From: Acidobacteriota bacterium | GTDB lineage: Bacteria > Acidobacteriota > Blastocatellia > Pyrinomonadales > Pyrinomonadaceae | Direction of reading: 5' to 3' | DNA: 38,762 nucleotides | Assembly (NCBI GenBank): GCA_031362765.1 | Contig: JANLTD010000877.1 | Span: forward strand, 1-38,762 | Part shown: positions 1 through 38,762 of the stretch, piece after piece | Layout: each line of letters begins with the position of its first letter | How positions within the stretch are numbered: the stretch's first letter is position 1 | The notes under the pieces: model-generated | What the model was told of the DNA's origin: nothing | Databases searched by the model: none | Seen by the model: the letters and a program-made list of their open reading frames with translations, nothing else | Made by a program: the position numbers and the translations under genes

Positions 1-1
1 A

Positions 2-1516
2 CTCAAACGTCTGGAAAGTTCAGTTGAGTCATTTCGCCTGACTTTGAAAAAACTAAAAGCCAATCTTTTACGGACACTTTCACAAATTGATGCCTATCAG
101 CAAACAAAAACCGACATCCGCATAGAAGATATTTCAGAGGCTTTTGCCGGTGCCGAACTGGAAGACGATGAGTTTCCCGATCCCGATGAAATGAAAATTG
201 GCGGAAAGGTTCAGATCAGTTTAGCTGATATGGATTTGCCGCGCTGGGAACACGATCTTAAAGCCGATCTCGAAGTGATTGAGAGTCTGATTGAAGAAAT
301 GGAAAAGGTTTCGCCTGCCGACGATTCAAAACTCCAGCATTTGAAAACAGTGCTTGAGAGTAAGTTAGCTTCTCCGATCAATATAGGCAACAAAAAAGTT
401 TTGATCTTTACGGCGTTTGCCGATACAGCGAATTATCTTTACGAACATATTTCGAGTCATTTTCTTATCAAGCACGACATACATTCGGCAAAGGTGACGG
501 GTTCAGATAGTCCTAAAACAACGCTTGAAAAACATTACGATTTTCAGTCTGTTTTGACACTCTTTTCGCCGCATTCAAAAGAAAAAGACAAGATTTTACC
601 TAACGAAAAAAATGAGATAGATTTTCTCATTGGAACTGATTGTATTTCCGAAGGACAGAATTTGCAGGACTGCGATTATCTGATCAATTACGATATTCAT
701 TGGAATCCGGTGCGAATCATCCAACGATTCGGCAGAATTGACCGTATCGGATCACGCAATGAGAGCATTCAATTAGTAAATTATTGGGCAGATATTAGCC
801 TTGACGAATACATCAATCTCAAAGAACGTGTCGAAAATCGAATGGTGATTGCGGACGTGACTGCGACCGGCGACGACAATCCTCTTAGTGCGAAGGCAAA
901 TGATCTGGCGTATCGAAAGGAACAGCTTCGCCGCCTGCAGGAAGATGTCATCGATATGGAAGACCTCAAAACAGGTATTTCCATTACTGATCTCGGTCTT
1001 AATGATTTTCGGATGGATTTGGTCAAATATGTGAAATTGAACGGCGAACTTGCCGGACTTCCAAACGGTTTACACGCAATAATTCCGCCCAATGATAAAG
1101 GCTTAAAACCGGGAGCGATTTTCGCGCTTCGCAATCGAAATCAAGGCGTGAAGATTGCACATCATAATCGCTTGCATCCTTATTACCTCGTTTATGTTAG
1201 AAACGACGGAGAGATTATCGTAGATCATACAGAAGTAAAAAGGCTGCTCGATCTTGTGCGAACTTCCTGCGCGAATCAGACGGAACCGAATGCCGAATCC
1301 TGTCAAACATTTAACGAATTGACCGAAGACGGGCGGAAAATGGAGTTTTATTCAAACCTGCTCAATAGTGCGATAAATTCGATTATCGAAATTAAAGACG
1401 ACAGCGATCTTGACAGTTTGTTTAGTCCCGGACGAACTTCCGCTCTAGTTGAGACGCTTTCAGGTCTGGACGATTTTGAATTGGTTGCCTTTATCGTTGT
1501 TCAGGAGGCAGCGTAA
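2..1516 (+). CDS. SNF2-family helicase, C-terminal part (gene continues beyond the left window edge)
   Basis: The frame is open from nt 2 (LKRLESSVESFRLTLKKL...), so the TTG at 44 in the ORF track is not a true start. Helicase C-terminal domain motifs are present: VLIFTAFADTANYL and FLIGTDCISEGQNLQDCDYLINYDIHWNPVRIIQRFGRIDRIGS. Confidence 0.85.
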   Translation, partial: LKRLESSVESFRLTLKKLKANLLRTLSQIDAYQQTKTDIRIEDISEAFAGAELEDDEFPDPDEMKIGGKVQISLADMDLPRWEHDLKADLEVIESLIEEMEKVSPADDSKLQHLKTVLESKLASPINIGNKKVLIFTAFADTANYLYEHISSHFLIKHDIHSAKVTGSDSPKTTLEKHYDFQSVLTLFSPHSKEKDKILPNEKNEIDFLIGTDCISEGQNLQDCDYLINYDIHWNPVRIIQRFGRIDRIGSRNESIQLVNYWADISLDEYINLKERVENRMVIADVTATGDDNPLSAKANDLAYRKEQLRRLQEDVIDMEDLKTGISITDLGLNDFRMDLVKYVKLNGELAGLPNGLHAIIPPNDKGLKPGAIFALRNRNQGVKIAHHNRLHPYYLVYVRNDGEIIVDHTEVKRLLDLVRTSCANQTEPNAESCQTFNELTEDGRKMEFYSNLLNSAINSIIEIKDDSDLDSLFSPGRTSALVETLSGLDDFELVAFIVVQEAA

Positions 1517-1522
1517 AGACTA

Positions 1523-2176
1523 ATGCTTTTTGCCTATCCACAAAAAGCTTTTTTCGGACGTGTTTTGCCGAAAAACAAGATTTACGCAAACGCTAGAATT
1601 TCGACGGCTTTGAAGCGGAAATTTATTGATCAGATTGAAAAAATTGTTTGGGAATACAAATTATCGCCCGAAACCATTAATCTACCCGGAAAGAAAACCG
1701 CACCGGAAATTGAGATTTTCACAATTACGCTCCGTCAATCTGAAATTCGTGAAGACGTTTTGCGGTGCATTGATAACGCGATTCCTTTTCCGATAATTTA
1801 CGAATTTGTTTTTGAAAAACAAATTAAGACCAAAGCTGCCTTTAAGCGTCCGAGTGAAGGCGACTCAAATAAATGGGTGACGGAAATTTATTTTGAAAGC
1901 GATTGGCAGAGAGTTGACGCCGAACGCGATATTTTGCCGATCGCGCTTGATTTAGAAGTTTTATATGAAAAGATTCTGCGTAGTTTGATGCCAAATTCAA
2001 AGGTTGGTGAAGACCTTCGCGAGCAGGTTCAGCGTCTCACAGAAATGCGCGCCTTACAGAATGAAGCGGAAAAGCTGGAATCAAAGATTCGCAAGGAAAA
2101 ACAGTTTAACCGCAAGGTCGAATTAAACGCCGAATTGCGGAAGTTGAAAAATGAGCTTGCGGAATTGAGAAGTTAA
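1523..2176 (+). CDS. DUF4391-like protein (helicase/methylase-associated)
   Basis: Starts 7 nt after the helicase stop. The N-terminus LFAYPQKAFFGRVLPKNKIY and ...NAIPFPIIYEF fit my memory of DUF4391, which typically sits between an SNF2 helicase and a DNA methyltransferase. The C-terminus is a charged coiled coil. Confidence 0.6.
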   Translation: MLFAYPQKAFFGRVLPKNKIYANARISTALKRKFIDQIEKIVWEYKLSPETINLPGKKTAPEIEIFTITLRQSEIREDVLRCIDNAIPFPIIYEFVFEKQIKTKAAFKRPSEGDSNKWVTEIYFESDWQRVDAERDILPIALDLEVLYEKILRSLMPNSKVGEDLREQVQRLTEMRALQNEAEKLESKIRKEKQFNRKVELNAELRKLKNELAELRS

Positions 2177-2199
2177 GGCAGTTTTTGAATTTTATAAAG

Positions 2200-2613
2200 A
2201 TGATGGCTGATGAAGAGTTAAAGAAAATCAATAATCTTCCACAGCTGAAAACATTTCGGGTCACACTCCGAAAAAATCTGACACCGGCGGAAGCGACGCT
2301 TTGGAAATTCTTGAAAAGTTCTCAACTCGACGGTCGAAAATTCAGGCGGCAGCACAGCGTCGGGAACTATATTCTCGATTTCTACTGTCCTTCGGAACGG
2401 CTGGCAATCGAACTCGACGGCGAAGGACATTTTAACGAGCGAGCGATGGAATATGATTACGAACGAAAGTTATTCTTAAATTCTTTTGCAATAAAAGTCA
2501 TCAGATTTGAAAACAAATTAGTGTTCGAGGAACTTGAATACGTTCTGAACAAAATAACTTCTAATTTCGGATGGCGGGAAAAACAAACAAACAAAAACTC
2601 CCCTCCTTCCTAA
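2200..2613 (+). CDS. DUF559 / Vsr-like endonuclease-domain protein
   Basis: LTPAEATLWKFLKSSQLDGRKFRRQHSVGNYILDFYCPSERLAIELDGEGH is the classic DUF559 signature. ATG at 2200 is preferred over the track's TTG at 2185. Confidence 0.8.
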   Translation: MMADEELKKINNLPQLKTFRVTLRKNLTPAEATLWKFLKSSQLDGRKFRRQHSVGNYILDFYCPSERLAIELDGEGHFNERAMEYDYERKLFLNSFAIKVIRFENKLVFEELEYVLNKITSNFGWREKQTNKNSPPS

Positions 2614-2735
2614 GGAGGGGTGGATGCCGCTTCGGCAGACGTGGTGGTTCATAATGTTTATCAGCAGATTTATTTGAGGAAAAGAAAACCACCCCGTCCG
2701 TGAAGAACGGACACCCCTCCTAAAACAGGAGGGAA
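2599..2735 (+). promoter_or_regulatory. Highly structured intergenic RNA/DNA element (nested CCCCTCCT / AGGAGGGG hairpins)
   Basis: Hairpin cccctcctt-cct-aaggagggg lies at 2600-2620 and overlaps the DUF559 stop. Hairpin ccctcct-aaaac-aggaggg lies at 2715-2733. The alternative long-range pairing aggaggggtg (2613-2622) with cacccctcct (2712-2721) is also possible. Inner pairs are tgccg/cggca, acgtggtggtt/aaccaccccgt and gtccgt/acggac. Confidence 0.5.
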
Positions 2736-2749
2736 GTTTAAGAAGGAAT

Positions 2750-4729
2750 ATGGAAAAATTAAAAATGCACACGCCGGATTTTACTGACGAGAATATTGCC
2801 CGCCTTGCGGGGCTTTTTCCGAACTGCGTGACCGAATCACTTGATGAAAACGGACAGCTCAAACACTTGATTGATTTTGACCGGCTCAAACAGGAGCTTT
2901 CGGGCAATATCGTCGAAGGATCACAGGAGCGTTATCATCTCGATTGGGCGGGCAAACGCGAAGCCTTGTTGACGGCAAACGCGCCGATTGCCAAAACCTT
3001 GCGTCCCGTCCGCGAAGAATCGGTTGATTACGACACGACAAGAAATCTCTATATCGAGTGCGACAATCTCGACGCGCTCAAACTCTTGCAGGAAACATAT
3101 CTCGGCAAGGTCAAGATGATCTATATTGATCCGCCGTATAACACGGGCAACGATTTTATTTACGAAGACGATTTTGCCGAAGATAAAGACGCGTATTTCC
3201 GTAAATCAATGCAGAAAGACGAAGAAGGAAATCGGCTGGTGGCGAATAACGAATCGAACGGGCGTTTTCATTCCGATTGGCTTTCGATGCTTTATCCGCG
3301 TTTGAAACTGGCGCGGAATCTGCTTCGTGATGACCGCGTTATTTTTATTTCGATTGACGATAATGAACAGGCGAATTTGAAACGAATGTGCGACGAAGTT
3401 TTTGGTGAAGATAATTTGGTTGCTTCTATTCCTTGGCAATCTCGGCAGTCAATTCAAAACGACACTGATATTAGCGTAAGTCATGAATACATAATTGCGT
3501 ATGCAAAGGTTAGAAGATTGAGTAACCGAAGATTGAAAGAATCAAATAAGGATAAATGGTATAAAGACGATAGTTTTGCTATTTATCCGTTGCCACTAGA
3601 CAAAGGTAATTTTTCAAATCCCGATAATGATTCAAGAGGATTGTGGAAAGCAAATCCTTTTGACGCTCCTGGTGTGCGTCGAAATTTAACTTACGAAATT
3701 GAAAATCCAAAAACGGGAGAGAAGCATCTTCCACCGCAAGGACGACATTGGGGAACTGAAGAACATACCTTTAAAAAACTATTTGAAGACAAAAGAATTT
3801 TATTTGGAACGTCGGGAACAAGTCGTCCTCAAGTAAAAATGTTTTATGAAGAAAAAAAGGAGTTTGGAACAATCGAAAATACTTGGTTTGATGGGCAACG
3901 AACAGGAACGGCAACAAAAGGAACAAAAGAATTGCAAAGTCTTTTCGACGGTATTGCTCCGTTCGATACTTCCAAACCAACAACACTAATCAAACAACTG
4001 CTAAAATTGGCAACAAGAGAAGATGACATTATTTTAGATTTTTTCTCAGGTTCAGCCACAACCGCGCACGCCGTAATGCAGATTAACGCCGAAGACGGCG
4101 GCAATCGCCAATTTATTATGGTTCAGCTTCCCGAAGAAACCGACGAAAAAAGCGAATCCTTCAAAGCCGGATACAAAACAATCGCCGAAATCGGCAAAGA
4201 ACGCATCCGCCGTGCGGGAAAGAAAATAAAGGAAGAATCGGAAAAGAAAAACGCTGAAAATAAACAGCCTTTGTTTGATAAAGAATCCGAAATCCCAAAT
4301 CCGAAATCCCAAATCCGCATTGACATCGGTTTTCGCGTGCTGAAGATAGATTCATCGAATATGAAAGATGTCTATTATTCGCCCGACACCGCAATGCAGG
4401 GAAATCTGCTCGATCAAATCGGCAATATCAAGGAAGACCGCACTGCGGAAGACCTTTTGTTTCAGGTTCTGGTTGATTGGGGAATTGACCTCACGCTGTC
4501 GATTCACACAGAAACGATTGCCGGAAAAACTGTCTATTTCGTTGACGAAAACGCCATCGCCGCCTGTTTTGATTCGGGCATCACGGAAGACTTCATCAAA
4601 GAACTGGCCAACCGCCAACCGCTCCGCGCCGTTTTTCGCGATTCGGGCTTTGAAAGCGACAACGTGAAAATCAACGCCGAACAGATTTTCAAATCAATTT
4701 CACCGTCAACCGAAGTCAAGGCGATTTGA
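2750..4729 (+). CDS. Site-specific DNA methyltransferase, beta-class N6-adenine/N4-cytosine (Type III Mod-like)
   Basis: The catalytic motif IYIDPPYNTGNDFIY lies upstream of the AdoMet motif ILDFFSGSATTAHAV (order IV then I, i.e. beta class). SD aagaagga precedes the ATG. Confidence 0.9.
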   Translation: MEKLKMHTPDFTDENIARLAGLFPNCVTESLDENGQLKHLIDFDRLKQELSGNIVEGSQERYHLDWAGKREALLTANAPIAKTLRPVREESVDYDTTRNLYIECDNLDALKLLQETYLGKVKMIYIDPPYNTGNDFIYEDDFAEDKDAYFRKSMQKDEEGNRLVANNESNGRFHSDWLSMLYPRLKLARNLLRDDRVIFISIDDNEQANLKRMCDEVFGEDNLVASIPWQSRQSIQNDTDISVSHEYIIAYAKVRRLSNRRLKESNKDKWYKDDSFAIYPLPLDKGNFSNPDNDSRGLWKANPFDAPGVRRNLTYEIENPKTGEKHLPPQGRHWGTEEHTFKKLFEDKRILFGTSGTSRPQVKMFYEEKKEFGTIENTWFDGQRTGTATKGTKELQSLFDGIAPFDTSKPTTLIKQLLKLATREDDIILDFFSGSATTAHAVMQINAEDGGNRQFIMVQLPEETDEKSESFKAGYKTIAEIGKERIRRAGKKIKEESEKKNAENKQPLFDKESEIPNPKSQIRIDIGFRVLKIDSSNMKDVYYSPDTAMQGNLLDQIGNIKEDRTAEDLLFQVLVDWGIDLTLSIHTETIAGKTVYFVDENAIAACFDSGITEDFIKELANRQPLRAVFRDSGFESDNVKINAEQIFKSISPSTEVKAI

Positions 4730-4809
4730 CCGCAATGCGGAAATTATTCGGGACATTTCCTTTTACTTTTTGTCCTATTTAGTTGTAATCAGAACAAAAA
4801 TAAGGCGAT

Positions 4810-4853
4810 AATGTCCTGATTAGCCTTAAAAAGGATGAAAATGTCCTGATTAG
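4810..4853 (+). promoter_or_regulatory. Putative operator: two identical 14-bp direct repeats AATGTCCTGATTAG with starts 30 bp apart
   Basis: Exact copies at 4810-4823 and 4840-4853, 16 nt upstream of the wHTH-Fic start. A partial inverted copy (ggaaatgtccc on the other strand) lies near 4751-4763. Confidence 0.45.
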
Positions 4854-4868
4854 GAACTGCAAAACGAA

Positions 4869-6275
4869 ATGGCAGGAAAAAAAACAGCCGAAATAGAATC
4901 TGTAATTTTAGAACTGTTGACCGGACAGTCCGAAGTCAGCATTCGCTCGATTGCCCCGGCAGCGGGTTTGTCGCCGGACACCGAAACCGACCGTAAAGCG
5001 ATTCAGCGGGCATTAATCTCACTCGAACGGCAGAATTCGATAATTTCCAAAGGTGAAGGACGTTCGCGTGTCTATGTTTTATCACCCGAGTTTGCCGAGA
5101 AAACAAAAGCATCGGAAAGCGAGAAAACGGAAGATGGCGATTATTTCAAAGGAATCACGCTCTCGCCCGAATCCGAAAACTTGTTAAAAAGCGTTTCACA
5201 GTCGATTGAGAAGCGCATCCCGGTCGGATACAATCTGGAATTTCTGAATTTGTATGAGCCGAACGAAACATTTTATCTGTCTGCCGAACAGCGCGAAAAA
5301 TTACTTTCAATCGGGCGCGCAGAAATAACGGAACGTCCTGCCGGCACATATGCCCGAAACATCCTTGACCGGCTCTTGATAGACCTCTCATGGAATTCAA
5401 GCCGGCTTGAGGGCAACACTTATTCTTTGCTTGAAACAAAGCGTTTAATCGAGCTTGGCGAAACGGCGACCGGAAAGGACGCATCGGAAGCCCAAATGAT
5501 TCTGAATCATAAAGCCGCTATCGAATATATAGTCGAAACTTCTACAGACGATCAGATAACATCTCACGAAGTTTGCAGCATTCACGCGCTTTTGTCCGAA
5601 AACCTTTTAGGCGATCCGGCAGCATCGGGACGCATCAGGAATATTGCGGTCGGCATCAGCGGCACAACATATATTCCGCTGGAAAATCCTCATGTGCTGC
5701 GTGATTGTTTAGAGCTTTTTGTCGAAAAAATCAATCGCATCGAAGACCCTTTCGAGCAGTCATTTTTTTCACTCGTTCATTTATCCTATTTGCAGGCGTT
5801 TGAGGATGTGAATAAGAGAACGGCACGGCTGGCAGCCAACATTCCTTTGGTTAAGAAAAATCTGAAGCCGCTCTCGTTTGCGGACGTTAATAAAGATGCG
5901 TATGTCACTGCTCTTCTGGCAGTTTACGAAACAAACAATATCAGTTTGATCCGCGACCTCTATCTTTGGGCATACAGGCGTTCTTCACAGCGATACACCG
6001 CCATTCAGCAAGCGATGGGCGAGCCAAATTTGTTGAAACTAAAATATAGAAGGGAGATTCAGGAAATTGTGAAAACAATCATTCTCGAAAAGACCGAAGG
6101 ATTTGAGGTTACAAAGAAGATCCAAAACCTGACTGACGCAAAAAACTTTCCCGAATCCGAACGACAAGAGCTTATAAATCTGATCGAGACAGAGATTCTG
6201 AGTTTACACGAAGGAAGCGTCGCACGATTTAAGGTTCGTCCCAGCGAATATCAAGCCTGGAGGGCATTACAGTAA
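4869..6275 (+). CDS. wHTH + Fic-domain protein with degenerate active-site motif
   Basis: N-terminal winged helix (SIRSIAPAAGLS...ALISLERQNSIISKGEGRSRVYVL). The Fic core LQAFEDVNKRTARLAAN (nt 5793-5828 cover QAFEDVNKRTAR) aligns to HPFx[DE]GNGRxxR with H>Q, P>A, G>V, G>K. Confidence 0.8.
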   Translation: MAGKKTAEIESVILELLTGQSEVSIRSIAPAAGLSPDTETDRKAIQRALISLERQNSIISKGEGRSRVYVLSPEFAEKTKASESEKTEDGDYFKGITLSPESENLLKSVSQSIEKRIPVGYNLEFLNLYEPNETFYLSAEQREKLLSIGRAEITERPAGTYARNILDRLLIDLSWNSSRLEGNTYSLLETKRLIELGETATGKDASEAQMILNHKAAIEYIVETSTDDQITSHEVCSIHALLSENLLGDPAASGRIRNIAVGISGTTYIPLENPHVLRDCLELFVEKINRIEDPFEQSFFSLVHLSYLQAFEDVNKRTARLAANIPLVKKNLKPLSFADVNKDAYVTALLAVYETNNISLIRDLYLWAYRRSSQRYTAIQQAMGEPNLLKLKYRREIQEIVKTIILEKTEGFEVTKKIQNLTDAKNFPESERQELINLIETEILSLHEGSVARFKVRPSEYQAWRALQ

Positions 6276-6313
6276 CTTCCATCCAAAGATAATTTCAAAC
6301 AAGGGTAATATTT

Positions 6314-9300
6314 ATGAAACTCAAATTCAAAAAACAAGAGTATCAAACCGACGCCGTTAATGCGGTCGTCAACTGCTTTAAGGGACAACCACCAAGTAGC
6401 AGCGTAAAATATCGGCTCGATCCCGGTCAAAGCGATAAACTCACGTTATTCCAAAATGTCGAAGTGTCGGGTTTCGCCAATGATGATTTTCGCCTGACCG
6501 CACCGCAGATTTATGAAAATATTCAAAACGTTCAGCGCGGGCAAAATCTTTCCGTTTCCAACGAATTAGTCGGCGACAAGAAAACAGGTTGTCAAATAAA
6601 TCTCGATGTCGAAATGGAAACCGGAACGGGAAAAACTTATTGCTACATCAAAACGATGTTTGAACTATATCGGCAATACGGCTGGAGCAAATTCATCGTC
6701 GTCGTGCCGAGCATCGCCATCCGCGAAGGCGTTCACAAATCGTTTGAAATCACGGCCGAACATTTCCTCGAAGATTACGGAAGGCGCGCCAGATTTTTCA
6801 TCTACAATTCAAAACAGCTTCACAATCTCGAAAGTTTTTCATCCGACGCGGGAATCAACGTAATGATTATCAATGTTCAGGCGTTCAATGCACGAGGAAA
6901 GGATAATCGTAGGATTTACGAAGAACTTGATGATTTTCAATCACGCCGACCGATTGACGTCATCAAAGGAAATCGCCCGATTTTGATTCTCGACGAACCG
7001 CAGAAAATGGGCGGCGATGCAACAATGGAATCGCTCAAAGAATTTAAAGCGTTGATGATTCTACGCTACTCAGCCACGCATAAAACGACTTACAACAAAA
7101 TTCATCGGCTTGATGCTCTTGATGCTTATAACCAAAAACTCGTCAAAAAAATCGCCGTTCGCGGAATCTCGGTGAAAGGTTTGACGGGAACAAATGCGTA
7201 TCTTTATCTAAACGAAATAATCGTGTCCACTGATAAGCCGCCGATGGGATCTTTGGAGTTTGAAGTTAACCAAGGAAATGGAATCAAACGAATTACAAGA
7301 AAAGTAAAAAAAGGCGACAATTTATTTGATCTTTCCAATTACCTCGATCAATACAAAGGCTTGGTGATTTCCGATATTGACGCTCGAAATAATACGCTGA
7401 GTTTTACCCAAAAAGAGCCAATAAATGTCGGCGAAGTGATCAACGATCAAAGCGAAGAAGTTTTACGGCGAATCCAAATCCGCGAGGCCATCAAAGCACA
7501 TTTTGAAAAAGAGAGTATGCTTTTTCATCAAGGCATTAAAGTATTGACGCTCTTTTTTATTGATACGGTTTCGAAATACCGGAAATACGACGAAAGCAGC
7601 GAACAAACGGGCGAATACGCCAAATATTTTGAGGAAGAATATCAAAATTTGTTATCGCAATTACCACTACTTCACGAAGATGAATATGCGAATTACCTGA
7701 AAAGAATTCCGCCCGAAAAAACGCACAACGGTTATTTTTCGATTGATAAAAAAAGTAAACGGCTAGTTGACCCATCTTTTAAAACGACTGGCGAAACAGC
7801 GGGGCAAACGGATGATGTTGATGCTTACGATTTAATTCTAAAAGACAAGGAAAGATTGCTTTCATTCGACGAACCGACACGCTTTATCTTTTCCCATTCC
7901 GCTCTGCGCGAAGGTTGGGATAACCCGAATGTATTTGTGATCTGTACGCTCAAACACAGCGACAACACGATTTCCCGCAGGCAGGAAGTCGGACGCGGAA
8001 TGCGAATTTCCGTCAATCAAGCCGGCGACCGAATGGACAACCCGGCGACCGTTCACGACATAAATGTTTTGACGGTTGTCACAAGCGAAAGTTATACCAA
8101 TTTTGTGACGGCATTGCAGAAAGACATCAGTCAATCGCTGTCGAGCCGACCAAAAATCGCCGATAAGGCTTATTTTACTAATAAGGTTTTGAGAACTTCT
8201 GAAGGCGATGTCAAAGTTACGCCCGAAATGGCTTCGCATATGGAGTTTTACCTTATTCAAAACGGTTATGTTGATGTGGATCGGCACATCACCGAGAAAT
8301 ATCACGCGGCGAAACGTGAAGAATCACTGGCACCTTTGCCGAAAGTTCTTTCCGCCCACGGCGAACAGGTTTTTTCGCTGATTGATAGTGTCTTTAGCGA
8401 TGCCCTCTTGCCAAAAGTCGAAGATGATCGCAAAATCCAGGTAAACCACCTTAATGCAAATTTTCAGAAAAAAGAATTTCAGGAACTTTGGAACAAAATC
8501 AATCAAAAAGCCGCCTACACAGTTCACTTCGATTCTTCCGAATTGGTTGAAAAATGTGGCGCTGAACTGAATTCGAATCTGCGGGTTACAAAACTTCAAT
8601 ATACGATTCAGCGCGGACAACAAACTGATTCGGCGACCTATGACGAACTGAAACAGGGTGAAGCGTTCAAATTAGCCGAAACCGCTACCGAAAGTGTTGG
8701 CTCATCTGTCCATTCGGCTGTGAAATACGATCTAATCGGTAGAATTGCCGAAGGAACAAAACTAACACGTCAGACGATTGCCGAAATTCTTACGAAGATT
8801 CAACAAATTGTTTTTGATCAATTCAAAGAAAATCCCGAAGATTTTATTGCGAAAGCGGCAACGCTTATTAATGAACAAAAAGCAACAATGATAGTTGAGC
8901 ATTTGGCATACGATCCAATCGAAGAGAAATACGATACGAATATATTTACGCAGGACAAAACTAAAAGAAATCTTAGCGGCGAAATTCTCAAACGACACAT
9001 TTATGATTATGTCGTGACCGATTCAAAAATAGAACGCGATTTCGTCACGAATCTCGACACCAGCGAAGAAGTTGTGGTCTATGCGAAACTTCCGCGAGGG
9101 TTTTCAATCCCGACACCGGTCGGTGATTATAACCCAGACTGGGCGATTTCGTTTAAGGAAGGCATGGTCAAACACATTTATTTTGTTGCCGAAACGAAAG
9201 GCTCTTTATCATCTATGGAACTGCGAAAAGTCGAACAGTCCAAAATTGAATGCGCCAAGAAGTTCTTTTCAAGAATTACGTCAGATCAAGTTAAATATGA

Positions 9301-9343
9301 TGTTATCAATAACTATGAAAAGCTAATACAAATTGTGAAATAA
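6314..9343 (+). CDS. Type III restriction enzyme Res-like subunit (DEAD/DEAH helicase + PD-(D/E)xK nuclease)
   Basis: Walker [21 protein letters not shown]-equivalent [10 protein letters not shown], helicase C motifs [18 protein letters not shown] and QEVGRGMR. C-terminal nuclease motif YNPDWAI...IYFVAETKG. Confidence 0.9.
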
Positions 9344-9406
9344 GAAGTAATATTAAATTTTCCGATTTCATAAAATCGTAGACATTTATTAAACAGGAGA
9401 ATTTGA

Positions 9407-10195
9407 ATGACCGCGAGCGAGACAAATTCAGCCGATATTAAAAAATTAACCAAACGAAAAAAAGAGACGGGCAATCTTTATACGCGCCGTCCCGACGCGG
9501 AGCTGCAAATTGGCAAAGTCCTCTCGCTGGATTCAGAGCAAATTCTCGAATTTACGAAGGTCAGAGAGCGCAATGCGGCGGATTATCTGCTCGATGAAAC
9601 GATTGTTTATCTATTGCGCGAGATGCCTTTAAGGGAAGAAGATTTCCGTGAAGCTTTATACCGTGAACTTAACCGCCGCATCTGGAAACTGTTAAAGAAG
9701 TTTTACAAAAGATTTAAATCCGTCGCGGATTTTGAAGATTTCGGGCAAAAGATCGAGCTGGTGGTTATCAAAAAGATTTTTGATATAAAATCTGATTCAG
9801 CCGATTACGCGCAAGTCAATTTCGGCGATTTTGTCATTAAAACAGCGAAAGTCGTCTGGCGCGGCGAACTCGTTAAGATCGAGCGCGAAAAAGATTTTTC
9901 TTATACGGAACGTGAAGGCGATGACGAAGAGAACCGCAACCGGATCGAAAACAGCATCAAATCAAATGACGCGCTCACCGATTACACGATGATGCTCAAG
10001 GAAGGGTTAGATAAACTGCCGCCGCATATTATGACTGTCGCCGAATTGCTGCTCGACGGCTGGCAAATTGAAAGCAAGGATGAAATGGAACCGACGATCA
10101 GCAGAAAACTCGATGTCAGCTCCCGAACGATTAGAAATTGGCTGAAAGAGGCGCGCGCGATTCTCGCCGATTATCAAGCAGAGGTAAGAAAATGA
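9407..10195 (+). CDS. Sigma-70/ECF-like protein (divergent) with C-terminal region-4-type HTH
   Basis: C-terminus LPPHIMTVAELLLDGWQIES...ISRKLDVSSRTIRNWLKEAR looks like sigma region 4. A central helical segment could be region 2. SD acaggag precedes the ATG. The assignment is tentative. Confidence 0.4.
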   Translation: MTASETNSADIKKLTKRKKETGNLYTRRPDAELQIGKVLSLDSEQILEFTKVRERNAADYLLDETIVYLLREMPLREEDFREALYRELNRRIWKLLKKFYKRFKSVADFEDFGQKIELVVIKKIFDIKSDSADYAQVNFGDFVIKTAKVVWRGELVKIEREKDFSYTEREGDDEENRNRIENSIKSNDALTDYTMMLKEGLDKLPPHIMTVAELLLDGWQIESKDEMEPTISRKLDVSSRTIRNWLKEARAILADYQAEVRK

Positions 10196-10803
10196 GCGAT
10201 TTGAATTTAGAAGAAGTTTTGGAAGAATACGGAGCGGCGACTCCGTCAGGCAACGATTTGAAAATACTACGGTCTTTCACTGACAGTTATCCGCAATTCG
10301 CGAATGATCTTTCGGATTTTGCCGCCGGCCGCGCCGTTATTCGCCACGCGCCCGAAGAAGAGCTGTCGGATGAAGAAGAGCGGCGGTTTCAGGAATCAGG
10401 TTTGAAAAGCCTGCGGATGGTTTTAAGTTCTCTTAATGCGACGAGTGCCGCTCAAAATGCTCTGTCGAGTCTGGTTGAAACGGCAAAGGCAAAAGGCTTG
10501 AATCGATCGAAATTTGCAGCGGCAATTGGACTGAGTACCTCGCTGGTCATGTATCTTGAAAAACGCCGGCTCGTTTTTGCTTCAATTCCGCAAAAAATAG
10601 TCGCAAAAATCTCGGAGGTATTGGGAACCGGTGAGGAATTGATCTCCGCCTATCTCGATCAGCCGCCGGAGTTTGCATCAAATACCAGTTTCAAAACGGA
10701 AACACGCGCTGAGAATTTGGCACCGAAGAGTTTCGCCGAAGCGGTCCGCGACGACCAGATGCTGACTCCCGAAGAAAAAAGAAAATTACTCGATATCACT
10801 TGA
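10192..10803 (+). CDS. XRE-family HTH protein
   Basis: ATG at 10192 overlaps the upstream stop (ATGA, 10192-10195) and follows SD gagg. The HTH is GLNRSKFAAAIGLSTSLVMYLEKRR. The track's start at 10138 is probably too early. Confidence 0.65.
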   Translation: MSDLNLEEVLEEYGAATPSGNDLKILRSFTDSYPQFANDLSDFAAGRAVIRHAPEEELSDEEERRFQESGLKSLRMVLSSLNATSAAQNALSSLVETAKAKGLNRSKFAAAIGLSTSLVMYLEKRRLVFASIPQKIVAKISEVLGTGEELISAYLDQPPEFASNTSFKTETRAENLAPKSFAEAVRDDQMLTPEEKRKLLDIT

Positions 10804-13800
10804 TAAAAAGTGCCAATGGTCACTTTCAAAGATCCATCTTCCGAAAAAATTTATTCGGACAGGATCATCCATCCAAAATCCTTATGAGTCACTGGCAAAA
10901 AATCCGCGATGCGGCAGGCGCTCTGAGAAGCGAAATCTGCCGGGCATCAAACCTCAACGAAAATGAACTGCTTCCGGCTCACGAGTTACTGGCATTCGCC
11001 TCCGAATACCTTGAACTCGATCTGATTCCCGAACATCCCGATTCCGGGAATTTATCGGGCGCGCTTGCCGTTCTCGAAGACGACTGCATCTATTTCAACA
11101 ATCACTTGAAGAAGTGGTATAAGGCGTTTTGCATCACGCATGAGATCGGTCATCACCGCCTGCACCACACGAGCCTCCACTGCACGCAGGATGAAATTCA
11201 GGAGTTTGCAGGGGACGGGGAAGCCGGCTCCGGAGTCGAAAAAATACTCGGTTACGGCGCCGGTGACAGACGGGAACGTGAAGCGAACCTGTTTGCCCTT
11301 GAACTGCTGCTCCCGTGCGGCGTTTTGCGCCGCCTCTATCTTGATAATAATTTGACCGCGAAACAAATTGCCGGAATTGTTGAAATGCCGGCGGAGACGG
11401 TCGCCGGGCAACTCGCCCGGGCTCTTCTCGTCCCCGTTTCTGAAGTTAGAACGGAAGTAAATAATAATAAAGAAAAAACTGAATTAAATGAGAGTCAAAA
11501 ACGTGCCGCCAAAACCGAGAAATGTCCGACCCTCGTTTACGCCGGGCCGGGAACCGGCAAAACCCAGACATTGACCGAGAGGATCGCACATTTGATCAAA
11601 CAGGGAATCGAGCCGAAACGGATTCTGGCGCTGACCTTCAGCAATAAAGCAGCGGAAGAGATGCGCGAGCGGATCGGAAAGATCAGCCCTGAAGCCGCCT
11701 CGCAAATGCAGGTGATGACCTTTCACGCTTACGGTCTCGATATTTTGCGGACCTACTGGGTTGAAGCGGAACTGGATCCGCGCTCCAAATTGCTTGATAA
11801 AATCGACGCGCTTCTTTACCTCGAAAAAAATCTGAAATTCCTGCGGCTTGAACATTACCAAAATCTGTATGAACCGACCCAAAATCTCTCAGCAATTTTA
11901 GGAGCGATTTCGCGGGCGAAAGATGAACTTTGTTCGCCTGAAGAATACCGTAGTTTAGGGGAAAAAATGCTGGCGGAAGCGCAAAATACCCCGGACAATG
12001 AAGATTTGATTCTAAGGGCGGAAAAAGTGCTTGAAACGGCTCACGCCTACGAGTTTTATCAAAAATATCTGATGCGGGAAAAACTGCTTGATTTCGGCGA
12101 TCTGGTTTATCGCGCAGTGCGGCTTTTGCAGGAAAATGAAGCGGTCAAAGCGGAAGTCCGCGCCAAATACGACGCGATCCTCGTCGATGAATTTCAGGAC
12201 GTCAATCGCGCCTGCGGCGTTCTTCTCAAAGAAATTGCCGGTGCCGGACGCAGTCTCTGGACGGTCGGCGATCTACGGCAGTCGATCTACCGCTGGCGCG
12301 GCGCGTCCCCTGCCAATATCGAGCTTTTCGGAGTTGATTTTCCCGATGCGGAAACAATTTCGCTGGAAGCCAATTACCGTTCGCGGACGGGCATTGTTTC
12401 GCTTTTCTCGGAGTTTGCCCGGATTATGAAAACATCCAGAGAAGAAGTTTTCAATTCGTGGGAAGCAATTCGCGGGGCGGGAACTGACGGCTCGGCTGCC
12501 GTCAGGTTTGAAATTTCCGATTCACTGAAGAGAGAAGCCGCGAATATTGCCGGTCATATCGCCAACTATCATGAACTTGGCTTGAATTATAAAGACTGCG
12601 CCGTTATCTGCCGGACACACGCGCAGCTTAATAAATTCGCTAAAATACTGAGCGAAAAGGCAATCCCGATCTTTTATCTCGGCGAACTTTTTGAACGCGA
12701 TGAAGTTCGCGATATACTCTCATTACTTGATTTGAAAATAACACCCGGCGGACATTCCTTAATTCGCGTGGCATTGTTTCCCGAATACCGTATCCCGCTT
12801 GTCGATGCCCGTAAGATCATTGCCGCGCAAAAGGAAAACGGGCAAACTTACGCGGAAGTTTTGAGCAATTCAGAATTTTTTGATCAATTGTCGGACGAAG
12901 GAAAGCCGGGTGCCGGGAAACTTTTAAATCAATTAACTTCGACTGTCGCTGAAATCTCAGCCTGGGGTTTTCTGGTAAATTATGTATTTACCGAAAGCTC
13001 ATTTCTGAAAACATTTTTCGCTACCGATGATGTCAACAATCAATCGAAACGATTGGCGATCTATCAATTTTTGCGGCTGACCCAAACAACCGAAGAACGC
13101 TTTGCCGGCAGAGAAAACGCGCCAATTTCGGAACTGCTCGAATATGTTAAAAAACTCGCCCATTTTAACGAAGATAAAAACTATGCCCAGATCCCGGTGG
13201 AAGCCGAGAACCTCGATGCCGTCAGGCTTTTAACCGTTCATTCGGCAAAAGGATTGGAATTTCCGGTTGTTTTTACGCCCTACCTCGGAGCCGGAAAGAT
13301 CCCCTCAAAGGCGCAGCCTCAAACATGCCCGAATCCGGACGGAATGATCACGGGAGAAATTGATTTTCACGAGTCGGAAGAAGAATGTTTGTTTTTCGTA
13401 GCAATGTCGCGGACGCGTGATCACCTGCATTTGTCACGCGCTTCCAAATACGGGAAATCAAACAGCGGGGAATCGAAATTTTTGAAGGTTTTAACTGAAT
13501 TTCTCCCGCTTGCCGAACAAATCGATTCGATAGAAACAGAAGCTGCGGAATCGTCTGCACATGAAGTTTTTCTGCCGCAGATATTTTATTCGGCGGATCT
13601 CGACCGCTACATCCGCTGCGAGCGCGATTATTTTTATACGAAGGTTTTAGGATTAAAATCCGCCGGGGATAAATCGATCTATCTAAAATTCCACGGCTGC
13701 GTTTATGATACGATTCGTTCGATGCAGTCAATTAAACAATTGGATACCATCGAATTGACAGAAGTGACCGCTCTTGCCCGGCTTGATGAATTCTGGCTGG

Positions 13801-14306
13801 CAGCTGAAGTTGACTTACACCCATATGCGCCGATCTATAAAACACGCGCCGAAGAAATTATTCGCCGGATGTGCCGGAAAATGGAAAATTCAATTTCACC
13901 GAACGAAATCACGCGCCCGACTTACGAATTAACCCTTTCAAACGGCACCGTGAAAGTTAATCCTGATGCGGTTGAGATCATTGAAACGGGAACTAAAATA
14001 ACCGCGGTTATACGGCAGTATAAAACCGGGAAATCACCGAAAAAGATCGATCTTGACGATAAAGACGTGCTGATGACGGCAGCAGTTCAAAATAACTTTC
14101 CGAAAGCCACACCGTTGCTGCAAAAAATTTATTTGAGCGACGATAACGTGAACGAAGTTCCGGTCACTGCCAAAGTCATAAAATTGCGTTTGGAGAAATA
14201 CGAAAAAGCGATAGACGGTATCAACAATAGAATATTTGAACCAGCGCCGAGCGAAAATAACTGCCCATACTGCCCGCACTTTTTTATTTGTCCGAGTGGC
14301 GAGTAA
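10800..14306 (+). CDS. Fusion protein: ImmA/IrrE (M78) metallopeptidase + UvrD/Rep superfamily-1 helicase + Cas4/AddB-like PD-(D/E)xK nuclease with Fe-S cysteines
   Basis: HEIGH zinc motif at nt 11139-11153 (ITHEIGHHRLHH). Walker A LVYAGPGTGKTQTL; UvrD motifs ALTFSNKAAEEM, ILVDEFQDVN, ANYRS, LLTVHSAKGLEFPVVF. The C-terminus carries YIRCERDYFY and the C-x2-C-x5-C motif NCPYCPHFFICP. TTG at 10800 overlaps the upstream stop (TTGA); the next in-frame ATG is at 10884. Confidence 0.85.
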   Translation: MIKSANGHFQRSIFRKNLFGQDHPSKILMSHWQKIRDAAGALRSEICRASNLNENELLPAHELLAFASEYLELDLIPEHPDSGNLSGALAVLEDDCIYFNNHLKKWYKAFCITHEIGHHRLHHTSLHCTQDEIQEFAGDGEAGSGVEKILGYGAGDRREREANLFALELLLPCGVLRRLYLDNNLTAKQIAGIVEMPAETVAGQLARALLVPVSEVRTEVNNNKEKTELNESQKRAAKTEKCPTLVYAGPGTGKTQTLTERIAHLIKQGIEPKRILALTFSNKAAEEMRERIGKISPEAASQMQVMTFHAYGLDILRTYWVEAELDPRSKLLDKIDALLYLEKNLKFLRLEHYQNLYEPTQNLSAILGAISRAKDELCSPEEYRSLGEKMLAEAQNTPDNEDLILRAEKVLETAHAYEFYQKYLMREKLLDFGDLVYRAVRLLQENEAVKAEVRAKYDAILVDEFQDVNRACGVLLKEIAGAGRSLWTVGDLRQSIYRWRGASPANIELFGVDFPDAETISLEANYRSRTGIVSLFSEFARIMKTSREEVFNSWEAIRGAGTDGSAAVRFEISDSLKREAANIAGHIANYHELGLNYKDCAVICRTHAQLNKFAKILSEKAIPIFYLGELFERDEVRDILSLLDLKITPGGHSLIRVALFPEYRIPLVDARKIIAAQKENGQTYAEVLSNSEFFDQLSDEGKPGAGKLLNQLTSTVAEISAWGFLVNYVFTESSFLKTFFATDDVNNQSKRLAIYQFLRLTQTTEERFAGRENAPISELLEYVKKLAHFNEDKNYAQIPVEAENLDAVRLLTVHSAKGLEFPVVFTPYLGAGKIPSKAQPQTCPNPDGMITGEIDFHESEEECLFFVAMSRTRDHLHLSRASKYGKSNSGESKFLKVLTEFLPLAEQIDSIETEAAESSAHEVFLPQIFYSADLDRYIRCERDYFYTKVLGLKSAGDKSIYLKFHGCVYDTIRSMQSIKQLDTIELTEVTALARLDEFWLAAEVDLHPYAPIYKTRAEEIIRRMCRKMENSISPNEITRPTYELTLSNGTVKVNPDAVEIIETGTKITAVIRQYKTGKSPKKIDLDDKDVLMTAAVQNNFPKATPLLQKIYLSDDNVNEVPVTAKVIKLRLEKYEKAIDGINNRIFEPAPSENNCPYCPHFFICPSGE

Positions 14307-14364
14307 AGAGTGGATGATATTTAGTTGCCTCAATGCAGAAATGGGAGGCAATTATAAAAGGTCA

Positions 14365-14976
14365 TCAACGGGTTATTTTTGAAAGCAGCAAAGTTTTAAT
14401 TTCACGTACTAATTTACGCTTTCCTTTTTTGTCGAGTTCTGAGTTTTGAGATATGTGAAGTTCGATTGTATCGGCGATCGGATATCGTTCCCAAATATCA
14501 GGTTCGGATTCTCTATTTGTCCGTTGACCGATCCCTGATTCCAAAACCTCTTTTATCTCTTCACGGTCACTGATTACAACCACATCTTCCCCGCGCATTT
14601 CAGCGATCCTCGCATCATTTATATCGGTTGTAACAGTAACTTGTTCGCTCAGCAATTTTTCAAGCTCGGCGATATTTCGGTTTGCAATGATTCGTCGAAT
14701 TATTCGGATCGAAAGACCCTGTGACTGAAGATGCTTGATGACGATCAGTGCCAGCAAATGCCGGTAAGAGAAAACCGAAGCAGTCCCTTCTGTATAGTCG
14801 GCAGGAGGAATCAGACCTTCAGTCAGATAATAACGCACGGTACGATCATTCGGGAACGGAGCGACCGTCCCGCTGCCTTGATGAATTTCGGCAGATTCCA
14901 GAATATCTTTAGCCTGCTTTACCAATTCCGCAACACCGACAAATTCCGTTTCCCTGTAATTTTCCAATGATTTCAT
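14365..14976 (-). CDS. MerR-like HTH regulator with uncharacterised C-terminal domain
   Basis: FVGVAELVKQAKDIL...RTVRYYLTEGLIPP...FSYRHLLALIVIKHLQSQGLSIRIIRRII resembles the MerR HTH plus wing. Convergent with the helicase-nuclease gene and divergent from 15142. Confidence 0.5.
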   Translation of the reverse strand: MKSLENYRETEFVGVAELVKQAKDILESAEIHQGSGTVAPFPNDRTVRYYLTEGLIPPADYTEGTASVFSYRHLLALIVIKHLQSQGLSIRIIRRIIANRNIAELEKLLSEQVTVTTDINDARIAEMRGEDVVVISDREEIKEVLESGIGQRTNRESEPDIWERYPIADTIELHISQNSELDKKGKRKLVREIKTLLLSKITR

Positions 14977-15042
14977 AATTAACGCTTAAATTATTCCTTT
15001 GCATTAGTACTGTCAACTCAACTATAGACATTAACAGTTTTT

Positions 15043-15071
15043 ATTGACAAGATATTAAAAATAAACTATGT
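15043..15071 (+). promoter_or_regulatory. Possible sigma-70-type promoter (TTGACA-17-TATGTT)
   Basis: ttgaca at 15043-15048, a 17-nt spacer, and tatgtt at 15066-15071, in the AT-rich divergent intergenic region upstream of 15142. Confidence 0.35.
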
Positions 15072-15141
15072 TGTTAATTACCAGTATTAAGTTTACAATA
15101 ATAACTGTGAATAGCAATTTATAATAGCTGGTGGTTAAGAA

Positions 15142-15714
15142 ATGAAAAATTTAAAAACAATCGTAATTCATCCTTTCGATGAAACGACTCACTTTCTCCA
15201 GGAGATTTATAAGGATAAGGATTTCCACGTATTGAGTGGCCCCGATTTCCCAAAAGAATCGATAAATCCCTTGATGAAAAAATACGATCGGGTTCTGCTT
15301 CTCGGGCACGGTCTTTCCTACGGTCTTCTTAGTGGCTGCCGATTGTTTTTTGACAGGAAAAATGCCGCAGCATTGCAGGGAAAAGCGGTAATTGGAATTT
15401 GGTGTTATGCCAGACAGTTTATGTTCGATAACAAACTGGAAGCTTTCTCAACAAATATGTTCATCAGCGAGAAAATGGAAGCGAATACTTTTTCAATTGA
15501 TGCGACAAGCATTCAAATTGAGTATTCAAACCAGCTTTTTACCAGGGCAGTATCTGAAAATTTACATCTTCCACCCAACAGAATGCGAGACGAAGTTCTA
15601 AAAATTTACCGAAGCGACGACAATCCGGTCATCCAATTTAATTACCGCCAGATGCGGCAACCCCTTGAATTGTTAACCAAAGAGATGAATGAAACCGGAA
15701 TGGAAATGTTTTAA
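15142..15714 (+). CDS. Hypothetical protein (190 aa), no motif recognised
   Basis: Clean ORF with ATG start and protein-like composition. Nothing diagnostic was recognised. Confidence 0.6.
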   Translation: MKNLKTIVIHPFDETTHFLQEIYKDKDFHVLSGPDFPKESINPLMKKYDRVLLLGHGLSYGLLSGCRLFFDRKNAAALQGKAVIGIWCYARQFMFDNKLEAFSTNMFISEKMEANTFSIDATSIQIEYSNQLFTRAVSENLHLPPNRMRDEVLKIYRSDDNPVIQFNYRQMRQPLELLTKEMNETGMEMF

Positions 15715-15869
15715 ACAAGGCAAAGATTTTCAAATGAATGCATTAAGATTTTAGCTTCAACATAATCGAAGAATTTGGGGGTGCCGCAATTTTATTAAGA
15801 AATTTATTTCATCGGACCATTTTTGAAAAGGAGCACTGGTTAAATAAGCATAGGTAAAAAGGAAAAAAT

Positions 15870-16388
15870 ATGAAAAATTTGGATAAGATAATAACGACAA
15901 AATCCAGGGTATTAATACTCGGAACAATGCCGGGAAAAAAGTCTTTGGAATTAGATGAATATTATGCCAATCCCCGCAATCAATTCTGGGGAATAATGGA
16001 TTATCTGGTAGAAGGAATTTCAAACCTTGAGTATAAAAAGAAGATAAGTCTATTAAATGAAAAGGGAATTGCGCTTTGGGACGTTTTGCTCAGTTGCGAG
16101 CGGGAAGGGAGTCTGGATTCAAAAATCAAAAAAGGCACGGAAAAACCCAATGACTTTCAGGAATTTTTCGACCGAAATAAAAATCTTCGCACTGTTATCT
16201 TTAACGGGAAAAGCAAAAGGTCGGCTTACCGGCTGTTCAGGAAAATCGTATTGCCCACGCTTCGGACGGAAACAAAATCGTCTCTAATACTCATACCGCT
16301 TCCTTCAAGTTCTTCGGCGAATACTCATCAAACATTACAGGAAAAGGCAGAGGAGTGGATGAAAATTTCAGATTATTTAACAAAGTGA
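15870..16388 (+). CDS. DNA-deoxyinosine (hypoxanthine-DNA) glycosylase, UDG superfamily
   Basis: N-terminal LILGTMPGKKSLELDEYYANPRNQFWGIM and C-terminal LPSSSSAN match my memory of the UDG family-6 hypoxanthine-DNA glycosylase signature. Confidence 0.7.
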   Translation: MKNLDKIITTKSRVLILGTMPGKKSLELDEYYANPRNQFWGIMDYLVEGISNLEYKKKISLLNEKGIALWDVLLSCEREGSLDSKIKKGTEKPNDFQEFFDRNKNLRTVIFNGKSKRSAYRLFRKIVLPTLRTETKSSLILIPLPSSSSANTHQTLQEKAEEWMKISDYLTK

Positions 16389-16496
16389 AAAGCGGATTAA
16401 TTCCCTCAAAACCGTGGATAATATTATCAGCTAAGTCCAACCGAATTCTCTTGTTACAGAAAAAACAAAAACTCTAAAAATTAAAATTTGAAGAAC

Positions 16497-16532
16497 AGCC
16501 GCAAAGATTTTATAAACTTTTCGGCTTTTTTA
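16497..16532 (+). terminator. Probable intrinsic terminator after the glycosylase gene
   Basis: Stem agccgcaaag / cttttcggct (one internal mismatch) followed by a T6 run (16526-16531). It lies inside the long version of ORF 16488, which argues for the shorter start at 16602. Confidence 0.5.
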
Positions 16533-16601
16533 TTTCCGATTTATATCCGATCAGGTCATTTCTTATTTGTAGAGCGAAAACATTCGATCAGGAGAGAAAA
16601 A

Positions 16602-16886
16602 ATGCCGCAGAACAAATTAACTTTTAACCAGATCTTAGCCGGAGTTGAAAAGGACAATTCCGAACGATTAATGAAAAAAGCCCGCACCGCGAATAGTTTG
16701 GCGAAAAAAACGCGTGGCGCTCAGAGACAGACGGCTTACGCCGTGAAGACCGGGGCGCTCTGTTCACTCGTTAAAAAAATGCCTGCCCGAATCGACGTTC
16801 GCAAAGACATTATTCTGACCGATTTTGTCGTGATCGAACTCAAAAACACAAATGTCGGACTGCATTTTCCGATTATTAACCTTTAA
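16602..16886 (+). CDS. Small hypothetical protein (94 aa)
   Basis: ATG at 16602 preceded by SD ggagag (16591-16596). Basic N-terminal half. No motif recognised. Confidence 0.5.
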   Translation: MPQNKLTFNQILAGVEKDNSERLMKKARTANSLAKKTRGAQRQTAYAVKTGALCSLVKKMPARIDVRKDIILTDFVVIELKNTNVGLHFPIINL

Positions 16887-16924
16887 ACACATTTAGTTAC
16901 CGGGAGCCGAAGGAAAATCACCTT

Positions 16925-17590
16925 ATGCCGAAAAGAATCATCACCATCGATATCGAAACACTGCCGATTAGTGAGCCGTTTGAAAGTAAACTTTTCTGGG
17001 AAACCGAAGAAGAGTATCGCAAATCCGCCTGCGACGCCAATTTAGGCAGAATTCTCTGTATCGGTTATTCCGAGCAGAATGAATTCGGCGCAATTACCAA
17101 ACACGGCTGCTTTGGGTGGCGCGAGGAAACAGAGGATTTTGAATCAAATGAAAGTATAATCCTGGCTGAATTCTGGGATTTCTTACGCGGTTTCAACACT
17201 TCAAGCGACCTGATCATCGGTCACAACATAATGGATTTCGATCTGCCGTTTATCGTTCAGCGGTCGATCATCAATAGTGTTCGTCCGACCATTGATTTTT
17301 ATTTCGGCAAATACCGCATTCAGCCGATCTTCGACACGATGCGCGTCTGGGATTGCTGGAAGTGGGGCGGCTCGACTTCTCTAGCCAAGCTGGCGTATGC
17401 CCTTCATTTAGAAAATCCGAAAGCAGGCGGAATCGACGGCTCAAATCTTTACGAAGCTTTCACAGAAGGACGGTTCGAAGAGATCTACAAATACTGCATG
17501 CGCGACGTGAAGGTGACGCGCAACGCCTGGCGGAAAATGAATTTTACGTATCCATCGGAAAAGCAGAAAGAAATGGCGGTGGCTGTTTGA
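16925..17590 (+). CDS. RNase H-fold 3'-5' exonuclease related to the PolB exonuclease domain
   Basis: ExoI ITIDIETLP, ExoII LIIGHNIMDFDLPFI, ExoIII YKYCMRDV. Confidence 0.7.
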   Translation: MPKRIITIDIETLPISEPFESKLFWETEEEYRKSACDANLGRILCIGYSEQNEFGAITKHGCFGWREETEDFESNESIILAEFWDFLRGFNTSSDLIIGHNIMDFDLPFIVQRSIINSVRPTIDFYFGKYRIQPIFDTMRVWDCWKWGGSTSLAKLAYALHLENPKAGGIDGSNLYEAFTEGRFEEIYKYCMRDVKVTRNAWRKMNFTYPSEKQKEMAVAV

Positions 17591-17645
17591 ATTTTAAGTT
17601 TTCCGAATACCTCACTCCAACAGGGGTTTATCTCACCCTCGCGGG

Positions 17646-17690
17646 GACAGGGAAGACATCGATCGGTTTCTCTTCCCTGTCTTTAAAATA
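17646..17690 (+). terminator. Probable intrinsic terminator
   Basis: Perfect 11-bp stem gacagggaaga (17646-17656) / tcttccctgtc (17671-17681), followed by tttaaaataa. Confidence 0.5.
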
Positions 17691-17761
17691 ATCAAATTTT
17701 CCCGGTAAAGGAAAATTTTTGCGGCGTTCTTAACGCAAAACAGAAAAAGGAGACGAATAAT

Positions 17762-18676
17762 ATGAAAGTACTGAAGAGTTTTATTAACAGCCTGAAGATA
17801 GGCGACCCGCTTGCATTTAACCAACTTACTATTAAACCTATTTTTACCGGGACGGATTTCTCTCTGCCGCTGCTGACGCTTGAAGAGGCATTGGAGCAAA
17901 AGGCGCTGGAAATCACGGAAAAAAGCGAAGGCGGCAGCGTTCCCGAGCTTCTGGTCAAGAACCTGGGAAATATTGATGTGATTGTTCTTGAAGGCGAGGA
18001 ACTTCGCGGGGCAAAGCAGAACCGGATCGTGAACACGACCATCATAATCCCCGCCGGAGGCGAGATCATCCTGCCCGTTTCCTGCGTCGAACAGGGACGC
18101 TGGAGTTATGTCTCAAAGAGTTTTTCGTCGGGCGGAAATGTGCTTTATCCGAGCCTGAGAAAACTCAGCCACGATTCCGTGACAAAAAGCCTGCGCCGGG
18201 ACAGGAGTTATGAATCTGACCAAACAGGCATCTGGTCGGAACTGAAGCTCAAATCGGCGCGCATGTCGGTGAAGAGCGACACGGATGCCATGAGCGACAT
18301 TCTTGCGTGCCGCATTTCGCCCGAAGCAGAAACCGATCTGCTTGAAGAAATTCCGTATCAGGAAAAGCAAATCGGTTTTCTCGCCTTTATTAAAGGCAGA
18401 TTCGCCGGCGGCGATATTTTCGGGTCCGCCGATCTTTGCGAAAAACAAATGAGGAAACTGCTGCGCGGCTATTACCTGGACGCATTGGACAGCGACGTGA
18501 AATTTCCCGCGCTTGACGCGGCAGAAATTCTAAAGCAAATTCCGATCGCTCATCAGGAACAGTTTGCGGCAATCGGCAAAGGAACGGAAATGCGGTTTGA
18601 GGCAGATAAGATTCAGGGCGCCTGGAAAATGGTCGATGAAAACCTTTCGCACCTGACAGTGTTTCCAAAAGGCTAA
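17762..18676 (+). CDS. ARPP-1 / DUF6569-like protein
   Basis: SEGGSVPELLVKNLGNIDVIVLEGEELRGAKQNRIVNTTIIIPAGGEIILPVSCVEQGRWSY matches the conserved core I remember for DUF6569 (ARG- and rhodanese-phosphatase-associated protein 1). Confidence 0.6.
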   Translation: MKVLKSFINSLKIGDPLAFNQLTIKPIFTGTDFSLPLLTLEEALEQKALEITEKSEGGSVPELLVKNLGNIDVIVLEGEELRGAKQNRIVNTTIIIPAGGEIILPVSCVEQGRWSYVSKSFSSGGNVLYPSLRKLSHDSVTKSLRRDRSYESDQTGIWSELKLKSARMSVKSDTDAMSDILACRISPEAETDLLEEIPYQEKQIGFLAFIKGRFAGGDIFGSADLCEKQMRKLLRGYYLDALDSDVKFPALDAAEILKQIPIAHQEQFAAIGKGTEMRFEADKIQGAWKMVDENLSHLTVFPKG

Positions 18677-18867
18677 AAATCTCGACAAATATGAAAGTTG
18701 TGTACGGGCAACGGCTTGAAAACATGACTTGATTAGTGATGTTGGGGGTTCTCAAATCTCTAAATACTTTCCATTTCAATTAAGACGCATTGCCGGAATC
18801 AGTGCTTAAACTCTTTCGATTGAGTTGAATTGCAATCGTTGAAACTCAATCCTGAAAAATTAAAAAT

Positions 18868-20448
18868 ATGAAAAATCTTTTACTTATTGCCTTAATGGCG
18901 ATGACCGCTTTCTTACCCTTTTCCTTAATGCCTGCGCCCGTTGCGGCTCAGGAAATAAAACAGGAAAAACTAACCAACAAGGATCTGGTTGAAATGTCGA
19001 AATCGGGTCTGCCCGAAACGATCATTTTAGCCAAAATTAAATCCTCCGGCGGGAACTTTGATACTTCGCCCGCGGCGCTTCAGGAGCTTAAAAAGGAAGG
19101 CGTCTCCGACACGATAATTATAGCGCTCCTGCAGCCGGATGAACCGAAAAAGGGGCGCATGAGGGACGAATTAACTACCAGCTTTAATCGTTTGAAAACA
19201 AGCGTCGTTACTGTCTGGAGCGAGTTTGGACACGGAACCGGCTTTATCATTGATAAAGATGGATTGATCCTGACCAATCAGCATGTGGTCGGTCCAAGTG
19301 AATATATTGCCGTCCAATTTGACGAGAAAAGAAAAGTGCGGGCAACTCTGCTGGCAGCGAGCGCGGAAAAGGATGTCGCGGTTCTGTGGGCAAATTTAGA
19401 AGGACTGCCCGAGGCAACCGTGGCGGTGATTGCCAAAACCGATGCTGAGGAACCTGCGGTAACTGAAGGCGAGAGGGTTTTCACGATCGGCAGTCCGCTA
19501 AATCAAAAGAAGATCATCACGACCGGCATTGCCAGCAAGATCGAAGAAAAAGCCATAATCTCGGACATCAACATCAATCATGGAAATTCCGGCGGCGCCC
19601 TTTTTAATTCGATCGGCGAGGTCGTCGGCATCACAACCTTCGGGGATCTCTCCATCTCCGGCGGTCCGGGCGTGTCTGGTATTATCCGCATCGAGCAGGC
19701 ATTTCCAATTATTGAGGAAGCTCGAATGAAAATGGCGACCGTCCAGAAACCGCCGGCAAAACTTCTTTTAGTTGATCCGACCGACACCTTTCCGATCGAA
19801 GCCATTAAAGAAATTGCCGCCGCTAAAAAATTCGATACGTCCCGTTATATATTGGGCATCGGGGATTTTACGGTGACCTTCATGACGCCGACTCTCAAAT
19901 ACCGTTTGGAAACCGAAGCCGAACGCGAAGCCGCCAAAACGCGGGGCAAACGCAACAAAAAGGAGGGTGCAGTGCAGGGAACCTTTCGCCCGTTCGAGGA
20001 TATCCGCGGCTGGCGCGAATACGTCGGCGACTATAAACCGATTTTGCTCATCCGGGCGACTCCTCTTCTGGGGGAATCTTTCTGGGGAGCTTTCGGACGC
20101 GGCGTCGCGGCAAACTACGGCATTCGCGTGCCGGCGAAACTGCGCTTTAAAACGGATTTTTATAAAATGCGTTTAATCTGCGGAGAACGAGAAGTTGAAC
20201 CGATCCATCCGGCAAAGATCGCTCATATTTTAAGCGAAAGCAACTATCTGATCTCGGTTAAGGACGCAACTTATGAAGGTTTTTACTCGTATCCTGCTGA
20301 CGCAATAAACGAGCAATGCGGCAAAGTGACGATTGAGCTCTTTTCTGAGAAAAATCCGACGGAAGCTAAAATCAAAGTACTGGATGAGAAAACCGTCACC
20401 AAGATAGCTGGCGATTTTGCTCCTTATCTTGATTCCCGTCCAAAATAA
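18868..20448 (+). CDS. Secreted trypsin-like (S1/HtrA-type) serine protease
   Basis: Signal peptide MKNLLLIALMAMTAFLPFSLMPAPVAAQE. His box GTGFIIDKDGLILTNQHVV, Asp region EKDVAVLW, Ser box INHGNSGGALFN. Confidence 0.8.
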   Translation: MKNLLLIALMAMTAFLPFSLMPAPVAAQEIKQEKLTNKDLVEMSKSGLPETIILAKIKSSGGNFDTSPAALQELKKEGVSDTIIIALLQPDEPKKGRMRDELTTSFNRLKTSVVTVWSEFGHGTGFIIDKDGLILTNQHVVGPSEYIAVQFDEKRKVRATLLAASAEKDVAVLWANLEGLPEATVAVIAKTDAEEPAVTEGERVFTIGSPLNQKKIITTGIASKIEEKAIISDININHGNSGGALFNSIGEVVGITTFGDLSISGGPGVSGIIRIEQAFPIIEEARMKMATVQKPPAKLLLVDPTDTFPIEAIKEIAAAKKFDTSRYILGIGDFTVTFMTPTLKYRLETEAEREAAKTRGKRNKKEGAVQGTFRPFEDIRGWREYVGDYKPILLIRATPLLGESFWGAFGRGVAANYGIRVPAKLRFKTDFYKMRLICGEREVEPIHPAKIAHILSESNYLISVKDATYEGFYSYPADAINEQCGKVTIELFSEKNPTEAKIKVLDEKTVTKIAGDFAPYLDSRPK

Positions 20449-20471
20449 ATTAGCGGATAAGATTGTCCGGT

Positions 20472-20509
20472 GTGCTGTGCCCGCTAATTTGAAAATGCGG
20501 GCGCAGCAC
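20472..20509 (+). terminator. Stem-loop after the protease gene (no clear U-tract)
   Basis: 13-bp stem gtgctgtgcccgc / gcgggcgcagcac (one G-U pair) with a 12-nt loop. Confidence 0.35.
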
Positions 20510-20587
20510 AAAACAACAATTTGAACGGCATAAAAGTGATTGGTTTCAGAGATTAAATTTAATATGTTGTAAACTGAAGCAATTTGT

Positions 20588-21919
20588 ATGAATGACAAAA
20601 AACCGAAAACATTTACGTTTATTAACAATAAACAGTTGGTTCAAATTATCGAAGCTGCGAAAAAACATATTATTTATGCGGCGCCGAGCGTTTCAAAAAC
20701 GGTAGCCGAATCGCTTTGTAAATTTAAGGAGAGCGATCAATCGGTGACGCTGCGCGTTATTGTTGATGCCGATCCGGAGGTTTTTCGTCTCGGGTTTGGT
20801 GAGCAAAGCGGAGTCGAACTTCTTGCAGATAAGGCGGTTGACGTTCGCCGCGCGCCGGGCTTGCGCGTCGCTGTTTTGCTTGTCGATGATAAGGCTTGGG
20901 TTTATTCGCCAACGCCGGAAATCATTCTCGAGCAGCCCGGTGCCGCCATTTCCAACGCCGTACAAGTCAACGTCGAATTTGCAAAACAAATTCTTTTTTC
21001 AATCGCACCGGACTTGAGCATGAGCGCGGATGAAGACGTTTTAGATGAAGCGCTGTTGACAAAAGGCTTTTCGCCGGAAATTGCCGAACCAAATTCAACG
21101 GTTAAAAGCGTTCTGGACGAAAGTTATTTGACTGACGATTTAACGCCCGAAATCGGCACAGAACCCTTAACAGACGAGGATTTAAAAACAATTAAAGTTG
21201 AACTCGAGGAAAGCCCTCCGCAAAAGTTTGACCAGAAACGACGTGTACGGGTCTATCAGGGTTATTTTCAATTCGTTGAGTTGAGTTTTTCGGGTTGCCG
21301 GATGACCAGCAAAACAATTACTTTGCCGAAATATCTGCTGAACGTCGCGGACCCGGAACTTCGGGACCGGGTGAAAACAACCTGCCGCGTTTTGGGCGAG
21401 GAAAGCGGTTTGACGACGCAAATTAAAATGTTTGAGGAAACCGTCAAAGATCTGCGCGCAGATTGCTTAAAACCTCTGGGCGAGCCCTACGGCTCGGTAA
21501 TTCTTCGCAGCCGGCGCGCAGAATTTGATGGAAAGCTGGAAAATATAAAAGCCGAATTGACCGAATTGAGAAAAACGATTAAACAAGATTTGGAAGCGGA
21601 AATCGAAGCGAGCCGAAAAAGCCTGCTTGAGATGCTGCTGCCGGGATTGATGAAAAATCCGCCGCCGCAAATTTCAAGAGCCGGGCGCGAATTGGACGAA
21701 GAATTTCTGAAAAAATATCTCGATTTTGAACTCGGAAAACAAATGCCGCGCCCCGAACAGTTAATCAGCAATATGAATCTCTCATGCGTTTACAAAGACG
21801 TTACTTTTGAGATGCTGAACGGGGACGAGTTTATCAAAGCGATAAAGAAAAACTACGCGGATAAGAATTTCGACAAACTTTTTGCGGAAGAAGTAACCAT
21901 CGGAGAAAGAGAAACGTAG
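20588..21919 (+). CDS. Hypothetical protein: N-terminal PLD-like fold with degenerate HKD motif, C-terminal coiled-coil region
   Basis: The layout ...AKKHIIYAAPSVS...LRVIVDAD...VDVRRAPGLRVAVLLVDDKAWVYSPT parallels PLD/Nuc repeats. The position of HxK is occupied by RVA. Confidence 0.35.
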   Translation: MNDKKPKTFTFINNKQLVQIIEAAKKHIIYAAPSVSKTVAESLCKFKESDQSVTLRVIVDADPEVFRLGFGEQSGVELLADKAVDVRRAPGLRVAVLLVDDKAWVYSPTPEIILEQPGAAISNAVQVNVEFAKQILFSIAPDLSMSADEDVLDEALLTKGFSPEIAEPNSTVKSVLDESYLTDDLTPEIGTEPLTDEDLKTIKVELEESPPQKFDQKRRVRVYQGYFQFVELSFSGCRMTSKTITLPKYLLNVADPELRDRVKTTCRVLGEESGLTTQIKMFEETVKDLRADCLKPLGEPYGSVILRSRRAEFDGKLENIKAELTELRKTIKQDLEAEIEASRKSLLEMLLPGLMKNPPPQISRAGRELDEEFLKKYLDFELGKQMPRPEQLISNMNLSCVYKDVTFEMLNGDEFIKAIKKNYADKNFDKLFAEEVTIGERET

Positions 21920-22038
21920 GCGAAAAAGCCGAAAAAGCCGGAAGATGATTCGGACAATTTTTTGATAAAAGGCATTTTTGAGCATTATCCGGGACATTTA
22001 AAATCAAAGAGCATATTACACAACAAGGACGAACTAAA

Positions 22039-22494
22039 ATGACGAAAAATAAAAACGAAAGGGCGACAATCGAAGACTCGATTGCAATTGCCGCCGAAGC
22101 TCATAAAGGCGTAAAGGACAAAGCCGGCGCCGCGTATATTCTCCATCCCCTCAGAATGATGATGCGCCTTAAAACGGAAGCCGAGATGATCACGGCAATT
22201 CTGCACGACGTGGTCGAAGATACAGGCTGGACAATTGAAAAATTGCGCGCTCAAGGTTTTTCCGAAGAAGTGCTTGAAGCTGTCGACTGCGTAACGAACA
22301 AGGAAGGCGAAAGCTACGAGAAATTTATCGAGCGCGCAGGCAGAAATCCGATTGCCCGCCGCGTGAAAATCGCCGACCTCGAAGATAATATGAACATTCA
22401 GCGAATCGGCGAGTTAAAGCCGAAGGATTTGGAGCGATTGGAGAAATATCATCGCTCGTGGCGCATTCTTACGGCAGATAATTGTGCCGAGTAA
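22039..22494 (+). CDS. HD-domain hydrolase of the RelA/SpoT (small alarmone hydrolase) type
   Basis: AAEAHKGVKDKAGAAYILHPLRMM and AILHDVVEDT are the SpoT-hydrolase HD signatures. Stand-alone at 151 aa. Confidence 0.75.
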   Translation: MTKNKNERATIEDSIAIAAEAHKGVKDKAGAAYILHPLRMMMRLKTEAEMITAILHDVVEDTGWTIEKLRAQGFSEEVLEAVDCVTNKEGESYEKFIERAGRNPIARRVKIADLEDNMNIQRIGELKPKDLERLEKYHRSWRILTADNCAE

Positions 22495-22515
22495 TTTAAG
22501 GAGGTGTAAAACGTT

Positions 22516-23331
22516 ATGGCAATGCCGGGTAATTTGGTATTAGTTCGCCACGGGCATTCGGAAGGCAATCTGGTTTCCGATAAAGCAAAGCAGGGCGACG
22601 ACAGTTTTTACACGCCCGATTTCAGAGAGCGTCCCGGTCATCGTTGGCGATTAACAAACGACGGCACGAAGCAGGCTCGAACAGCCGGAGAATGGATACT
22701 TGAAAATATCCTGCGAAAGTTTGACAGATATTATGTATCGCCGTATGTCCGAACGAGAGAGACGGCAGCGCTGCTTAATTTGCCCGATGCAGAATGGCGC
22801 GTTGACCAGCGGCTCAGAGAGCGCGATTGGGGCGATATCGGTTCAATGCCCAAAAATGAATTTCACACTCATTACCCGCGCAGCGCTTCGATGAAGAAAA
22901 TTGACGCGCTATACTGGCGGCCGCCGGGCGGCGAATCCATCGCCGATGTGCGTTTAAGAGTTCGGAATTTGTTTGATACCCTGCACCGTGAATGTGCCGG
23001 ACAATCCGTTTTGCTTGTCACGCACGGCGAATTTATGTGGGCGGCGCGGGCTGAATTAGAATATATGACCGATGAACAATGGGTTCTTTCAGATAATGAT
23101 CCGGCTCAAAAGATACATAATACGCAAGTTATTCACTACACGCGAAATCACCCGGAAACCGGAGAGACCGGAAAATATATTGCCTGGCAAAAAAGCGTTT
23201 GCCCCTGGAAGGAAAGCATGGAAGCGAAATGGCTGCCGATCGAGCGCAAAAGATTTTCCAACGAAGACTTGCTCGAGCAGGCGAATCAAATAGAACCTAT
23301 TTCTTCATTGCGGAAAATTTTATCCCCATAA
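22516..23331 (+). CDS. Histidine phosphatase (phosphoglycerate-mutase-like) family protein
   Basis: RHG motif LVLVRHGHSEGN, RERDWGD, and second His box LLVTHGEFM. SD aaggagg lies upstream. Confidence 0.8.
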   Translation: MAMPGNLVLVRHGHSEGNLVSDKAKQGDDSFYTPDFRERPGHRWRLTNDGTKQARTAGEWILENILRKFDRYYVSPYVRTRETAALLNLPDAEWRVDQRLRERDWGDIGSMPKNEFHTHYPRSASMKKIDALYWRPPGGESIADVRLRVRNLFDTLHRECAGQSVLLVTHGEFMWAARAELEYMTDEQWVLSDNDPAQKIHNTQVIHYTRNHPETGETGKYIAWQKSVCPWKESMEAKWLPIERKRFSNEDLLEQANQIEPISSLRKILSP

Positions 23332-23332
23332 G

Positions 23333-24577
23333 ATGAACATTAAAACACTGCAATGGAACATCGGCGGCGGACGGGTTTGCAAAGAAGGCGCGGACTATAC
23401 GCTTCCTCCTGCTTACACGGAAAACGGGCTTGATTCAATCATTGAATTTCTTAAACGCGAACAGCCGGACATTTTAACACTTCAGGAGACCCATGAATCA
23501 AAAGGCGGCTGCCAAACACAAATAATTGCCGAAGCACTCAACCTTTCATATTGGACGAATGATTCTTACGATGAATCCTTTATTGAAAAAGGACAGCGAA
23601 TCGGTCAGGCGGTTATTTCAAAATACCCTATCGTAGAGAAACGGTTCGCTTTGTTTACCAATCCCGAATTTAGTTTTATTGATGATGATGGTAATAAAAT
23701 TACCTCAAAGAACGGGGGACTGACCGAATGCGTTATAGAACTGCCTGACAAGAATCTCTTACAGATAGAAACTTTTCATATGATGCCATTTCATTTTTTC
23801 GCGGTTGATTTAGATTCCGAGCAAGCCCTGAAGGTATTAAGAGAAGTTCAAAGTTTAATCGGTAAAGCCCAAATACCTACCATTGTGCAGGCAGATTTTA
23901 ATTTAAATTGTCCCGGCATTCGACAGTTTTTTGCCGAAACATTCGCTGCCGGAATGCGCGAAGTAATTCAGCAAAATCCGACTACTCCGAAAGGAAAAAG
24001 ATTAGATCATATTCTTTACGCCGGAATAAAACATTTAAAAAGCGAAGTGGTCAAAGATGTAAGAACAGATCACTACCCCATAATCTCAATGTTTCAAATT
24101 GAAGACTTTGAGGACAAAGAAACCCAACCGGCCCATTTTATTCGTGCGGAATCGGAATATGACCCAAAGGCAACGATTGGTCAGCCGCCTATCGACGACA
24201 CTGTAATAAGTGCCGAATCTTTGGGCATCGACACGATTAATGAGGATACCTGGAAATTTTTCGACAAAAAGGCATTCGGCGAATCGCCAAATGCGAAGTT
24301 GGTTCTCGTCTCAAAACTAATTCAAGCCAAAGTTCACGCCCCAGACCCAGATGTGCTCAACGGCAATAAACCACATCCCGTGTTTAAAGCGTACTCATAC
24401 TTTTTAATTTTAAGCGGTAGGTACAAAAACCCACTTGTAATGCCCCGTAAACCAATTACCGTGGCAGCCAACCCGGACGGCACATACAACATTGTTGACG
24501 GCTCAGCTACAGTGCAGGCGGCAATATTTGTTGGCTGGAAGTATGTTCCGGTCATTGTGATGGACAAAGTTTTGTGA
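23333..24577 (+). CDS. Endonuclease/exonuclease/phosphatase (EEP) domain fused to a C-terminal ParB/Srx-like domain
   Basis: EEP motifs: TLQWNIGGG, DILTLQE, VQADFN, LDHILYAG, TDHYPI. C-terminal PITVAANPDGTYNIVDGSATVQAAIFVGWKYVPVIVMD resembles the ParB-N/sulfiredoxin core with the DGxHR motif degraded. Starts 1 nt after the upstream stop. Confidence 0.7.
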   Translation: MNIKTLQWNIGGGRVCKEGADYTLPPAYTENGLDSIIEFLKREQPDILTLQETHESKGGCQTQIIAEALNLSYWTNDSYDESFIEKGQRIGQAVISKYPIVEKRFALFTNPEFSFIDDDGNKITSKNGGLTECVIELPDKNLLQIETFHMMPFHFFAVDLDSEQALKVLREVQSLIGKAQIPTIVQADFNLNCPGIRQFFAETFAAGMREVIQQNPTTPKGKRLDHILYAGIKHLKSEVVKDVRTDHYPIISMFQIEDFEDKETQPAHFIRAESEYDPKATIGQPPIDDTVISAESLGIDTINEDTWKFFDKKAFGESPNAKLVLVSKLIQAKVHAPDPDVLNGNKPHPVFKAYSYFLILSGRYKNPLVMPRKPITVAANPDGTYNIVDGSATVQAAIFVGWKYVPVIVMDKVL

Positions 24578-24662
24578 AGGAAAATCAGAATTAATAAAAA
24601 TTGTTATTTAACGGCTAATAAACCAGAAATTTACACTGAATTATGAAATCGCATTAAAATTT

Positions 24663-25485
24663 ATGGAAAAGTTAATTAAAAATGCTCAGCTTTTCAAACT
24701 TTCGCAATCAGACATTGATGCTGCCGAAAAGGAACGATTGCAATTCATTGAACCCTTTCCAAAAGAAAGCATTAAAATACTTAAAATAGAAGATTACGTT
24801 AAGGTAAAATCGAGGGACACTTTTACCTACTGGCTGGAACACAAACGAATTTTATTCGGTATCGGTGGGGGCAATGCTTCAAAGTTCGGCATTTATATGG
24901 CAAAAGACGGTAATTATTACACCGGATCCGGCACTAAAAAGAAAATTCATCAAGGCGATGAGTTAGAGCGGACATTTTCATCAATAAGAAAAGGAATTGT
25001 CGATACCTTCGATTTAACCGAACAAAACAGAATTTATGAAATAATCGACATTAATATTCCGGTTTGGAATCTGACATCAGGACACTTTCTTGTAATACCT
25101 TGTATTGTTTGAGTTTATTCAACCGACACAATCAATTTCAGCAATTTCTTGGCTTGTTTTAACTGAATAATCGGGTATAAGATTAAAGACGGTAGGTCAA
25201 ACTAACAATTAACTTGTTTTTTGCGCTAATTTGCCAAACCAAATTTCTCCAGTTTTCAATCTTGCTTATTATAAGCCTAATGTGCAGAATACTTTACAAG
25301 AAAGTGTCCTGACTTCAGGGTTTGGAATATGGTTCTGCAAAAGATACTTTCCAACTATTTCCCCCAGAAATTCATAAACATCAAAACGGTTCGATTCAGA
25401 ATTCATCGCCGGGACTTACAACATCACCGAAGCCAATCTCCACAACTGGCTCAAAAAAAACAGGCTCAAGCGAAAAGACTTCTAA
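24663..25485 (+). pseudogene. Small gene of unknown function, interrupted by a MITE (possibly also frameshifted)
   Basis: ORF 24663-25112 terminates inside the MITE. Removing 25071-25328 (MITE plus one TSD copy, 258 nt, in frame) joins ...DINIPVWN to MVLQKILSNYFPQKFINI... A different frame (25378-25485, ...FDSEFIAGTYNITEANLHNWLKKNRLKRKDF*) looks more protein-like near the end. The segment FTYWLEHKRILFGIGGGNASKFGIY loosely recalls N-terminal domains of McrB-like ATPases. Confidence 0.45.
25071..25318. mobile_element. MITE-1: 248-bp non-autonomous element with 25-bp TIRs and a 10-bp target-site duplication
   Basis: TIR-L is ctgacatcaggacactttcttgtaa (25071-25095). TIR-R is ttacaagaaagtgtcctgacttcag (25294-25318); 23/25 positions are complementary. 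Identical ggtttggaat flanks both ends (25061-25070 and 25319-25328). There is no ORF inside. Confidence 0.8.
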
Positions 25486-25509
25486 ATTCTATGATACATT
25501 TTTACCCTT

Positions 25510-27890
<2,381 letters not shown>

Positions 27891-28064
27891 TGGAGACTTT
27901 TAACCAACGAATAATATGAGTGTTTTTGATGAAATTGTAAAAATACAGGAAATTTCACAAAAAACCTTGCTTCATAAATCAATTCTGAACCGTTTTTTTG
28001 ATAAAGGCTTATCCTACTATTCCTTGATTTTGAGTTTTTTGAAGAAAATTGCACAAAAATAGAA

Positions 28065-29066
28065 TTATGTTTTCAAAGCGTCCCGGATTGATTTTGAATG
28101 TTTGTCTTTTTTAACCGCGAGTCTTTGGACATAAATTTGCGTCGTTTTAATATTGCTGTGTCCCAAAGCCTCTTGCGTTTCCGCCATTGATTCTGAATAT
28201 TCCGAAACAATTTTTGCAAAAGTGTGCCGTAGCCGGTGAATGTGAAAATGCTTGATGTCGGCTTCGATAGCGTAAGCTTCCATCCGGCGGGCAAATCCGT
28301 GAGACGTCAAGCCTTTCTTTTTAGTTGAGCCGGCTCCCTTATCGTGCCGCAGCCAAAGAGGTTCATCTTCGCCGAACATTTCCGTTCGACCGGTCGCTTC
28401 CAGATATTCAAACAAAGCGTTTTTGGTGGTTTCGTCATCCAGTTCAAAATTGAGGAAAAAACCGCCTTTGACCTTTGCCTTGATAAAAAATCTACCTTCT
28501 TTGATCTCGATACTATTGCCGCGAAGCCCGATGATCTCGGCGCGTCGCCGTCCGGTCGCGACATAAAATTGTAAGATCGCCAAATCGCGCAGATGCACCG
28601 GCTTTTTACCCATCGCATGACACGCAACAATTTCCAACAATTTTCCTAATTCTTCACGCGATAAAGCCTTGACGCTTTCCGATTGAAAGGGTTTCGCGGC
28701 TTTCGGCAGCGAAACTTTCGCCGGATTGATCGGAATAAGGCGCATCATTCCGACTTCATTTCGCAAATATTCAAAAAACTGGGAAAGTGCCGAAATCCGG
28801 TTATAAACGGTGCCATCCGCAAGTCCTTCGGTTTTCAGACTCCAGCGCCATTCTTCAACGTCGCCCGGCAAAACCCGTTCGGCGCTTTTGCCGCAAAAAT
28901 CAAAAAAATCAAAAACGGCTTTACTTTTATCATTGCGAATATCGTTGCTTCGTTTAAGAGATGAATTAACCGTTCGGGTCAACCAACTCTCAACGACCGC
29001 ATTAACATCAAGCGAAACTGTAAAATTTTCAGAGTTTGGAATTTGGAGTTCTTCAGAAGTTTTCAC
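28065..29066 (-). CDS. Tyrosine recombinase / phage-type integrase
   Basis: Catalytic residues lie in ATGRRRAEI, HIHRLRHTFA and LGHSNIKTTQIYV. N-terminal SAM-like core-binding domain. Confidence 0.9.
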   Translation of the reverse strand: MKTSEELQIPNSENFTVSLDVNAVVESWLTRTVNSSLKRSNDIRNDKSKAVFDFFDFCGKSAERVLPGDVEEWRWSLKTEGLADGTVYNRISALSQFFEYLRNEVGMMRLIPINPAKVSLPKAAKPFQSESVKALSREELGKLLEIVACHAMGKKPVHLRDLAILQFYVATGRRRAEIIGLRGNSIEIKEGRFFIKAKVKGGFFLNFELDDETTKNALFEYLEATGRTEMFGEDEPLWLRHDKGAGSTKKKGLTSHGFARRMEAYAIEADIKHFHIHRLRHTFAKIVSEYSESMAETQEALGHSNIKTTQIYVQRLAVKKDKHSKSIRDALKT

Positions 29067-29100
29067 AAAGTGATTTTAGATCAGTTTTACTCAAAAATCA

Positions 29101-29131
29101 AGGTTACACATTTGGCAGAAATGTGTAACCT
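29101..29131 (-). terminator. Perfect 13-bp inverted repeat (possible terminator of the CBASS cassette or an int operator)
   Basis: aggttacacattt-ggcag-aaatgtgtaacct. On the minus strand it is followed by cttgattttt. It lies 35 nt upstream of the integrase start. Confidence 0.4.
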
Positions 29132-29164
29132 TGGCATAAATTGATTGGGTCGTTACAAGTTTTT

Positions 29165-29240
29165 GTCAATTTACCCATTAGCAATCATCGTGGAACCATA
29201 AGCTGTCACTGAATAACCCATAAGTTGTCATTGTGAAAAT
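29165..29240. repeat. IR-L: cluster of three direct ~15-bp motifs (consensus ACCCATAAGCTGTCA) at 21-22-bp spacing
   Basis: Copies at 29173-29187 (acccattagcaatca), 29194-29208 (aaccataagctgtca) and 29216-29230 (acccataagttgtca). The reverse complement aligns with 34506-34610. Confidence 0.7.
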
Positions 29241-29330
29241 TTTCTTAATTTTCAATAATCATTTTACAGGGTTTCACTAAGGTCAGTAGTAATTTCTAAT
29301 AGCTGAAGAATGGCTGCTTGAAGATCTTCC

Positions 29331-30467
29331 TTATTTGTGCTCGATTTCAAATGCTTTTGTAAATCCTCCCGTTTTCCAATTTTGATCGTACAGTACTAAT
29401 GGCAATTGAGACTTCGGATTCCAGACACGACCTAATTCAATGCACGCTGAAACCGGCATAACCGGAAAAATATGAAGTTTGACATCCTCGCCATGAAATA
29501 GTTTTATTTCATCCAAAAGGCTTCGAATAACAGTTCTATATTCGCTTAAATGCTCCCTCTTGCGAATAAAATCATTGTTGGGATTATTGATTGTCAATTC
29601 CCAAATGGAACAGTCGTTGCCCAAAACTTTCTTTATTCTTTCATTGGAGATCGTCGCACTAAGCGAAAACTTGAGAGCAATGGTAGTGGTTTTGTGCTCG
29701 GGTTTATTGATAATGTAATTCACAATTGAAGGATCGTCTTCAAACCAAGCCCATGTTGATTCGGGTTCTTTTTTAATTTGGTAAACATCTGCTGGAAAAA
29801 TGTCTCCAAACAATGTGCCGAGTTTAATAAGCAGCGGTTGGGCAGCAAAACCGAAAATGGAATAGTGTTTAACGGGTCTTTCCGCTCGCATTTGAGTTAT
29901 CTTTCGCTCAAACAGTCTTTCTAAATTTCTAACTTCCGTATTCCAGAATTCTGGAGTATGGTCTTCATCCGCATTATTCTTGAGACTTAATTCTATGCAG
30001 CTTGCCTCAGCCGGGAAGCGAAATGGCACTAATCCTTCGTTAGCGCAATTTAAATTAAGAGGTGTATTATGTTTTCCAATATTCGACCCGTAAAGAACGA
30101 CATTGCTTCTTTTCTCATCTTTGATTTCCGTTAGAAGCCTAATTCTTTCCTCATGCTTGTGCTTCATACCCAGTAATCTCTCTTCTGGATGACCTGCTAT
30201 ATCTACTTTATCAATGAGCCGATGATGAATGTCGCAAAGCAACATTAAATTAGAAATTTCTTTAGCTAATAACGGAGAACGTATTATATCCCCGCGCGGA
30301 CCGCCCGGCTCGTCCGCAACGATATGTGCAACATATGCATAGTTGGATTTAACTTTAGTCAACAGATCTTCATAGAGAATTTCATTGCACCCGTCATACT
30401 CGCAACGCCCAGCAGATTGTGCCCATAAAATGAATAGTTTTCGTGGCGGAATTTTGGTTTTGCTCAT
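29331..30467 (-). CDS. cap5: CBASS effector, Cap5-like: HNH endonuclease fused to SAVED sensor domain
   Basis: N-terminal HNH (GRCEYDGC...YVAHIVADEPGGPRG...NLMLLCDIHHRLID), followed by a ~260-aa SAVED-sized domain ending HIFPVMPVSACIELGRVW. ATG at 30467 is preferred over the track's GTG at 30530. Confidence 0.8.
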   Translation of the reverse strand: MSKTKIPPRKLFILWAQSAGRCEYDGCNEILYEDLLTKVKSNYAYVAHIVADEPGGPRGDIIRSPLLAKEISNLMLLCDIHHRLIDKVDIAGHPEERLLGMKHKHEERIRLLTEIKDEKRSNVVLYGSNIGKHNTPLNLNCANEGLVPFRFPAEASCIELSLKNNADEDHTPEFWNTEVRNLERLFERKITQMRAERPVKHYSIFGFAAQPLLIKLGTLFGDIFPADVYQIKKEPESTWAWFEDDPSIVNYIINKPEHKTTTIALKFSLSATISNERIKKVLGNDCSIWELTINNPNNDFIRKREHLSEYRTVIRSLLDEIKLFHGEDVKLHIFPVMPVSACIELGRVWNPKSQLPLVLYDQNWKTGGFTKAFEIEHK

Positions 30468-30605
30468 AAGTATAAGTGTTTTAGGAATGATTCTAATTAA
30501 TATCCTTGTTTTGATTGTGTTCCATCTCACGCAATTTAGTTACCGAGGAACGCTCTTCGCTTCGCTTTCTTTGTCAATCAATTGATGATGAATAGTGCAA
30601 ATTAG

Positions 30606-30769
30606 CTGATACCAACGGATTTTGTGGTCAAATAAAGCTGTTGTTGAAAACAACAGGGTTAGCTTGACGACAATTTTGTGGTTGTAGCTTTGCACTTTGC
30701 AAAAAAGCTATGGTTTTCAAGGATTTTGTAGTTTGGTAAAAAGCCAACCACAAAATCCGTTGGTATCAG
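30606..30769. mobile_element. MITE-2: 164-bp element with perfect 23-bp TIRs and a 7-bp target-site duplication, inside the CBASS operon
   Basis: TIR ctgataccaacggattttgtggt (30606-30628) is the exact reverse complement of 30747-30769. It is flanked by aaattag at 30599-30605 and 30770-30776. Interior has extra ATTTTGTGGT-like copies and small hairpins. Confidence 0.8.
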
Positions 30770-30920
30770 AAATTAGCATTAGGTTAGTGATACCTGACTT
30801 TAATTTTTCTGAAAGAATTACTTCTTCGGAAGAATCTTAATTTTAGTCTGCTATTATGTAGGCTAAGTAAGACTGCTTAAAATGCGATCCAGTGAGATTG
30901 GCTTCATATAGCTTATAGTA

Positions 30921-31346
30921 CTACGGATGCTCCGCCCGACTACCGCACCATTCTCCAGTAGCTAACCAAATTTCATAATGAAGCAGCCAGAGTGATGTCC
31001 ACGGAATGATTGTGTTTGCTATCAGTTTCGAAGGCACCCATTCACCATACTTTGACCGGTAAAGGCAAAGAACTTTCCCTCCAAACACATGTGGAATCTT
31101 CTCGCCAGGTCGGGTCTTAAGAACTGGATCCAGAACACGGACCTCAGGTCGCTCGCCGAATCGGTATATGATTTGAACCGTATACACGATACTAAGGTGA
31201 GACGGATGAAGTTTCCCAATCCAGATCAACTTGGTGCCCTTGGTTAGGACAATTTTCGATTCTGGGAATTTACTTCTTAGCTCAACACTTTGTACCGCGA
31301 GTGAGAGCGAACGGTCTGAGGTTCGTCTCTGTTGATTAATCGCCAT
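30921..31346 (-). CDS. Stand-alone prokaryotic E2 (ubiquitin-conjugating-like) protein of E2-only CBASS
   Basis: IPHVFGGKVLCLYRSKYGEWVPSKLIANTIIPW parallels the UBC core HPN..G.ICL...W.P with a candidate catalytic Cys. 141 aa. The start overlaps the CD-NTase stop by 11 nt. Confidence 0.65.
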   Translation of the reverse strand: MAINQQRRTSDRSLSLAVQSVELRSKFPESKIVLTKGTKLIWIGKLHPSHLSIVYTVQIIYRFGERPEVRVLDPVLKTRPGEKIPHVFGGKVLCLYRSKYGEWVPSKLIANTIIPWTSLWLLHYEIWLATGEWCGSRAEHP

Positions 31347-32520
31347 ACCAAGTGTTTTTAACGACAGTCGTGCCGACTGTGGAATTGAGTAAGCCCGATT
31401 GTGATTGCATCTTCAATTCACCTTTTATCTGACTTTCGTCAACACCTTGACCATATCGTTCCATGCTTCTGGTAACAACCTCTGATCCGAACGATTCGGA
31501 TAAGTGTTCAGCAATGTTATTCAGTCCCTGTTGCTGCAGGAGCAACTCCATGTCGTATTTGACTACTGACAACCATTCAAAGAAACGCTCGGCTCGCTGA
31601 GGAAATTCGTTCCATTTGTCAGCAAAATTCTCTTTTGGATTGACGGGATTCGGTATCCACCAATCCTCGTCAATTTTGCTGATACTGCCTTCCATTCTGG
31701 AAATTATTCTGGTTAATGCCTGATATAAATCAACTTCATTTTGATAAGCCTGTGCTGCTAGCGTTGTGATTATTACAGAAATAGGTTTGTCATCTGGGTC
31801 TCCTTGATATCTAATGTCACGATGACGTTTTAATATCTGGACGGAGATCCGGAGTGGTGTTTTCACAGTGTCTTCTGCAATCTTTTCAACCTCTACGTTT
31901 CCAGCACGAGCCATCGAAGCTCGTTTTGTTTCAAATGCAACCGATTCTCTCTCTCGGAACCAGTATGCATAAGCTTTAGGGTTGCTGTGCTGCCACGCAC
32001 GAAGTTGTTTATCGGTCAACAAAATACTTGTCTCAATTGAGCGGTTGAACAGATTTCCTTCTTCATCTGGTAAAGCCGGTAGGACATCCATGTGAAAGCG
32101 ACCGTTATAATTCATCGCCCAACATCGGCGGCGCCTTTCCAATTTTGGTATTTCCTTCCCTTCTCGTTTCCGATGTTCGATATATCTTTTCAGTTGTTCA
32201 CCAGCTCGCTCGACCAATTCCTCCTGTGAGATATTCGTTTTTGACAGGTAACGTAGATAAACAAGGTCTACATCGTAACCGCAATCTGAGGAAATCGGCT
32301 GGATGGACGTTCCCAAACGCACCGACCCTTGTGGGTAAATCTCCGAGTTTGTTCGATAGAGATCTTCATTATCTTTTCGAATCCACGCTCCGAGATGGTT
32401 GTATTTCCTAACCATCTCCTCTCTTAAGGCGTTTGGTATGTCCAGGTCGCTTGCAATCAGCGTCAATAAATTACCAAGCTGCTGCTCCCGTGTCATACCG
32501 ATACTTATTCTGTCATCCAT
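31336..32520 (-). CDS. CD-NTase (cGAS/DncV-like, SMODS-type nucleotidyltransferase)
   Basis: Pol-beta NTase signature YPQGSVRLGTS ... YDVDLVY ... FHMDVLPA. SD gggagg lies 8 nt upstream of the ATG. The C-terminus is ...NTWYGD. Confidence 0.8.
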   Translation of the reverse strand: MDDRISIGMTREQQLGNLLTLIASDLDIPNALREEMVRKYNHLGAWIRKDNEDLYRTNSEIYPQGSVRLGTSIQPISSDCGYDVDLVYLRYLSKTNISQEELVERAGEQLKRYIEHRKREGKEIPKLERRRRCWAMNYNGRFHMDVLPALPDEEGNLFNRSIETSILLTDKQLRAWQHSNPKAYAYWFRERESVAFETKRASMARAGNVEVEKIAEDTVKTPLRISVQILKRHRDIRYQGDPDDKPISVIITTLAAQAYQNEVDLYQALTRIISRMEGSISKIDEDWWIPNPVNPKENFADKWNEFPQRAERFFEWLSVVKYDMELLLQQQGLNNIAEHLSESFGSEVVTRSMERYGQGVDESQIKGELKMQSQSGLLNSTVGTTVVKNTWYGD

Positions 32521-32550
32521 AATTTGTTACCTCCCGTTAAACTGTCCTAG

Positions 32551-32596
32551 TTAATTTTCAGAAAGCTCCCATTAAGCTTTCTCCAATCAAAATTAA
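32551..32596. promoter_or_regulatory. 46-bp nested palindrome immediately upstream of the CD-NTase gene
   Basis: ttaatttt-c-agaaagct-cccatta-agctttct-ccaatc-aaaattaa. The outer (8 bp) and inner (8 bp) arms are both perfect complements. It lies 31-76 nt upstream of the cdn ATG. Confidence 0.5.
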
Positions 32597-32652
32597 CCAC
32601 CATTTATCCTAAAGCACATTCAGTGAAGAGACTGAATAACTACTTAAAAAAA

Positions 32653-33234
32653 TTATTCCACCATTGTGTAGATAAATTGATCCCGACCAGCATCCGACCT
32701 GTCTTTCTCACGTTTTACCAACCCCAAGTTAAACAACTTCGTTAATCTTTCGTTAGCTGTCGTATGATTGATGTTTAGCTGATCTTTAATATGATTAGCC
32801 GTTAGAGGCGACCGAGCATTCGCAATCAACTCAAACGTTTCAATATATGTCTTGTGCAATTTGCCGATGATTCTGTATCCATCACCTTTTCTTTCCAGCA
32901 TTGCTAAACCTAAACCCTCGAGAGCACTGATTAAATTTTCTCGTGTGTAATCGGTCAGATGTTCGACGGCTAAAAACTTATCAGTGAATTCCCCATTACG
33001 CGATAAGACTCCTTTTCCAAACAACTCATTAGCAAATGAAAAATCGAAAACCTCAATGTCTTGAACGTCGATGATCACTAATTCGAAAGATCCCGCCTTC
33101 TCAAAAAGCTCTCTCAGCTCCTTTCTAAAGAGCTTAGCTTTCTCACGCGTCCAAAGTTGCGAATCGCCGTTTCTATATAAAATAAGTCTTTCAGCCATCC
33201 TGTTCAGTGTAAGTACTGAATGAGCTTTTGTCAA
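32653..33234 (-). CDS. STAS-like (DUF4325-type) domain fused to a C-terminal winged-helix DNA-binding domain
   Basis: REKAKLFRKELRELFEKAGSFELVIIDVQDIEVFDFSFANELFGKGV fits the DUF4325/STAS-like pattern. The C-terminus LTANHIKDQLNINHTTANERLTKLFNLGLVKRE is a wHTH. Start is TTG at 33234 (3 nt after the upstream stop) or ATG at 33198. Confidence 0.6.
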   Translation of the reverse strand: MTKAHSVLTLNRMAERLILYRNGDSQLWTREKAKLFRKELRELFEKAGSFELVIIDVQDIEVFDFSFANELFGKGVLSRNGEFTDKFLAVEHLTDYTRENLISALEGLGLAMLERKGDGYRIIGKLHKTYIETFELIANARSPLTANHIKDQLNINHTTANERLTKLFNLGLVKREKDRSDAGRDQFIYTMVE

Positions 33235-33237
33235 GAA

Positions 33238-34092
33238 TTAAATTTGAGGTAGCGATAAGACAACAGTGACTCCCGGCATGGGTACAGAATAAAAGGAAAG
33301 CGTTTGATTTTTGTCAGCCCGATAATAAAACGTGGCGGATCCGGATGTGATTCGTAGGGAACCCAAATACTTCTCGACAATCCTGATCAGGTGGTAAAAA
33401 CCTGTTCCACGGGTCGGATCATCATATTGCGATAATCCGAGCTCTGTCGCCAGCTTGATTGCTTCAAAATCGCCTTTAAAAGCAGGAGTTTTAGGGTTTT
33501 CTCTCAGAGTTTGTGCCAGACCTACTCCACAGTCCGAAATTCCTATCTCCATAAATGAGCCTCCTCCCGAATTGAAAAGCTGTAGTGAGAAAAAGCCACA
33601 AGCTTCCTTATTGTGATCAATCGTATTTTGGCACATTTCTGATAAAGCGATTCCCAAGTTAAACGCATCATTTTTCGGATACTTCATTTCACCCCTTAGA
33701 GTATTGATCGTCCTCTTAAGTATCGGGTCAAGATCATTATGGTTTTCAATTTTGGTTAATTCAATTAGTTTTGTATCTAAACCCTTCCAATCGTCATAAT
33801 CGACAAGACGAGTCGGAAGTATCTGAGGATCAAAACGAACTATCTCACATGCAACATCAAGAAAACCTGATTTGACGAAGTAGTTCCTCAAATTTGGATT
33901 TGCGACCTTTATTTTCAGCGTTCGTCCTTTTTTAGAAAGATCGAAGCACAAAGCTGTCAGCGGCACCAGACCGCCGGGGCTGATGAAAGTAAAATTACTA
34001 AGATCCAAAACTGCATCCGTTGTTTCTAATAATCTTTGGTTACGAACTATGTCCGTAAAGGTAGTCGAAATGAGCTTATTAATGTTTGACAT
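33238..34092 (-). CDS. STAS-like N-terminal domain fused to GHKL (RsbW/SpoIIAB-type) ATPase/kinase domain
   Basis: N-terminus VLDLSNFTFISPGGLVPLTALCFDLSKKGRTLKI (STAS-like). GHKL N box LSEMCQNTIDH, G1 ISDCGVGL, G2 DPTRGTGFYHL. SD ggag lies 8 nt upstream. Confidence 0.65.
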   Translation of the reverse strand: MSNINKLISTTFTDIVRNQRLLETTDAVLDLSNFTFISPGGLVPLTALCFDLSKKGRTLKIKVANPNLRNYFVKSGFLDVACEIVRFDPQILPTRLVDYDDWKGLDTKLIELTKIENHNDLDPILKRTINTLRGEMKYPKNDAFNLGIALSEMCQNTIDHNKEACGFFSLQLFNSGGGSFMEIGISDCGVGLAQTLRENPKTPAFKGDFEAIKLATELGLSQYDDPTRGTGFYHLIRIVEKYLGSLRITSGSATFYYRADKNQTLSFYSVPMPGVTVVLSLPQI

Positions 34093-34318
34093 TTATTAAC
34101 TCCGAACCAATAGAGAATAAATATAAGGACAAAAACTGATTCGAGGCAGATTTGGAATCCCAAAAAACACACTTATAATAAAATATTTTCCGGATAAGTT
34201 CTAGAGTTTTGTAATACAAATTTTCCAAGCTGAGATTAAAATGGCAAAAATTCACTAATCCTTCAGTGGCTACTATTGATGAAAATAACTTTTATTCACT
34301 GTCAGTGACAATTCTCAC

Positions 34319-34492
34319 TCAACGAGCAATTATTGCCTGGCTATGTTTATCCTTCTTAAATCTGATTTTATTGACATGTTGACGTGTTGTTTCAAGATTA
34401 CTATGACCAATTGCATCCTGTGTTTCCAGTAAACCATTACCTTCAGCGACTATTCGGTCAAATGTATGGCGAAATTGATGGATATGAAAATG
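34319..34492 (-). pseudogene. Tyrosine-recombinase remnant (C-terminal 57 codons only)
   Basis: The minus-strand translation is HFHIHQFRHTFDRIVAEGNGLLETQDAIGHSNLETTRQHVNKIRFKKDKHSQAIIAR*. It aligns with the C-terminus of the 28065-29066 integrase. An in-frame TGA lies directly upstream, and the catalytic Tyr position is His. Confidence 0.75.
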
Positions 34493-34505
34493 TCAGATTC
34501 TAGCC

Positions 34506-34610
34506 TGACACTTTAGGGTAAAATTCTATAACTAATGACAGCTTATGGGTAAATGGTGACTGTAAGCTATTGATTCTAGGTAAATGTTCGTGACAGGTTA
34601 TGGGTTAATT
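34506..34610. repeat. IR-R: cluster of TGACAGCTTATGGGT-type motifs, inverted relative to IR-L
   Basis: tgacactttagggta (34506-34520), tgacagcttatgggt (34536-34550, exact reverse complement of the consensus), tgacaggttatgggt (34591-34605), plus GGTAAATG repeats. It starts about 14 nt from the break point of the integrase remnant. Confidence 0.7.
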
Positions 34611-34862
34611 TACATTTCTAACTTAAGAACTTCTCTTTTGTAAATAACTTTCTATAAATTAGATAATCATAAGCTATTTTTTATCTCCTAAATTCCAAAC
34701 TCGGCCGTCCGTAATTAACAAAAAGTTTGTTTCAGGATTCGTCGATGGTTAGCGCATTTCTAATCCAAATAATTGTGTTATGAGCTAAACAGTTCAAAAG
34801 CGAAGGTGTCAGTGTCTTTATGTAAGTGAATTTTCATGAATGATGAATTCGGCAGCTGTTGC

Positions 34863-35822
34863 CTAAAATTTTCTGTTAAAGGGTGGAACGATAAATTCGA
34901 TCGGGATTTTTTTAAGCCGTGAGTATTGGCGAATCAATCTAATAGCTTCTCTCAATCGGGGCAGATATTCAGTTGCTGTTTCCTGGTGAAATCCGATTGA
35001 GACGTAAACATCTTTCCCGGGATTTTTTTTCAAGATGGAGGCGTTTTCCTGAAAGACCTTCAACATATCGTCGCCCGTCATATAGTCGGAGAGACAGCCA
35101 TTATTTGGCAGCTCAAGAATTTTCTGTCCCTTTGAGGTTTGATAAATGTAGGGTTGGCTGATTGAATTTGTCTTGGACCACAGTTTGCGGACAAATCCGT
35201 ACAAATTATATTGCTCCCATTGGGGTTTTAAAAATTCGGCCGGCGTTGCCGAGGAATCTAGTGAAAAACCTTCGGCAACCAAAGCTTCCAACATATTGTC
35301 GTTGGCTTGCCAACCGCCCGCCCGAAAACTTTTGGGACGATCAAATCCTTCTCTTTGGAGAATCTCGACGCTTCGTGCAATGATCTTTCGCAGTTCCTGA
35401 TTAGTGTAGGCGGTCAGCACCACTTCGTGACCGCAATCAAAACTACAACCAGCTAAATTGACTTCCCCCATAACCATCGACGGAAAGGTGCGAAACCTGA
35501 CACCCGATGATTCAACCAGGCTTCGCCAGGCATGAATATGCAGAGCTTGTTCATCCTTCGGCCGTAAAATTGATTTGATTGCTTTAGTTACCTGAGCGGC
35601 ATCTGCCCGGGGTTTGGTGTAATAGGCAGCATTAAGAAAATTCTGTAAGGGAATGTCAGCAAAGTCGCGTCGAAAATCCTGAATTGATTTCAGATTAGAT
35701 TCCTGCAAATCTTCGCCTTCCCAGTCAACACTGACCACAATTAGAACCTTACCCTGAGCATGTGTAACTGAATTCCCCCACAAAAGTACGAGCAGGACGA
35801 AGATAAGGATTCTGACATTCAT
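34863..35822 (-). CDS. Secreted protein, possibly polysaccharide deacetylase (CE4)-like
   Basis: Signal-like MNVRILIFVLLVLLWGNSVTHAQG from the ATG at 35822. VVSVDWEGEDL, ALHIHAW and FRAGGW loosely resemble NodB-type motifs. The functional call is weak. Confidence 0.4.
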   Translation of the reverse strand: MNVRILIFVLLVLLWGNSVTHAQGKVLIVVSVDWEGEDLQESNLKSIQDFRRDFADIPLQNFLNAAYYTKPRADAAQVTKAIKSILRPKDEQALHIHAWRSLVESSGVRFRTFPSMVMGEVNLAGCSFDCGHEVVLTAYTNQELRKIIARSVEILQREGFDRPKSFRAGGWQANDNMLEALVAEGFSLDSSATPAEFLKPQWEQYNLYGFVRKLWSKTNSISQPYIYQTSKGQKILELPNNGCLSDYMTGDDMLKVFQENASILKKNPGKDVYVSIGFHQETATEYLPRLREAIRLIRQYSRLKKIPIEFIVPPFNRKF

Positions 35823-35996
35823 AAAATTGTTTTGATTTTGACGATTAAATATCACGGAATTTCCGAAATATGGTTTCCCTCATTCTAACTCTTTTCCAAA
35901 AGAAATAACAAATATTTGGAAAAGCGGATAGGGCTAACGCATCTTAATTTTTCAAAAACACTCAACTGTGGCAATCTCTGTTTTCAGAAGGAGATT

Positions 35997-36536
35997 ATGA
36001 AAAACTTTCTGACCGACAGTGAAATGAAAAAGTTTCTCGCCGCCACCCGCCACAGCCGTCACGGAGTTCGCAATTTCTGTTTGGTGCTGACGGCTTACCG
36101 GCACGGACTGAGGGTTTCCGAACTCGTTGATATCCGCCTCAAAGATTTGGATTTGGAAACCGGCAGGTTATTTGTTCGCCGGCTCAAAGGAAGTCTCTCG
36201 ACTCATCAGCCGATTGAAGGCGACGAACTGCGGGCGATCAGAGCGTGGCTCAGGGAAAGAGAAAATTATCCGAACTCAAGTTCAAATTATTTATTCCTCA
36301 GCGAACGCGGTCCGATGACCCGCCAAGCGATCAACTATCTGGTCGAACAAAACGGCATTCGTGCGAAACTAAATTTCAAGGTCAATCCGCATATGCTGCG
36401 GCATTCAACCGGCTACTACTTAGCCAACAAAGGCTGCGACACCAGACTCATCCAGGATTACCTCGGACACAAAAACATCACGCATACCGTTCGTTACACG
36501 CGAACCGCGCACCGCTTTGAAGGACTTTGGCGGTAA
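35997..36536 (+). CDS. Small FimB/FimE-like tyrosine recombinase
   Basis: ATG at 35997 with a strong SD aaggag. Motifs: AYRHGLRVSEL, HMLRHSTGYYLANKGCDTRLIQDYLGHKNITHTVRYT. About 180 aa, as in fimbrial-switch invertases. Confidence 0.85.
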   Translation: MKNFLTDSEMKKFLAATRHSRHGVRNFCLVLTAYRHGLRVSELVDIRLKDLDLETGRLFVRRLKGSLSTHQPIEGDELRAIRAWLRERENYPNSSSNYLFLSERGPMTRQAINYLVEQNGIRAKLNFKVNPHMLRHSTGYYLANKGCDTRLIQDYLGHKNITHTVRYTRTAHRFEGLWR

Positions 36537-36560
36537 ATCCTATGGAACATTTTTCCCGTT

Positions 36561-37379
36561 GTCGGGTAAGAGAGTGACATTACTGCCGCTCCCTCCCCTC
36601 AGAACCCCTCGGGCCAGTTTTCCGGCAAGAGGCTCAAGCCTTTGAAACGCTCTGTTGCAGAACGCGCCAGCTATTACAACTGACTCAACAATACTCAACA
36701 GCTGTTCACAGCTCTTACGAGTTAAAGGTGCACAAGCTAATCAAAAGATTGCTTTCATTTGCTTTCCTTTACAAAGTGAATTCAACTCCTTTTCTCGTTG
36801 CCAAAGACCAAACCGAAGTCTGCCCATTTTCACGTCGGGTAATGTTTCAACCCGTATCCGCTTCATTACAAAACGGCATTCGCTTTTTCGGTTTTCCTTT
36901 ACCCGCCTTCCTATCGGCATTGTTTACACGTTGCTTTTCTTGAACACATTCAAGAAAAAAGACGGGTTTACCACGTTTCATTTCAATAACCTCAATCGGG
37001 AAGGTGCAGTCTATTCGCCGATGGTGCTCATATCCGTGTTGAAGAACCCACAAATCTTCAAACCTGACCATTTACCTTTTTGGTCTCAGCCTAACAGCTT
37101 CTTTGGCTGATTTTAAATGACGACGCTTTAACGACTGTTCATATACATTCACCATTCGATTGAATCCTAGTCTTAAACCGTTTGAAGCTAACAGTTGTTG
37201 CCATTTCTCACAAAATGACAACCGATTGAATAATCGTCAGTACATTGTCCCGAAAGCTTTGCACAGGTTCGTTACCAAACCTGCACATTTCGGTAGAATA
37301 CAAATGACGGAACATTTGGTTAAATCAAGTTAAATCAAAGAACAAGTTTAACAATTATTGAAACGACTTCGTGTCGCAC
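36561..37379 (-). mobile_element. ORF-less group II intron derivative (about 0.8 kb)
   Basis: Same 5' end GUGCGACACGAAGUCGUUUC (37379 downward). Domains I-III are nearly identical to 27330-27890, e.g. a 67-nt identical run at 36961-37027 = 27478-27544. Domain V is GAGCCUCUUGCCGGAAAACUGGCCCGAGGGGUUC (36602-36635). Domain VI has a GUAA loop and bulged A, ending ...CCCGAC at 36561. The IEP ORF is reduced to MKAIF*. Confidence 0.85.
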
Positions 37380-37459
37380 TGTGGGTTTTTAACCAATTAA
37401 GAGAAATAGTTGAAAGCGTTGGCTGTCAATTCAGCGAAGTCTACAATTTTGATCAGGAA

Positions 37460-38551
37460 ATGGACAAGAAACCCGAACCCGTCAATATTGACAAGCGGAA
37501 ACTGAAAAAATTTCAAGGTTGTCTTTTGGGCGGTGCGATTGGTGATGCATTAGGAGCGGCAATTGAATTCGATTCGATAGCGCAAATTCGTCAAAAATTC
37601 GGTCAAAGGGGATTGAGCGATTACGCGGCGGTTTACGGTCGTATCGGTGCAATTACCGATGACACGCAGATGTCGCTTTTCACTGCCGAAGGATTGCTTC
37701 GTTCTATAACCAGACAAAACCACAAAGGCATTTCTCATCCGCCTACTATCATTTATCACGCATATTTGCGCTGGCTCGAAACACAAGGCGAGAAAATCAG
37801 TAATGAACAAACCGAAACATTCATTTATGACGAAAAAAGCTGGTTGAACGAATTACCCGAACTAAATTTCCGTCGCGCGCCTGGAAACAGTTGTTTGTCA
37901 GCACTCGGAAGCGGGATTATGGGCACAATCTCAGATCCTATCAATAACAGCAAAGGCTGCGGAGGGGTAATTCGCGTTGCGCCAGTCGGATTAATCACAG
38001 ATGATGCTTTCGGATTAGGATGCGAGGCGGCGGCGATCACACACTGGCATCCAACCGGATACTTAAGCGCAGGTGTTCTGGCTTTGATCATCAAAAAGAT
38101 AATTAAAGGAAAAAGTTTGGTTGCAGCTGTAAATTCTGCTGTTTATGAAATTCTGCCTCAGCACGAAAATCATGAGGAAACATTTGCTGCCTGCGACAAA
38201 GCGATCAAATTGGCAAATGACGAAGCTGTTTTGCCCACACCCGAGATGGTTGAATCGCTCGGAGGCGGATGGATAGCGGAAGAAGCATTGGCAATTTCAA
38301 TTTACTGCTCACTAGTTTATAAAAACGATTTTCGGAAAGCGGTTCTTCTTGCCGTTAATCATTCGGGCGACAGTGATAGCACAGGAGCGATCACGGGAAA
38401 TATTTTAGGCGCGTTAAATGGTATCGATGCTTTACCAAGCTACTGGCTAGATAGGCTTGAGTTAAAATCAGCAATAGCTGAAATTGCCAAAGATATGTTA
38501 ATTAATTTTCGCACCGGCGGTAAATGGTGGAAGAAATATCCGGGAGTATAG
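37460..38551 (+). CDS. ADP-ribosylglycohydrolase (DraG/ARH family)
   Basis: N-terminal FQGCLLGGAIGDALGAAIEF, central ITDDTQMSLFTAEGL, C-terminal NHSGDSDSTGAITGNILGA. ATG at 37460 (agga SD) is preferred, because the track's TTG at 37358 lies inside the intron. Confidence 0.9.
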   Translation: MDKKPEPVNIDKRKLKKFQGCLLGGAIGDALGAAIEFDSIAQIRQKFGQRGLSDYAAVYGRIGAITDDTQMSLFTAEGLLRSITRQNHKGISHPPTIIYHAYLRWLETQGEKISNEQTETFIYDEKSWLNELPELNFRRAPGNSCLSALGSGIMGTISDPINNSKGCGGVIRVAPVGLITDDAFGLGCEAAAITHWHPTGYLSAGVLALIIKKIIKGKSLVAAVNSAVYEILPQHENHEETFAACDKAIKLANDEAVLPTPEMVESLGGGWIAEEALAISIYCSLVYKNDFRKAVLLAVNHSGDSDSTGAITGNILGALNGIDALPSYWLDRLELKSAIAEIAKDMLINFRTGGKWWKKYPGV

Positions 38552-38762
38552 CAATTAGGTGTAGAGAATTAAAACGAAGAGAAATTGATCGGTTCAGTTA
38601 AATTTTGGCTATTGCCTTTGAAAATATAAGAGTGTTACTTTAATTCTTTTTAGACTTTAAAGTTATTATAAATAACAATAAGAAGGGACGAGAATTACCT
38701 CAAGGTCTGGAAATTAAGCAACAAGCTTTAATATATTAAATTATAGTTATTGGTTCGTAATT

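Follow-up and report, generated by a model that had tools for sequence, protein, structure and literature searches.

The locus described here is read as a modular DNA-sensing transcription switch with its own output genes (probability about 0.6). It lies in a 38,762-nucleotide stretch of DNA from a member of the Acidobacteriota, referred to below as the window. Its core is a trio of genes, ORF1, ORF2 and ORF3, and its output genes are called c3 and c4. The best reading is a CapH/CapP-style sensor and controller cassette that would have a sigma factor as its output. The three genes resemble a regulator of neighbouring effectors more than a self-contained defence system. What can be seen directly is the gene content, its conservation, catalytic motifs that are intact or lost, shared promoter-like motifs and adjacency to effector operons. 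ORF2 would be the protease substrate, DNA the activating ligand, ORF1 the reader of the motif, and defence against phage the role.

In the proposed mechanism, ORF1 would be a dedicated ECF-type sigma factor that reads the motif TTCCGAT-N16-CATTTA before ORF1-ORF2-ORF3, before c3 and before c4. ORF2, which is XRE-like and co-produced with ORF1, would keep the system off, either sequestering the sigma factor or occupying an inverted repeat in the spacer of the first motif copy, P1. The part of sensor would fall to ORF3, whose UvrD-type motor and four-cysteine AdnA/AddB-like domain, the latter catalytically dead, may engage DNA ends or single-stranded DNA (ssDNA) of an invader or of damage, and this engagement would switch on an N-terminal zinc protease of the ImmA/IrrE/CapP type. 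That ssDNA activates the protease is suggested by one feature, the fused helicase. The protease would next cut ORF2, probably in a conserved disordered linker around residues 163-174. Finally, the freed sigma factor would amplify its own operon and induce the effectors. In the window these would be the 94-residue c3 and the PolB-type 3'-5' exonuclease c4, and in Proteobacteria and Cyanobacteria the same cassette would drive Bil or type II Bub operons.

An earlier account based on the letters alone (the sequence-only reading) had proposed a similar circuit, in which a helicase-linked M78 protease acts on the XRE protein to release sigma-dependent transcription while a nuclease degrades DNA. The first part agrees with the cross-phylum synteny, with the motif at trio and effectors, and with CapH/CapP-like placement before Bil and Bub operons; the nuclease part is unsupported. 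The same account did not recognise the architecture as a named defence system. No published description of a sigma/HTH/protease-helicase trio was found in the literature. In PADLOC-DB v2.0.0 none of ORF1, ORF2, c3 and c4 matches a defence model, and ORF3 matches generic UvrD models only (GajB, DRT helicase).

The trio, its output genes and their setting

The genes of the locus are arranged as follows.

9407-10195, + strand: ORF1, predicted divergent ECF-type sigma-70 family protein, 262 aa, ATG start; region 4 HTH at about aa 205-255
10192-10803, + strand: ORF2, 203 aa, ATG start; N-terminal four-helix domain 1-86, XRE-like HTH about 94-155, disordered linker 163-174, conserved C-terminal tail
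10884-14306, + strand: ORF3 with corrected start, 1140 aa, from the conserved ATG at 10884
14365-16388, no strand assigned: variable insert that separates ORF3 from the output genes, made up of the next three entries
14365-14976, - strand: MerR-family gene (Pfam)
15142-15714, no strand assigned: 190-aa ORF
15870-16388, no strand assigned: UDG-superfamily gene (Pfam)
16602-16886, + strand: c3, conserved 94-aa protein, first output gene
16925-17590, + strand: c4, 221-aa stand-alone 3'-5' exonuclease of family-B-polymerase type, second output gene

The trio recurs as a unit. It is found together in all 12 acidobacterial loci whose upstream sequence is included, in metagenomic relatives that share no more than 28-37% M78-domain identity, and in 10 loci on plasmids of Alpha-, Beta- and Gammaproteobacteria and Cyanobacteria. 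Across phyla, homology and gene order are preserved for each of the three genes. In hhalign comparisons with the proteobacterial families of genes 1 and 2, ORF1 scores a probability of 99.6 (E 2.4e-24) and ORF2, over its full length, 99.2 (E 2.8e-19). In one relative, L016, the fusion stands in a core-gene setting with neither sigma nor XRE neighbours.

The cassette occurs on conjugative and mobilizable plasmids. On proteobacterial and cyanobacterial plasmids the trio adjoins Bil or type II Bub operons. Plasmid hosts with the trio directly upstream of such an operon include Acinetobacter, Klebsiella, Xanthomonas and rhizobia. The trio has the same direction as bilABCD, bub or, in Acidobacteriota, c3-c4. 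The BilA-D proteins beside it match PADLOC models at E 5e-57 to 6.5e-175, and the type II Bub operon consists of multiubiquitin, ThiF and DUF6527.

Both c3 and c4 lie downstream of ORF3 in 11 of the 15 loci scanned; c3 occurs alone in L014, which has a VWA gene in the c4 slot. No match to c3 was found in Pfam, PADLOC or PHROG. c4 is assigned to PF10108, DNA_pol_B_exo2 (E 5.7e-11), and to PHROG 403, 'DNA polymerase exonuclease subunit' (E 5e-21). Its ExoI (DxE) and ExoII motifs are invariant in aligned relatives, and it is a probable effector. In L001, L017, L028 and L029 the trio is present, and neither a recognisable effector nor a second motif copy was found. The insert ahead of c3 is probably hot-spot cargo and not part of the core; in other loci the spot holds different genes (e.g. 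HIT) or is empty.

Two further observations concern the output genes. Those of the window, at 16602-17590, were absent from the sequence-only reading. In the distant locus L030 a 97-aa ORF precedes PolB_exo2 in the slot of c3, to which it is likened by position only.

Another model for the locus is a DNA-damage repair regulon, SOS-like or of the IrrE/DdrO type. The biochemical logic would be the same and the role different: ORF3 would detect breaks or gaps in the chromosome, and DNA repair would fall to the induced PolB-type exonuclease together with its 94-aa partner. A proofreading-type exonuclease as output suits this model, as do the UDG-like and HIT genes among the inserts. It also suits the model that CapP, CapW and CapK respond to DNA damage too (PMC13373217). 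Three distant relatives have housekeeping neighbours in keeping with it: L017 lies among HPPK, DivIVA, Sua5 and GAPDH, L016 among LeuCD and ClpXP, and L029 beside SelB. However, BrxL, SNF2+PglZ or type III restriction genes lie upstream in the acidobacterial loci, and the window is a defence island in its own right, containing CBASS, type III restriction-modification and a Fic gene. Two copies that have diverged are present in one metagenome-assembled genome, and the plasmid cassettes stand right before Bil and Bub operons. A repair regulon is unlikely.

The protease-helicase fusion

ORF3 had been read from a TTG at 10800, giving 1168 aa and a TTGA overlap with ORF2 at 10800-10803. This start is rejected because full-length homologues, over 100 of them, have lengths of about 1137-1143 aa and align from a conserved MSHWQK, and because the frame upstream of the ATG meets a stop within 21 codons in most of 14 related loci. 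In the window ORF3 is not translationally coupled to ORF2. Related loci have 15-251 nt between the stop of ORF2 and the ATG of ORF3; in several proteobacterial loci genes 2 and 3 overlap by 4 nt. Directly 5' of the start, relatives carry an array of AAATCCR heptamers, with 1-5 copies across loci (L014: period 7, 4.9 copies, 100% match, TRF). The parts of the corrected gene are listed below.

10866-10883, + strand: degenerate remnant of the AAATCCR array, about 1.5 copies
about 11061-11405, + strand: M78 ImmA/IrrE-type peptidase, HEIGH at 11139-11153
11484-13445, + strand: UvrD/PcrA-type SF1 helicase, UvrD-helicase and UvrD_C
13599-14294, + strand: AdnA/AddB-like four-cysteine nuclease-fold domain without catalytic residues, PDDEXK_1

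The peptidase and helicase of the sequence-only reading are both confirmed. Applied to the long reading frame, Pfam gives Peptidase_M78 at 31.6 bits (cut-off 22; aa 88-202 of the 1168-aa reading), UvrD-helicase at 235.5 bits, UvrD_C at 118.2 bits and PDDEXK_1 at 40.1 bits (cut-off 22). ORF3 also matches PHROG 87, a metallo-protease, at E 2.7e-11. Its HExxH, Walker A (GPGTGKT) and DExQD (DEFQD) motifs are invariant in 32 relatives, and so are the residues of the M78 zinc site and ExxANxFA (H86, E87, H90, E131, A134, N135, F137 and A138). Searches on the M78 domain recover it, with few exceptions, at the N-terminus of proteins of 1080-1250 aa that share the ORF3 architecture.

The C-terminal domain had been taken for an active PD-(D/E)xK nuclease of the Cas4/AddB type. 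Its fold and cysteines stand, but its catalytic residues are missing family-wide. The closest real solved relative is mycobacterial AdnA (6ppj/7sjr, E 2-4e-3). C912 is invariant, and C1127, C1130 and C1136 (C-x2-C-x5-C) are present in at least 90% of 32 relatives; all are kept in proteobacterial homologues too. Motif III of AdnA, VVVDLKTGK, aligns with IRQYKTGK in ORF3, where Gln replaces the catalytic Asp. At the acid position relatives have K, R, N, M or some other residue that is not acidic, and several have Arg in place of the Lys. Motif II shows no conserved Asp either (D, N, Y, E, S or H). Since the nuclease residues are lost while the four cysteines are kept, ORF3 fits a sensor and not a degrader of DNA. 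The domain is probably a DNA-binding pseudo-nuclease.

ORF3 could instead be the effector itself, a helicase-nuclease like AddA, AdnA or Nhi, with ORF1 and ORF2 merely autoregulating and the downstream genes unrelated neighbours. Such a model can draw on the above-threshold PDDEXK_1 match with its Cas4/AddB-type cysteines, on the intact helicase motifs and on the GajB-like UvrD matches in PADLOC. It is quite improbable, however, given the unconserved motif II Asp and motif III acid and Lys, and the shared promoter-like motif ahead of the downstream genes in nearly all loci. The scores against NCBIfam models also lie far below their cut-offs: 331 bits for the PcrA/UvrD/Rep equivalog (cut-off 911), 142 for AddA (708) and 120 for RecB (696). 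An AddAB/RecBCD/AdnAB repair machine is rejected on the AddA and RecB scores, the missing second subunit and the variable neighbours. With most loci island-like or plasmid-borne, the fallback that gene 3 is simply a core-genome AddA/B-type repair helicase did not hold either.

Predicted sigma factor, partner and promoter-like motif

The sensing switch would act through ORF1, which has a ribosome-binding site, AGGAG, at 9395-9399. The call of 9407-10195 as sigma-like is strengthened by the model TIGR02937. Its match spans the whole profile (positions 3-162 of 165), though it stays below the cut-off (E 3.5e-4, 20.3 bits against 42.9), and 34 of the 35 family members match as well (E <= 0.01; best 1e-11). 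NCBIfam matches of the family are sigma factors without exception. In Pfam, Sigma70_r4_2 is found in 22 of 35 relatives and Sigma70_r2 in two, region 2 being weakly detected. Searched against the PDB with Foldseek, the AF2 model (pLDDT 76) gave 50 listed matches, all of them sigma factors (among them SigE 1or7, SigL and AlgU) with both domains aligned, at probabilities up to 1.0 and E of at least 2e-3. The predicted structure thus has the two-domain sigma fold and points to a divergent ECF-type sigma factor.

ORF1 and ORF2 are chained by an ATGA at 10192-10195, as had been noted, and relatives show the same overlap or close abutment. The XRE-like identity of ORF2 is moderately supported. Foldseek matches of its AF2 model (pLDDT 72) are XRE HTH domains (among them CapH, C-proteins, HigA and DdrO) with a probability of about 0.99 but weak E of at least 0.2, and the match to PHROG 8 is weak too (E 3e-3). 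ORF2 is presumed to be the protease substrate, acting as repressor or anti-sigma factor; no known anti-sigma domain was detected in it.

A system-specific two-box motif, TTCCGAT-N16-CATTTA, lies upstream of ORF1, c3 and c4.

9360-9388, + strand: P1, TTCCGAT at 9360-9366, 16-nt spacer, CATTTA at 9383-9388; ends 18 nt before the ORF1 ATG; 30.7 bits
16534-16562, + strand: P2, TTCCGAT, 16-nt spacer, CATTTC; ends 39 nt before the c3 ATG; 24.3 bits
16867-16895, + strand: P3, TTCCGAT, 16-nt spacer, CATTTA; ends 29 nt before the c4 ATG; 25.7 bits

Twelve acidobacterial loci with unrelated sequence further upstream share P1 at constant spacing. A position-weight matrix from 12 training sites was scored against shuffled sequences as control. 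It gave 44 matches of at least 14 bits, where 1.75 were expected from the shuffles, and nearly all high-scoring matches beyond the training sites fall ahead of c3 and c4. A P2-equivalent site precedes c3 in other loci. P3 is present in most loci and missing in L012 and L015, whose c3 C-terminus differs. Its -35 box overlaps the last codons of c3 (F-P-I), so part of its conservation may be coding constraint. The spacer of P1 holds an inverted repeat, CGATTTcataAAATCG, as a candidate operator; other P1 spacers hold inverted repeats too.

In the plasmid loci the motif precedes the Bil or Bub operon in 10 of 10 and gene 1 in most. Their -35 box is conserved. The -10 box varies between loci and matches within them, as in the gene 1/bilA pairs GCGACTT/GCGACTT, GCGATCA/GCGATCA and ACGATTA/ACGATTA. 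The distant L030 also has a motif pair. P1 is a candidate two-box autoregulatory promoter of the trio, which ORF1 would recognise.

That ORF1 is an ordinary LuxR-like HTH activator, or the motif an ORF2 operator with transcription through the housekeeping sigma factor, might be argued from the varied NCBI names of ORF1 homologues ('LuxR family', 'transcriptional regulator', 'sigma factor-like HTH DNA-binding protein'), the faint region 2 in Pfam and the repeats in P1 spacers, but is very doubtful in view of the TIGR02937, NCBIfam and Foldseek matches over both sigma domains and of a motif that is two-box, non-palindromic, fixed at 16-17-nt spacing and at promoter distance from start codons.

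Comparison with known systems

The reading as a sensor and controller cassette takes CapH/CapP as its model, a pair related to ImmR/ImmA of ICEBs1 and DdrO/IrrE of Deinococcus. CapP is an ssDNA-activated M78 protease that cleaves the XRE repressor CapH, whereupon adjacent immune operons are induced (PMC13373217). The capH/capP genes lie upstream of the Bil operon, divergent from it and with a common promoter region (10.1101/2023.09.26.559546). The trio likewise has an M78 HExxH peptidase beside an XRE-type HTH protein, and in both cases the pair stands immediately ahead of immune operons, Bil and Bub among them. Dataset EV1 of PMC13373217 gives no regulator for the Leptolyngbya Bub operon that lies behind a trio. 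The expected logic, in which a DNA signal activates the protease, the HTH protein is cut and transcription follows, would also be shared (PMC13373217, 10.1101/2023.09.26.559546). However, the peptidase of the trio does not stand alone but forms the N-terminus of a 1140-aa protein that continues into a UvrD helicase and a catalytically dead Fe-S nuclease-fold domain. In addition, the trio includes an ECF-like sigma gene (except in L016), is codirectional with its target operon, and has a partner that, at about 200 aa, carries additional domains at both termini. Being neither a stand-alone two-gene module nor divergently placed, it was rejected as a CapH and CapP regulator pair.

In the type III-E Craspase, a nucleic-acid-activated protease cuts an inhibitor (Csx30/Csx31) and frees an RpoE-like sigma factor, CASP-sigma. 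The trio would likewise combine a nucleic-acid-sensing protease, a cut inhibitor and an ECF-type sigma output. The parts differ: gRAMP and a caspase-like TPR-CHAT protease in Craspase, a UvrD helicase and an M78 metalloprotease in the trio, with unrelated inhibitors. An NCBIfam model for CASP-sigma exists (NF041236), and the CAS_III-E sigma model matches one of the 35 ORF1 relatives weakly (E 2.6e-3).

AdnA/AdnB and AddA/AddB share with ORF3 the order of an SF1 UvrD-like helicase and then a PD-(D/E)xK fold, with one upstream Cys and C-x2-C-x5-C. ORF3 differs by lacking the catalytic Asp and (D/E)xK and by its N-terminal M78 domain. The trio encodes no partner subunit, most of its loci lie in mobile or island-like surroundings, and the AddA and RecB scores of ORF3 are far below cut-off.

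Sigma-E/RseA resembles ORF1-ORF2 in that a two-domain sigma factor is cotranscribed and translationally coupled with a small partner under a two-box autoregulated promoter, with release presumed to be by proteolysis. Unlike RseA, ORF2 is cytoplasmic and XRE-like, and the protease is a cytoplasmic helicase fusion in place of membrane site-1 and site-2 proteases.

Taken against these systems, the chances are even that the trio represents a widespread, unrecognised fourth class of 'controller of adjacent pathways'. Such a class would unite a UvrD motor, a dead Fe-S nuclease fold and an M78 protease, with a private ECF-like sigma factor and private promoters as its output. If so, the trio would regulate many ubiquitin-like immune operons of the Bil and type II Bub kinds, including those on Acinetobacter and Klebsiella plasmids, and in Acidobacteriota a two-gene exonuclease effector.

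The trio and its proteins

The trio consists of three genes on the same strand, and the ATGA overlap of the first two lies where the sequence-only reading had placed it.

9407-10195, + strand: ORF1, sigma-like protein of 262 aa, with an ATG start and AGGAG before it
10192-10803, + strand: ORF2, XRE-like HTH protein of 203 aa, with an ATG start in an ATGA overlap with the ORF1 stop
10884-14306, + strand: ORF3, fusion of M78 protease, UvrD helicase and nuclease-fold domain, 1140 aa, with a corrected ATG start (conserved MSHWQK)

The third gene had been given a TTG start at 10800, coupled to ORF2 by a TTGA overlap, and in the window its reading frame is indeed open from that TTG through 14306. 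More than 100 full-length homologues (43-93% identity, 98% query coverage) are approximately 1137-1143 aa long. In 14 related loci the protein begins at the conserved ATG (MSHWQK), and in most of these the frame 5' of it is shut within 1-21 codons. The homologue lengths and closed upstream frames rule out the TTG and, together with the conserved ATG, place ORF3 at 10884-14306. Judging from these comparisons, the TTGA “coupling” is an accident of the open frame in the window. The distance from the ORF2 stop to the ORF3 ATG is 15-251 nt in the 14 loci, and genes 2 and 3, the counterparts of ORF2 and ORF3, overlap by 4 nt in several proteobacterial relatives.

The ORF3 start codon has no Shine-Dalgarno sequence. 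Directly 5' of it are tandem heptamers, (AAATCCR)n, found at 10866-10883 in the window, at 9966-9999 in the related locus L014, and also in L002, L007, L009, L010, and L012. Their copy number ranges from about 1.5 (window) to 4.9 (L014, 100% match). Possible roles are those of a translation enhancer or of a contingency (slippage) tract.

The domain content proposed for ORF3 holds: Peptidase_M78, UvrD-helicase, UvrD_C, and PDDEXK_1 are all over the Pfam gathering score. Across 32 relatives, HExxH, the downstream ExxANxFA, Walker A, DExQD, and one upstream cysteine are invariant, and C-x2-C-x5-C is kept in at least 90%. The 215-aa M78 region, searched against 1.8 billion representative proteins, gave 398 relatives. 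The full-length ones are mostly 1080-1250 aa long with the M78 domain N-terminal, and the four-domain architecture was present in all eight distant relatives looked at.

The C-terminal domain had also been taken for an active nuclease, a claim that its residues contradict. In a profile search, its nearest real solved relative is mycobacterial AdnA, whose catalytic motif “VVVDLKTGK” aligns with “IRQYKTGK” of ORF3. Across the ORF3 family the acid position of this motif is occupied by Q, K, R, N, M, or other non-acidic residues, the lysine is replaced by arginine in several members, and the motif II aspartate is variable. This loss of the active site is common to ORF3 of Acidobacteriota and Proteobacteria. 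We favour reading the domain as a pseudo-nuclease in which the Fe-S cluster is retained, and DNA degradation by ORF3 is unlikely on these alignments. DNA binding is its probable activity, by comparison with the Fe-S domain in AddB. Annotating the C-terminal “nuclease” as active by default is not warranted in this helicase family. PDB searches that used the M78 or the nuclease domain as a single sequence were uninformative; only the C-terminal-domain profile reached AdnA. The top match of that profile search, phage Gp34 (9d83), was disregarded, as it looks like a low-complexity helical match.

Searches of ORF1 against Pfam, PADLOC, and PHROGs gave no named family. The protein aligns with the whole NCBIfam sigma70-ECF model at 20.3 bits, under the cut-off. 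The same model is matched by 34 of 35 ORF1 family members (best E 1e-11), as the earlier sigma call would predict; the remaining NCBIfam matches of the family are all sigma factors, and Sigma70_r4_2 is present in 22 members. Sigma factors also account for all 50 PDB matches listed for the AlphaFold model of ORF1 (pLDDT 76). From profiles and predicted fold, ORF1 is a divergent ECF-type sigma factor, with region 2 as the weakly supported part.

ORF2 likewise matches no named family in Pfam, PADLOC, or PHROGs. Its AlphaFold model (pLDDT 72) has an N-terminal four-helix domain followed by a central five-helix domain. The central domain matches the XRE HTH proteins NGO0477, the CapH N-terminal domain, C-proteins, HigA, and DdrO with high probability but weak E-values. 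The linker at residues 163-174 is disordered in the model, yet it holds invariant residues, and the C-terminal tail is strongly conserved.

A promoter-like motif and the genes behind it

One element 5' of ORF1 is conserved amid unrelated flanks. It consists of TTCCGAT, exactly 16 nt, and CATTTA, ending approximately 13-17 nt before the start codon. A position weight matrix of the two boxes only was built from 12 ORF1-upstream sites, and both strands of the window and of 17 loci were scanned with it. There were 44 matches at 14 bits or more, compared with 1.75 expected in shuffles. Beyond the training sites, high-scoring matches fall almost only upstream of two genes downstream of ORF3, called c3 and c4.

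9360-9388, + strand: P1, motif copy before ORF1
16534-16562, + strand: P2, motif copy before c3
16602-16886, + strand: c3, 94-aa protein, conserved downstream of the trio
16867-16895, + strand: P3, motif copy before c4
16925-17590, + strand: c4, PolB-type 3'-5' exonuclease (PF10108; PHROG 403, E 5e-21) with invariant ExoI and ExoII motifs

For P3 there are two caveats: its -35 box shares sequence with the final c3 codons, and it is absent in two loci with a differing c3 C-terminus. The matrix scan found no copy between ORF2 and ORF3, and no convincing second copy was found in L001 or L017.

Of the 15 loci scanned, 11 have both c3 and c4. In L014 only c3 is found and a VWA gene takes the place of c4, and the distant L030 has a 97-aa ORF and a PolB_exo2 gene at the c3 and c4 positions, matched by place. 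Pfam, PADLOC, and PHROGs searches of c3 gave no named family; as a ubiquitin-like protein it was rejected, having no BilA match and no C-terminal Gly. The interval between ORF3 and c3 is an insertion hot spot. In the window (14365-16388) it contains a MerR-family gene on the minus strand, a 190-aa ORF without family, and a UDG-superfamily gene. Elsewhere it holds HEAT, DUF3293, and MetK genes (L003), an ADP-ribosylglycohydrolase (L011), a HIT gene (L013), or nothing.

The motif also recurs on plasmids. In loci linked to Bil, a ubiquitin-like immune operon, it precedes gene 1 (the ORF1 counterpart), and a further copy lies in the interval from the ORF3 stop to bilA. In these loci the -35 box reads TTCCG(A/G)(T/G)T. 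The -10 box varies among these loci and matches within each, the gene 1/bilA pairs being GCGACTT/GCGACTT in Xanthomonas, GCGATCA/GCGATCA in R. leguminosarum, ACGATTA/ACGATTA in Pseudohalocynthiibacter, and GGTTTGTA/GGTTGTA in S. medicae. In the clade linked to type II Bub operons, also ubiquitin-like, the Ubl gene is preceded by the boxes ATTTACCG and TCGATTA. Both Acinetobacter loci have similar boxes before gene 1; the gene 1 promoter is unclear in Leptolyngbya and Klebsiella. L028-L030 were read by eye for motif pairs, and L030 has one as well. On Variovorax sp. RA8 plasmid 2 (L022, 5305-5460), three tandem TTCCGATT-N16-GCGACT/GCGAAT copies lie upstream of gene 1 and one copy upstream of bilA.

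Such a pattern would be expected if the cassette's own sigma factor recognised these sites as promoters. The motif has two boxes, is non-palindromic, and has fixed spacing, a -35 box conserved across phyla, and a covarying, lineage-specific -10 box. Because of these features, it would be atypical for the operator of a dimeric repressor. Region 4 of ORF1 is nearly invariant, in parallel with the conserved -35 box. The P1 spacer has short inverted repeats (CGATTTcataAAATCG in the window), which are candidate ORF2 operators.

Distribution and gene neighbourhood

ORF1 and ORF2 homologues precede ORF3 in 12 of 12 acidobacterial loci with upstream sequence, including the most distant (43% ORF3 identity), and the trio is also found in metagenomic relatives at 28-37% M78-domain identity. 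One MAG, Pyrinomonadales SVL2_sbin.4, carries two diverged copies of the whole system (L004 and L013, with ORF3 76% and 68% identical to the window), and a separate c3-c4 pair and motif copies accompany each of them. An exception is L016, a 1362-aa fusion with an N-terminal extension and without sigma or XRE neighbours.

The trio extends to plasmids, where the M78 region matches 91 PLSDB records. Acinetobacter provides 45 of these; other genera include Rhizobium, Sinorhizobium, Agrobacterium, Mesorhizobium, Bradyrhizobium, Variovorax, Xanthomonas, Aquincola, Klebsiella, and Leptolyngbya. All ten annotated plasmid regions opened have two genes before the fusion, the first of 162-265 aa and the second of 188-221 aa. 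NCBI names gene 1 “sigma-70 family RNA polymerase sigma factor”, “sigma factor-like HTH DNA-binding protein”, “LuxR family”, or hypothetical. Alignment of the acidobacterial profiles with a single Xanthomonas protein in hhalign was too weak (E 0.01 and 5.9e-5), and profile-profile comparison was decisive: gene 1 matches ORF1 with probability 99.6 (E 2.4e-24) and gene 2 matches ORF2 over its full length with probability 99.2 (E 2.8e-19). By these profiles, plasmid genes 1 and 2 are true homologues of ORF1 and ORF2. The trio is not a phage module, since phage genomes gave only three weak matches, all to ordinary ImmA proteins.

The plasmid trio often precedes a ubiquitin-like operon. On Xanthomonas pXCV183 a Bil operon follows it (BilA-D PADLOC E 4.9e-57, 3e-60, 2.4e-61, and 6.5e-175), and the same order is found in R. 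leguminosarum, Variovorax, and Pseudohalocynthiibacter. The Bil operon behind the trio is partial in S. medicae and a remnant in Aquincola. In A. baumannii, A. johnsonii, K. pneumoniae, and Leptolyngbya boryana the trio is followed by multiubiquitin, ThiF, and DUF6527 genes, an operon of the kind named type II Bub in 10.1101/2024.11.21.623966. On Aquincola plasmid B (L019, 3923-4378 and neighbours), the trio lies beside antirestriction, DUF1173, and DUF1845 genes, with only a BilA-like fragment after it, and looks like a decayed copy.

What lies upstream of the acidobacterial trio varies and belongs mostly to defence: BrxL is the immediate neighbour in three loci, SNF2 occurs in three (two of them with PglZ), mnmE in one, and type III restriction-modification with a Fic gene in the window. 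An extended type III restriction-modification island occupies 44-9343 of the window, and a run of conflict-system-like genes (17762-24577) starts right after c4.

44-1516: ORF for a helicase C-terminal fragment
1523-2176: DUF4391
2185-2613: DUF559 endonuclease-like gene
2750-4729: Mod
4869-6275: Fic/SoFic-like gene, between Mod and Res
6314-9343: Res
17762-18676: ARPP-1
18868-20448: trypsin-like protease, followed by a 443-aa ORF without family
22039-22494: HD gene
22516-23331: histidine phosphatase
23333-24577: EEP nuclease/phosphatase
25510-27835, - strand: full group II intron (Rfam D1-D4 and domain V/VI matches), with an RT/maturase/HNH ORF at 25584-27272
28065-29066, - strand: tyrosine integrase, between the group II intron and CBASS
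29331-30530, - strand: SAVED-domain effector, followed by a 141-aa ORF
31336-32520, - strand: SMODS/CD-NTase
32653-33234, - strand: 193-aa ORF preceding the CBASS-like operon
33238-34092, - strand: 284-aa protein with weak STAS and GHKL-ATPase Pfam matches
36561-37319, - strand: second group II intron copy, about 760 nt, ORF-less, with both Rfam ends
37358-38551: ADP-ribosylglycohydrolase gene at the window edge

ARPP-1 also follows c4 in L003 and L008; no copy of the promoter-like motif was found before it. A homologue of the tyrosine integrase comes just after the system in L012, and the window has no tRNA gene. The CBASS-like operon and its two preceding genes span 29331-34092 on the minus strand; by its weak Pfam matches, the 193-aa/284-aa pair resembles the recently described CapS/CapK regulators. 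In L013, relatives of the window-edge ADP-ribosylglycohydrolase are clustered with a 554-aa ORF; the L011 hot spot has another ADP-ribosylglycohydrolase.

Proposed circuit and comparison with known systems

The results support the trio as a sensor and controller cassette, for which we infer the substrate, the ligand, the mode of ORF2 (anti-sigma or repressor), and the biological role. In this model, ORF2 would hold the sigma factor ORF1 in check. The helicase and dead nuclease-fold domain of ORF3 would engage DNA ends or ssDNA, activating the M78 protease, which would then cleave ORF2. ORF1 would next drive transcription of its own operon and of the effector operon beside it. The circuit in the sequence-only reading is therefore kept in part: regulation is plausible given the promoter motif and synteny, while the neighbouring genes, rather than ORF3 as a DNA-degrading enzyme, are the real outputs.

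The main rival keeps this biochemistry and assigns it to DNA repair instead of immunity. A few core-genome contexts of relatives would suit repair, while the plasmid, island, and Bil/Bub associations of the trio argue against it.

The controller cassette matters because the timing of costly immune-operon activation in bacteria is an active question. An M78 protease fused to a helicase could generate or track the ssDNA that activates such proteases. A dedicated sigma factor as output, in place of simple de-repression, makes an insulated, self-amplifying switch possible. Promoters with -35 and -10 boxes are predicted, and c3 and c4 are flagged as an uncharacterised effector pair. The cassette is widespread, occurs on clinically relevant plasmids, and makes specific predictions.

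Its logic has published precedents in CapH+CapP, ImmR/ImmA, and DdrO/IrrE. A conceptual precedent is the type III-E CRISPR Craspase, which releases an RpoE-like sigma factor. PADLOC v2 has no model for ORF1, ORF2, c3, or c4, and full-text literature searches that paired M78, ImmA, or COG2856 with UvrD, helicase, or sigma gave nothing relevant. Within the literature searched the cassette is undescribed, with known precedents for its parts and logic. In CapH+CapP, an ssDNA-activated M78 protease cleaves an XRE repressor (PMC13373217). The regulators reported in the Bil and Bub papers are CapW/BrxR, CapH+CapP (divergently oriented), and CapK+CapS, and none of these papers mentions a helicase. Dataset EV1 of PMC13373217 lists the Leptolyngbya boryana type II Bub operon without a regulator; on the plasmid of that species, the trio lies directly upstream of the operon. 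Bil and type II Bub operons now listed without a regulator gain a candidate in this cassette, which would be a fourth regulator class beside CapW/BrxR, CapH+CapP, and CapK+CapS.

Follow-up and report, generated by a model that had tools for sequence, protein, structure and literature searches.

The three genes considered here, encoding an HD hydrolase, a histidine phosphatase and an EEP enzyme fused to a ParB-like domain, belong to an undescribed, recurring gene set whose members are mixed and matched. They recur in association in about 20 independent metagenomic loci, the flanks of which are unrelated; this confirms the association proposed in an earlier sequence-only reading of this DNA and rejects a chance origin. 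The best explanation, which we hold as possible rather than probable, is a mobile enzymatic antidote ("eraser") cassette, encoded by the cell or the island, which would remove ribose (pyro)phosphates and of which the trio is one configuration.

The window, that is, the whole analysed stretch of 38,762 nucleotides, carries the genes on the forward strand at 22039–22494 (HD hydrolase, 151 aa), 22516–23331 (phosphatase, 271 aa) and 23333–24577 (EEP::ParB-like protein, 414 aa). The HD and phosphatase genes are separated by 21 nt, with the ribosome-binding site of the latter, AAGGAGG, at 22498–22504. The gap between the phosphatase and EEP genes is 1 nt: the junction reads TAAgATG, the EEP start being one base past the phosphatase stop, and the EEP gene is translationally coupled to the phosphatase gene. 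The ORF, profile and structure searches confirmed the three reading frames, both gaps and the three folds as initially described.

The surroundings are those of a defence island, as had been supposed: the window contains Type III R-M, M78-UvrD-PDDEXK, a PD-T4-1 fragment and CBASS. The Pfam scan of the window ORFs yielded no synthetase or cyclase in the operon or adjoining it, and the earlier statement to this effect holds; the nearest cyclase, the SMODS gene of CBASS, is situated 7 kb away on the opposite strand, past a group II intron and an integrase. Neither the scanned window ORFs of at least 120 aa (most of the listed ORFs of that size) nor the related loci with annotation showed a RelA_SpoT domain; the metagenome loci lacking annotation were scanned in part. 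The adjacent RelA/SpoT-type synthetase toxin required for membership in toxSAS-SAH was found neither in the window nor in the annotated related loci. PADLOC-DB v2 gave no match to the phosphatase, the EEP::ParB protein or two further proteins discussed below, U443 and the ATE_C-like protein, and only a marginal CARF match (0.0024) to the HD protein. No tRNA genes were found in the window.

The HD protein scores slightly below the cut-off of Pfam HD_4 (26.6 and 27.2 bits, respectively) and matches TIGR00691 spoT_relA (3e-14) and phrog_990 (2.8e-49). It aligns with the PDB entry 7smg_A, "(p)ppApp hydrolase", over 139 residues with no gaps and 47% identity (E=6e-38), and the catalytic motifs AHKG...HP...LHDVVED...DLEDN fall into this gapless alignment, as in the SpoT-type HD fold. 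The entry is Aph1 from Bacteroides caccae (PDB 7SMG; Ahmad et al. 2023, PMC10083569), a monofunctional (p)ppApp hydrolase in which six residues were shown experimentally to set the (p)ppApp specificity; these signature residues, together with homology in the C-terminal 53 residues, define the Aph1 family (PMC10083569). Five of the six are retained, D24, R96, R119, K133 and Y134 corresponding to D27, R99, R122, K136 and Y137, and the C-terminal region aligns at high confidence. The sixth, D116, is replaced by N119, and the same change is seen in most cassette-linked HD proteins. By these features the protein is an Aph1-family member, with predicted (p)ppApp 3'-pyrophosphohydrolase activity. The earlier idea of (p)ppApp, or a similar nucleotide product of a toxin, being degraded is strengthened, as the protein falls with Aph1 and not with the ppGpp hydrolases.

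All 12 tested Aph1 homologs from varied contexts hydrolyse ppApp, the enzymes having been characterised on free (p)ppApp only, and Aph1 itself confers immunity, by its enzymatic activity, against a MuF-associated (p)ppApp-synthetase toxin (PMC10083569). Its homologs mostly occur in diverse contexts away from any toxin, and their distance from any (p)ppApp synthetase leaves thousands of Aph1-type hydrolases with no known physiological role (PMC10083569). The HD protein resembles Aph1 in its fold, size (151 and 149 aa), HD catalytic motif and the lack of a synthetase domain. It differs in the Asn at the position of D116, in having no toxin or second immunity gene adjoining, and in its operon partners, the PGAM-type phosphatase, the EEP enzyme and the ParB-like domain, a combination absent from the main text of the Aph1 paper (PMC10083569).

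The second protein matches Pfam His_Phos_1 with 104 bits (9e-30, cut-off 21.7) and has intact catalytic motifs, the RHG motif (VRHGHSEGN) and the second catalytic His (VTHGEF); it is an intact PGAM-type histidine phosphatase of branch 1. The C-terminal extension (residues ~190–265) is family-specific and features many invariant positions. Orthologs with 60–86% identity adjoin an Aph1-type HD gene in at least 13 loci, and homologs at 41–48% identity are found in housekeeping contexts. The closest NCBIfam model, the alpha-ribazole phosphatase of the cobalamin pathway, matches far below its cut-off (8e-18).

The EEP catalytic domain occupies residues 1–258 of the 414-aa third protein (23333..24106, forward strand). 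Pfam Exo_endo_phos covers residues 6–247 (1e-13, 51.8 bits, cut-off 24.5), and the catalytic residues N9, E52, D188, N190, D225, D246 and H247 are conserved or invariant among 29 homologs. In the AF2 model pLDDT exceeds 90, and all Foldseek matches are EEP enzymes, among them uncharacterised bacterial ones, TDP2, nocturnin, ANGEL2, APE1 and the L1 endonuclease. The best PDB match of the family profile is nocturnin (8e-5). This is an intact EEP enzyme. Homologs at 32–47% identity are solitary genes in Patescibacteria with no regulator, which leaves little support for the earlier suggestion that EEP is a nuclease effector under the control of nucleotide turnover. The domain is followed by a disordered linker (residues 259–291, 24107..24205, forward strand; AF2 pLDDT below 50 over 261–300), poorly conserved across the four fusion proteins.

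The remaining part of the protein (residues ~292–414, 24206..24577, forward strand) is a 123-residue non-canonical ParB/Srx-fold domain of the "DGNAT" family, with DGSAT in this particular case. The ParB/Srx fold claimed for it in the sequence-only reading was borne out by the AF2 model built from a 26-sequence alignment (pLDDT 93.6, pTM 0.86), for which the top Foldseek matches in PDB and BFVD are ParB, Noc, KorB, SbnI, sulfiredoxin and SerK; the top 50 have E from 1e-4 to 1e-2 and query-normalised TM-scores of 0.4–0.55. The profile matches are to Noc (4e-5) and SbnI (4e-4), and Pfam ParB_N yields a weak score (16.2 bits, against the cut-off of 26.3). The DG[N/S/Y]AT motif aligns opposite GERR of Noc with both arginines replaced, and no GxxR-type phosphate-binding motif (GERRxR, FGGCHR or DGHHR) is seen in the alignment of the domain. 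The motif had been described as a degraded DGxHR. The canonical arginines are indeed gone, but this is not mere decay, as the family, which comprises 127 representative clusters, has a conserved DG-x-A-T. We also considered, and rejected, a DdrB-like ParB identity: none of 26 family members matches ddrB-ParB (Pfam PF18763) at E≤1, and in L070 and L074 ddrB-ParB is a separate domain of the same ORF.

The DGNAT domain is also found inside giant viral polyvalent proteins, near Zeta_toxin in one and with ART-PolyVal and MuF in others; the viral ORFs that contain it carry ddrB-ParB, SNF2, Zeta_toxin, ART-PolyVal, InPase and MuF domains. Enzymes for early counter-defence have been predicted in phage polyvalent proteins (Iyer et al. 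2017, PMC5512222). Like the ParB/Srx domains of such proteins (PMC5512222), DGNAT has the fold with no ParA or parS; unlike them, it is here located on or beside small hydrolases in cellular islands, and not in a multi-kilodalton injected protein. ParB, Noc and KorB are its closest structural and profile matches, but DGNAT has A/T in place of the triphosphate-holding GERR arginines, and there is no HTH or DNA-binding domain. The domain fits the mobile-element-linked diversification by domain fusion outlined in a 2025 survey (Kaljevic et al., PMC12704722), whose main text does not mention ParB fusions to EEP, histidine phosphatase or HD (PMC12704722).

The sequence-only reading was right about the three genes and left out a frequent upstream partner. 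U443, a 443-aa protein, is encoded 119 nt upstream of the HD gene (20588..21919, forward strand). It has 45 homologs and no match in Pfam, PADLOC, NCBIfam, PHROG or PDB. U443 adjoins an Aph1-type HD gene in L001, L046 and L077–L079, and NT5C in L066/L067; it is alone or amid R-M genes in L068 and L069. Many cassette loci lack it (L003, L035–L037, L043–L047, of which L046 is also listed with U443). U443 is a frequent, optional partner of the cassette.

The full HD–phosphatase–EEP order is observed in the window, L001 and L003, again with unrelated flanks. The DGNAT domain has four placements: it is fused to EEP, fused to the phosphatase (L003, L049), fused to NT5C-HD (L047), or free-standing immediately beside the cassette enzymes (L030–L037). 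Thus the trio and the fusion initially described do recur, but not as a fixed unit, EEP::ParB being one of the four arrangements. In L043–L047, EEP is swapped for an arginyltransferase-like (ATE_C-like) GNAT protein. Apart from U443, the optional members are nucleotide phosphatases (NT5C and a PTP-like phosphatase) and, in L032–L034, a gene with a YAcAr/SLOG-family domain; a Zeta_toxin gene directly follows EEP in L030/L031. In L003, L030 and L032 the HD_4 genes fall outside the Aph1 type. Integrase, primase or relaxase genes are situated near the cassette in the window, L029, L032–L034 and L046, several loci reside on long chromosomal contigs (150 kb to 2.8 Mb), and pseudogenes are seen in L002, L036 and L051. 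No linked synthetase, cyclase or known defence model was found in the examined loci. Part of the synteny may reflect common descent, since most of the related loci come from one broad soil-metagenome group, probably Acidobacteria. Neither the phosphatase subfamily nor the EEP family was found among 2.9 million IMG/VR contigs or in the INPHARED phages, which favours a cell or island origin of the cassette over a phage one.

As an antidote, the cassette might act as follows. By homology to the characterised Aph1, the HD protein would convert (p)ppApp to ATP, ADP or AMP and PPi. The phosphatase and EEP would strip more phosphate or phosphodiester groups from the ribose 2'/3' of adenosine-containing substrates, the candidates being pAp-type products, 3'-NADP and pyrophosphorylated tRNA-A76; this step is drawn solely from family membership and the activities of the nearest characterised relatives. 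DGNAT, having no CTP-binding arginines, could be a shared adaptor, as it is fused to each enzyme in turn, and would hold the enzymes together or take them to the target by oligomerisation or by ligand or nucleic-acid binding. The cassette itself would make no signal and would counteract (pyro)phosphorylating toxins, that is, RSH-type (p)ppApp synthetases, tRNA pyrophosphokinases and Zeta-type kinases, delivered or triggered in conflicts with phages, other mobile elements or competing bacteria.

Several observations are consistent with such an antidote. Among them are the Aph1 identity of the HD protein, the recurrent linkage of the genes, the further nucleotide phosphatases among the optional members, and the lack of a linked producer in the examined loci. 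Both folds are seen elsewhere to act on a phosphate of the adenosine ribose: the nearest characterised relatives, nocturnin and ANGEL2 (EEP) and MESH1 (SpoT-type HD), are ribose 2'-phosphate or 2',3'-cyclic phosphate phosphatases, ANGEL2, a Foldseek neighbour of EEP, being a 2',3'-cyclic phosphatase, and MESH1, a SAH relative, being given in PMC9765508 as an NADPH phosphatase. However, these enzymes are distant (13–18% identity, E ~1e-4), serve eukaryotic housekeeping and have no known operonic coupling. Each cassette enzyme looks benign alone, EEP being solitary in Patescibacteria and the relatives of the phosphatase occurring in housekeeping contexts. There are precedents for the chemistry: the pyrophosphate that the toxSAS FaRel2 puts on tRNA-CCA is taken off by a stand-alone small alarmone hydrolase (PMC11559606), and the Zeta-family toxin AvrRxo1 makes 3'-NADP (PMC5087710, PMC5491322). 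The link to Zeta toxins, both in the order of genes in L030/L031 and in the viral protein, also supports the antidote. Among the closest known systems are toxSAS-SAH (FaRel-ATfaRel) and PaSpo of phage SSU5, where a small SpoT-type HD antidote reverses ppApp or the tRNA-CCA pyrophosphate. Unlike toxSAS-SAH, the cassette has no RSH synthetase visible in the window or the annotated related loci; it also contains extra phosphatases and was not found on phage genomes.

Other observations argue against an antidote. Since Aph1 alone fully reverses (p)ppApp, the need for two further enzymes is not explained. The EEP fold, judging by the model and its matches to TDP2, APE1 and the L1 endonuclease, is equally compatible with a nuclease, and the exchange of EEP for the arginyltransferase-like protein looks more like a change of effector than another eraser. 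One specificity residue of Aph1 is altered (D116 to N). Given the non-Aph1 HD_4 proteins of L003, L030 and L032, (p)ppApp may not be what the loci have in common. Finally, U443 could be the missing producer or toxin, in which case the whole would be a toxin–antidote or abortive-infection system.

A stand-alone anti-phage abortive-infection system is unlikely. Its effector (EEP as a nuclease, the ATE_C-like protein or U443) would be restrained or reset by the HD protein and the phosphatase, with the ParB-like domain sensing phage DNA or a nucleotide. The location within defence islands, the nucleases among the structural neighbours of EEP, and the constant HD–phosphatase pair, whose third gene varies as is characteristic of effector swapping, agree with this, as does the tight pairing of U443 with a nucleotidase (NT5C or HD), similar to that of toxSAS toxins with small alarmone hydrolase antitoxins. 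On the other hand, solitary EEP homologs in the small Patescibacteria genomes argue against intrinsic toxicity, many loci have no U443, the ParB motif is devoid of the NTP-binding arginines, and neither a PADLOC model match nor a signal producer was identified. The cassette might also be counter-defence cargo of an integrative mobile element, its hydrolases destroying host immune nucleotides or reversing abortive-infection modifications, e.g. toxSAS products, to let the element, or its helper, establish; this we consider rather unlikely, given that several loci are on chromosomal contigs and that searches of IMG/VR and INPHARED phages yielded neither the phosphatase subfamily nor the EEP family. 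In its favour are the typical occurrence of DGNAT in phage polyvalent proteins, predicted early counter-defence carriers (PMC5512222), and the neutralisation of toxSAS by a phage small alarmone hydrolase (PMC11559606). The integrase, primase and relaxase genes near the cassette agree with it as well, but do not discriminate, because defence islands are often integrase-linked themselves.

Two further explanations concern RNA ends and metabolism. An RNA or tRNA 3'-end healing module, which overlaps the antidote with RNA ends as the substrate instead of free nucleotides, is distinctly unlikely: no ligase, CCA-adding enzyme or RtcB/Pnkp-type partner was found in any examined locus, the window has no tRNA genes, and the characterised Aph1 enzymes act on free (p)ppApp. 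In such a module the HD protein would take the 3'-pyrophosphate off tRNA-CCA, the phosphatase and EEP would take the 3'-phosphate or 2',3'-cyclic phosphate, and RNA binding would fall to the ParB-like domain; the de-pyrophosphorylation of tRNA by small alarmone hydrolases (PMC11559606), the activity of ANGEL2 as an EEP enzyme, and the aminoacyl-tRNA-binding GNAT fold of arginyltransferase in the alternative third gene are compatible with it. That these are ordinary nucleotide or cofactor salvage enzymes clustered by happenstance is highly unlikely. While genes such as DHFR and MurB lie beside more distant phosphatase homologs, the EEP family is widespread in the salvage-dependent Patescibacteria, and the closest NCBIfam model is alpha-ribazole phosphatase, the distribution of the cassette is patchy, it decays to pseudogenes, it shares a domain with phage polyvalent proteins, and no salvage, kinase or transporter genes are linked to it. 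Its flanks are always variable and of the defence or mobile-element type; salvage operons, the ordinary alternative named in the sequence-only reading, were not seen, as the loci are variable islands or mobile elements.

A more speculative and rather improbable version of the antidote is that DGNAT is a homotypic recruitment module common to attacker and defender, forming a broad-spectrum antidote complex. On the attacker side, phage polyvalent proteins bear DGNAT beside toxin domains (Zeta kinase, ART, MuF-linked effectors); on the defender side, cellular islands would couple it to eraser phosphatases. ParB-style pairing of N-domains, or binding of a common ligand or DNA, would draw the hydrolases to the injected toxin or to where it acts, and they would work against ribose-(pyro)phosphorylating toxins, removing (p)ppApp, 3'-NADP and tRNA-CCApp. 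If true, this would be a new immunity logic, in which the weapon is neutralised with no cell killing or DNA cutting.

The cassette places one subgroup of Aph1 enzymes in a defined, conserved partnership and thus provides concrete candidate substrates and partners. DGNAT is an uncharacterised ParB/Srx clade devoid of the CTP-binding arginines, common to cellular islands and giant phage polyvalent proteins, and widens the repertoire of the ParB fold. If the antidote explanation is true, the trio would represent a defence-island function that works by reversing toxin chemistry and not by abortive infection, and its enzymes would be tools to remove (p)ppApp, 3'-NADP or tRNA pyrophosphate.

The three ORFs lie on the forward strand at 22039–22494 (HD protein, 151 aa), 22516–23331 (phosphatase, 271 aa) and 23333–24577 (EEP::ParB protein, 414 aa) with gaps of 21 nt and 1 nt, that is, as the tightly packed run described in the sequence-only reading. 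A strong AAGGAGG ribosome-binding site precedes the phosphatase gene, and the EEP::ParB gene starts one base past the phosphatase stop (TAAgATG), hence these two genes are likely to be translationally coupled. In Pfam, the phosphatase is His_Phos_1 (9e-30), the EEP protein is Exo_endo_phos (1e-13), and the HD protein gives a just-sub-threshold match to HD_4. The window contains no tRNA gene, and the promoter/terminator scan scored no better than on shuffled sequence.

The surrounding 38 kb form a defence island. Besides a Type III R-M system, which comes with DUF4391 and Fic, it has an M78-UvrD-PDDEXK protein, a fragment of PD-T4-1, a group II intron, an integrase and the CBASS pair SMODS/SAVED. 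The region 44–14306 (+) holds, as one block, a helicase-C fragment, DUF4391, the Type III methylase, the Fic protein and the Type III Res subunit (with RE_endonuc); after these come two unknown ORFs and the 1168-aa M78-peptidase::UvrD::PD-(D/E)XK fusion. A UDG of the DNA-deoxyinosine (hypoxanthine) glycosylase type (TIGR04274, 6e-43) and a PolB-exonuclease-like protein of 221 aa share one strand run (15870–17590, +) upstream of the ARPP-1 gene. The region 17762–20448 (+) encodes an ARPP-1 domain protein and, after it, a trypsin-like peptidase of 526 aa that starts with a signal-like sequence. Both were considered as members of the unit and rejected, being conserved in near-identical relatives only; further, ARPP-1 is replaced by a VWA protein in locus L078. 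This pair may form a conflict module of its own.

The ORF at 24663–25112 (+), directly after the trio, matches only the N-terminal third of PD-T4-1 (PADLOC 3e-14, profile positions 22–138 of 383), and this defence gene seems to be cut short or interrupted. Behind it lies a complete group II intron (25510–27835, −) with an RT/maturase/HNH ORF at 25584–27272. The integrase (28065–29066, −) adjoins the CBASS-like set, which consists of a SAVED effector (29331–30530), a 141-aa ORF and a SMODS cyclase (31336–32520), all on the reverse strand; next to the set, DUF4325/STAS-HTH and HATPase_c_2 proteins are encoded (32653–34092, −). A link between the trio and the CBASS was rejected, as the CBASS is on the opposite strand, is separated from the trio by the intron and the integrase, and is conserved in no related locus. 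A second group II intron-like RNA at 36561–37319 (−; Rfam D1–D4 at 37170–37319, domain V/VI at 36561–36637) has only about 760 nt and no RT ORF; this intron copy is either ORF-less or degenerate.

The HD protein had been described as a (p)ppGpp-hydrolase-type HD domain. The fold is as stated, and the protein is more exactly a predicted (p)ppApp hydrolase of the Aph1 type. By far the top match among PDB sequences is 7smg, "(p)ppApp hydrolase" (E=6e-38), with a gapless alignment of 139 residues at 47% identity; the RelA/SpoT hydrolase domains and MESH1 come next, at 1e-10 to 1e-4. The 7smg structure is that of Aph1 from Bacteroides caccae, and all twelve Aph1 homologues tested hydrolysed ppApp (Ahmad et al., PMC10083569). 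The residues marking this family are D24, R96, D116, R119, K133 and Y134 (PMC10083569). Five of the six are retained here (D27, R99, R122, K136, Y137), the counterpart of D116 being Asn, and the HD genes adjoining the phosphatase at other loci show this pattern too. Judged by its close homology to the characterised enzyme, the HD protein adds a new member to the Aph1 family.

The catalytic sites of the two other enzymes are intact. In the phosphatase both the RHG motif and the second catalytic His are present, and its C-terminal extension is well conserved and family-specific; the protein falls under the cut-off of every NCBIfam equivalog, alpha-ribazole phosphatase being the nearest. The EEP domain retains all catalytic residues, and its model has pLDDT above 90. 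Uncharacterised bacterial EEPs come first among its structural neighbours, ahead of TDP2, neutral sphingomyelinase, AP endonucleases, nocturnin and ANGEL2, and the best PDB match of the family profile is nocturnin (8e-5). Both proteins are thus members of their superfamilies and belong to no characterised subfamily. In tblastn searches of INPHARED phages and PLSDB plasmids the EEP::ParB protein has no match and the phosphatase just two weak ones in jumbo phages, and neither the phosphatase nor the EEP alignment matched anything in the IMG/VR scans.

The C-terminal domain of the EEP::ParB protein (residues about 292–414, here the DGNAT domain) had been assigned to the ParB/Srx type, and this is now confirmed at the level of fold, even though sequence searches with the single protein yield only marginal ParB matches. 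A profile search of 1.84 billion representative proteins, seeded with seven close homologues, gathered a family of 127 clusters. The AF2 model built from a 26-sequence family alignment is confident (pLDDT 93.6, pTM 0.86), all its top Foldseek matches in PDB and BFVD are ParB/Srx proteins (Noc, ParB, KorB, SbnI, sulfiredoxin, SerK), and by sequence the family profile matches Noc (4e-5) and SbnI (4e-4). In the Noc alignment DG[N/S/Y]AT is opposite GERR, therefore both triphosphate-binding arginines are missing; unlike the CTPase, Srx and SerK members, the DGNAT domain does not carry the nucleotide motif. The motif had been called degraded, which it is not: D, G, A and T, as well as an upstream R-x-P, a W and a P, are invariant or at least 90% conserved among the 26 aligned members, so that it is a conserved variant. 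Pfam ParB_N matches ten of the 26 weakly and ddrB-ParB none. The domain is in the ParB/Srx superfamily, outside the ddrB-ParB family.

Many DGNAT domains sit within proteins of 1,000 to 6,800 residues, and the long proteins that could be scanned contain Phage_Mu_F, ART-PolyVal or InPase domains. A MuF-linked DGNAT domain has no tblastn match in INPHARED phages or PLSDB plasmids. In the IMG/VR loci L070–L076 the DGNAT domain occurs in viral ORFs whose sizes run from above 2,000 to above 4,000 aa, and the majority extend past the ends of the 12-kb loci; these giant ORFs also have a separate ddrB-ParB domain and SNF2. In the viral ORF of L074, a Zeta_toxin (kinase) domain is situated about 170 residues upstream of DGNAT. 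ORFs of this type are what has been described in phages and conjugative elements as "polyvalent proteins" (Iyer et al., PMC5512222).

The co-occurrence of the three genes elsewhere is real. The EEP family is small, 61 homologues, only four of them with the C-terminal extension. Among the related loci (L numbers), L001 repeats the order of the window, U443-HD-phosphatase-EEP::ParB, where U443 is the 443-aa protein encoded upstream of the HD gene. In an acidobacterial MAG (L003), HD_4 precedes a phosphatase::ParB fusion, which in turn precedes a free-standing EEP, and L030–L034 have HD_4, a free-standing ParB-like gene and EEP. In 23 further genome loci, mostly of Patescibacteria and one of a Woesearchaeota archaeon, EEP is alone, with no conserved neighbour. 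The same scan also gave the acidobacterial L004, where a PTP-like gene is downstream of EEP. The solitary EEPs, widespread in Patescibacteria (Saccharimonadia, Paceibacterota and others; L005–L028), show 32–47% identity to the window protein, and conserved partners for them were sought and rejected, as none was found.

The metagenome scan for the phosphatase subfamily added 31 loci, whose arrangements were read by local jackhmmer searches. HD-phosphatase is seen in L045, L046, L051, L054 and L058, ParB-phosphatase-EEP in L036 and L037, phosphatase-EEP in L048 and L053, HD-phosphatase::ParB in L049, and HD-ParB-phosphatase preceded by NT5C in L035, while in L047 the phosphatase comes after an NT5C::ParB::HD triple fusion. 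In L043/L044, L045 and L047 the gene after the phosphatase encodes a 440-aa non-EEP protein, whose C-terminus matches the arginyltransferase GNAT domain (Pfam ATE_C 2e-14; PDB 7wfx 3e-7). This arginyltransferase-like (ATE_C/FemAB-type) protein (L043 6355–7677, L045 3074–4393, L047 7798–9120) has an unknown N-terminus of 340 residues. More distant phosphatase homologues, at 41–48% identity, are solitary, beside housekeeping genes.

Such permutations and fusions argue for functional coupling, not inherited synteny alone, and the unit is a mix-and-match cassette. Its gene pool comprises an Aph1-type or other SpoT-type HD, the PGAM-type phosphatase, the DGNAT ParB domain, and EEP or the ATE_C-like protein, and further NT5C, a PTP-like phosphatase and U443. 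The flanks differ at every locus where they are visible: YjiT/YjiV with a giant PTP-TPR protein; DndB with an AAA_5/SAM-synthetase block; Hsp70 with a kinase-AAA protein; MobL, DUF488 and Endonuclease_NS; an SF1 helicase; or RhuM. A conserved block upstream of HD_4/ParB/EEP in three acidobacterial-type loci (L003 1312–5543, L030 161–4388, L032 1723–6061) consists of an AAA_5 ATPase (about 467 aa), a small protein, one of about 449 aa and a SAM-synthetase-like protein. PADLOC gave no match to this block, which in L032–L034 is carried by an integrative element with an integrase and D5_N primase. The metagenome loci were annotated with purpose-built profiles and selected Pfam scans only. Since the related loci are mostly short metagenomic contigs, probably of Acidobacteria-like soil bacteria, the numbers of complete cassettes are minima and the loci are not fully independent phylogenetically.

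The U443 gene (20588–21919, +) ends 119 nt upstream of the HD gene. The protein has no match in Pfam, PADLOC, NCBIfam or PHROG, and no PDB relative, either with the single sequence or with a 26-sequence profile; by eye, its N-terminus looks PLD-like with H and K replaced. There are 45 homologues. U443 precedes an Aph1-type HD in L001, L046, L077 and L078/L079 and overlaps the upstream NT5C gene in L066/L067; in L068 and L069 it has neither partner. It is also seen in R-M-like islands, and the trypsin-U443-HD order recurs in L078/L079 with the VWA protein in place of ARPP-1. Homology to the protein of about 449 aa in the L003/L030/L032 block was rejected, with no match in three jackhmmer iterations. 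U443 is thus a frequent but separable partner, and may be either a defence-island gene in its own right or the partner that the cassette lacks.

Past fold and family, we infer function. The cassette would strip (pyro)phosphate groups off the ribose of adenosine-containing molecules. Nocturnin and ANGEL2, the nearest characterised EEP relatives, remove a 2'-phosphate or a 2',3'-cyclic phosphate. Ribose (pyro)phosphates as substrates are likewise suggested by Aph1, which removes a 3'-pyrophosphate (PMC10083569), by the HD relative MESH1, which removes the NADPH 2'-phosphate (PMC9765508), and by the optional members of the cassette, which are further nucleotide phosphatases. The products of toxins point the same way: RSH toxins make (p)ppApp or pyrophosphorylate tRNA-CCA (PMC11559606), and AvrRxo1 of the Zeta family makes 3'-NADP (PMC5087710). 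Moreover, a Zeta_toxin gene follows EEP in L030/L031, and in viral proteins the DGNAT domain is found together with Zeta, ART and MuF domains. The ParB-like domain, being fused serially to each enzyme, may be their common adaptor.

Three main rivals are to be weighed. The cassette might be an abortive-infection system with EEP, the ATE_C-like protein or U443 as the effector, and the structural-neighbour and PDB profile searches of EEP fit a nuclease and a phosphatase alike; we favour an antidote, or eraser, over a toxic effector system, since members of every one of the enzyme families are also found by themselves in settings that look harmless. It might be counter-defence cargo of mobile elements, the DGNAT domain being found in viral proteins; a cell- or island-encoded role is preferred, since IMG/VR and INPHARED contain neither the phosphatase nor the EEP family, the two weak jumbo-phage matches aside. 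The third rival is RNA-end repair. The overall reading, a cell- or island-encoded antidote/eraser cassette for ribose (pyro)phosphates, is tentative, and we put it somewhat short of an even chance.

The gene combination of the trio was not found in literature searches, and PADLOC, NCBIfam and PHROG scans matched no named system to the trio, for which the sequence-only reading had found none either, or to its neighbours; nor did PADLOC find a known defence model in the cassette. Pfam tables of the window and the annotated related loci show no synthetase or cyclase with the cassette, in agreement with the claim that none is adjacent, whereas the toxSAS-SAH module is defined by its synthetase. 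The cassette may be classed as a variant of enzymatic alarmone-hydrolase immunity, and its DGNAT domain represents an undescribed ParB/Srx clade, which comes with the unknown partner protein U443.

What the first reader, a model, noticed from the sequence alone, without database searches (positions are those of the whole stretch)
29165..34610. A 5.4-kb CBASS + STAS/GHKL cassette bracketed by ~80-bp inverted clusters of a 15-bp motif, with an intact integrase outside and an integrase stump inside
IR-L (29173-29230) has three direct copies of ACCCATAAGCTGTCA-like 15-mers spaced 21-22 bp apart, about two helical turns. IR-R (34506-34605) has the same motif in the opposite orientation, including one copy that is the exact reverse complement of the consensus. 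The reverse complement of IR-L aligns with IR-R over roughly 75 bp.

IR-L lies between the integrase start (29066) and the cassette. IR-R begins about 14 nt from the point where homology to the integrase C-terminus breaks off (remnant 34319-34492, with the Tyr position mutated). All five cassette genes lie between the repeats.

This pattern fits three models. It could be recombinase arm-type sites at the two ends of an integrated or transposed defence cassette. It could be a recombinase-invertible segment. It could also be the scar of tandem element insertion. Any of these would explain how a CBASS module is mobilised as a unit.
Basis: seen in the sequence. Interest (0 to 1): 0.65.

Follow-up and report, generated by a model that had tools for sequence, protein, structure and literature searches.

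The report
CBASS cargo inside mini Tn7-like transposon
The two repeat clusters are the right and left ends of a Tn7-type transposon that has lost its own transposition genes and carries a five-gene anti-phage cassette, so this is an ordinary though neatly resolved case of how bacterial defence genes travel.

Summary
The 15-mer occurs three times at 29173-29230 (+) and three times at 34507-34605 (-), and nowhere else as a cluster in this 5.5-Mb MAG or in 400 genomes of its class.

The interpretation needs correcting. These are not integrase arm sites. They are transposase-binding-site arrays of a Tn7-like transposon.
- In all but one independent copy, the outermost site is preceded by TGT-N7.
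- The left cluster is tightly packed (21-22 bp), as in a Tn7 right end. The right cluster is spread out (55/30 bp) and holds a perfect IHF consensus between sites 1 and 2, as in the VchCAST left end.
- In a metagenome contig the same array sits directly upstream of tnsA-tnsB-tniB-tniQ.
- Two other contigs carry the same cassette at 88-91% identity in unrelated surroundings. Their homology to the window stops exactly at the TGT/ACA termini.
- A 91%-identical integrase in a congener has no 15-mers.

The element (29164-34614, 5451 bp) has no tns genes and no clean 5-bp duplication. Its two flanks come from two different recombinase-upstream regions, so it is probably a deleted or hybrid non-autonomous derivative. 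CBASS is already known as Tn7-like cargo, so this is a new member of a known kind.

The parts
28065..29066 (-). Intact Xer-like tyrosine recombinase (int1, 333 aa). It lies outside the transposon, with its start codon 98 bp from the right-end terminus.
   Evidence: Pfam Phage_integrase 6.9e-24. The best NCBIfam hits are XerA/XerC/XerD, all below cut-off. A 91% ortholog in G010 has no 15-mers nearby.
29099..29133 (.). Perfect 15-5-15 palindrome CAAGGTTACACATTT-GGCAG-AAATGTGTAACCTTG. Candidate dif-like core site or operator of int1, 30 bp from the transposon terminus.
   Evidence: the repeat finder I10. The arms are conserved in G010 with a different spacer. A related AAGGTTACAC-N13-CTGTAACCT lies upstream of a 37%-identical homologue. 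The function is inferred.
29164..29230 (+). Right end of the Tn7-like element: terminal TGTCAATT followed by three binding sites R1 (29174), R2 (29195) and R3 (29217), spaced 21-22 bp.
   Evidence: L063 carries the same Cap5 junction, then R1 plus the terminus (22 of 26 identical), and its flank diverges right after ACA.
29331..30530 (-). Cap5-type HNH-SAVED effector. The likely true start is near 30467, as in the 378-aa relative.
   Evidence: Pfam SAVED 3.5e-49 and PADLOC SAVED_HNH 1e-129. 91.7% DNA identity to L064.
30599..30776 (.). 164-bp MITE with perfect 23-bp terminal inverted repeats and an AAATTAG duplication, inserted between the E2 and Cap5 genes. It is absent from the relative.
   Evidence: the repeat finder I1. 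The window has about 280 extra nt here compared with L064, and the flanks can be read in the printed sequence.
30921..31346 (-). Stand-alone E2-like CBASS protein (E2-only, type II-short).
   Evidence: PADLOC E2 1.1e-45. The homologue on L062 is called PF26395 E2-CBASS.
31336..32520 (-). CD-NTase (oligonucleotide cyclase).
   Evidence: PADLOC Cyclase 5.8e-120. Pfam SMODS and DncV-like_NTFase.
32653..33234 (-). STAS-like (DUF4325) plus winged-helix protein.
   Evidence: Pfam DUF4325, TrmB and MarR-type wHTH. NCBIfam Lrs14-like HTH.
33238..34092 (-). STAS plus GHKL ATPase/kinase-like protein.
   Evidence: Weak Pfam STAS and HATPase_c_2 hits. phrog_3364 1e-30. Homologues at 86-91% head the same cassette.
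34319..34492 (-). Pseudogene stump: the last ~58 codons of an int1-like recombinase, with Tyr replaced by His. It lies inside the transposon and abuts the innermost left-end site.
   Evidence: 30 of 54 identical to int1. It is absent from L062, which has 355 nt of AT-rich DNA instead.
34507..34614 (-). Left end of the Tn7-like element: terminus TGTAAATT (ACA at 34612-34614), site L1 (34591-34604), IHF consensus AATCAATAGCTTA (34563-34575), site L2 (34536-34549) and an inner site (34507-34520, one base deleted).
   Evidence: It is 82.6% identical to the L062/L064 left end, and the homology starts exactly at TGT. L033 has the same layout.
34628..34683 (+). Right flank outside the element. It is homologous to the upstream region of a different recombinase family (the L039 type), including TTTGTAAATAACTTTCTATA and ATCATAAGCTATTTT.
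   Evidence: Local alignment with contig C203 of the same genome scores 55, and 0 of 2000 shuffles reach that. It also matches L036 and L039.

Best explanation
The two clusters are the right end (29164-29230) and left end (34614-34507) of a Tn7-like transposon. The 15-mers are the cores of its ~20-bp TnsB-type transposase-binding sites. The 5451-bp element carries a five-gene cargo: a STAS-GHKL protein, a STAS-wHTH protein, and an E2-only CBASS made of a CD-NTase, an E2 and a Cap5 HNH-SAVED effector. It has no tnsA/B/C/tniQ genes, so it is non-autonomous. It could move only if a related element supplied the transposase in trans, binding the arrays, pairing the ends (probably with IHF bending the left end) and cutting at the terminal TG/CA.

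The element lies 30 bp from a palindromic site upstream of a Xer-like recombinase gene. That recombinase does not use the 15-mers. The integrase stump is decayed cargo that abuts the innermost left-end site.

Shown: the end architecture, the exact termini, the link of this motif to a tns operon, and the presence of the same cargo with the same ends in other contexts.

Inferred: binding by TnsB, mobilisation in trans, and an origin by internal deletion and/or recombination between two copies.
For: 1. Terminal structure. The outermost site is preceded by TGT-N7 at both window ends and in L024, L034, L036, L041, L042 and L062; L039 has TGA. Walker et al. 2023 (PMC10201428) show that Tn7-like ends need a terminal TG about 8 bp from the first binding site, with three asymmetrically placed sites per end.
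2. Asymmetry. The left cluster has 21-22-bp spacing. The right cluster has 55/30-bp spacing.
3. IHF site. A perfect IHF consensus WATCARNNNNTTR lies between L1 and L2 in the window, L033 and L064. Only 6 matches occur in the whole window on both strands. The VchCAST left end has the same feature.
4. Link to a tns operon. In L034 the array TGT-N7-CCCATAAGCTGTCA x2 lies about 150 bp upstream of a TnsA-like gene, then TnsB (Mu-transpos_C), TniB and TniQ.
5. Exact termini. L062/L064 carry the same cassette at 91% identity plus the same left end, and homology with the window starts exactly at TGT. L063 carries the cassette at 88%, shares the Cap5-to-right-end junction and R1 plus the terminus, and its flank diverges right after ACA.
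6. Distribution. The metagenome scan found 32 contigs (GC 0.37-0.66) with the paired motif. Most are arrays at 21-22-bp spacing, often at contig ends or next to defence genes. Three of the 32 (L023, L025, L050) are an unrelated 18-bp tandem repeat.
7. Not linked to the integrase. The G010 integrase (91% identical) has its palindrome but no 15-mer.
8. Precedent. CBASS is a documented Tn7-like cargo (Benler et al. 2021, PMC8649781).
Against: - There is no 5-bp target-site duplication. The flanks are GTTTT and TTTCT and share only TTT.
- No tnsB or tniB homologue was found in this MAG. The MAG is only 78% complete.
- The only tns operon seen beside this motif is in a GC-rich contig (L034). No autonomous low-GC relative was found. 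On the L062 contig no right end or tns genes appear within the ~29 kb examined past the left end.
- R1 has 3 mismatches and the inner left-end site has a 1-base deletion, so the copy may be immobile.
- In Acinetobacter lwoffii plasmids a similar triple repeat lies 730 bp from a giant tyrosine recombinase with no tns genes nearby.
- The similarity to published TnsB-site sequences such as Tn6677 rests on my memory and could not be verified in text.
Confidence: 0.8

Rival explanations
1. The 15-mers are arm-type or accessory binding sites of the adjacent tyrosine integrase (28065-29066). The cassette is integrated or excised by site-specific recombination, as in lambda attL/attR or the Tn4430 TnpI resolution site.
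For: An integrase gene starts 107 bp from the left cluster, with a palindromic core-like site in between. An integrase stump abuts the other cluster. L036 and L039 also have a recombinase gene 150-170 bp from such a cluster. A. lwoffii plasmids have a similar repeat near a giant tyrosine recombinase.
Against: The 91% ortholog in G010 keeps the palindrome but has no 15-mer. The motif does not resemble the palindrome arms. Pfam detects no N-terminal arm-binding domain in int1. The same arrays occur with tnsABC-tniQ (L034) and beside unrelated genes with no integrase. Homology between copies ends at TGT/ACA outside the arrays, not at a core between them.
Confidence: 0.05
2. The segment between the inverted clusters is flipped by a recombinase, either int1 or the nearby FimB/FimE-like invertase at 35916-36536, to switch expression of the defence operon.
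For: The repeats are inverted. A small tyrosine-type DNA invertase homologue lies 1.3 kb away (NF007370, 188.6 bits, below the 221 cut-off).
Against: The cassette has the same orientation relative to the left and right ends in the window, L062 and L063. The two clusters differ in internal spacing, which does not fit equivalent crossover sites. The arrays occur singly next to tns genes elsewhere. No inverted repeats were found around the invertase gene that involve the clusters.
Confidence: 0.03
3. The clusters are iteron- or operator-like sites bound by the cassette's own STAS-wHTH protein, or by another regulator, and control transcription of the CBASS operon and the integrase.
For: The 21-22-bp spacing is iteron-like. 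The right cluster lies upstream of the operon and the left cluster upstream of the integrase. The wHTH protein travels with the left-end array in L062.
Against: The arrays occur in many contigs without this cassette or any wHTH homologue (tblastn found none). Distant homologues of the GHKL/wHTH pair head other operons. These loci (L066-L069) were not scanned for the 15-mer motif. Regulator binding does not explain the conserved TGT-N7 or the homology breaks exactly at the termini.
Confidence: 0.03
4. The two ends never moved together. They are solo ends of two different decayed Tn7-like insertions that happen to bracket the cassette.
For: There is no target-site duplication. The two flanks come from different recombinase-upstream regions. 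L062 has only the left end and L063 shows only R1 of the right end.
Against: The same cassette is joined to this family's left end in L062 and to its right end, at an identical internal junction, in L063. The cargo therefore belongs to the element. The ends are correctly oriented, one of each type. This rival overlaps with the hybrid-of-two-copies version of the best explanation.
Confidence: 0.07

Closest known systems
Tn7-like transposons carrying defence cargo (Benler et al. 2021, mBio, PMC8649781)
   Same: Inverted arrays of transposase-binding sites define the left and right ends. The cargo between them is anti-phage genes, and CBASS is among the commonest cargoes.
   Different: This copy has none of the core tns genes, no 5-bp duplication, and is only 5.45 kb. 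The host is an acidobacterial MAG. The class is inferred to be Blastocatellia from the two-contig 3.7-Mb relatives; that is my inference and was not tested.
VchCAST/Tn6677 end architecture (Walker et al. 2023, NAR, PMC10201428)
   Same: An 8-bp terminal sequence with an essential TG, about 8 bp to the first site, three sites per end with asymmetric spacing, and an IHF consensus between the two outer left-end sites.
   Different: There is no CRISPR-Cas or TniQ here. IHF dependence is only inferred from the consensus. The sequence likeness of the sites themselves is from memory and unverified.
Tn6022/AbaR islands with a XerC-like recombinase and a dif-like site (Peters lab 2024, NAR, PMC11014353); TnsF selectors (Faure et al. 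2023, PMC10293859)
   Same: A Tn7-like element is physically associated with a Xer-type tyrosine recombinase and a palindromic dif-like site. In Tn6022 that system recombines adjacent elements and creates new variants. Tyrosine-recombinase-derived proteins also act as Tn7 target selectors.
   Different: Here the recombinase and palindrome lie outside the element and are unrelated in sequence. No TnsF or TniQ is present. Any role in targeting or shuffling is speculative.
Laboratory mini-Tn7 and natural non-autonomous Tn7-like derivatives
   Same: Two ends flank cargo, with transposition functions supplied in trans.
   Different: This is a natural element whose helper has not been identified.
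Tn5053/Tn402 'res hunters'
   Same: A TniA/TniB/TniQ-type transposon inserts beside a recombinase-bound resolution site in a fixed orientation.
   Different: The relative with this motif (L034) has a TnsA-like gene, so it is Tn7-like rather than Tn5053-like. Targeting of the recombinase site is not shown. L063 and L062 ends lie beside other genes.

Membership tests
Tn7-like transposon (ends) | Termini 5'-TG(T)...(A)CA-3', with a terminal segment of about 8 bp before the first transposase-binding site. | tested here: met
   TGTCAATT+TACCCAT at 29164 and the reverse complement of ...ATGGGTTAATTTACA at 34614. The same TGT-N7 occurs in 7 other independent arrays.
Tn7-like transposon (ends) | Three or more ~20-bp binding sites per end, inverted between the ends and asymmetrically spaced (right end tight, left end dispersed). 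| tested here: met
   Right end: 3 sites at 21-22 bp. Left end: 3 sites at 55/30 bp (4 sites in L033 and L062).
Tn7-like transposon (ends) | Independent copies share sequence up to the terminus and diverge immediately outside it. | tested here: met
   Left end against L062/L064. Right end against L063.
Tn7-like transposon | 5-bp target-site duplication. | tested here: not met
   GTTTT on the left and TTTCT on the right. The flanks derive from two different recombinase-upstream regions.
Tn7-like transposon | Core genes tnsA, tnsB, tnsC/tniB and tniQ/tnsD lie between the ends. | tested here: not met
   None in 29164-34614 and none found in the MAG. All four are present next to the same motif array in L034. 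This copy is therefore filed as a non-autonomous derivative of the family, not as an autonomous member.
Tn7-like transposon | TnsB binds the repeats and catalyses cleavage and joining at the termini. | not testable with these tools
   Needs EMSA and a transposition assay.
Lambda-type integrase arm sites / TnpI-type accessory sites | The sites accompany the recombinase gene in its orthologues and flank a core crossover site. | tested here: not met
   G010 has a 91%-identical integrase with the palindrome but no 15-mer within 21.7 kb. Homology breaks lie outside the arrays, not between them.
Recombinase-invertible segment (Fim/Hin/shufflon type) | Both orientations exist in a population, with equivalent inverted crossover sites. 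| tested here: inconclusive
One orientation is seen in three contexts, and the clusters are not equivalent in spacing.
CBASS type II (E2-only, 'short') | CD-NTase plus a stand-alone E2-like protein plus a cyclic-nucleotide-sensing effector. | tested here: met
   PADLOC Cyclase 5.8e-120, E2 1.1e-45, SAVED_HNH 1.2e-129. Pfam SMODS and SAVED.

The most novel reading that the evidence does not exclude
This end family (TGT-N7-CCCATAAGYTGTCA) may belong to Tn7-like transposons that prefer the upstream or dif-like regions of Xer-type recombinase genes, with the right end facing the recombinase start. That geometry is seen in the window, L036 and L039. The neighbouring recombinase and palindrome would then recombine adjacent copies, in the way XerC-like/dif-like does for Tn6022. 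That would produce gene-less hybrid cargo carriers like this one and would explain the internal integrase stump, the mismatched flanks and the missing duplication.
Probability: 0.15. Interest if true: 0.6.

Novelty: new member of a known kind. Interest (0 to 1): 0.38.

Why it matters
- It replaces an open-ended 'recombinase sites?' puzzle with a concrete, testable identity. It gives base-pair boundaries for a small natural Tn7-like cargo carrier holding an E2-only CBASS and a STAS/GHKL-wHTH pair.
- It defines a widespread end motif, found in soil and freshwater metagenomes across GC 0.37-0.66, that can be used to delimit related elements.
- If the recombinase-proximal placement turns out to be targeted, it would add a new attachment-site class to Tn7-like biology. 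As it stands, the finding is an expected way for defence genes to move.

Tried and rejected
1. Opposite polarity. I first read TGACA as the outer terminus, with the cassette lying outside two elements. The stump abutting the cluster and the GC-rich 'abutted' arrays suggested this. I rejected it because TGT-N7 is conserved on the other side, the tns genes in L034 lie on the TGTCA side, and homology with L062 and L063 ends at TGT/ACA.
2. G010 as an exact empty site. The similarity after the palindrome is not significant (p = 0.14). Left of the integrase module the contexts also differ.
3. A decayed second right end at about 34727. Rejected, because GTAATTAAMAAAAAGTT is conserved in the unoccupied C203 locus.
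4. The stump as a remnant of the L039-type recombinase whose upstream region flanks the element. Rejected, because the stump is int1-like: 30 of 54 identical against 10 of 36.
5. tRNA or integron-type attachment. There is no tRNA in the window and the integron-integrase scores are far below cut-off.
6. Helper genes in the MAG. None were found.
7. The motif in 400 genomes of the same class. Only the window's own genome has it. The genome-contig scan gave only two real acidobacterial hits.
8. Walking the L062 contig. About 29 kb past the left end was examined and held no tns genes or right end.
9. Sequencing-run search for inversion or excision junctions.
10. Checking the remembered Tn6677 site sequence in a paper's text. 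Not found.

Full report
**1. Observation**

The 15-mer ACCCATAAGCTGTCA with up to 3 mismatches occurs six times in the window against 0.48 expected by chance.
- Three copies lie on the + strand at 29173, 29194 and 29216, spaced 21 and 22 bp.
- Two lie on the - strand at 34536 (exact) and 34591.
- A further - strand copy with a one-base deletion lies at 34507-34520.

In the whole 1301-contig MAG the motif clusters only here. A two-copy pattern found no other genome among 400 of the same class, so it is not a generic genomic repeat.

- An intact Xer-like tyrosine recombinase lies outside the bracket at 28065-29066.
- Inside, all on the minus strand, are a STAS-GHKL protein, a STAS-like/wHTH protein, a CD-NTase, a stand-alone E2 and an HNH-SAVED Cap5.
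- 34319-34492 encodes the last ~58 residues of an int1-like recombinase, with His at the catalytic Tyr position.
- One correction: the two clusters match motif by motif, not as a collinear 75-bp alignment, because their spacing differs.

**2. What the repeats are**

A metagenome scan for two adjacent copies returned 32 contigs with GC from 0.37 to 0.66. Most carry 2-4 copies at 21-22-bp spacing, often at contig ends. Three of them (L023, L025, L050) are an unrelated 18-bp tandem repeat.

*Terminal structure.* The outermost copy is preceded by TGT plus seven bases at both window ends (TGTCAATTTA-CCCAT at 29164; TGTAAATTAA-CCCAT read from 34614). The same holds in L024, L034, L036, L041, L042 and L062. 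L039 has TGA.

*Link to a tns operon.* In L034 the array lies about 150 bp upstream of a TnsA-like gene. A 698-aa Mu-transposase-type TnsB, a TniB ATPase and a 576-aa TniQ follow, and after them defence-type cargo.

*Match to published Tn7-like ends.* These are an 8-bp terminal sequence with an essential TG, about 8 bp to the first TnsB-binding site, and three sites per end placed asymmetrically. In VchCAST there is also an IHF site between the two outer left-end sites (PMC10201428).
- The window's left cluster is the tightly packed right-end type.
- The window's right cluster is the dispersed left-end type. It carries AATCAATAGCTTA at 34563-34575, a perfect WATCARNNNNTTR.
- The same consensus lies at the same place in L033 and L064. 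It occurs only six times in the whole window on both strands.

**3. Exact boundaries and the cargo**

Homologues of the GHKL protein at 86-91% identity led to two other copies of the cassette.

*L062/L064 (a 169-kb contig).*
- The five genes are preceded by the same left end, with four sites and the IHF box.
- Alignment with the window begins exactly at TGT, and the outside flanks are unrelated.
- The homology covers the left end at 82.6%, is then lost, and resumes from 14 nt before the GHKL start to 12 nt after the Cap5 stop at about 91%.

*L063.* The cassette is followed by the same short Cap5-proximal junction. R1 plus the terminus then follows directly (GATGAGAGCTTATCGGTAAATTGACA, 22 of 26 identical), after which the flank differs.

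The cargo is therefore tied to this end family in three unrelated contexts, and the mobile unit ends at 29164 and 34614 (5451 bp). The shared internal junction with different outside flanks suggests that the cassette plus right end moved after that junction formed.

**4. Why not the integrase**

- G010, a genome of the same genus, has a 91%-identical integrase with the same upstream palindrome, but no 15-mer anywhere on its 21.7-kb contig.
- The palindrome (29099-29133, a perfect 15-5-15) is the conserved cis-element of this recombinase. A 37%-identical homologue has a related inverted repeat. Its arms are unlike the 15-mer.
- Pfam shows no arm-binding domain in int1.
- The palindrome is best read as a dif-like core site or operator. 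This is an inference.

**5. What is unusual about this copy**

- It has no tns genes, and none were found in the MAG. The MAG is 78% complete.
- There is no 5-bp duplication (GTTTT against TTTCT).
- The left flank is int1 plus the palindrome plus 30 bp.
- The right flank (34628-34683) is significantly homologous to the upstream region of a different recombinase, the L039 type. An unoccupied copy of that region exists on contig C203 of the same genome. In L036 and L039 the same region lies between that recombinase and a right end of this transposon family.
- The simplest account of mismatched flanks with no duplication is homologous recombination between two copies inserted upstream of two different recombinase genes, or an equivalent rearrangement. 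This is inferred, not shown.
- The stump begins right after the innermost left-end site. L062 has unrelated AT-rich DNA at that position. I read the stump as decayed cargo. Deletions that reached into the end would have destroyed the element, which would explain a breakpoint at the inner edge of the array.

**6. Comparison with what is known**

- CBASS is a common cargo of Tn7-like transposons (PMC8649781).
- Tn7-like elements associated with Xer-like recombinases and dif-like sites that recombine adjacent copies are described for Tn6022 (PMC11014353). Recombinase-derived target selectors (TnsF) are also known (PMC10293859).
- The present element fits as a non-autonomous member of this world. 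It fails two membership features of an autonomous Tn7-like transposon: core genes and a target duplication.
- Whether the recombinase-proximal position is targeted remains open. Three low-GC right ends face a recombinase start, but the distances differ (98, about 150 and about 170 bp), and the L063 and L062 ends lie beside other genes.

**7. Limits**

- No read-level test for excision or inversion was possible.
- The helper element is unknown.
- TnsB binding is inferred.
- My recollection that Tn6677 sites resemble this motif could not be verified.
- Earlier AI notes on dif-homing Tn7-like elements and mini-Tn7-like copies served as leads only.

Noticed in passing
window 30599-30776: A 164-bp MITE with perfect 23-bp terminal inverted repeats, flanked by AAATTAG on both sides, lies between the E2 and Cap5 genes. 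The 91%-identical cassette on L064 lacks it. The window has about 280 extra nt here in total.
   Followed up: partly
window 25510-27889 and 36561-~37400 (minus strand): There are two group II introns: a full copy with an RT-maturase-HNH ORF (25584-27272) starting about 175 nt downstream of the integrase stop, and an ORF-less mini copy next to the FimB/E-like recombinase gene (Rfam D1-D4 and domain V hits).
   Followed up: partly
window 32653-34092; L066-L069: In homologues at 44-45% identity, the STAS-GHKL plus DUF4325-wHTH gene pair heads operons with Multi_ubiq, Prok-E2_E and ThiF (E1) genes instead of CBASS. It looks like a portable two-gene module placed upstream of E2-containing defence systems.
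   Followed up: partly
L026-L028, L030, L037, L040, L045, L047-L049, L051, L052, L054, L057 (GC-rich soil contigs); L056 (Granulicella sp. S190, solo end): In acidobacterial contigs a left-type and a right-type array of the same motif are abutted head to head (...ACA-3 nt-TGT...). About 100-150 bp is conserved on each side, including the hairpin GGCCCATTCGAGTCCCAACGATCGAGTGGGCC. They occur in many unrelated contexts with no tns genes. This may be tandem-insertion junctions or a mobile unit of its own. Unexplained.
   Followed up: partly
L061 6940-7040 (Acinetobacter lwoffii plasmid pALWED3.6, NZ_CP032290.2, and 9 similar plasmids): Three ACACATAAGTTGTCA-type repeats at 21-22-bp spacing, with a possible TGT-N7 start, lie 730 bp downstream of a 1681-aa tyrosine recombinase gene. 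No tns genes are annotated nearby.
   Followed up: partly
window 27963-27969 and 29127-29133; L022 5360-6530: The region shared with G010 is only the integrase module (about 27969-29135). Both borders carry CAAGGTT-type half-sites, as if the integrase with its palindrome were itself a small mobile module. In G010 it ends inside the 3' end of a glycoside-hydrolase-like ORF.
   Followed up: partly
genome contig C203 1676-3498; window 35916-36536: The same genome has a second recombinase pair: an L039-type integrase (90% identical to L039's) next to a FimB/E-like small recombinase that is 77% identical to the window's. The upstream 'box+segment' there is unoccupied by any transposon.
   Followed up: partly
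L024, L041, L042: In GC-rich contigs the right end of this motif family starts 1-18 nt after the stop codon of an upstream gene (an RNase H-like gene, an unknown gene and a DotM-like gene). This is the classic Tn7-like placement downstream of a gene's 3' end and suggests different target selectors within the family.
   Followed up: no

What the first reader, a model, noticed from the sequence alone, without database searches (positions are those of the whole stretch)
32653..34092. Partner-switching-like pair (STAS::GHKL kinase + STAS/DUF4325::wHTH) directly upstream of and co-oriented with a CBASS operon
Gene 33238-34092 fuses a STAS-like N-terminus to an RsbW/SpoIIAB-type Bergerat ATP-binding fold (N, G1 and G2 boxes are readable). 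Three nt after its stop, 32653-33234 encodes a second STAS-like (DUF4325-type) domain fused to a winged-helix domain.

This is the logic of anti-sigma / anti-anti-sigma partner switching, but the output domain binds DNA instead of a sigma factor. The pair ends 132 nt upstream of the CD-NTase gene, on the same strand and inside the same IR-bracketed cassette.

The CBASS transcriptional regulators I know of are CapW and CapH/CapP. I know of no GHKL/STAS module described as a CBASS regulator or as a named two-gene defence system. It is therefore either a new regulatory input to CBASS or an independent two-gene system sharing the cassette.
Basis: partly seen in the sequence, partly recalled or inferred. 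Interest (0 to 1): 0.8.

Follow-up and report, generated by a model that had tools for sequence, protein, structure and literature searches.

The report
CapK/CapS-type kinase–repressor switch controlling CBASS

Summary
Gene 33238-34092(-) encodes a STAS + GHKL kinase. The next gene encodes a STAS (DUF4325) + winged-helix protein. A type II (E2-only) CBASS operon (CD-NTase, E2, HNH-SAVED) follows 132 nt downstream.

The pair is homologous to CapK/CapS (Chambers et al., bioRxiv Feb 2026; EMBO J June 2026, PMC13373217). There, a kinase activated by single-stranded DNA phosphorylates a conserved serine of a STAS-wHTH repressor and so de-represses the downstream immune operon. The catalytic Asn and the phospho-acceptor Ser are invariant here.

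In 26 related loci with sequence past the kinase gene, the kinase is always followed by the repressor. Of 18 distinct informative loci, 15 then carry CBASS or ubiquitin-like (Bub/Bil) operons.

This copy belongs to a distant clade (about 25% identity) and differs from the published pair:
- The kinase lacks CapK's N-terminal HTH domain.
- The operator is not TTAA-based. An 18-bp palindrome, TWCAG-N8-CTGWA, occurs exactly twice in the window, over the -10 of a consensus promoter in the capK-capS gap and 16 nt after the capS stop. It is conserved, with co-varying half-sites, across phyla.

Corrections: capS most likely starts at ATG 33198 (181 aa), and the "IR bracket" is no better than chance.

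Verdict: a variant of a known system, of modest interest.

The parts
33238..34092 (-). capK-like gene: 284-aa STAS + GHKL Ser/Thr kinase with no N-terminal HTH. It has a GGAG Shine-Dalgarno 7 nt upstream and an in-frame TAA directly before the ATG.
33778..34092 (-). Kinase STAS domain (about residues 1-105). F36 (33985-33987) aligns with VapK F54, which the paper equates with CapK W68, the ssDNA-stacking residue. S38 (33979-33981) sits at the canonical STAS phospho-position.
   Evidence: paper
33238..33741 (-). Kinase GHKL (Bergerat) domain, about residues 118-284. N box SEMCQNTIDHN is at 33610-33642 (N156 aligns with the catalytic N218 of E. roggenkampii CapK). G1 DCGVGL is at 33517-33534. 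G2 PTRGTG is at 33400-33417.
33206..33234 (-). Promoter P1 in the capK-capS gap: TTGACA (33229-33234), 17 nt, TACACT (33206-33211). The ATG of capS lies 7 nt after the -10, so the capS mRNA is probably leaderless. TTGACA-N17-TACA(C/G)T is conserved in most related loci, from several phyla.
33203..33220 (.). Operator O1: palindrome TTCAGtacttacaCTGAA overlapping the -10 of P1. Predicted CapS autoregulatory site.
32653..33198 (-). capS-like gene: 181-aa STAS (DUF4325) + wHTH repressor. The longest ORF from TTG 33234 gives 193 aa but is probably not used. The phospho-acceptor S54 codon is 33037-33039, inside the invariant D-x-S-F-A-N-E motif. The recognition-helix region INHTTANERLTKLFN is 32728-32772, and the wing SDAGRDQ lies within 32677-32703.
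32619..32636 (.). Operator O2: palindrome TTCAGtctcttcaCTGAA, 16 nt after the capS stop and behind a T-run, with an embedded -10-like TTCACT. Predicted CapS site on the promoter of the CBASS operon.
32551..32596 (-). Imperfect inverted repeat (hairpin) in the predicted 5' UTR of the CD-NTase mRNA. Its role is unknown.
31336..32520 (-). CD-NTase (CBASS cyclase), first gene of the regulated operon.
30921..31346 (-). E2-only Cap2-like protein (type II 'short' CBASS; called 'Type IIB (E2)' in the CapKS paper).
29331..30467 (-). HNH-SAVED (Cap5-type) effector. The probable start is ATG 30467; the longest ORF starts at 30530.

Best explanation
The pair is a CapK/CapS-type transcriptional switch for the downstream CBASS operon.

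Proposed mechanism:
1. CapS (181 aa, STAS + winged helix) binds as a dimer to two copies of an 18-bp palindrome, TTCAG-N8-CTGAA. One copy overlaps the -10 of a consensus promoter in the 39-nt capK-capS gap, which gives autoregulation. The other lies 16 nt after the capS stop, over the promoter of the CD-NTase/E2/HNH-SAVED operon. Both promoters are held off.
2. On a stress signal, the kinase CapK (STAS + GHKL) phosphorylates the invariant Ser54 at the N-terminus of helix alpha-2 of the CapS STAS domain. By homology the signal is single-stranded DNA produced by DNA damage or phage infection.
3. Phosphorylation breaks the CapS dimer, releases it from DNA and raises CBASS expression.

Shown here:
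- the domain architecture and folds;
- homology to CapK/CapS;
- invariance of the catalytic and acceptor residues;
- strict kinase-repressor-immune operon synteny across phyla;
- the twice-occurring palindrome, conserved with co-varying half-sites over both promoters.

Inferred from the published Enterobacter system:
- repression by CapS;
- phosphorylation at S54;
- dimer dissociation;
- ssDNA as the activating signal (the least certain step).
For: Homology to CapK/CapS:
- phmmer of the repressor against the PDB hits the CapS structures 9z72/9z73 and 9z71.
- A profile of 56 homologues aligns full-length with E. roggenkampii CapS 9z71_A (5-177 against 8-178, E 2.5e-7), placing the invariant D-x-S-F on the paper's S54 (TDSSFPRE).
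- BLASTP against E. roggenkampii CapK gives 25% identity over 222 aa (E 2e-9), with N156 on the catalytic N218. Against CapS it gives 26% over 102 aa (E 2e-9).
- The clade HMM scores CapK at 55.9 bits and VapK at 26.0 bits.

Folds:
- The kinase model resembles GHKL proteins, best SpoIIAB and RsbW.
- The repressor model is STAS plus a MarR/Lrs14-type wHTH, and S54 caps helix 53-70.

Synteny:
- In all 26 related loci with sequence past the kinase gene the kinase is followed by the repressor, after a short gap (about 20-40 nt).
- Of 18 distinct informative loci, 5 continue with CBASS genes and 10 with ubiquitin-like/E2/JAB-ThiF (Bub/Bil) operons. The paper reports the same partners (231 Bub, 75 CBASS of 443).

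Operator:
- TWCAG-N8-CTGWA occurs exactly twice in 38.7 kb, at 33203-33220 and 32619-32636. The chance expectation is 0.06, and 0 of 100 shuffles gave 2 or more matches.
- In the related loci it matches only at those two positions.
- The half-sites co-vary while staying palindromic: TTCAG/CTGAA, TACAG/CTGTA, TACAC/GTGTA.
- P1 is TTGACA-17-TACACT.

Layout and published mechanism:
- The gaps mirror the Enterobacter locus: capK-capS 39 nt against 38 nt, and capS to the next gene 132 nt against 131 nt.
- The paper shows experimentally repression by CapS, S54 phosphorylation by CapK, monomerisation and ssDNA activation.
Against: - Nothing was tested experimentally for this locus.
- Identity to the characterised proteins is only about 25%.
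- The kinase lacks the N-terminal HTH that is part of the published definition of CapK. The paper found that deleting it had no effect on the tested readouts.
- The published TTAA half-sites and the 'narrow' palindrome are absent. A TTAA-N10-TTAA near the CD-NTase start is not conserved in the 91%-identical locus L001.
- CapS residues the paper assigns to DNA contact differ here: N145 becomes A/T, K151 becomes T, G170 becomes R.
- The lysines K237/K239 of the predicted ssDNA groove are not conserved in the window protein (NSGGGS). ssDNA sensing therefore rests on a single aligned aromatic residue, F36.
- A 164-bp MITE-like insertion separates E2 from the effector gene and could affect operon expression.
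Confidence: 0.85

Rival explanations
1. Same kinase-repressor switch, but with a different input or a different mode of action. The HTH-less kinase would sense something other than ssDNA, or would relieve repression by stoichiometric sequestration of CapS (true partner switching) rather than by phosphorylation.
For: - K237/K239 of the predicted ssDNA groove are not conserved in the window protein.
- The clade is only about 25% identical to CapK.
- The kinase's own STAS domain keeps Ser/Thr at the canonical phospho-position (S38) where CapK has Asp. That would allow an extra regulatory layer.
- SpoIIAB-type kinases both bind and phosphorylate their STAS partners (established knowledge; the fold match is).
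Against: - All ATP-binding and catalytic motifs and the acceptor Ser are invariant across the clade, which argues for real phosphotransfer.
- An aromatic residue (F36) occupies the position of VapK F54, which the paper equates with CapK W68.
- The paper found ssDNA dependence or prediction for both CapK and the HTH-less VapK.
Confidence: 0.1
2. An independent two-gene defence or toxin-antitoxin-like system (VapKSC-like) that merely shares the cassette with CBASS.
For: - The kinase has the HTH-less architecture of VapK.
- Distant homologues sit in prophage accessory regions, followed by small ORFs.
Against: - There is no VapC/PIN gene or any other effector gene in the pair.
- The partner has a wHTH rather than VapS's short C-terminal tail.
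- The clade HMM scores CapK well above VapK (55.9 against 26.0 bits).
- The pair always lies directly upstream of, and co-oriented with, varied immune operons.
- The same operator lies over the downstream operon's promoter.
Confidence: 0.03
3. A housekeeping anti-sigma / anti-anti-sigma partner-switching module (SpoIIAB/SpoIIAA or RsbW/RsbV type) that controls a sigma factor.
For: The fold resembles SpoIIAB/RsbW and STAS antagonists.
Against: - No sigma factor gene forms part of the conserved kinase-repressor-operon unit. Only a Sigma70_r2 fragment about 4 kb downstream in L002 and faint Sigma70_r4 hits were seen.
- No PP2C phosphatase gene was seen next to the pair in the window, or among the called genes of the ten related loci listed with Pfam calls.
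- The kinase is itself fused to a STAS domain, and the partner carries a DNA-binding domain.
- The genomic contexts are defence islands.
Confidence: 0.02

Closest known systems
CapK/CapS of Enterobacter roggenkampii and Vibrio cholerae (Chambers, Rani, Min, Villa, Corbett; bioRxiv Feb 2026; EMBO J 2026, PMC13373217; CapS structures 9Z71-9Z73)
   Same: - STAS+GHKL kinase followed by a STAS+wHTH repressor, directly upstream of and co-oriented with an immune operon (CBASS type II-E2, Bub, Bil).
- Catalytic Asn in the N box and phospho-acceptor Ser at the N-terminus of STAS helix alpha-2 are both conserved.
- One promoter with a palindromic operator lies in the 38-39-nt capK-capS gap, and a second lies in the roughly 130-nt gap before the operon.
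- Sequence homology is detectable for both proteins.
   Different: - Only about 25% identity.
- The kinase has no N-terminal HTH (284 aa against 368 aa).
- The operator is TWCAG-N8-CTGWA at both promoters, with 13 bp between half-site centres. The published sites are TTAA-N1-TTAA (narrow) and TTAA-N10-TTAA (wide).
- Recognition-helix and wing residues differ: N145 becomes A/T, K151 becomes T, G170 becomes R.
- P1 is a consensus TTGACA/TACACT promoter whose -35 usually overlaps the kinase stop codon, and capS is probably leaderless.
- The related loci with a named source come from Acidobacteriota, Planctomycetota, Endomicrobiales and Eisenbacteria; the part of Dataset EV2 read here is mostly Proteobacteria, and a search of its text for six cyanobacterial names found none.
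VapKSC (VapK kinase, VapS antitoxin, VapC PIN toxin), same paper
   Same: The kinase is STAS+GHKL without an HTH. It has an aromatic residue at the F54 position and a STAS partner with a conserved Ser.
   Different: The partner here has a wHTH domain instead of a short C-terminal inhibitory helix. There is no VapC gene. The clade HMM scores VapK at only 26 bits against 56 bits for CapK.
SpoIIAB/SpoIIAA and RsbW/RsbV partner-switching modules
   Same: A GHKL Ser kinase phosphorylates the serine at the start of helix alpha-2 of a STAS protein. These are the best structural matches of the kinase domain.
   Different: - The output is a DNA-binding repressor, not release of a sigma factor.
- The kinase carries its own STAS domain.
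- No PP2C phosphatase or sigma gene is part of the module.
- The setting is a defence island.
CapW/BrxR and CapH+CapP regulators of CBASS/BREX
   Same: Repressors encoded next to immune operons that de-repress them on DNA damage or ssDNA (as summarised in the paper).
   Different: The proteins and chemistry are unrelated. CapW/BrxR is a WYL-domain repressor, and CapH+CapP is an HTH repressor cleaved by a metallopeptidase. Here the signal is transmitted by phosphorylation.

Membership tests
CapK/CapS (Chambers et al. 2026) | The kinase has a STAS domain followed by a GHKL kinase domain with a conserved N-box Asn (E. roggenkampii N218). | tested here: met
   - Pfam hits are sub-threshold.
- The AlphaFold2 model and Foldseek give GHKL neighbours, best SpoIIAB and RsbW.
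- BLASTP aligns N156 with N218.
- E152/N156/H160, D187xGxG191 and G229xG231 are invariant in 26 sequences that include CapK and VapK.
CapK/CapS (Chambers et al. 2026) | The kinase has an N-terminal HTH domain (architecture HTH-STAS-GHKL). | tested here: not met
   - An in-frame TAA lies directly upstream of the ATG, and a GGAG Shine-Dalgarno lies 7 nt upstream.
- The protein is 284 aa against 368 aa.
- All 11 close homologues are 283-292 aa, and most full-length hits of the library-wide search are about 280-310 aa.
- The paper found that deleting the HTH had no effect in its assays.
CapK/CapS (Chambers et al. 2026) | The kinase has the ssDNA-sensing groove residues W68, K237 and K239. | tested here: inconclusive
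   - F36 aligns with VapK F54, which the paper equates with W68. The column is F, L or W across the clade.
- The K237/K239 positions read NSGGGS in the window protein, though they are often K or R in relatives.
- No complex prediction with ssDNA was possible with these tools.
CapK/CapS (Chambers et al. 2026) | The partner is a STAS domain fused to a C-terminal wHTH domain of about 180 aa. | tested here: met
   - DUF4325 is above the Pfam cut-off, with TrmB/MarR hits.
- NCBIfam gives Lrs14/Sta1 wHTH hits.
- The family profile aligns full-length with CapS structure 9z71_A, E 2.5e-7.
- The AlphaFold2 model has pLDDT 94.6.
- Foldseek returns wHTH matches at 1.3-2 A rmsd.
CapK/CapS (Chambers et al. 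2026) | An absolutely conserved phospho-acceptor Ser on the second helix of the CapS STAS domain (E. roggenkampii S54). | tested here: met
   D52-x-S54-F55 is invariant in 56 homologues and aligns with TDSSFPRE of E. roggenkampii CapS. S54 is at the N-terminus of helix 53-70 in the model.
CapK/CapS (Chambers et al. 2026) | capK is immediately followed by capS and then by an immune operon on the same strand. | tested here: met
   - In the window, CBASS follows.
- In all 26 related loci with sequence past the kinase gene, it is followed by capS.
- 15 of 18 informative loci continue with CBASS or Ubl/E2/E1 operons.
CapK/CapS (Chambers et al. 2026) | Palindromic CapS operators over a promoter in the capK-capS gap and over the promoter of the downstream operon. 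| tested here: met
   TWCAG-N8-CTGWA is found at 33203-33220 and 32619-32636 only. It is conserved with co-varying half-sites in related loci. Binding by CapS itself was not tested.
CapK/CapS (Chambers et al. 2026) | Operator half-site TTAA, with narrow (N1) and wide (N10) spacings. | tested here: not met
   There is no TTAANTTAA in the capK-capS gap. A TTAA-N10-TTAA about 17 nt upstream of the CD-NTase ATG (about 32538-32555) is not conserved in the 91%-identical L001. The TTAA motifs at 32593-32596 and 32551-32554 belong to the stem of a UTR hairpin.
CapK/CapS (Chambers et al. 2026) | ssDNA-activated phosphorylation of CapS, dimer dissociation and DNA-damage-induced de-repression. | not testable with these tools
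   This needs biochemistry and reporter assays. It is known only for the Enterobacter proteins.
VapKSC | Three-gene operon: HTH-less kinase, STAS protein with a short C-terminal tail, VapC PIN toxin. | tested here: not met
   - The kinase architecture fits.
- The partner carries a wHTH.
- The next genes are CD-NTase, E2 and HNH-SAVED, not a PIN protein.
- VapK scores 26 bits against 56 bits for CapK on the clade HMM.
Anti-sigma / anti-anti-sigma partner switching (SpoIIAB-SpoIIAA, RsbW-RsbV) | The kinase sequesters a sigma factor; a cognate sigma gene and a PP2C phosphatase are in the module. | tested here: not met
   - No sigma or PP2C family was found among the window ORFs flanking the pair.
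- In the ten related loci listed with Pfam calls, no PP2C family was found; the only sigma-related hits are a Sigma70_r2 fragment about 4 kb downstream of the pair in L002 and faint Sigma70_r4 hits in L001 and L027.
- Only the folds match.

The most novel reading that the evidence does not exclude
The HTH-less clade could be a mechanistically distinct branch of CapKS rather than a trimmed copy. Its kinase keeps Ser/Thr (S38) at the canonical phospho-acceptor position of its own STAS domain, two residues after the aromatic residue that aligns with the ssDNA-stacking one. CapK and more distant relatives have Asp there. That pattern would fit cis-autophosphorylation that gates or resets the sensor, or an input other than ssDNA. 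Combined with a single 'wide' operator geometry at both promoters and a leaderless capS, it would give different switching dynamics from the published system.
Probability: 0.15. Interest if true: 0.5.

Novelty: new variant of a known kind. Interest (0 to 1): 0.3.

Why it matters
The finding does not open a new category, because the kinase-repressor logic for immune operons was published in 2026. What this analysis adds:
- CapKS-type control extends well beyond the mostly proteobacterial set in the part of the paper's dataset read here. A large HTH-less clade exists: 100 clusters at 50% identity score E<=1e-30 against its profile, and 4456 score E<=1e-3.
- This clade has a distinct operator, TWCAG-N8-CTGWA, which can be recognised by sequence alone. 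It could be used to annotate regulated immune operons and to predict promoters in poorly studied phyla.
- The co-varying half-sites give a natural data set for studying how CapS recognises DNA.

For annotating this window, it tells us the CBASS operon is probably silent until induced.

Tried and rejected
1. TTAA-based operators as in the paper. A TTAA-N10-TTAA lies near the CD-NTase start but is not conserved in L001, and the other TTAA motifs are part of a UTR hairpin stem. Rejected.
2. It folds as a hairpin (z -2.6). In L001 the fold is weaker (z -1.3), and in L024 the central stem carries two non-compensated mismatches. Inconclusive, and not the conserved palindrome.
3. The IR bracket 29182-29208 / 34536-34562. 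Its 13-nt exact core is expected about 1.6 times by chance (my estimate). Not used as evidence.
4. Source of the window. No exact match for the kinase in the contig index. Megablast of 25000-38762 against plasmids found only 45-bp group II intron matches, and tblastn of the kinase against plasmids found nothing. The organism remains unknown. A search of the paper's supplementary files for six cyanobacterial names found none in the CapKS dataset (EV2), while several occur in the VapKSC dataset (EV3).
5. PADLOC has no model for the pair, only weak hits to a DrmA model and PDC-M65A. NCBIfam has none for the kinase. phmmer of the kinase against the PDB found nothing.
6. The Foldseek PDB library ends in April 2026 and lacks 9Z71-9Z73, so the CapS structures could be matched only by sequence profile.
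7. The third homologous-protein search, which could have built a profile of HTH-type CapK for profile-profile comparison, was not spent. The pairwise and HMM scores were already sufficient.
Full report
**1. What is in the sequence**

Both ORFs exist on the minus strand as described.

The first gene, 33238-34092, encodes 284 aa.
- It has a GGAG ribosome-binding site 7 nt upstream of the ATG and an in-frame TAA directly before it, so no N-terminal extension is possible.
- Pfam gives only sub-threshold STAS (residues 25-80) and HATPase_c_2/HATPase_c (138-252) matches.
- An AlphaFold2 model built on 12 homologues is confident (pLDDT 86.3, pTM 0.88).
- Foldseek returns GHKL proteins (Hsp90, GyrB, histidine kinases). 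The best target-normalised TM-scores are to the anti-sigma kinases SpoIIAB (1l0o_A, 0.71; 1tid_C, 0.64) and RsbW (6m37_C, 0.73).
- The N box (SEMCQNTIDHN, with E152, N156 and H160), G1 (D187-C-G-V-G191) and G2 (R228-G-T-G231) are invariant or nearly so in an alignment of 26 sequences spanning the family.

The second gene encodes a DUF4325 STAS-like domain (24.5 bits against a cut-off of 23) followed by a TrmB/MarR/Lrs14-type winged helix.
- Its model has pLDDT 94.6, with a beta-alpha-beta STAS fold followed by a wHTH that superposes on archaeal and bacterial MarR/Lrs14/ArsR regulators at 1.3-2 A.

Downstream lie a CD-NTase (PADLOC cyclase, E 6e-120), an E2-only Cap2-like protein (E 1e-45) and an HNH-SAVED effector (E 1.5e-149). 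Together these form a type II 'short' CBASS.

- **capS start.** The TTG at 33234 that gives a 3-nt spacing lies inside a TTGACA -35 box. Wherever genes were called in related loci the homologue is 180-185 aa, and in the 91%-identical locus L001 it starts at the equivalent of ATG 33198. capS is therefore most likely 32653-33198 (181 aa), and the gap is 39 nt.
- **The 'IR bracket'.** It has a 13-nt exact core, which I estimate is expected about 1.6 times by chance in the region searched.

**2. It is a CapK/CapS-type pair**

phmmer of the second protein against PDB sequences hit three entries deposited in 2025-26: 9Z72/9Z73 and 9Z71. A full-text search traced these to Chambers et al. (EMBO J 2026, PMC13373217; preprint Feb 2026).

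That paper defines CapK (HTH-STAS-GHKL kinase) and CapS (STAS-wHTH repressor), encoded upstream of Bub, CBASS, Bil, Thoeris and other operons. It shows experimentally that:
- CapK, activated by ssDNA, phosphorylates CapS S54;
- phosphorylation turns the CapS dimer into monomers and de-represses transcription.

I took the E. roggenkampii protein sequences from the paper's source data.
- The window kinase aligns with CapK at 25% identity over 222 aa (E 2e-9), with N156 on the catalytic N218.
- The window repressor aligns with CapS at 26% over 102 aa (E 2e-9).
- A profile of 56 homologues of the window repressor aligns end to end with 9z71_A (E 2.5e-7). This puts the invariant D52-x-S54-F55 motif on CapS TDS-S54-FPRE. 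In the model, S54 caps the second STAS helix.
- The paper also describes an HTH-less relative, VapK, in the VapKSC toxin-antitoxin system. An HMM of the window clade scores CapK at 55.9 bits and VapK at 26.0 bits, so the window kinase is nearer to CapK.

**3. Related loci**

- The word-indexed search found 11 homologues of the kinase (283-292 aa) and more than 240 of the repressor.
- The exhaustive profile search found 4456 clusters at E<=1e-3 and 100 at E<=1e-30. Most full-length hits are about 280-310 aa, so they also lack the HTH.
- I collected 27 loci from metagenomes and from MAGs of Acidobacteriota, Planctomycetota, Endomicrobiales, Eisenbacteria and others.
- Wherever the contig continues past the kinase gene (26 loci), the repressor gene follows it, after a short gap of about 20-40 nt.
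- Among 18 distinct loci with enough downstream sequence:
  - 5 carry CBASS genes: three of type II-E2, including the window and its 91%- and 88%-identical relatives L001 and L024; one with AAA ATPase + SMODS + SAVED; and one cut after the same AAA ATPase.
  - 10 carry ubiquitin-like / Prok-E2 / JAB-ThiF (Bub or Bil) operons.
  - 3 carry other genes: DUF3892, or an unknown 250-aa protein followed by an integrase.
- This matches the partner spectrum the paper reports (231 Bub and 75 CBASS of 443). 'CBASS Type IIB (E2)' is the commonest CBASS type in its Dataset EV2.

**4. Cis elements**

Reading the two intergenic regions showed the same palindrome in both: TTCAGtacttacaCTGAA (33203-33220) and TTCAGtctcttcaCTGAA (32619-32636).
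- The pattern TWCAG-N8-CTGWA occurs exactly twice in the 38.7-kb window, at those two places. The chance expectation is 0.06, and no shuffle out of 100 gave two matches.
- In the related loci the strict pattern matches only directly after the capS stop, and in L001 and L006 also in the kinase-capS gap.

Anchored alignments show a conserved architecture at each site:
- **After the capS stop:** a T-run, then the palindrome 16-27 nt after the stop (44 nt in one locus). The half-sites change together: TTCAG/CTGAA, TACAG/CTGTA, TACAC/GTGTA. A -10-like TACACT or TTCACT is embedded in the palindrome.
- **In the kinase-capS gap:** TTGACA (often overlapping the kinase's TGA stop), 17 nt, TACA(C/G)T, then the ATG 7-8 nt later. 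The right half-site overlaps the -10, and the left half-site is more degenerate.

In the window, P1 is the best sigma-70-like match of the region, at 10 of 12. Its geometry implies a leaderless capS mRNA. This is an inference.

The layout parallels the Enterobacter locus: gaps of 39 and 132 nt here against 38 and 131 nt there. The half-site sequence and spacing differ from the published TTAA narrow and wide sites.

The CapS positions that the paper assigns to DNA contact also differ here: N145 becomes A/T, K151 becomes T, G170 becomes R. The residue before the conserved N149 (Ala versus Met/Val) tracks the second base of the half-site in most loci. This is suggestive, but it is confounded by phylogeny.

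**5. Mechanism and confidence**

The best-supported explanation is the CapKS mechanism.
1. A CapS dimer sits on O1 and O2.
2. Signal-activated kinase phosphorylates S54.
3. CapS is released, and capS and CBASS are induced.

My confidence differs by step:
- High that the pair regulates the downstream operon through CapS binding.
- Fairly high that S54 phosphorylation is the switch, because all catalytic and acceptor residues are invariant.
- Only moderate that ssDNA is the signal. F36 aligns with VapK F54, which the paper equates with CapK W68, but the two groove lysines are not conserved in this protein.

No terminator-like site was found between capS and the CD-NTase gene, so de-repression of P1 should also read through into CBASS.

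**6. Rivals**

- An independent two-gene defence system and a housekeeping sigma-factor switch are both poorly supported. The pair has no effector gene, no PP2C gene was seen near it in the window or in the related loci with Pfam calls, and no sigma factor gene belongs to the conserved unit; the contexts are defence islands.
- A variant with a different input or a different mode of action remains possible.

**7. Novelty**

This copy departs from the published definition in three ways: there is no HTH on the kinase, the operator is different, and identity is about 25%. At 43.5 bits, a BLAST search of a large database with E. roggenkampii CapK would probably not reach it. This is an inference. 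A search of the paper's CapKS dataset for six cyanobacterial names found none, and the part read is dominated by Proteobacteria.

I therefore class it as a new variant of a known kind, of modest interest.

Noticed in passing
window 30606-30769 (insertion spans about 30605-30913): A 164-bp element with perfect 23-bp terminal inverted repeats and a very stable fold (z -8.3) sits between the E2 and HNH-SAVED genes. It is part of a roughly 280-bp stretch that is absent from the 91%-identical cassette L001. It looks like a MITE and may affect expression of the CBASS effector. There is no other copy in the window.
   Followed up: partly
window 25510-27907 (-) and 36561-37396 (-): Two group II introns lie on the minus strand, one with a 562-aa RT/maturase ORF and one without an ORF. 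They are 83-96% identical over domains I-IV and share about 70 nt of 5' flank. Between them is an 8.7-kb segment holding an integrase, CBASS, capKS, a 330-aa secreted protein and a small integrase.
   Followed up: partly
window about 34319-34492 (-), and 34506-34614: A 57-codon C-terminal fragment of a tyrosine recombinase (HFHIHQFRHTF...GHSNLETT...) lies about 230 nt upstream of capK. It is paralogous to the intact integrase at 28065-29066. This suggests the cassette moved by integrase-mediated recombination.
   Followed up: partly
window 33979-33981 (kinase S38): The kinase's own STAS domain keeps Ser/Thr at the canonical STAS phospho-acceptor position (F-I-S-P-G-G) in all 18 closer clade members aligned. 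More distant relatives have Asp there, as does E. roggenkampii CapK (D70) by my reading of its sequence, and VapK has Arg. This is a phosphomimetic-like substitution pattern and hints at possible autophosphorylation.
   Followed up: partly
window 32551-32596 (-): The predicted 5' UTR of the CD-NTase mRNA folds into a long imperfect hairpin (z -2.6). L001 has a hairpin with a different outer stem (z -1.3). L024 has two uncompensated mismatches in the central stem. Whether it is functional is undecided.
   Followed up: partly
window 1-25000 (+): The rest of the window is a defence island:
- a type III-like R-M pair (N6_N4 methylase 2750-4729; ResIII/RE_endonuc 6314-9343);
- a Fic protein (4869-6275);
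- a 1168-aa UvrD/PD-(D/E)XK helicase-nuclease with an N-terminal M78 peptidase domain (10800-14306);
- ARPP-1 (17762-18676);
- a trypsin-like protease (18868-20448);
- an EEP nuclease (23333-24577).
   Followed up: no
L022 (Streptococcus phage phiGBSVK-D, PP758857.1 40970-42159); L023 (Gordonia phage Phishy, MW862986.1 28280-29419): Distant homologues of the kinase (about 23-26% identity) occur in accessory regions of temperate phages, near the integrase or lysis genes. Each is followed by a small (75-99 aa) hypothetical protein. They may be VapK-like or other two-gene modules.
   Followed up: partly
window 33238-34092 (protein residues 23-262): There is a weak PADLOC hit (E 1.3e-3) to the N-terminal 250 positions of a 1750-position DrmA (DISARM) model. 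This suggests that some DrmA proteins carry a related STAS-GHKL module.
   Followed up: no
L001 1-9218; L027 1-1594: As in about 20% of the published CapKS loci, some HTH-less loci have restriction-like genes upstream of the kinase. L001 has a PLD-SNF2 helicase, an MmeI-type methylase and a T4 endonuclease IV-like gene. L027 has a DNA methylase and HNH genes.
   Followed up: no
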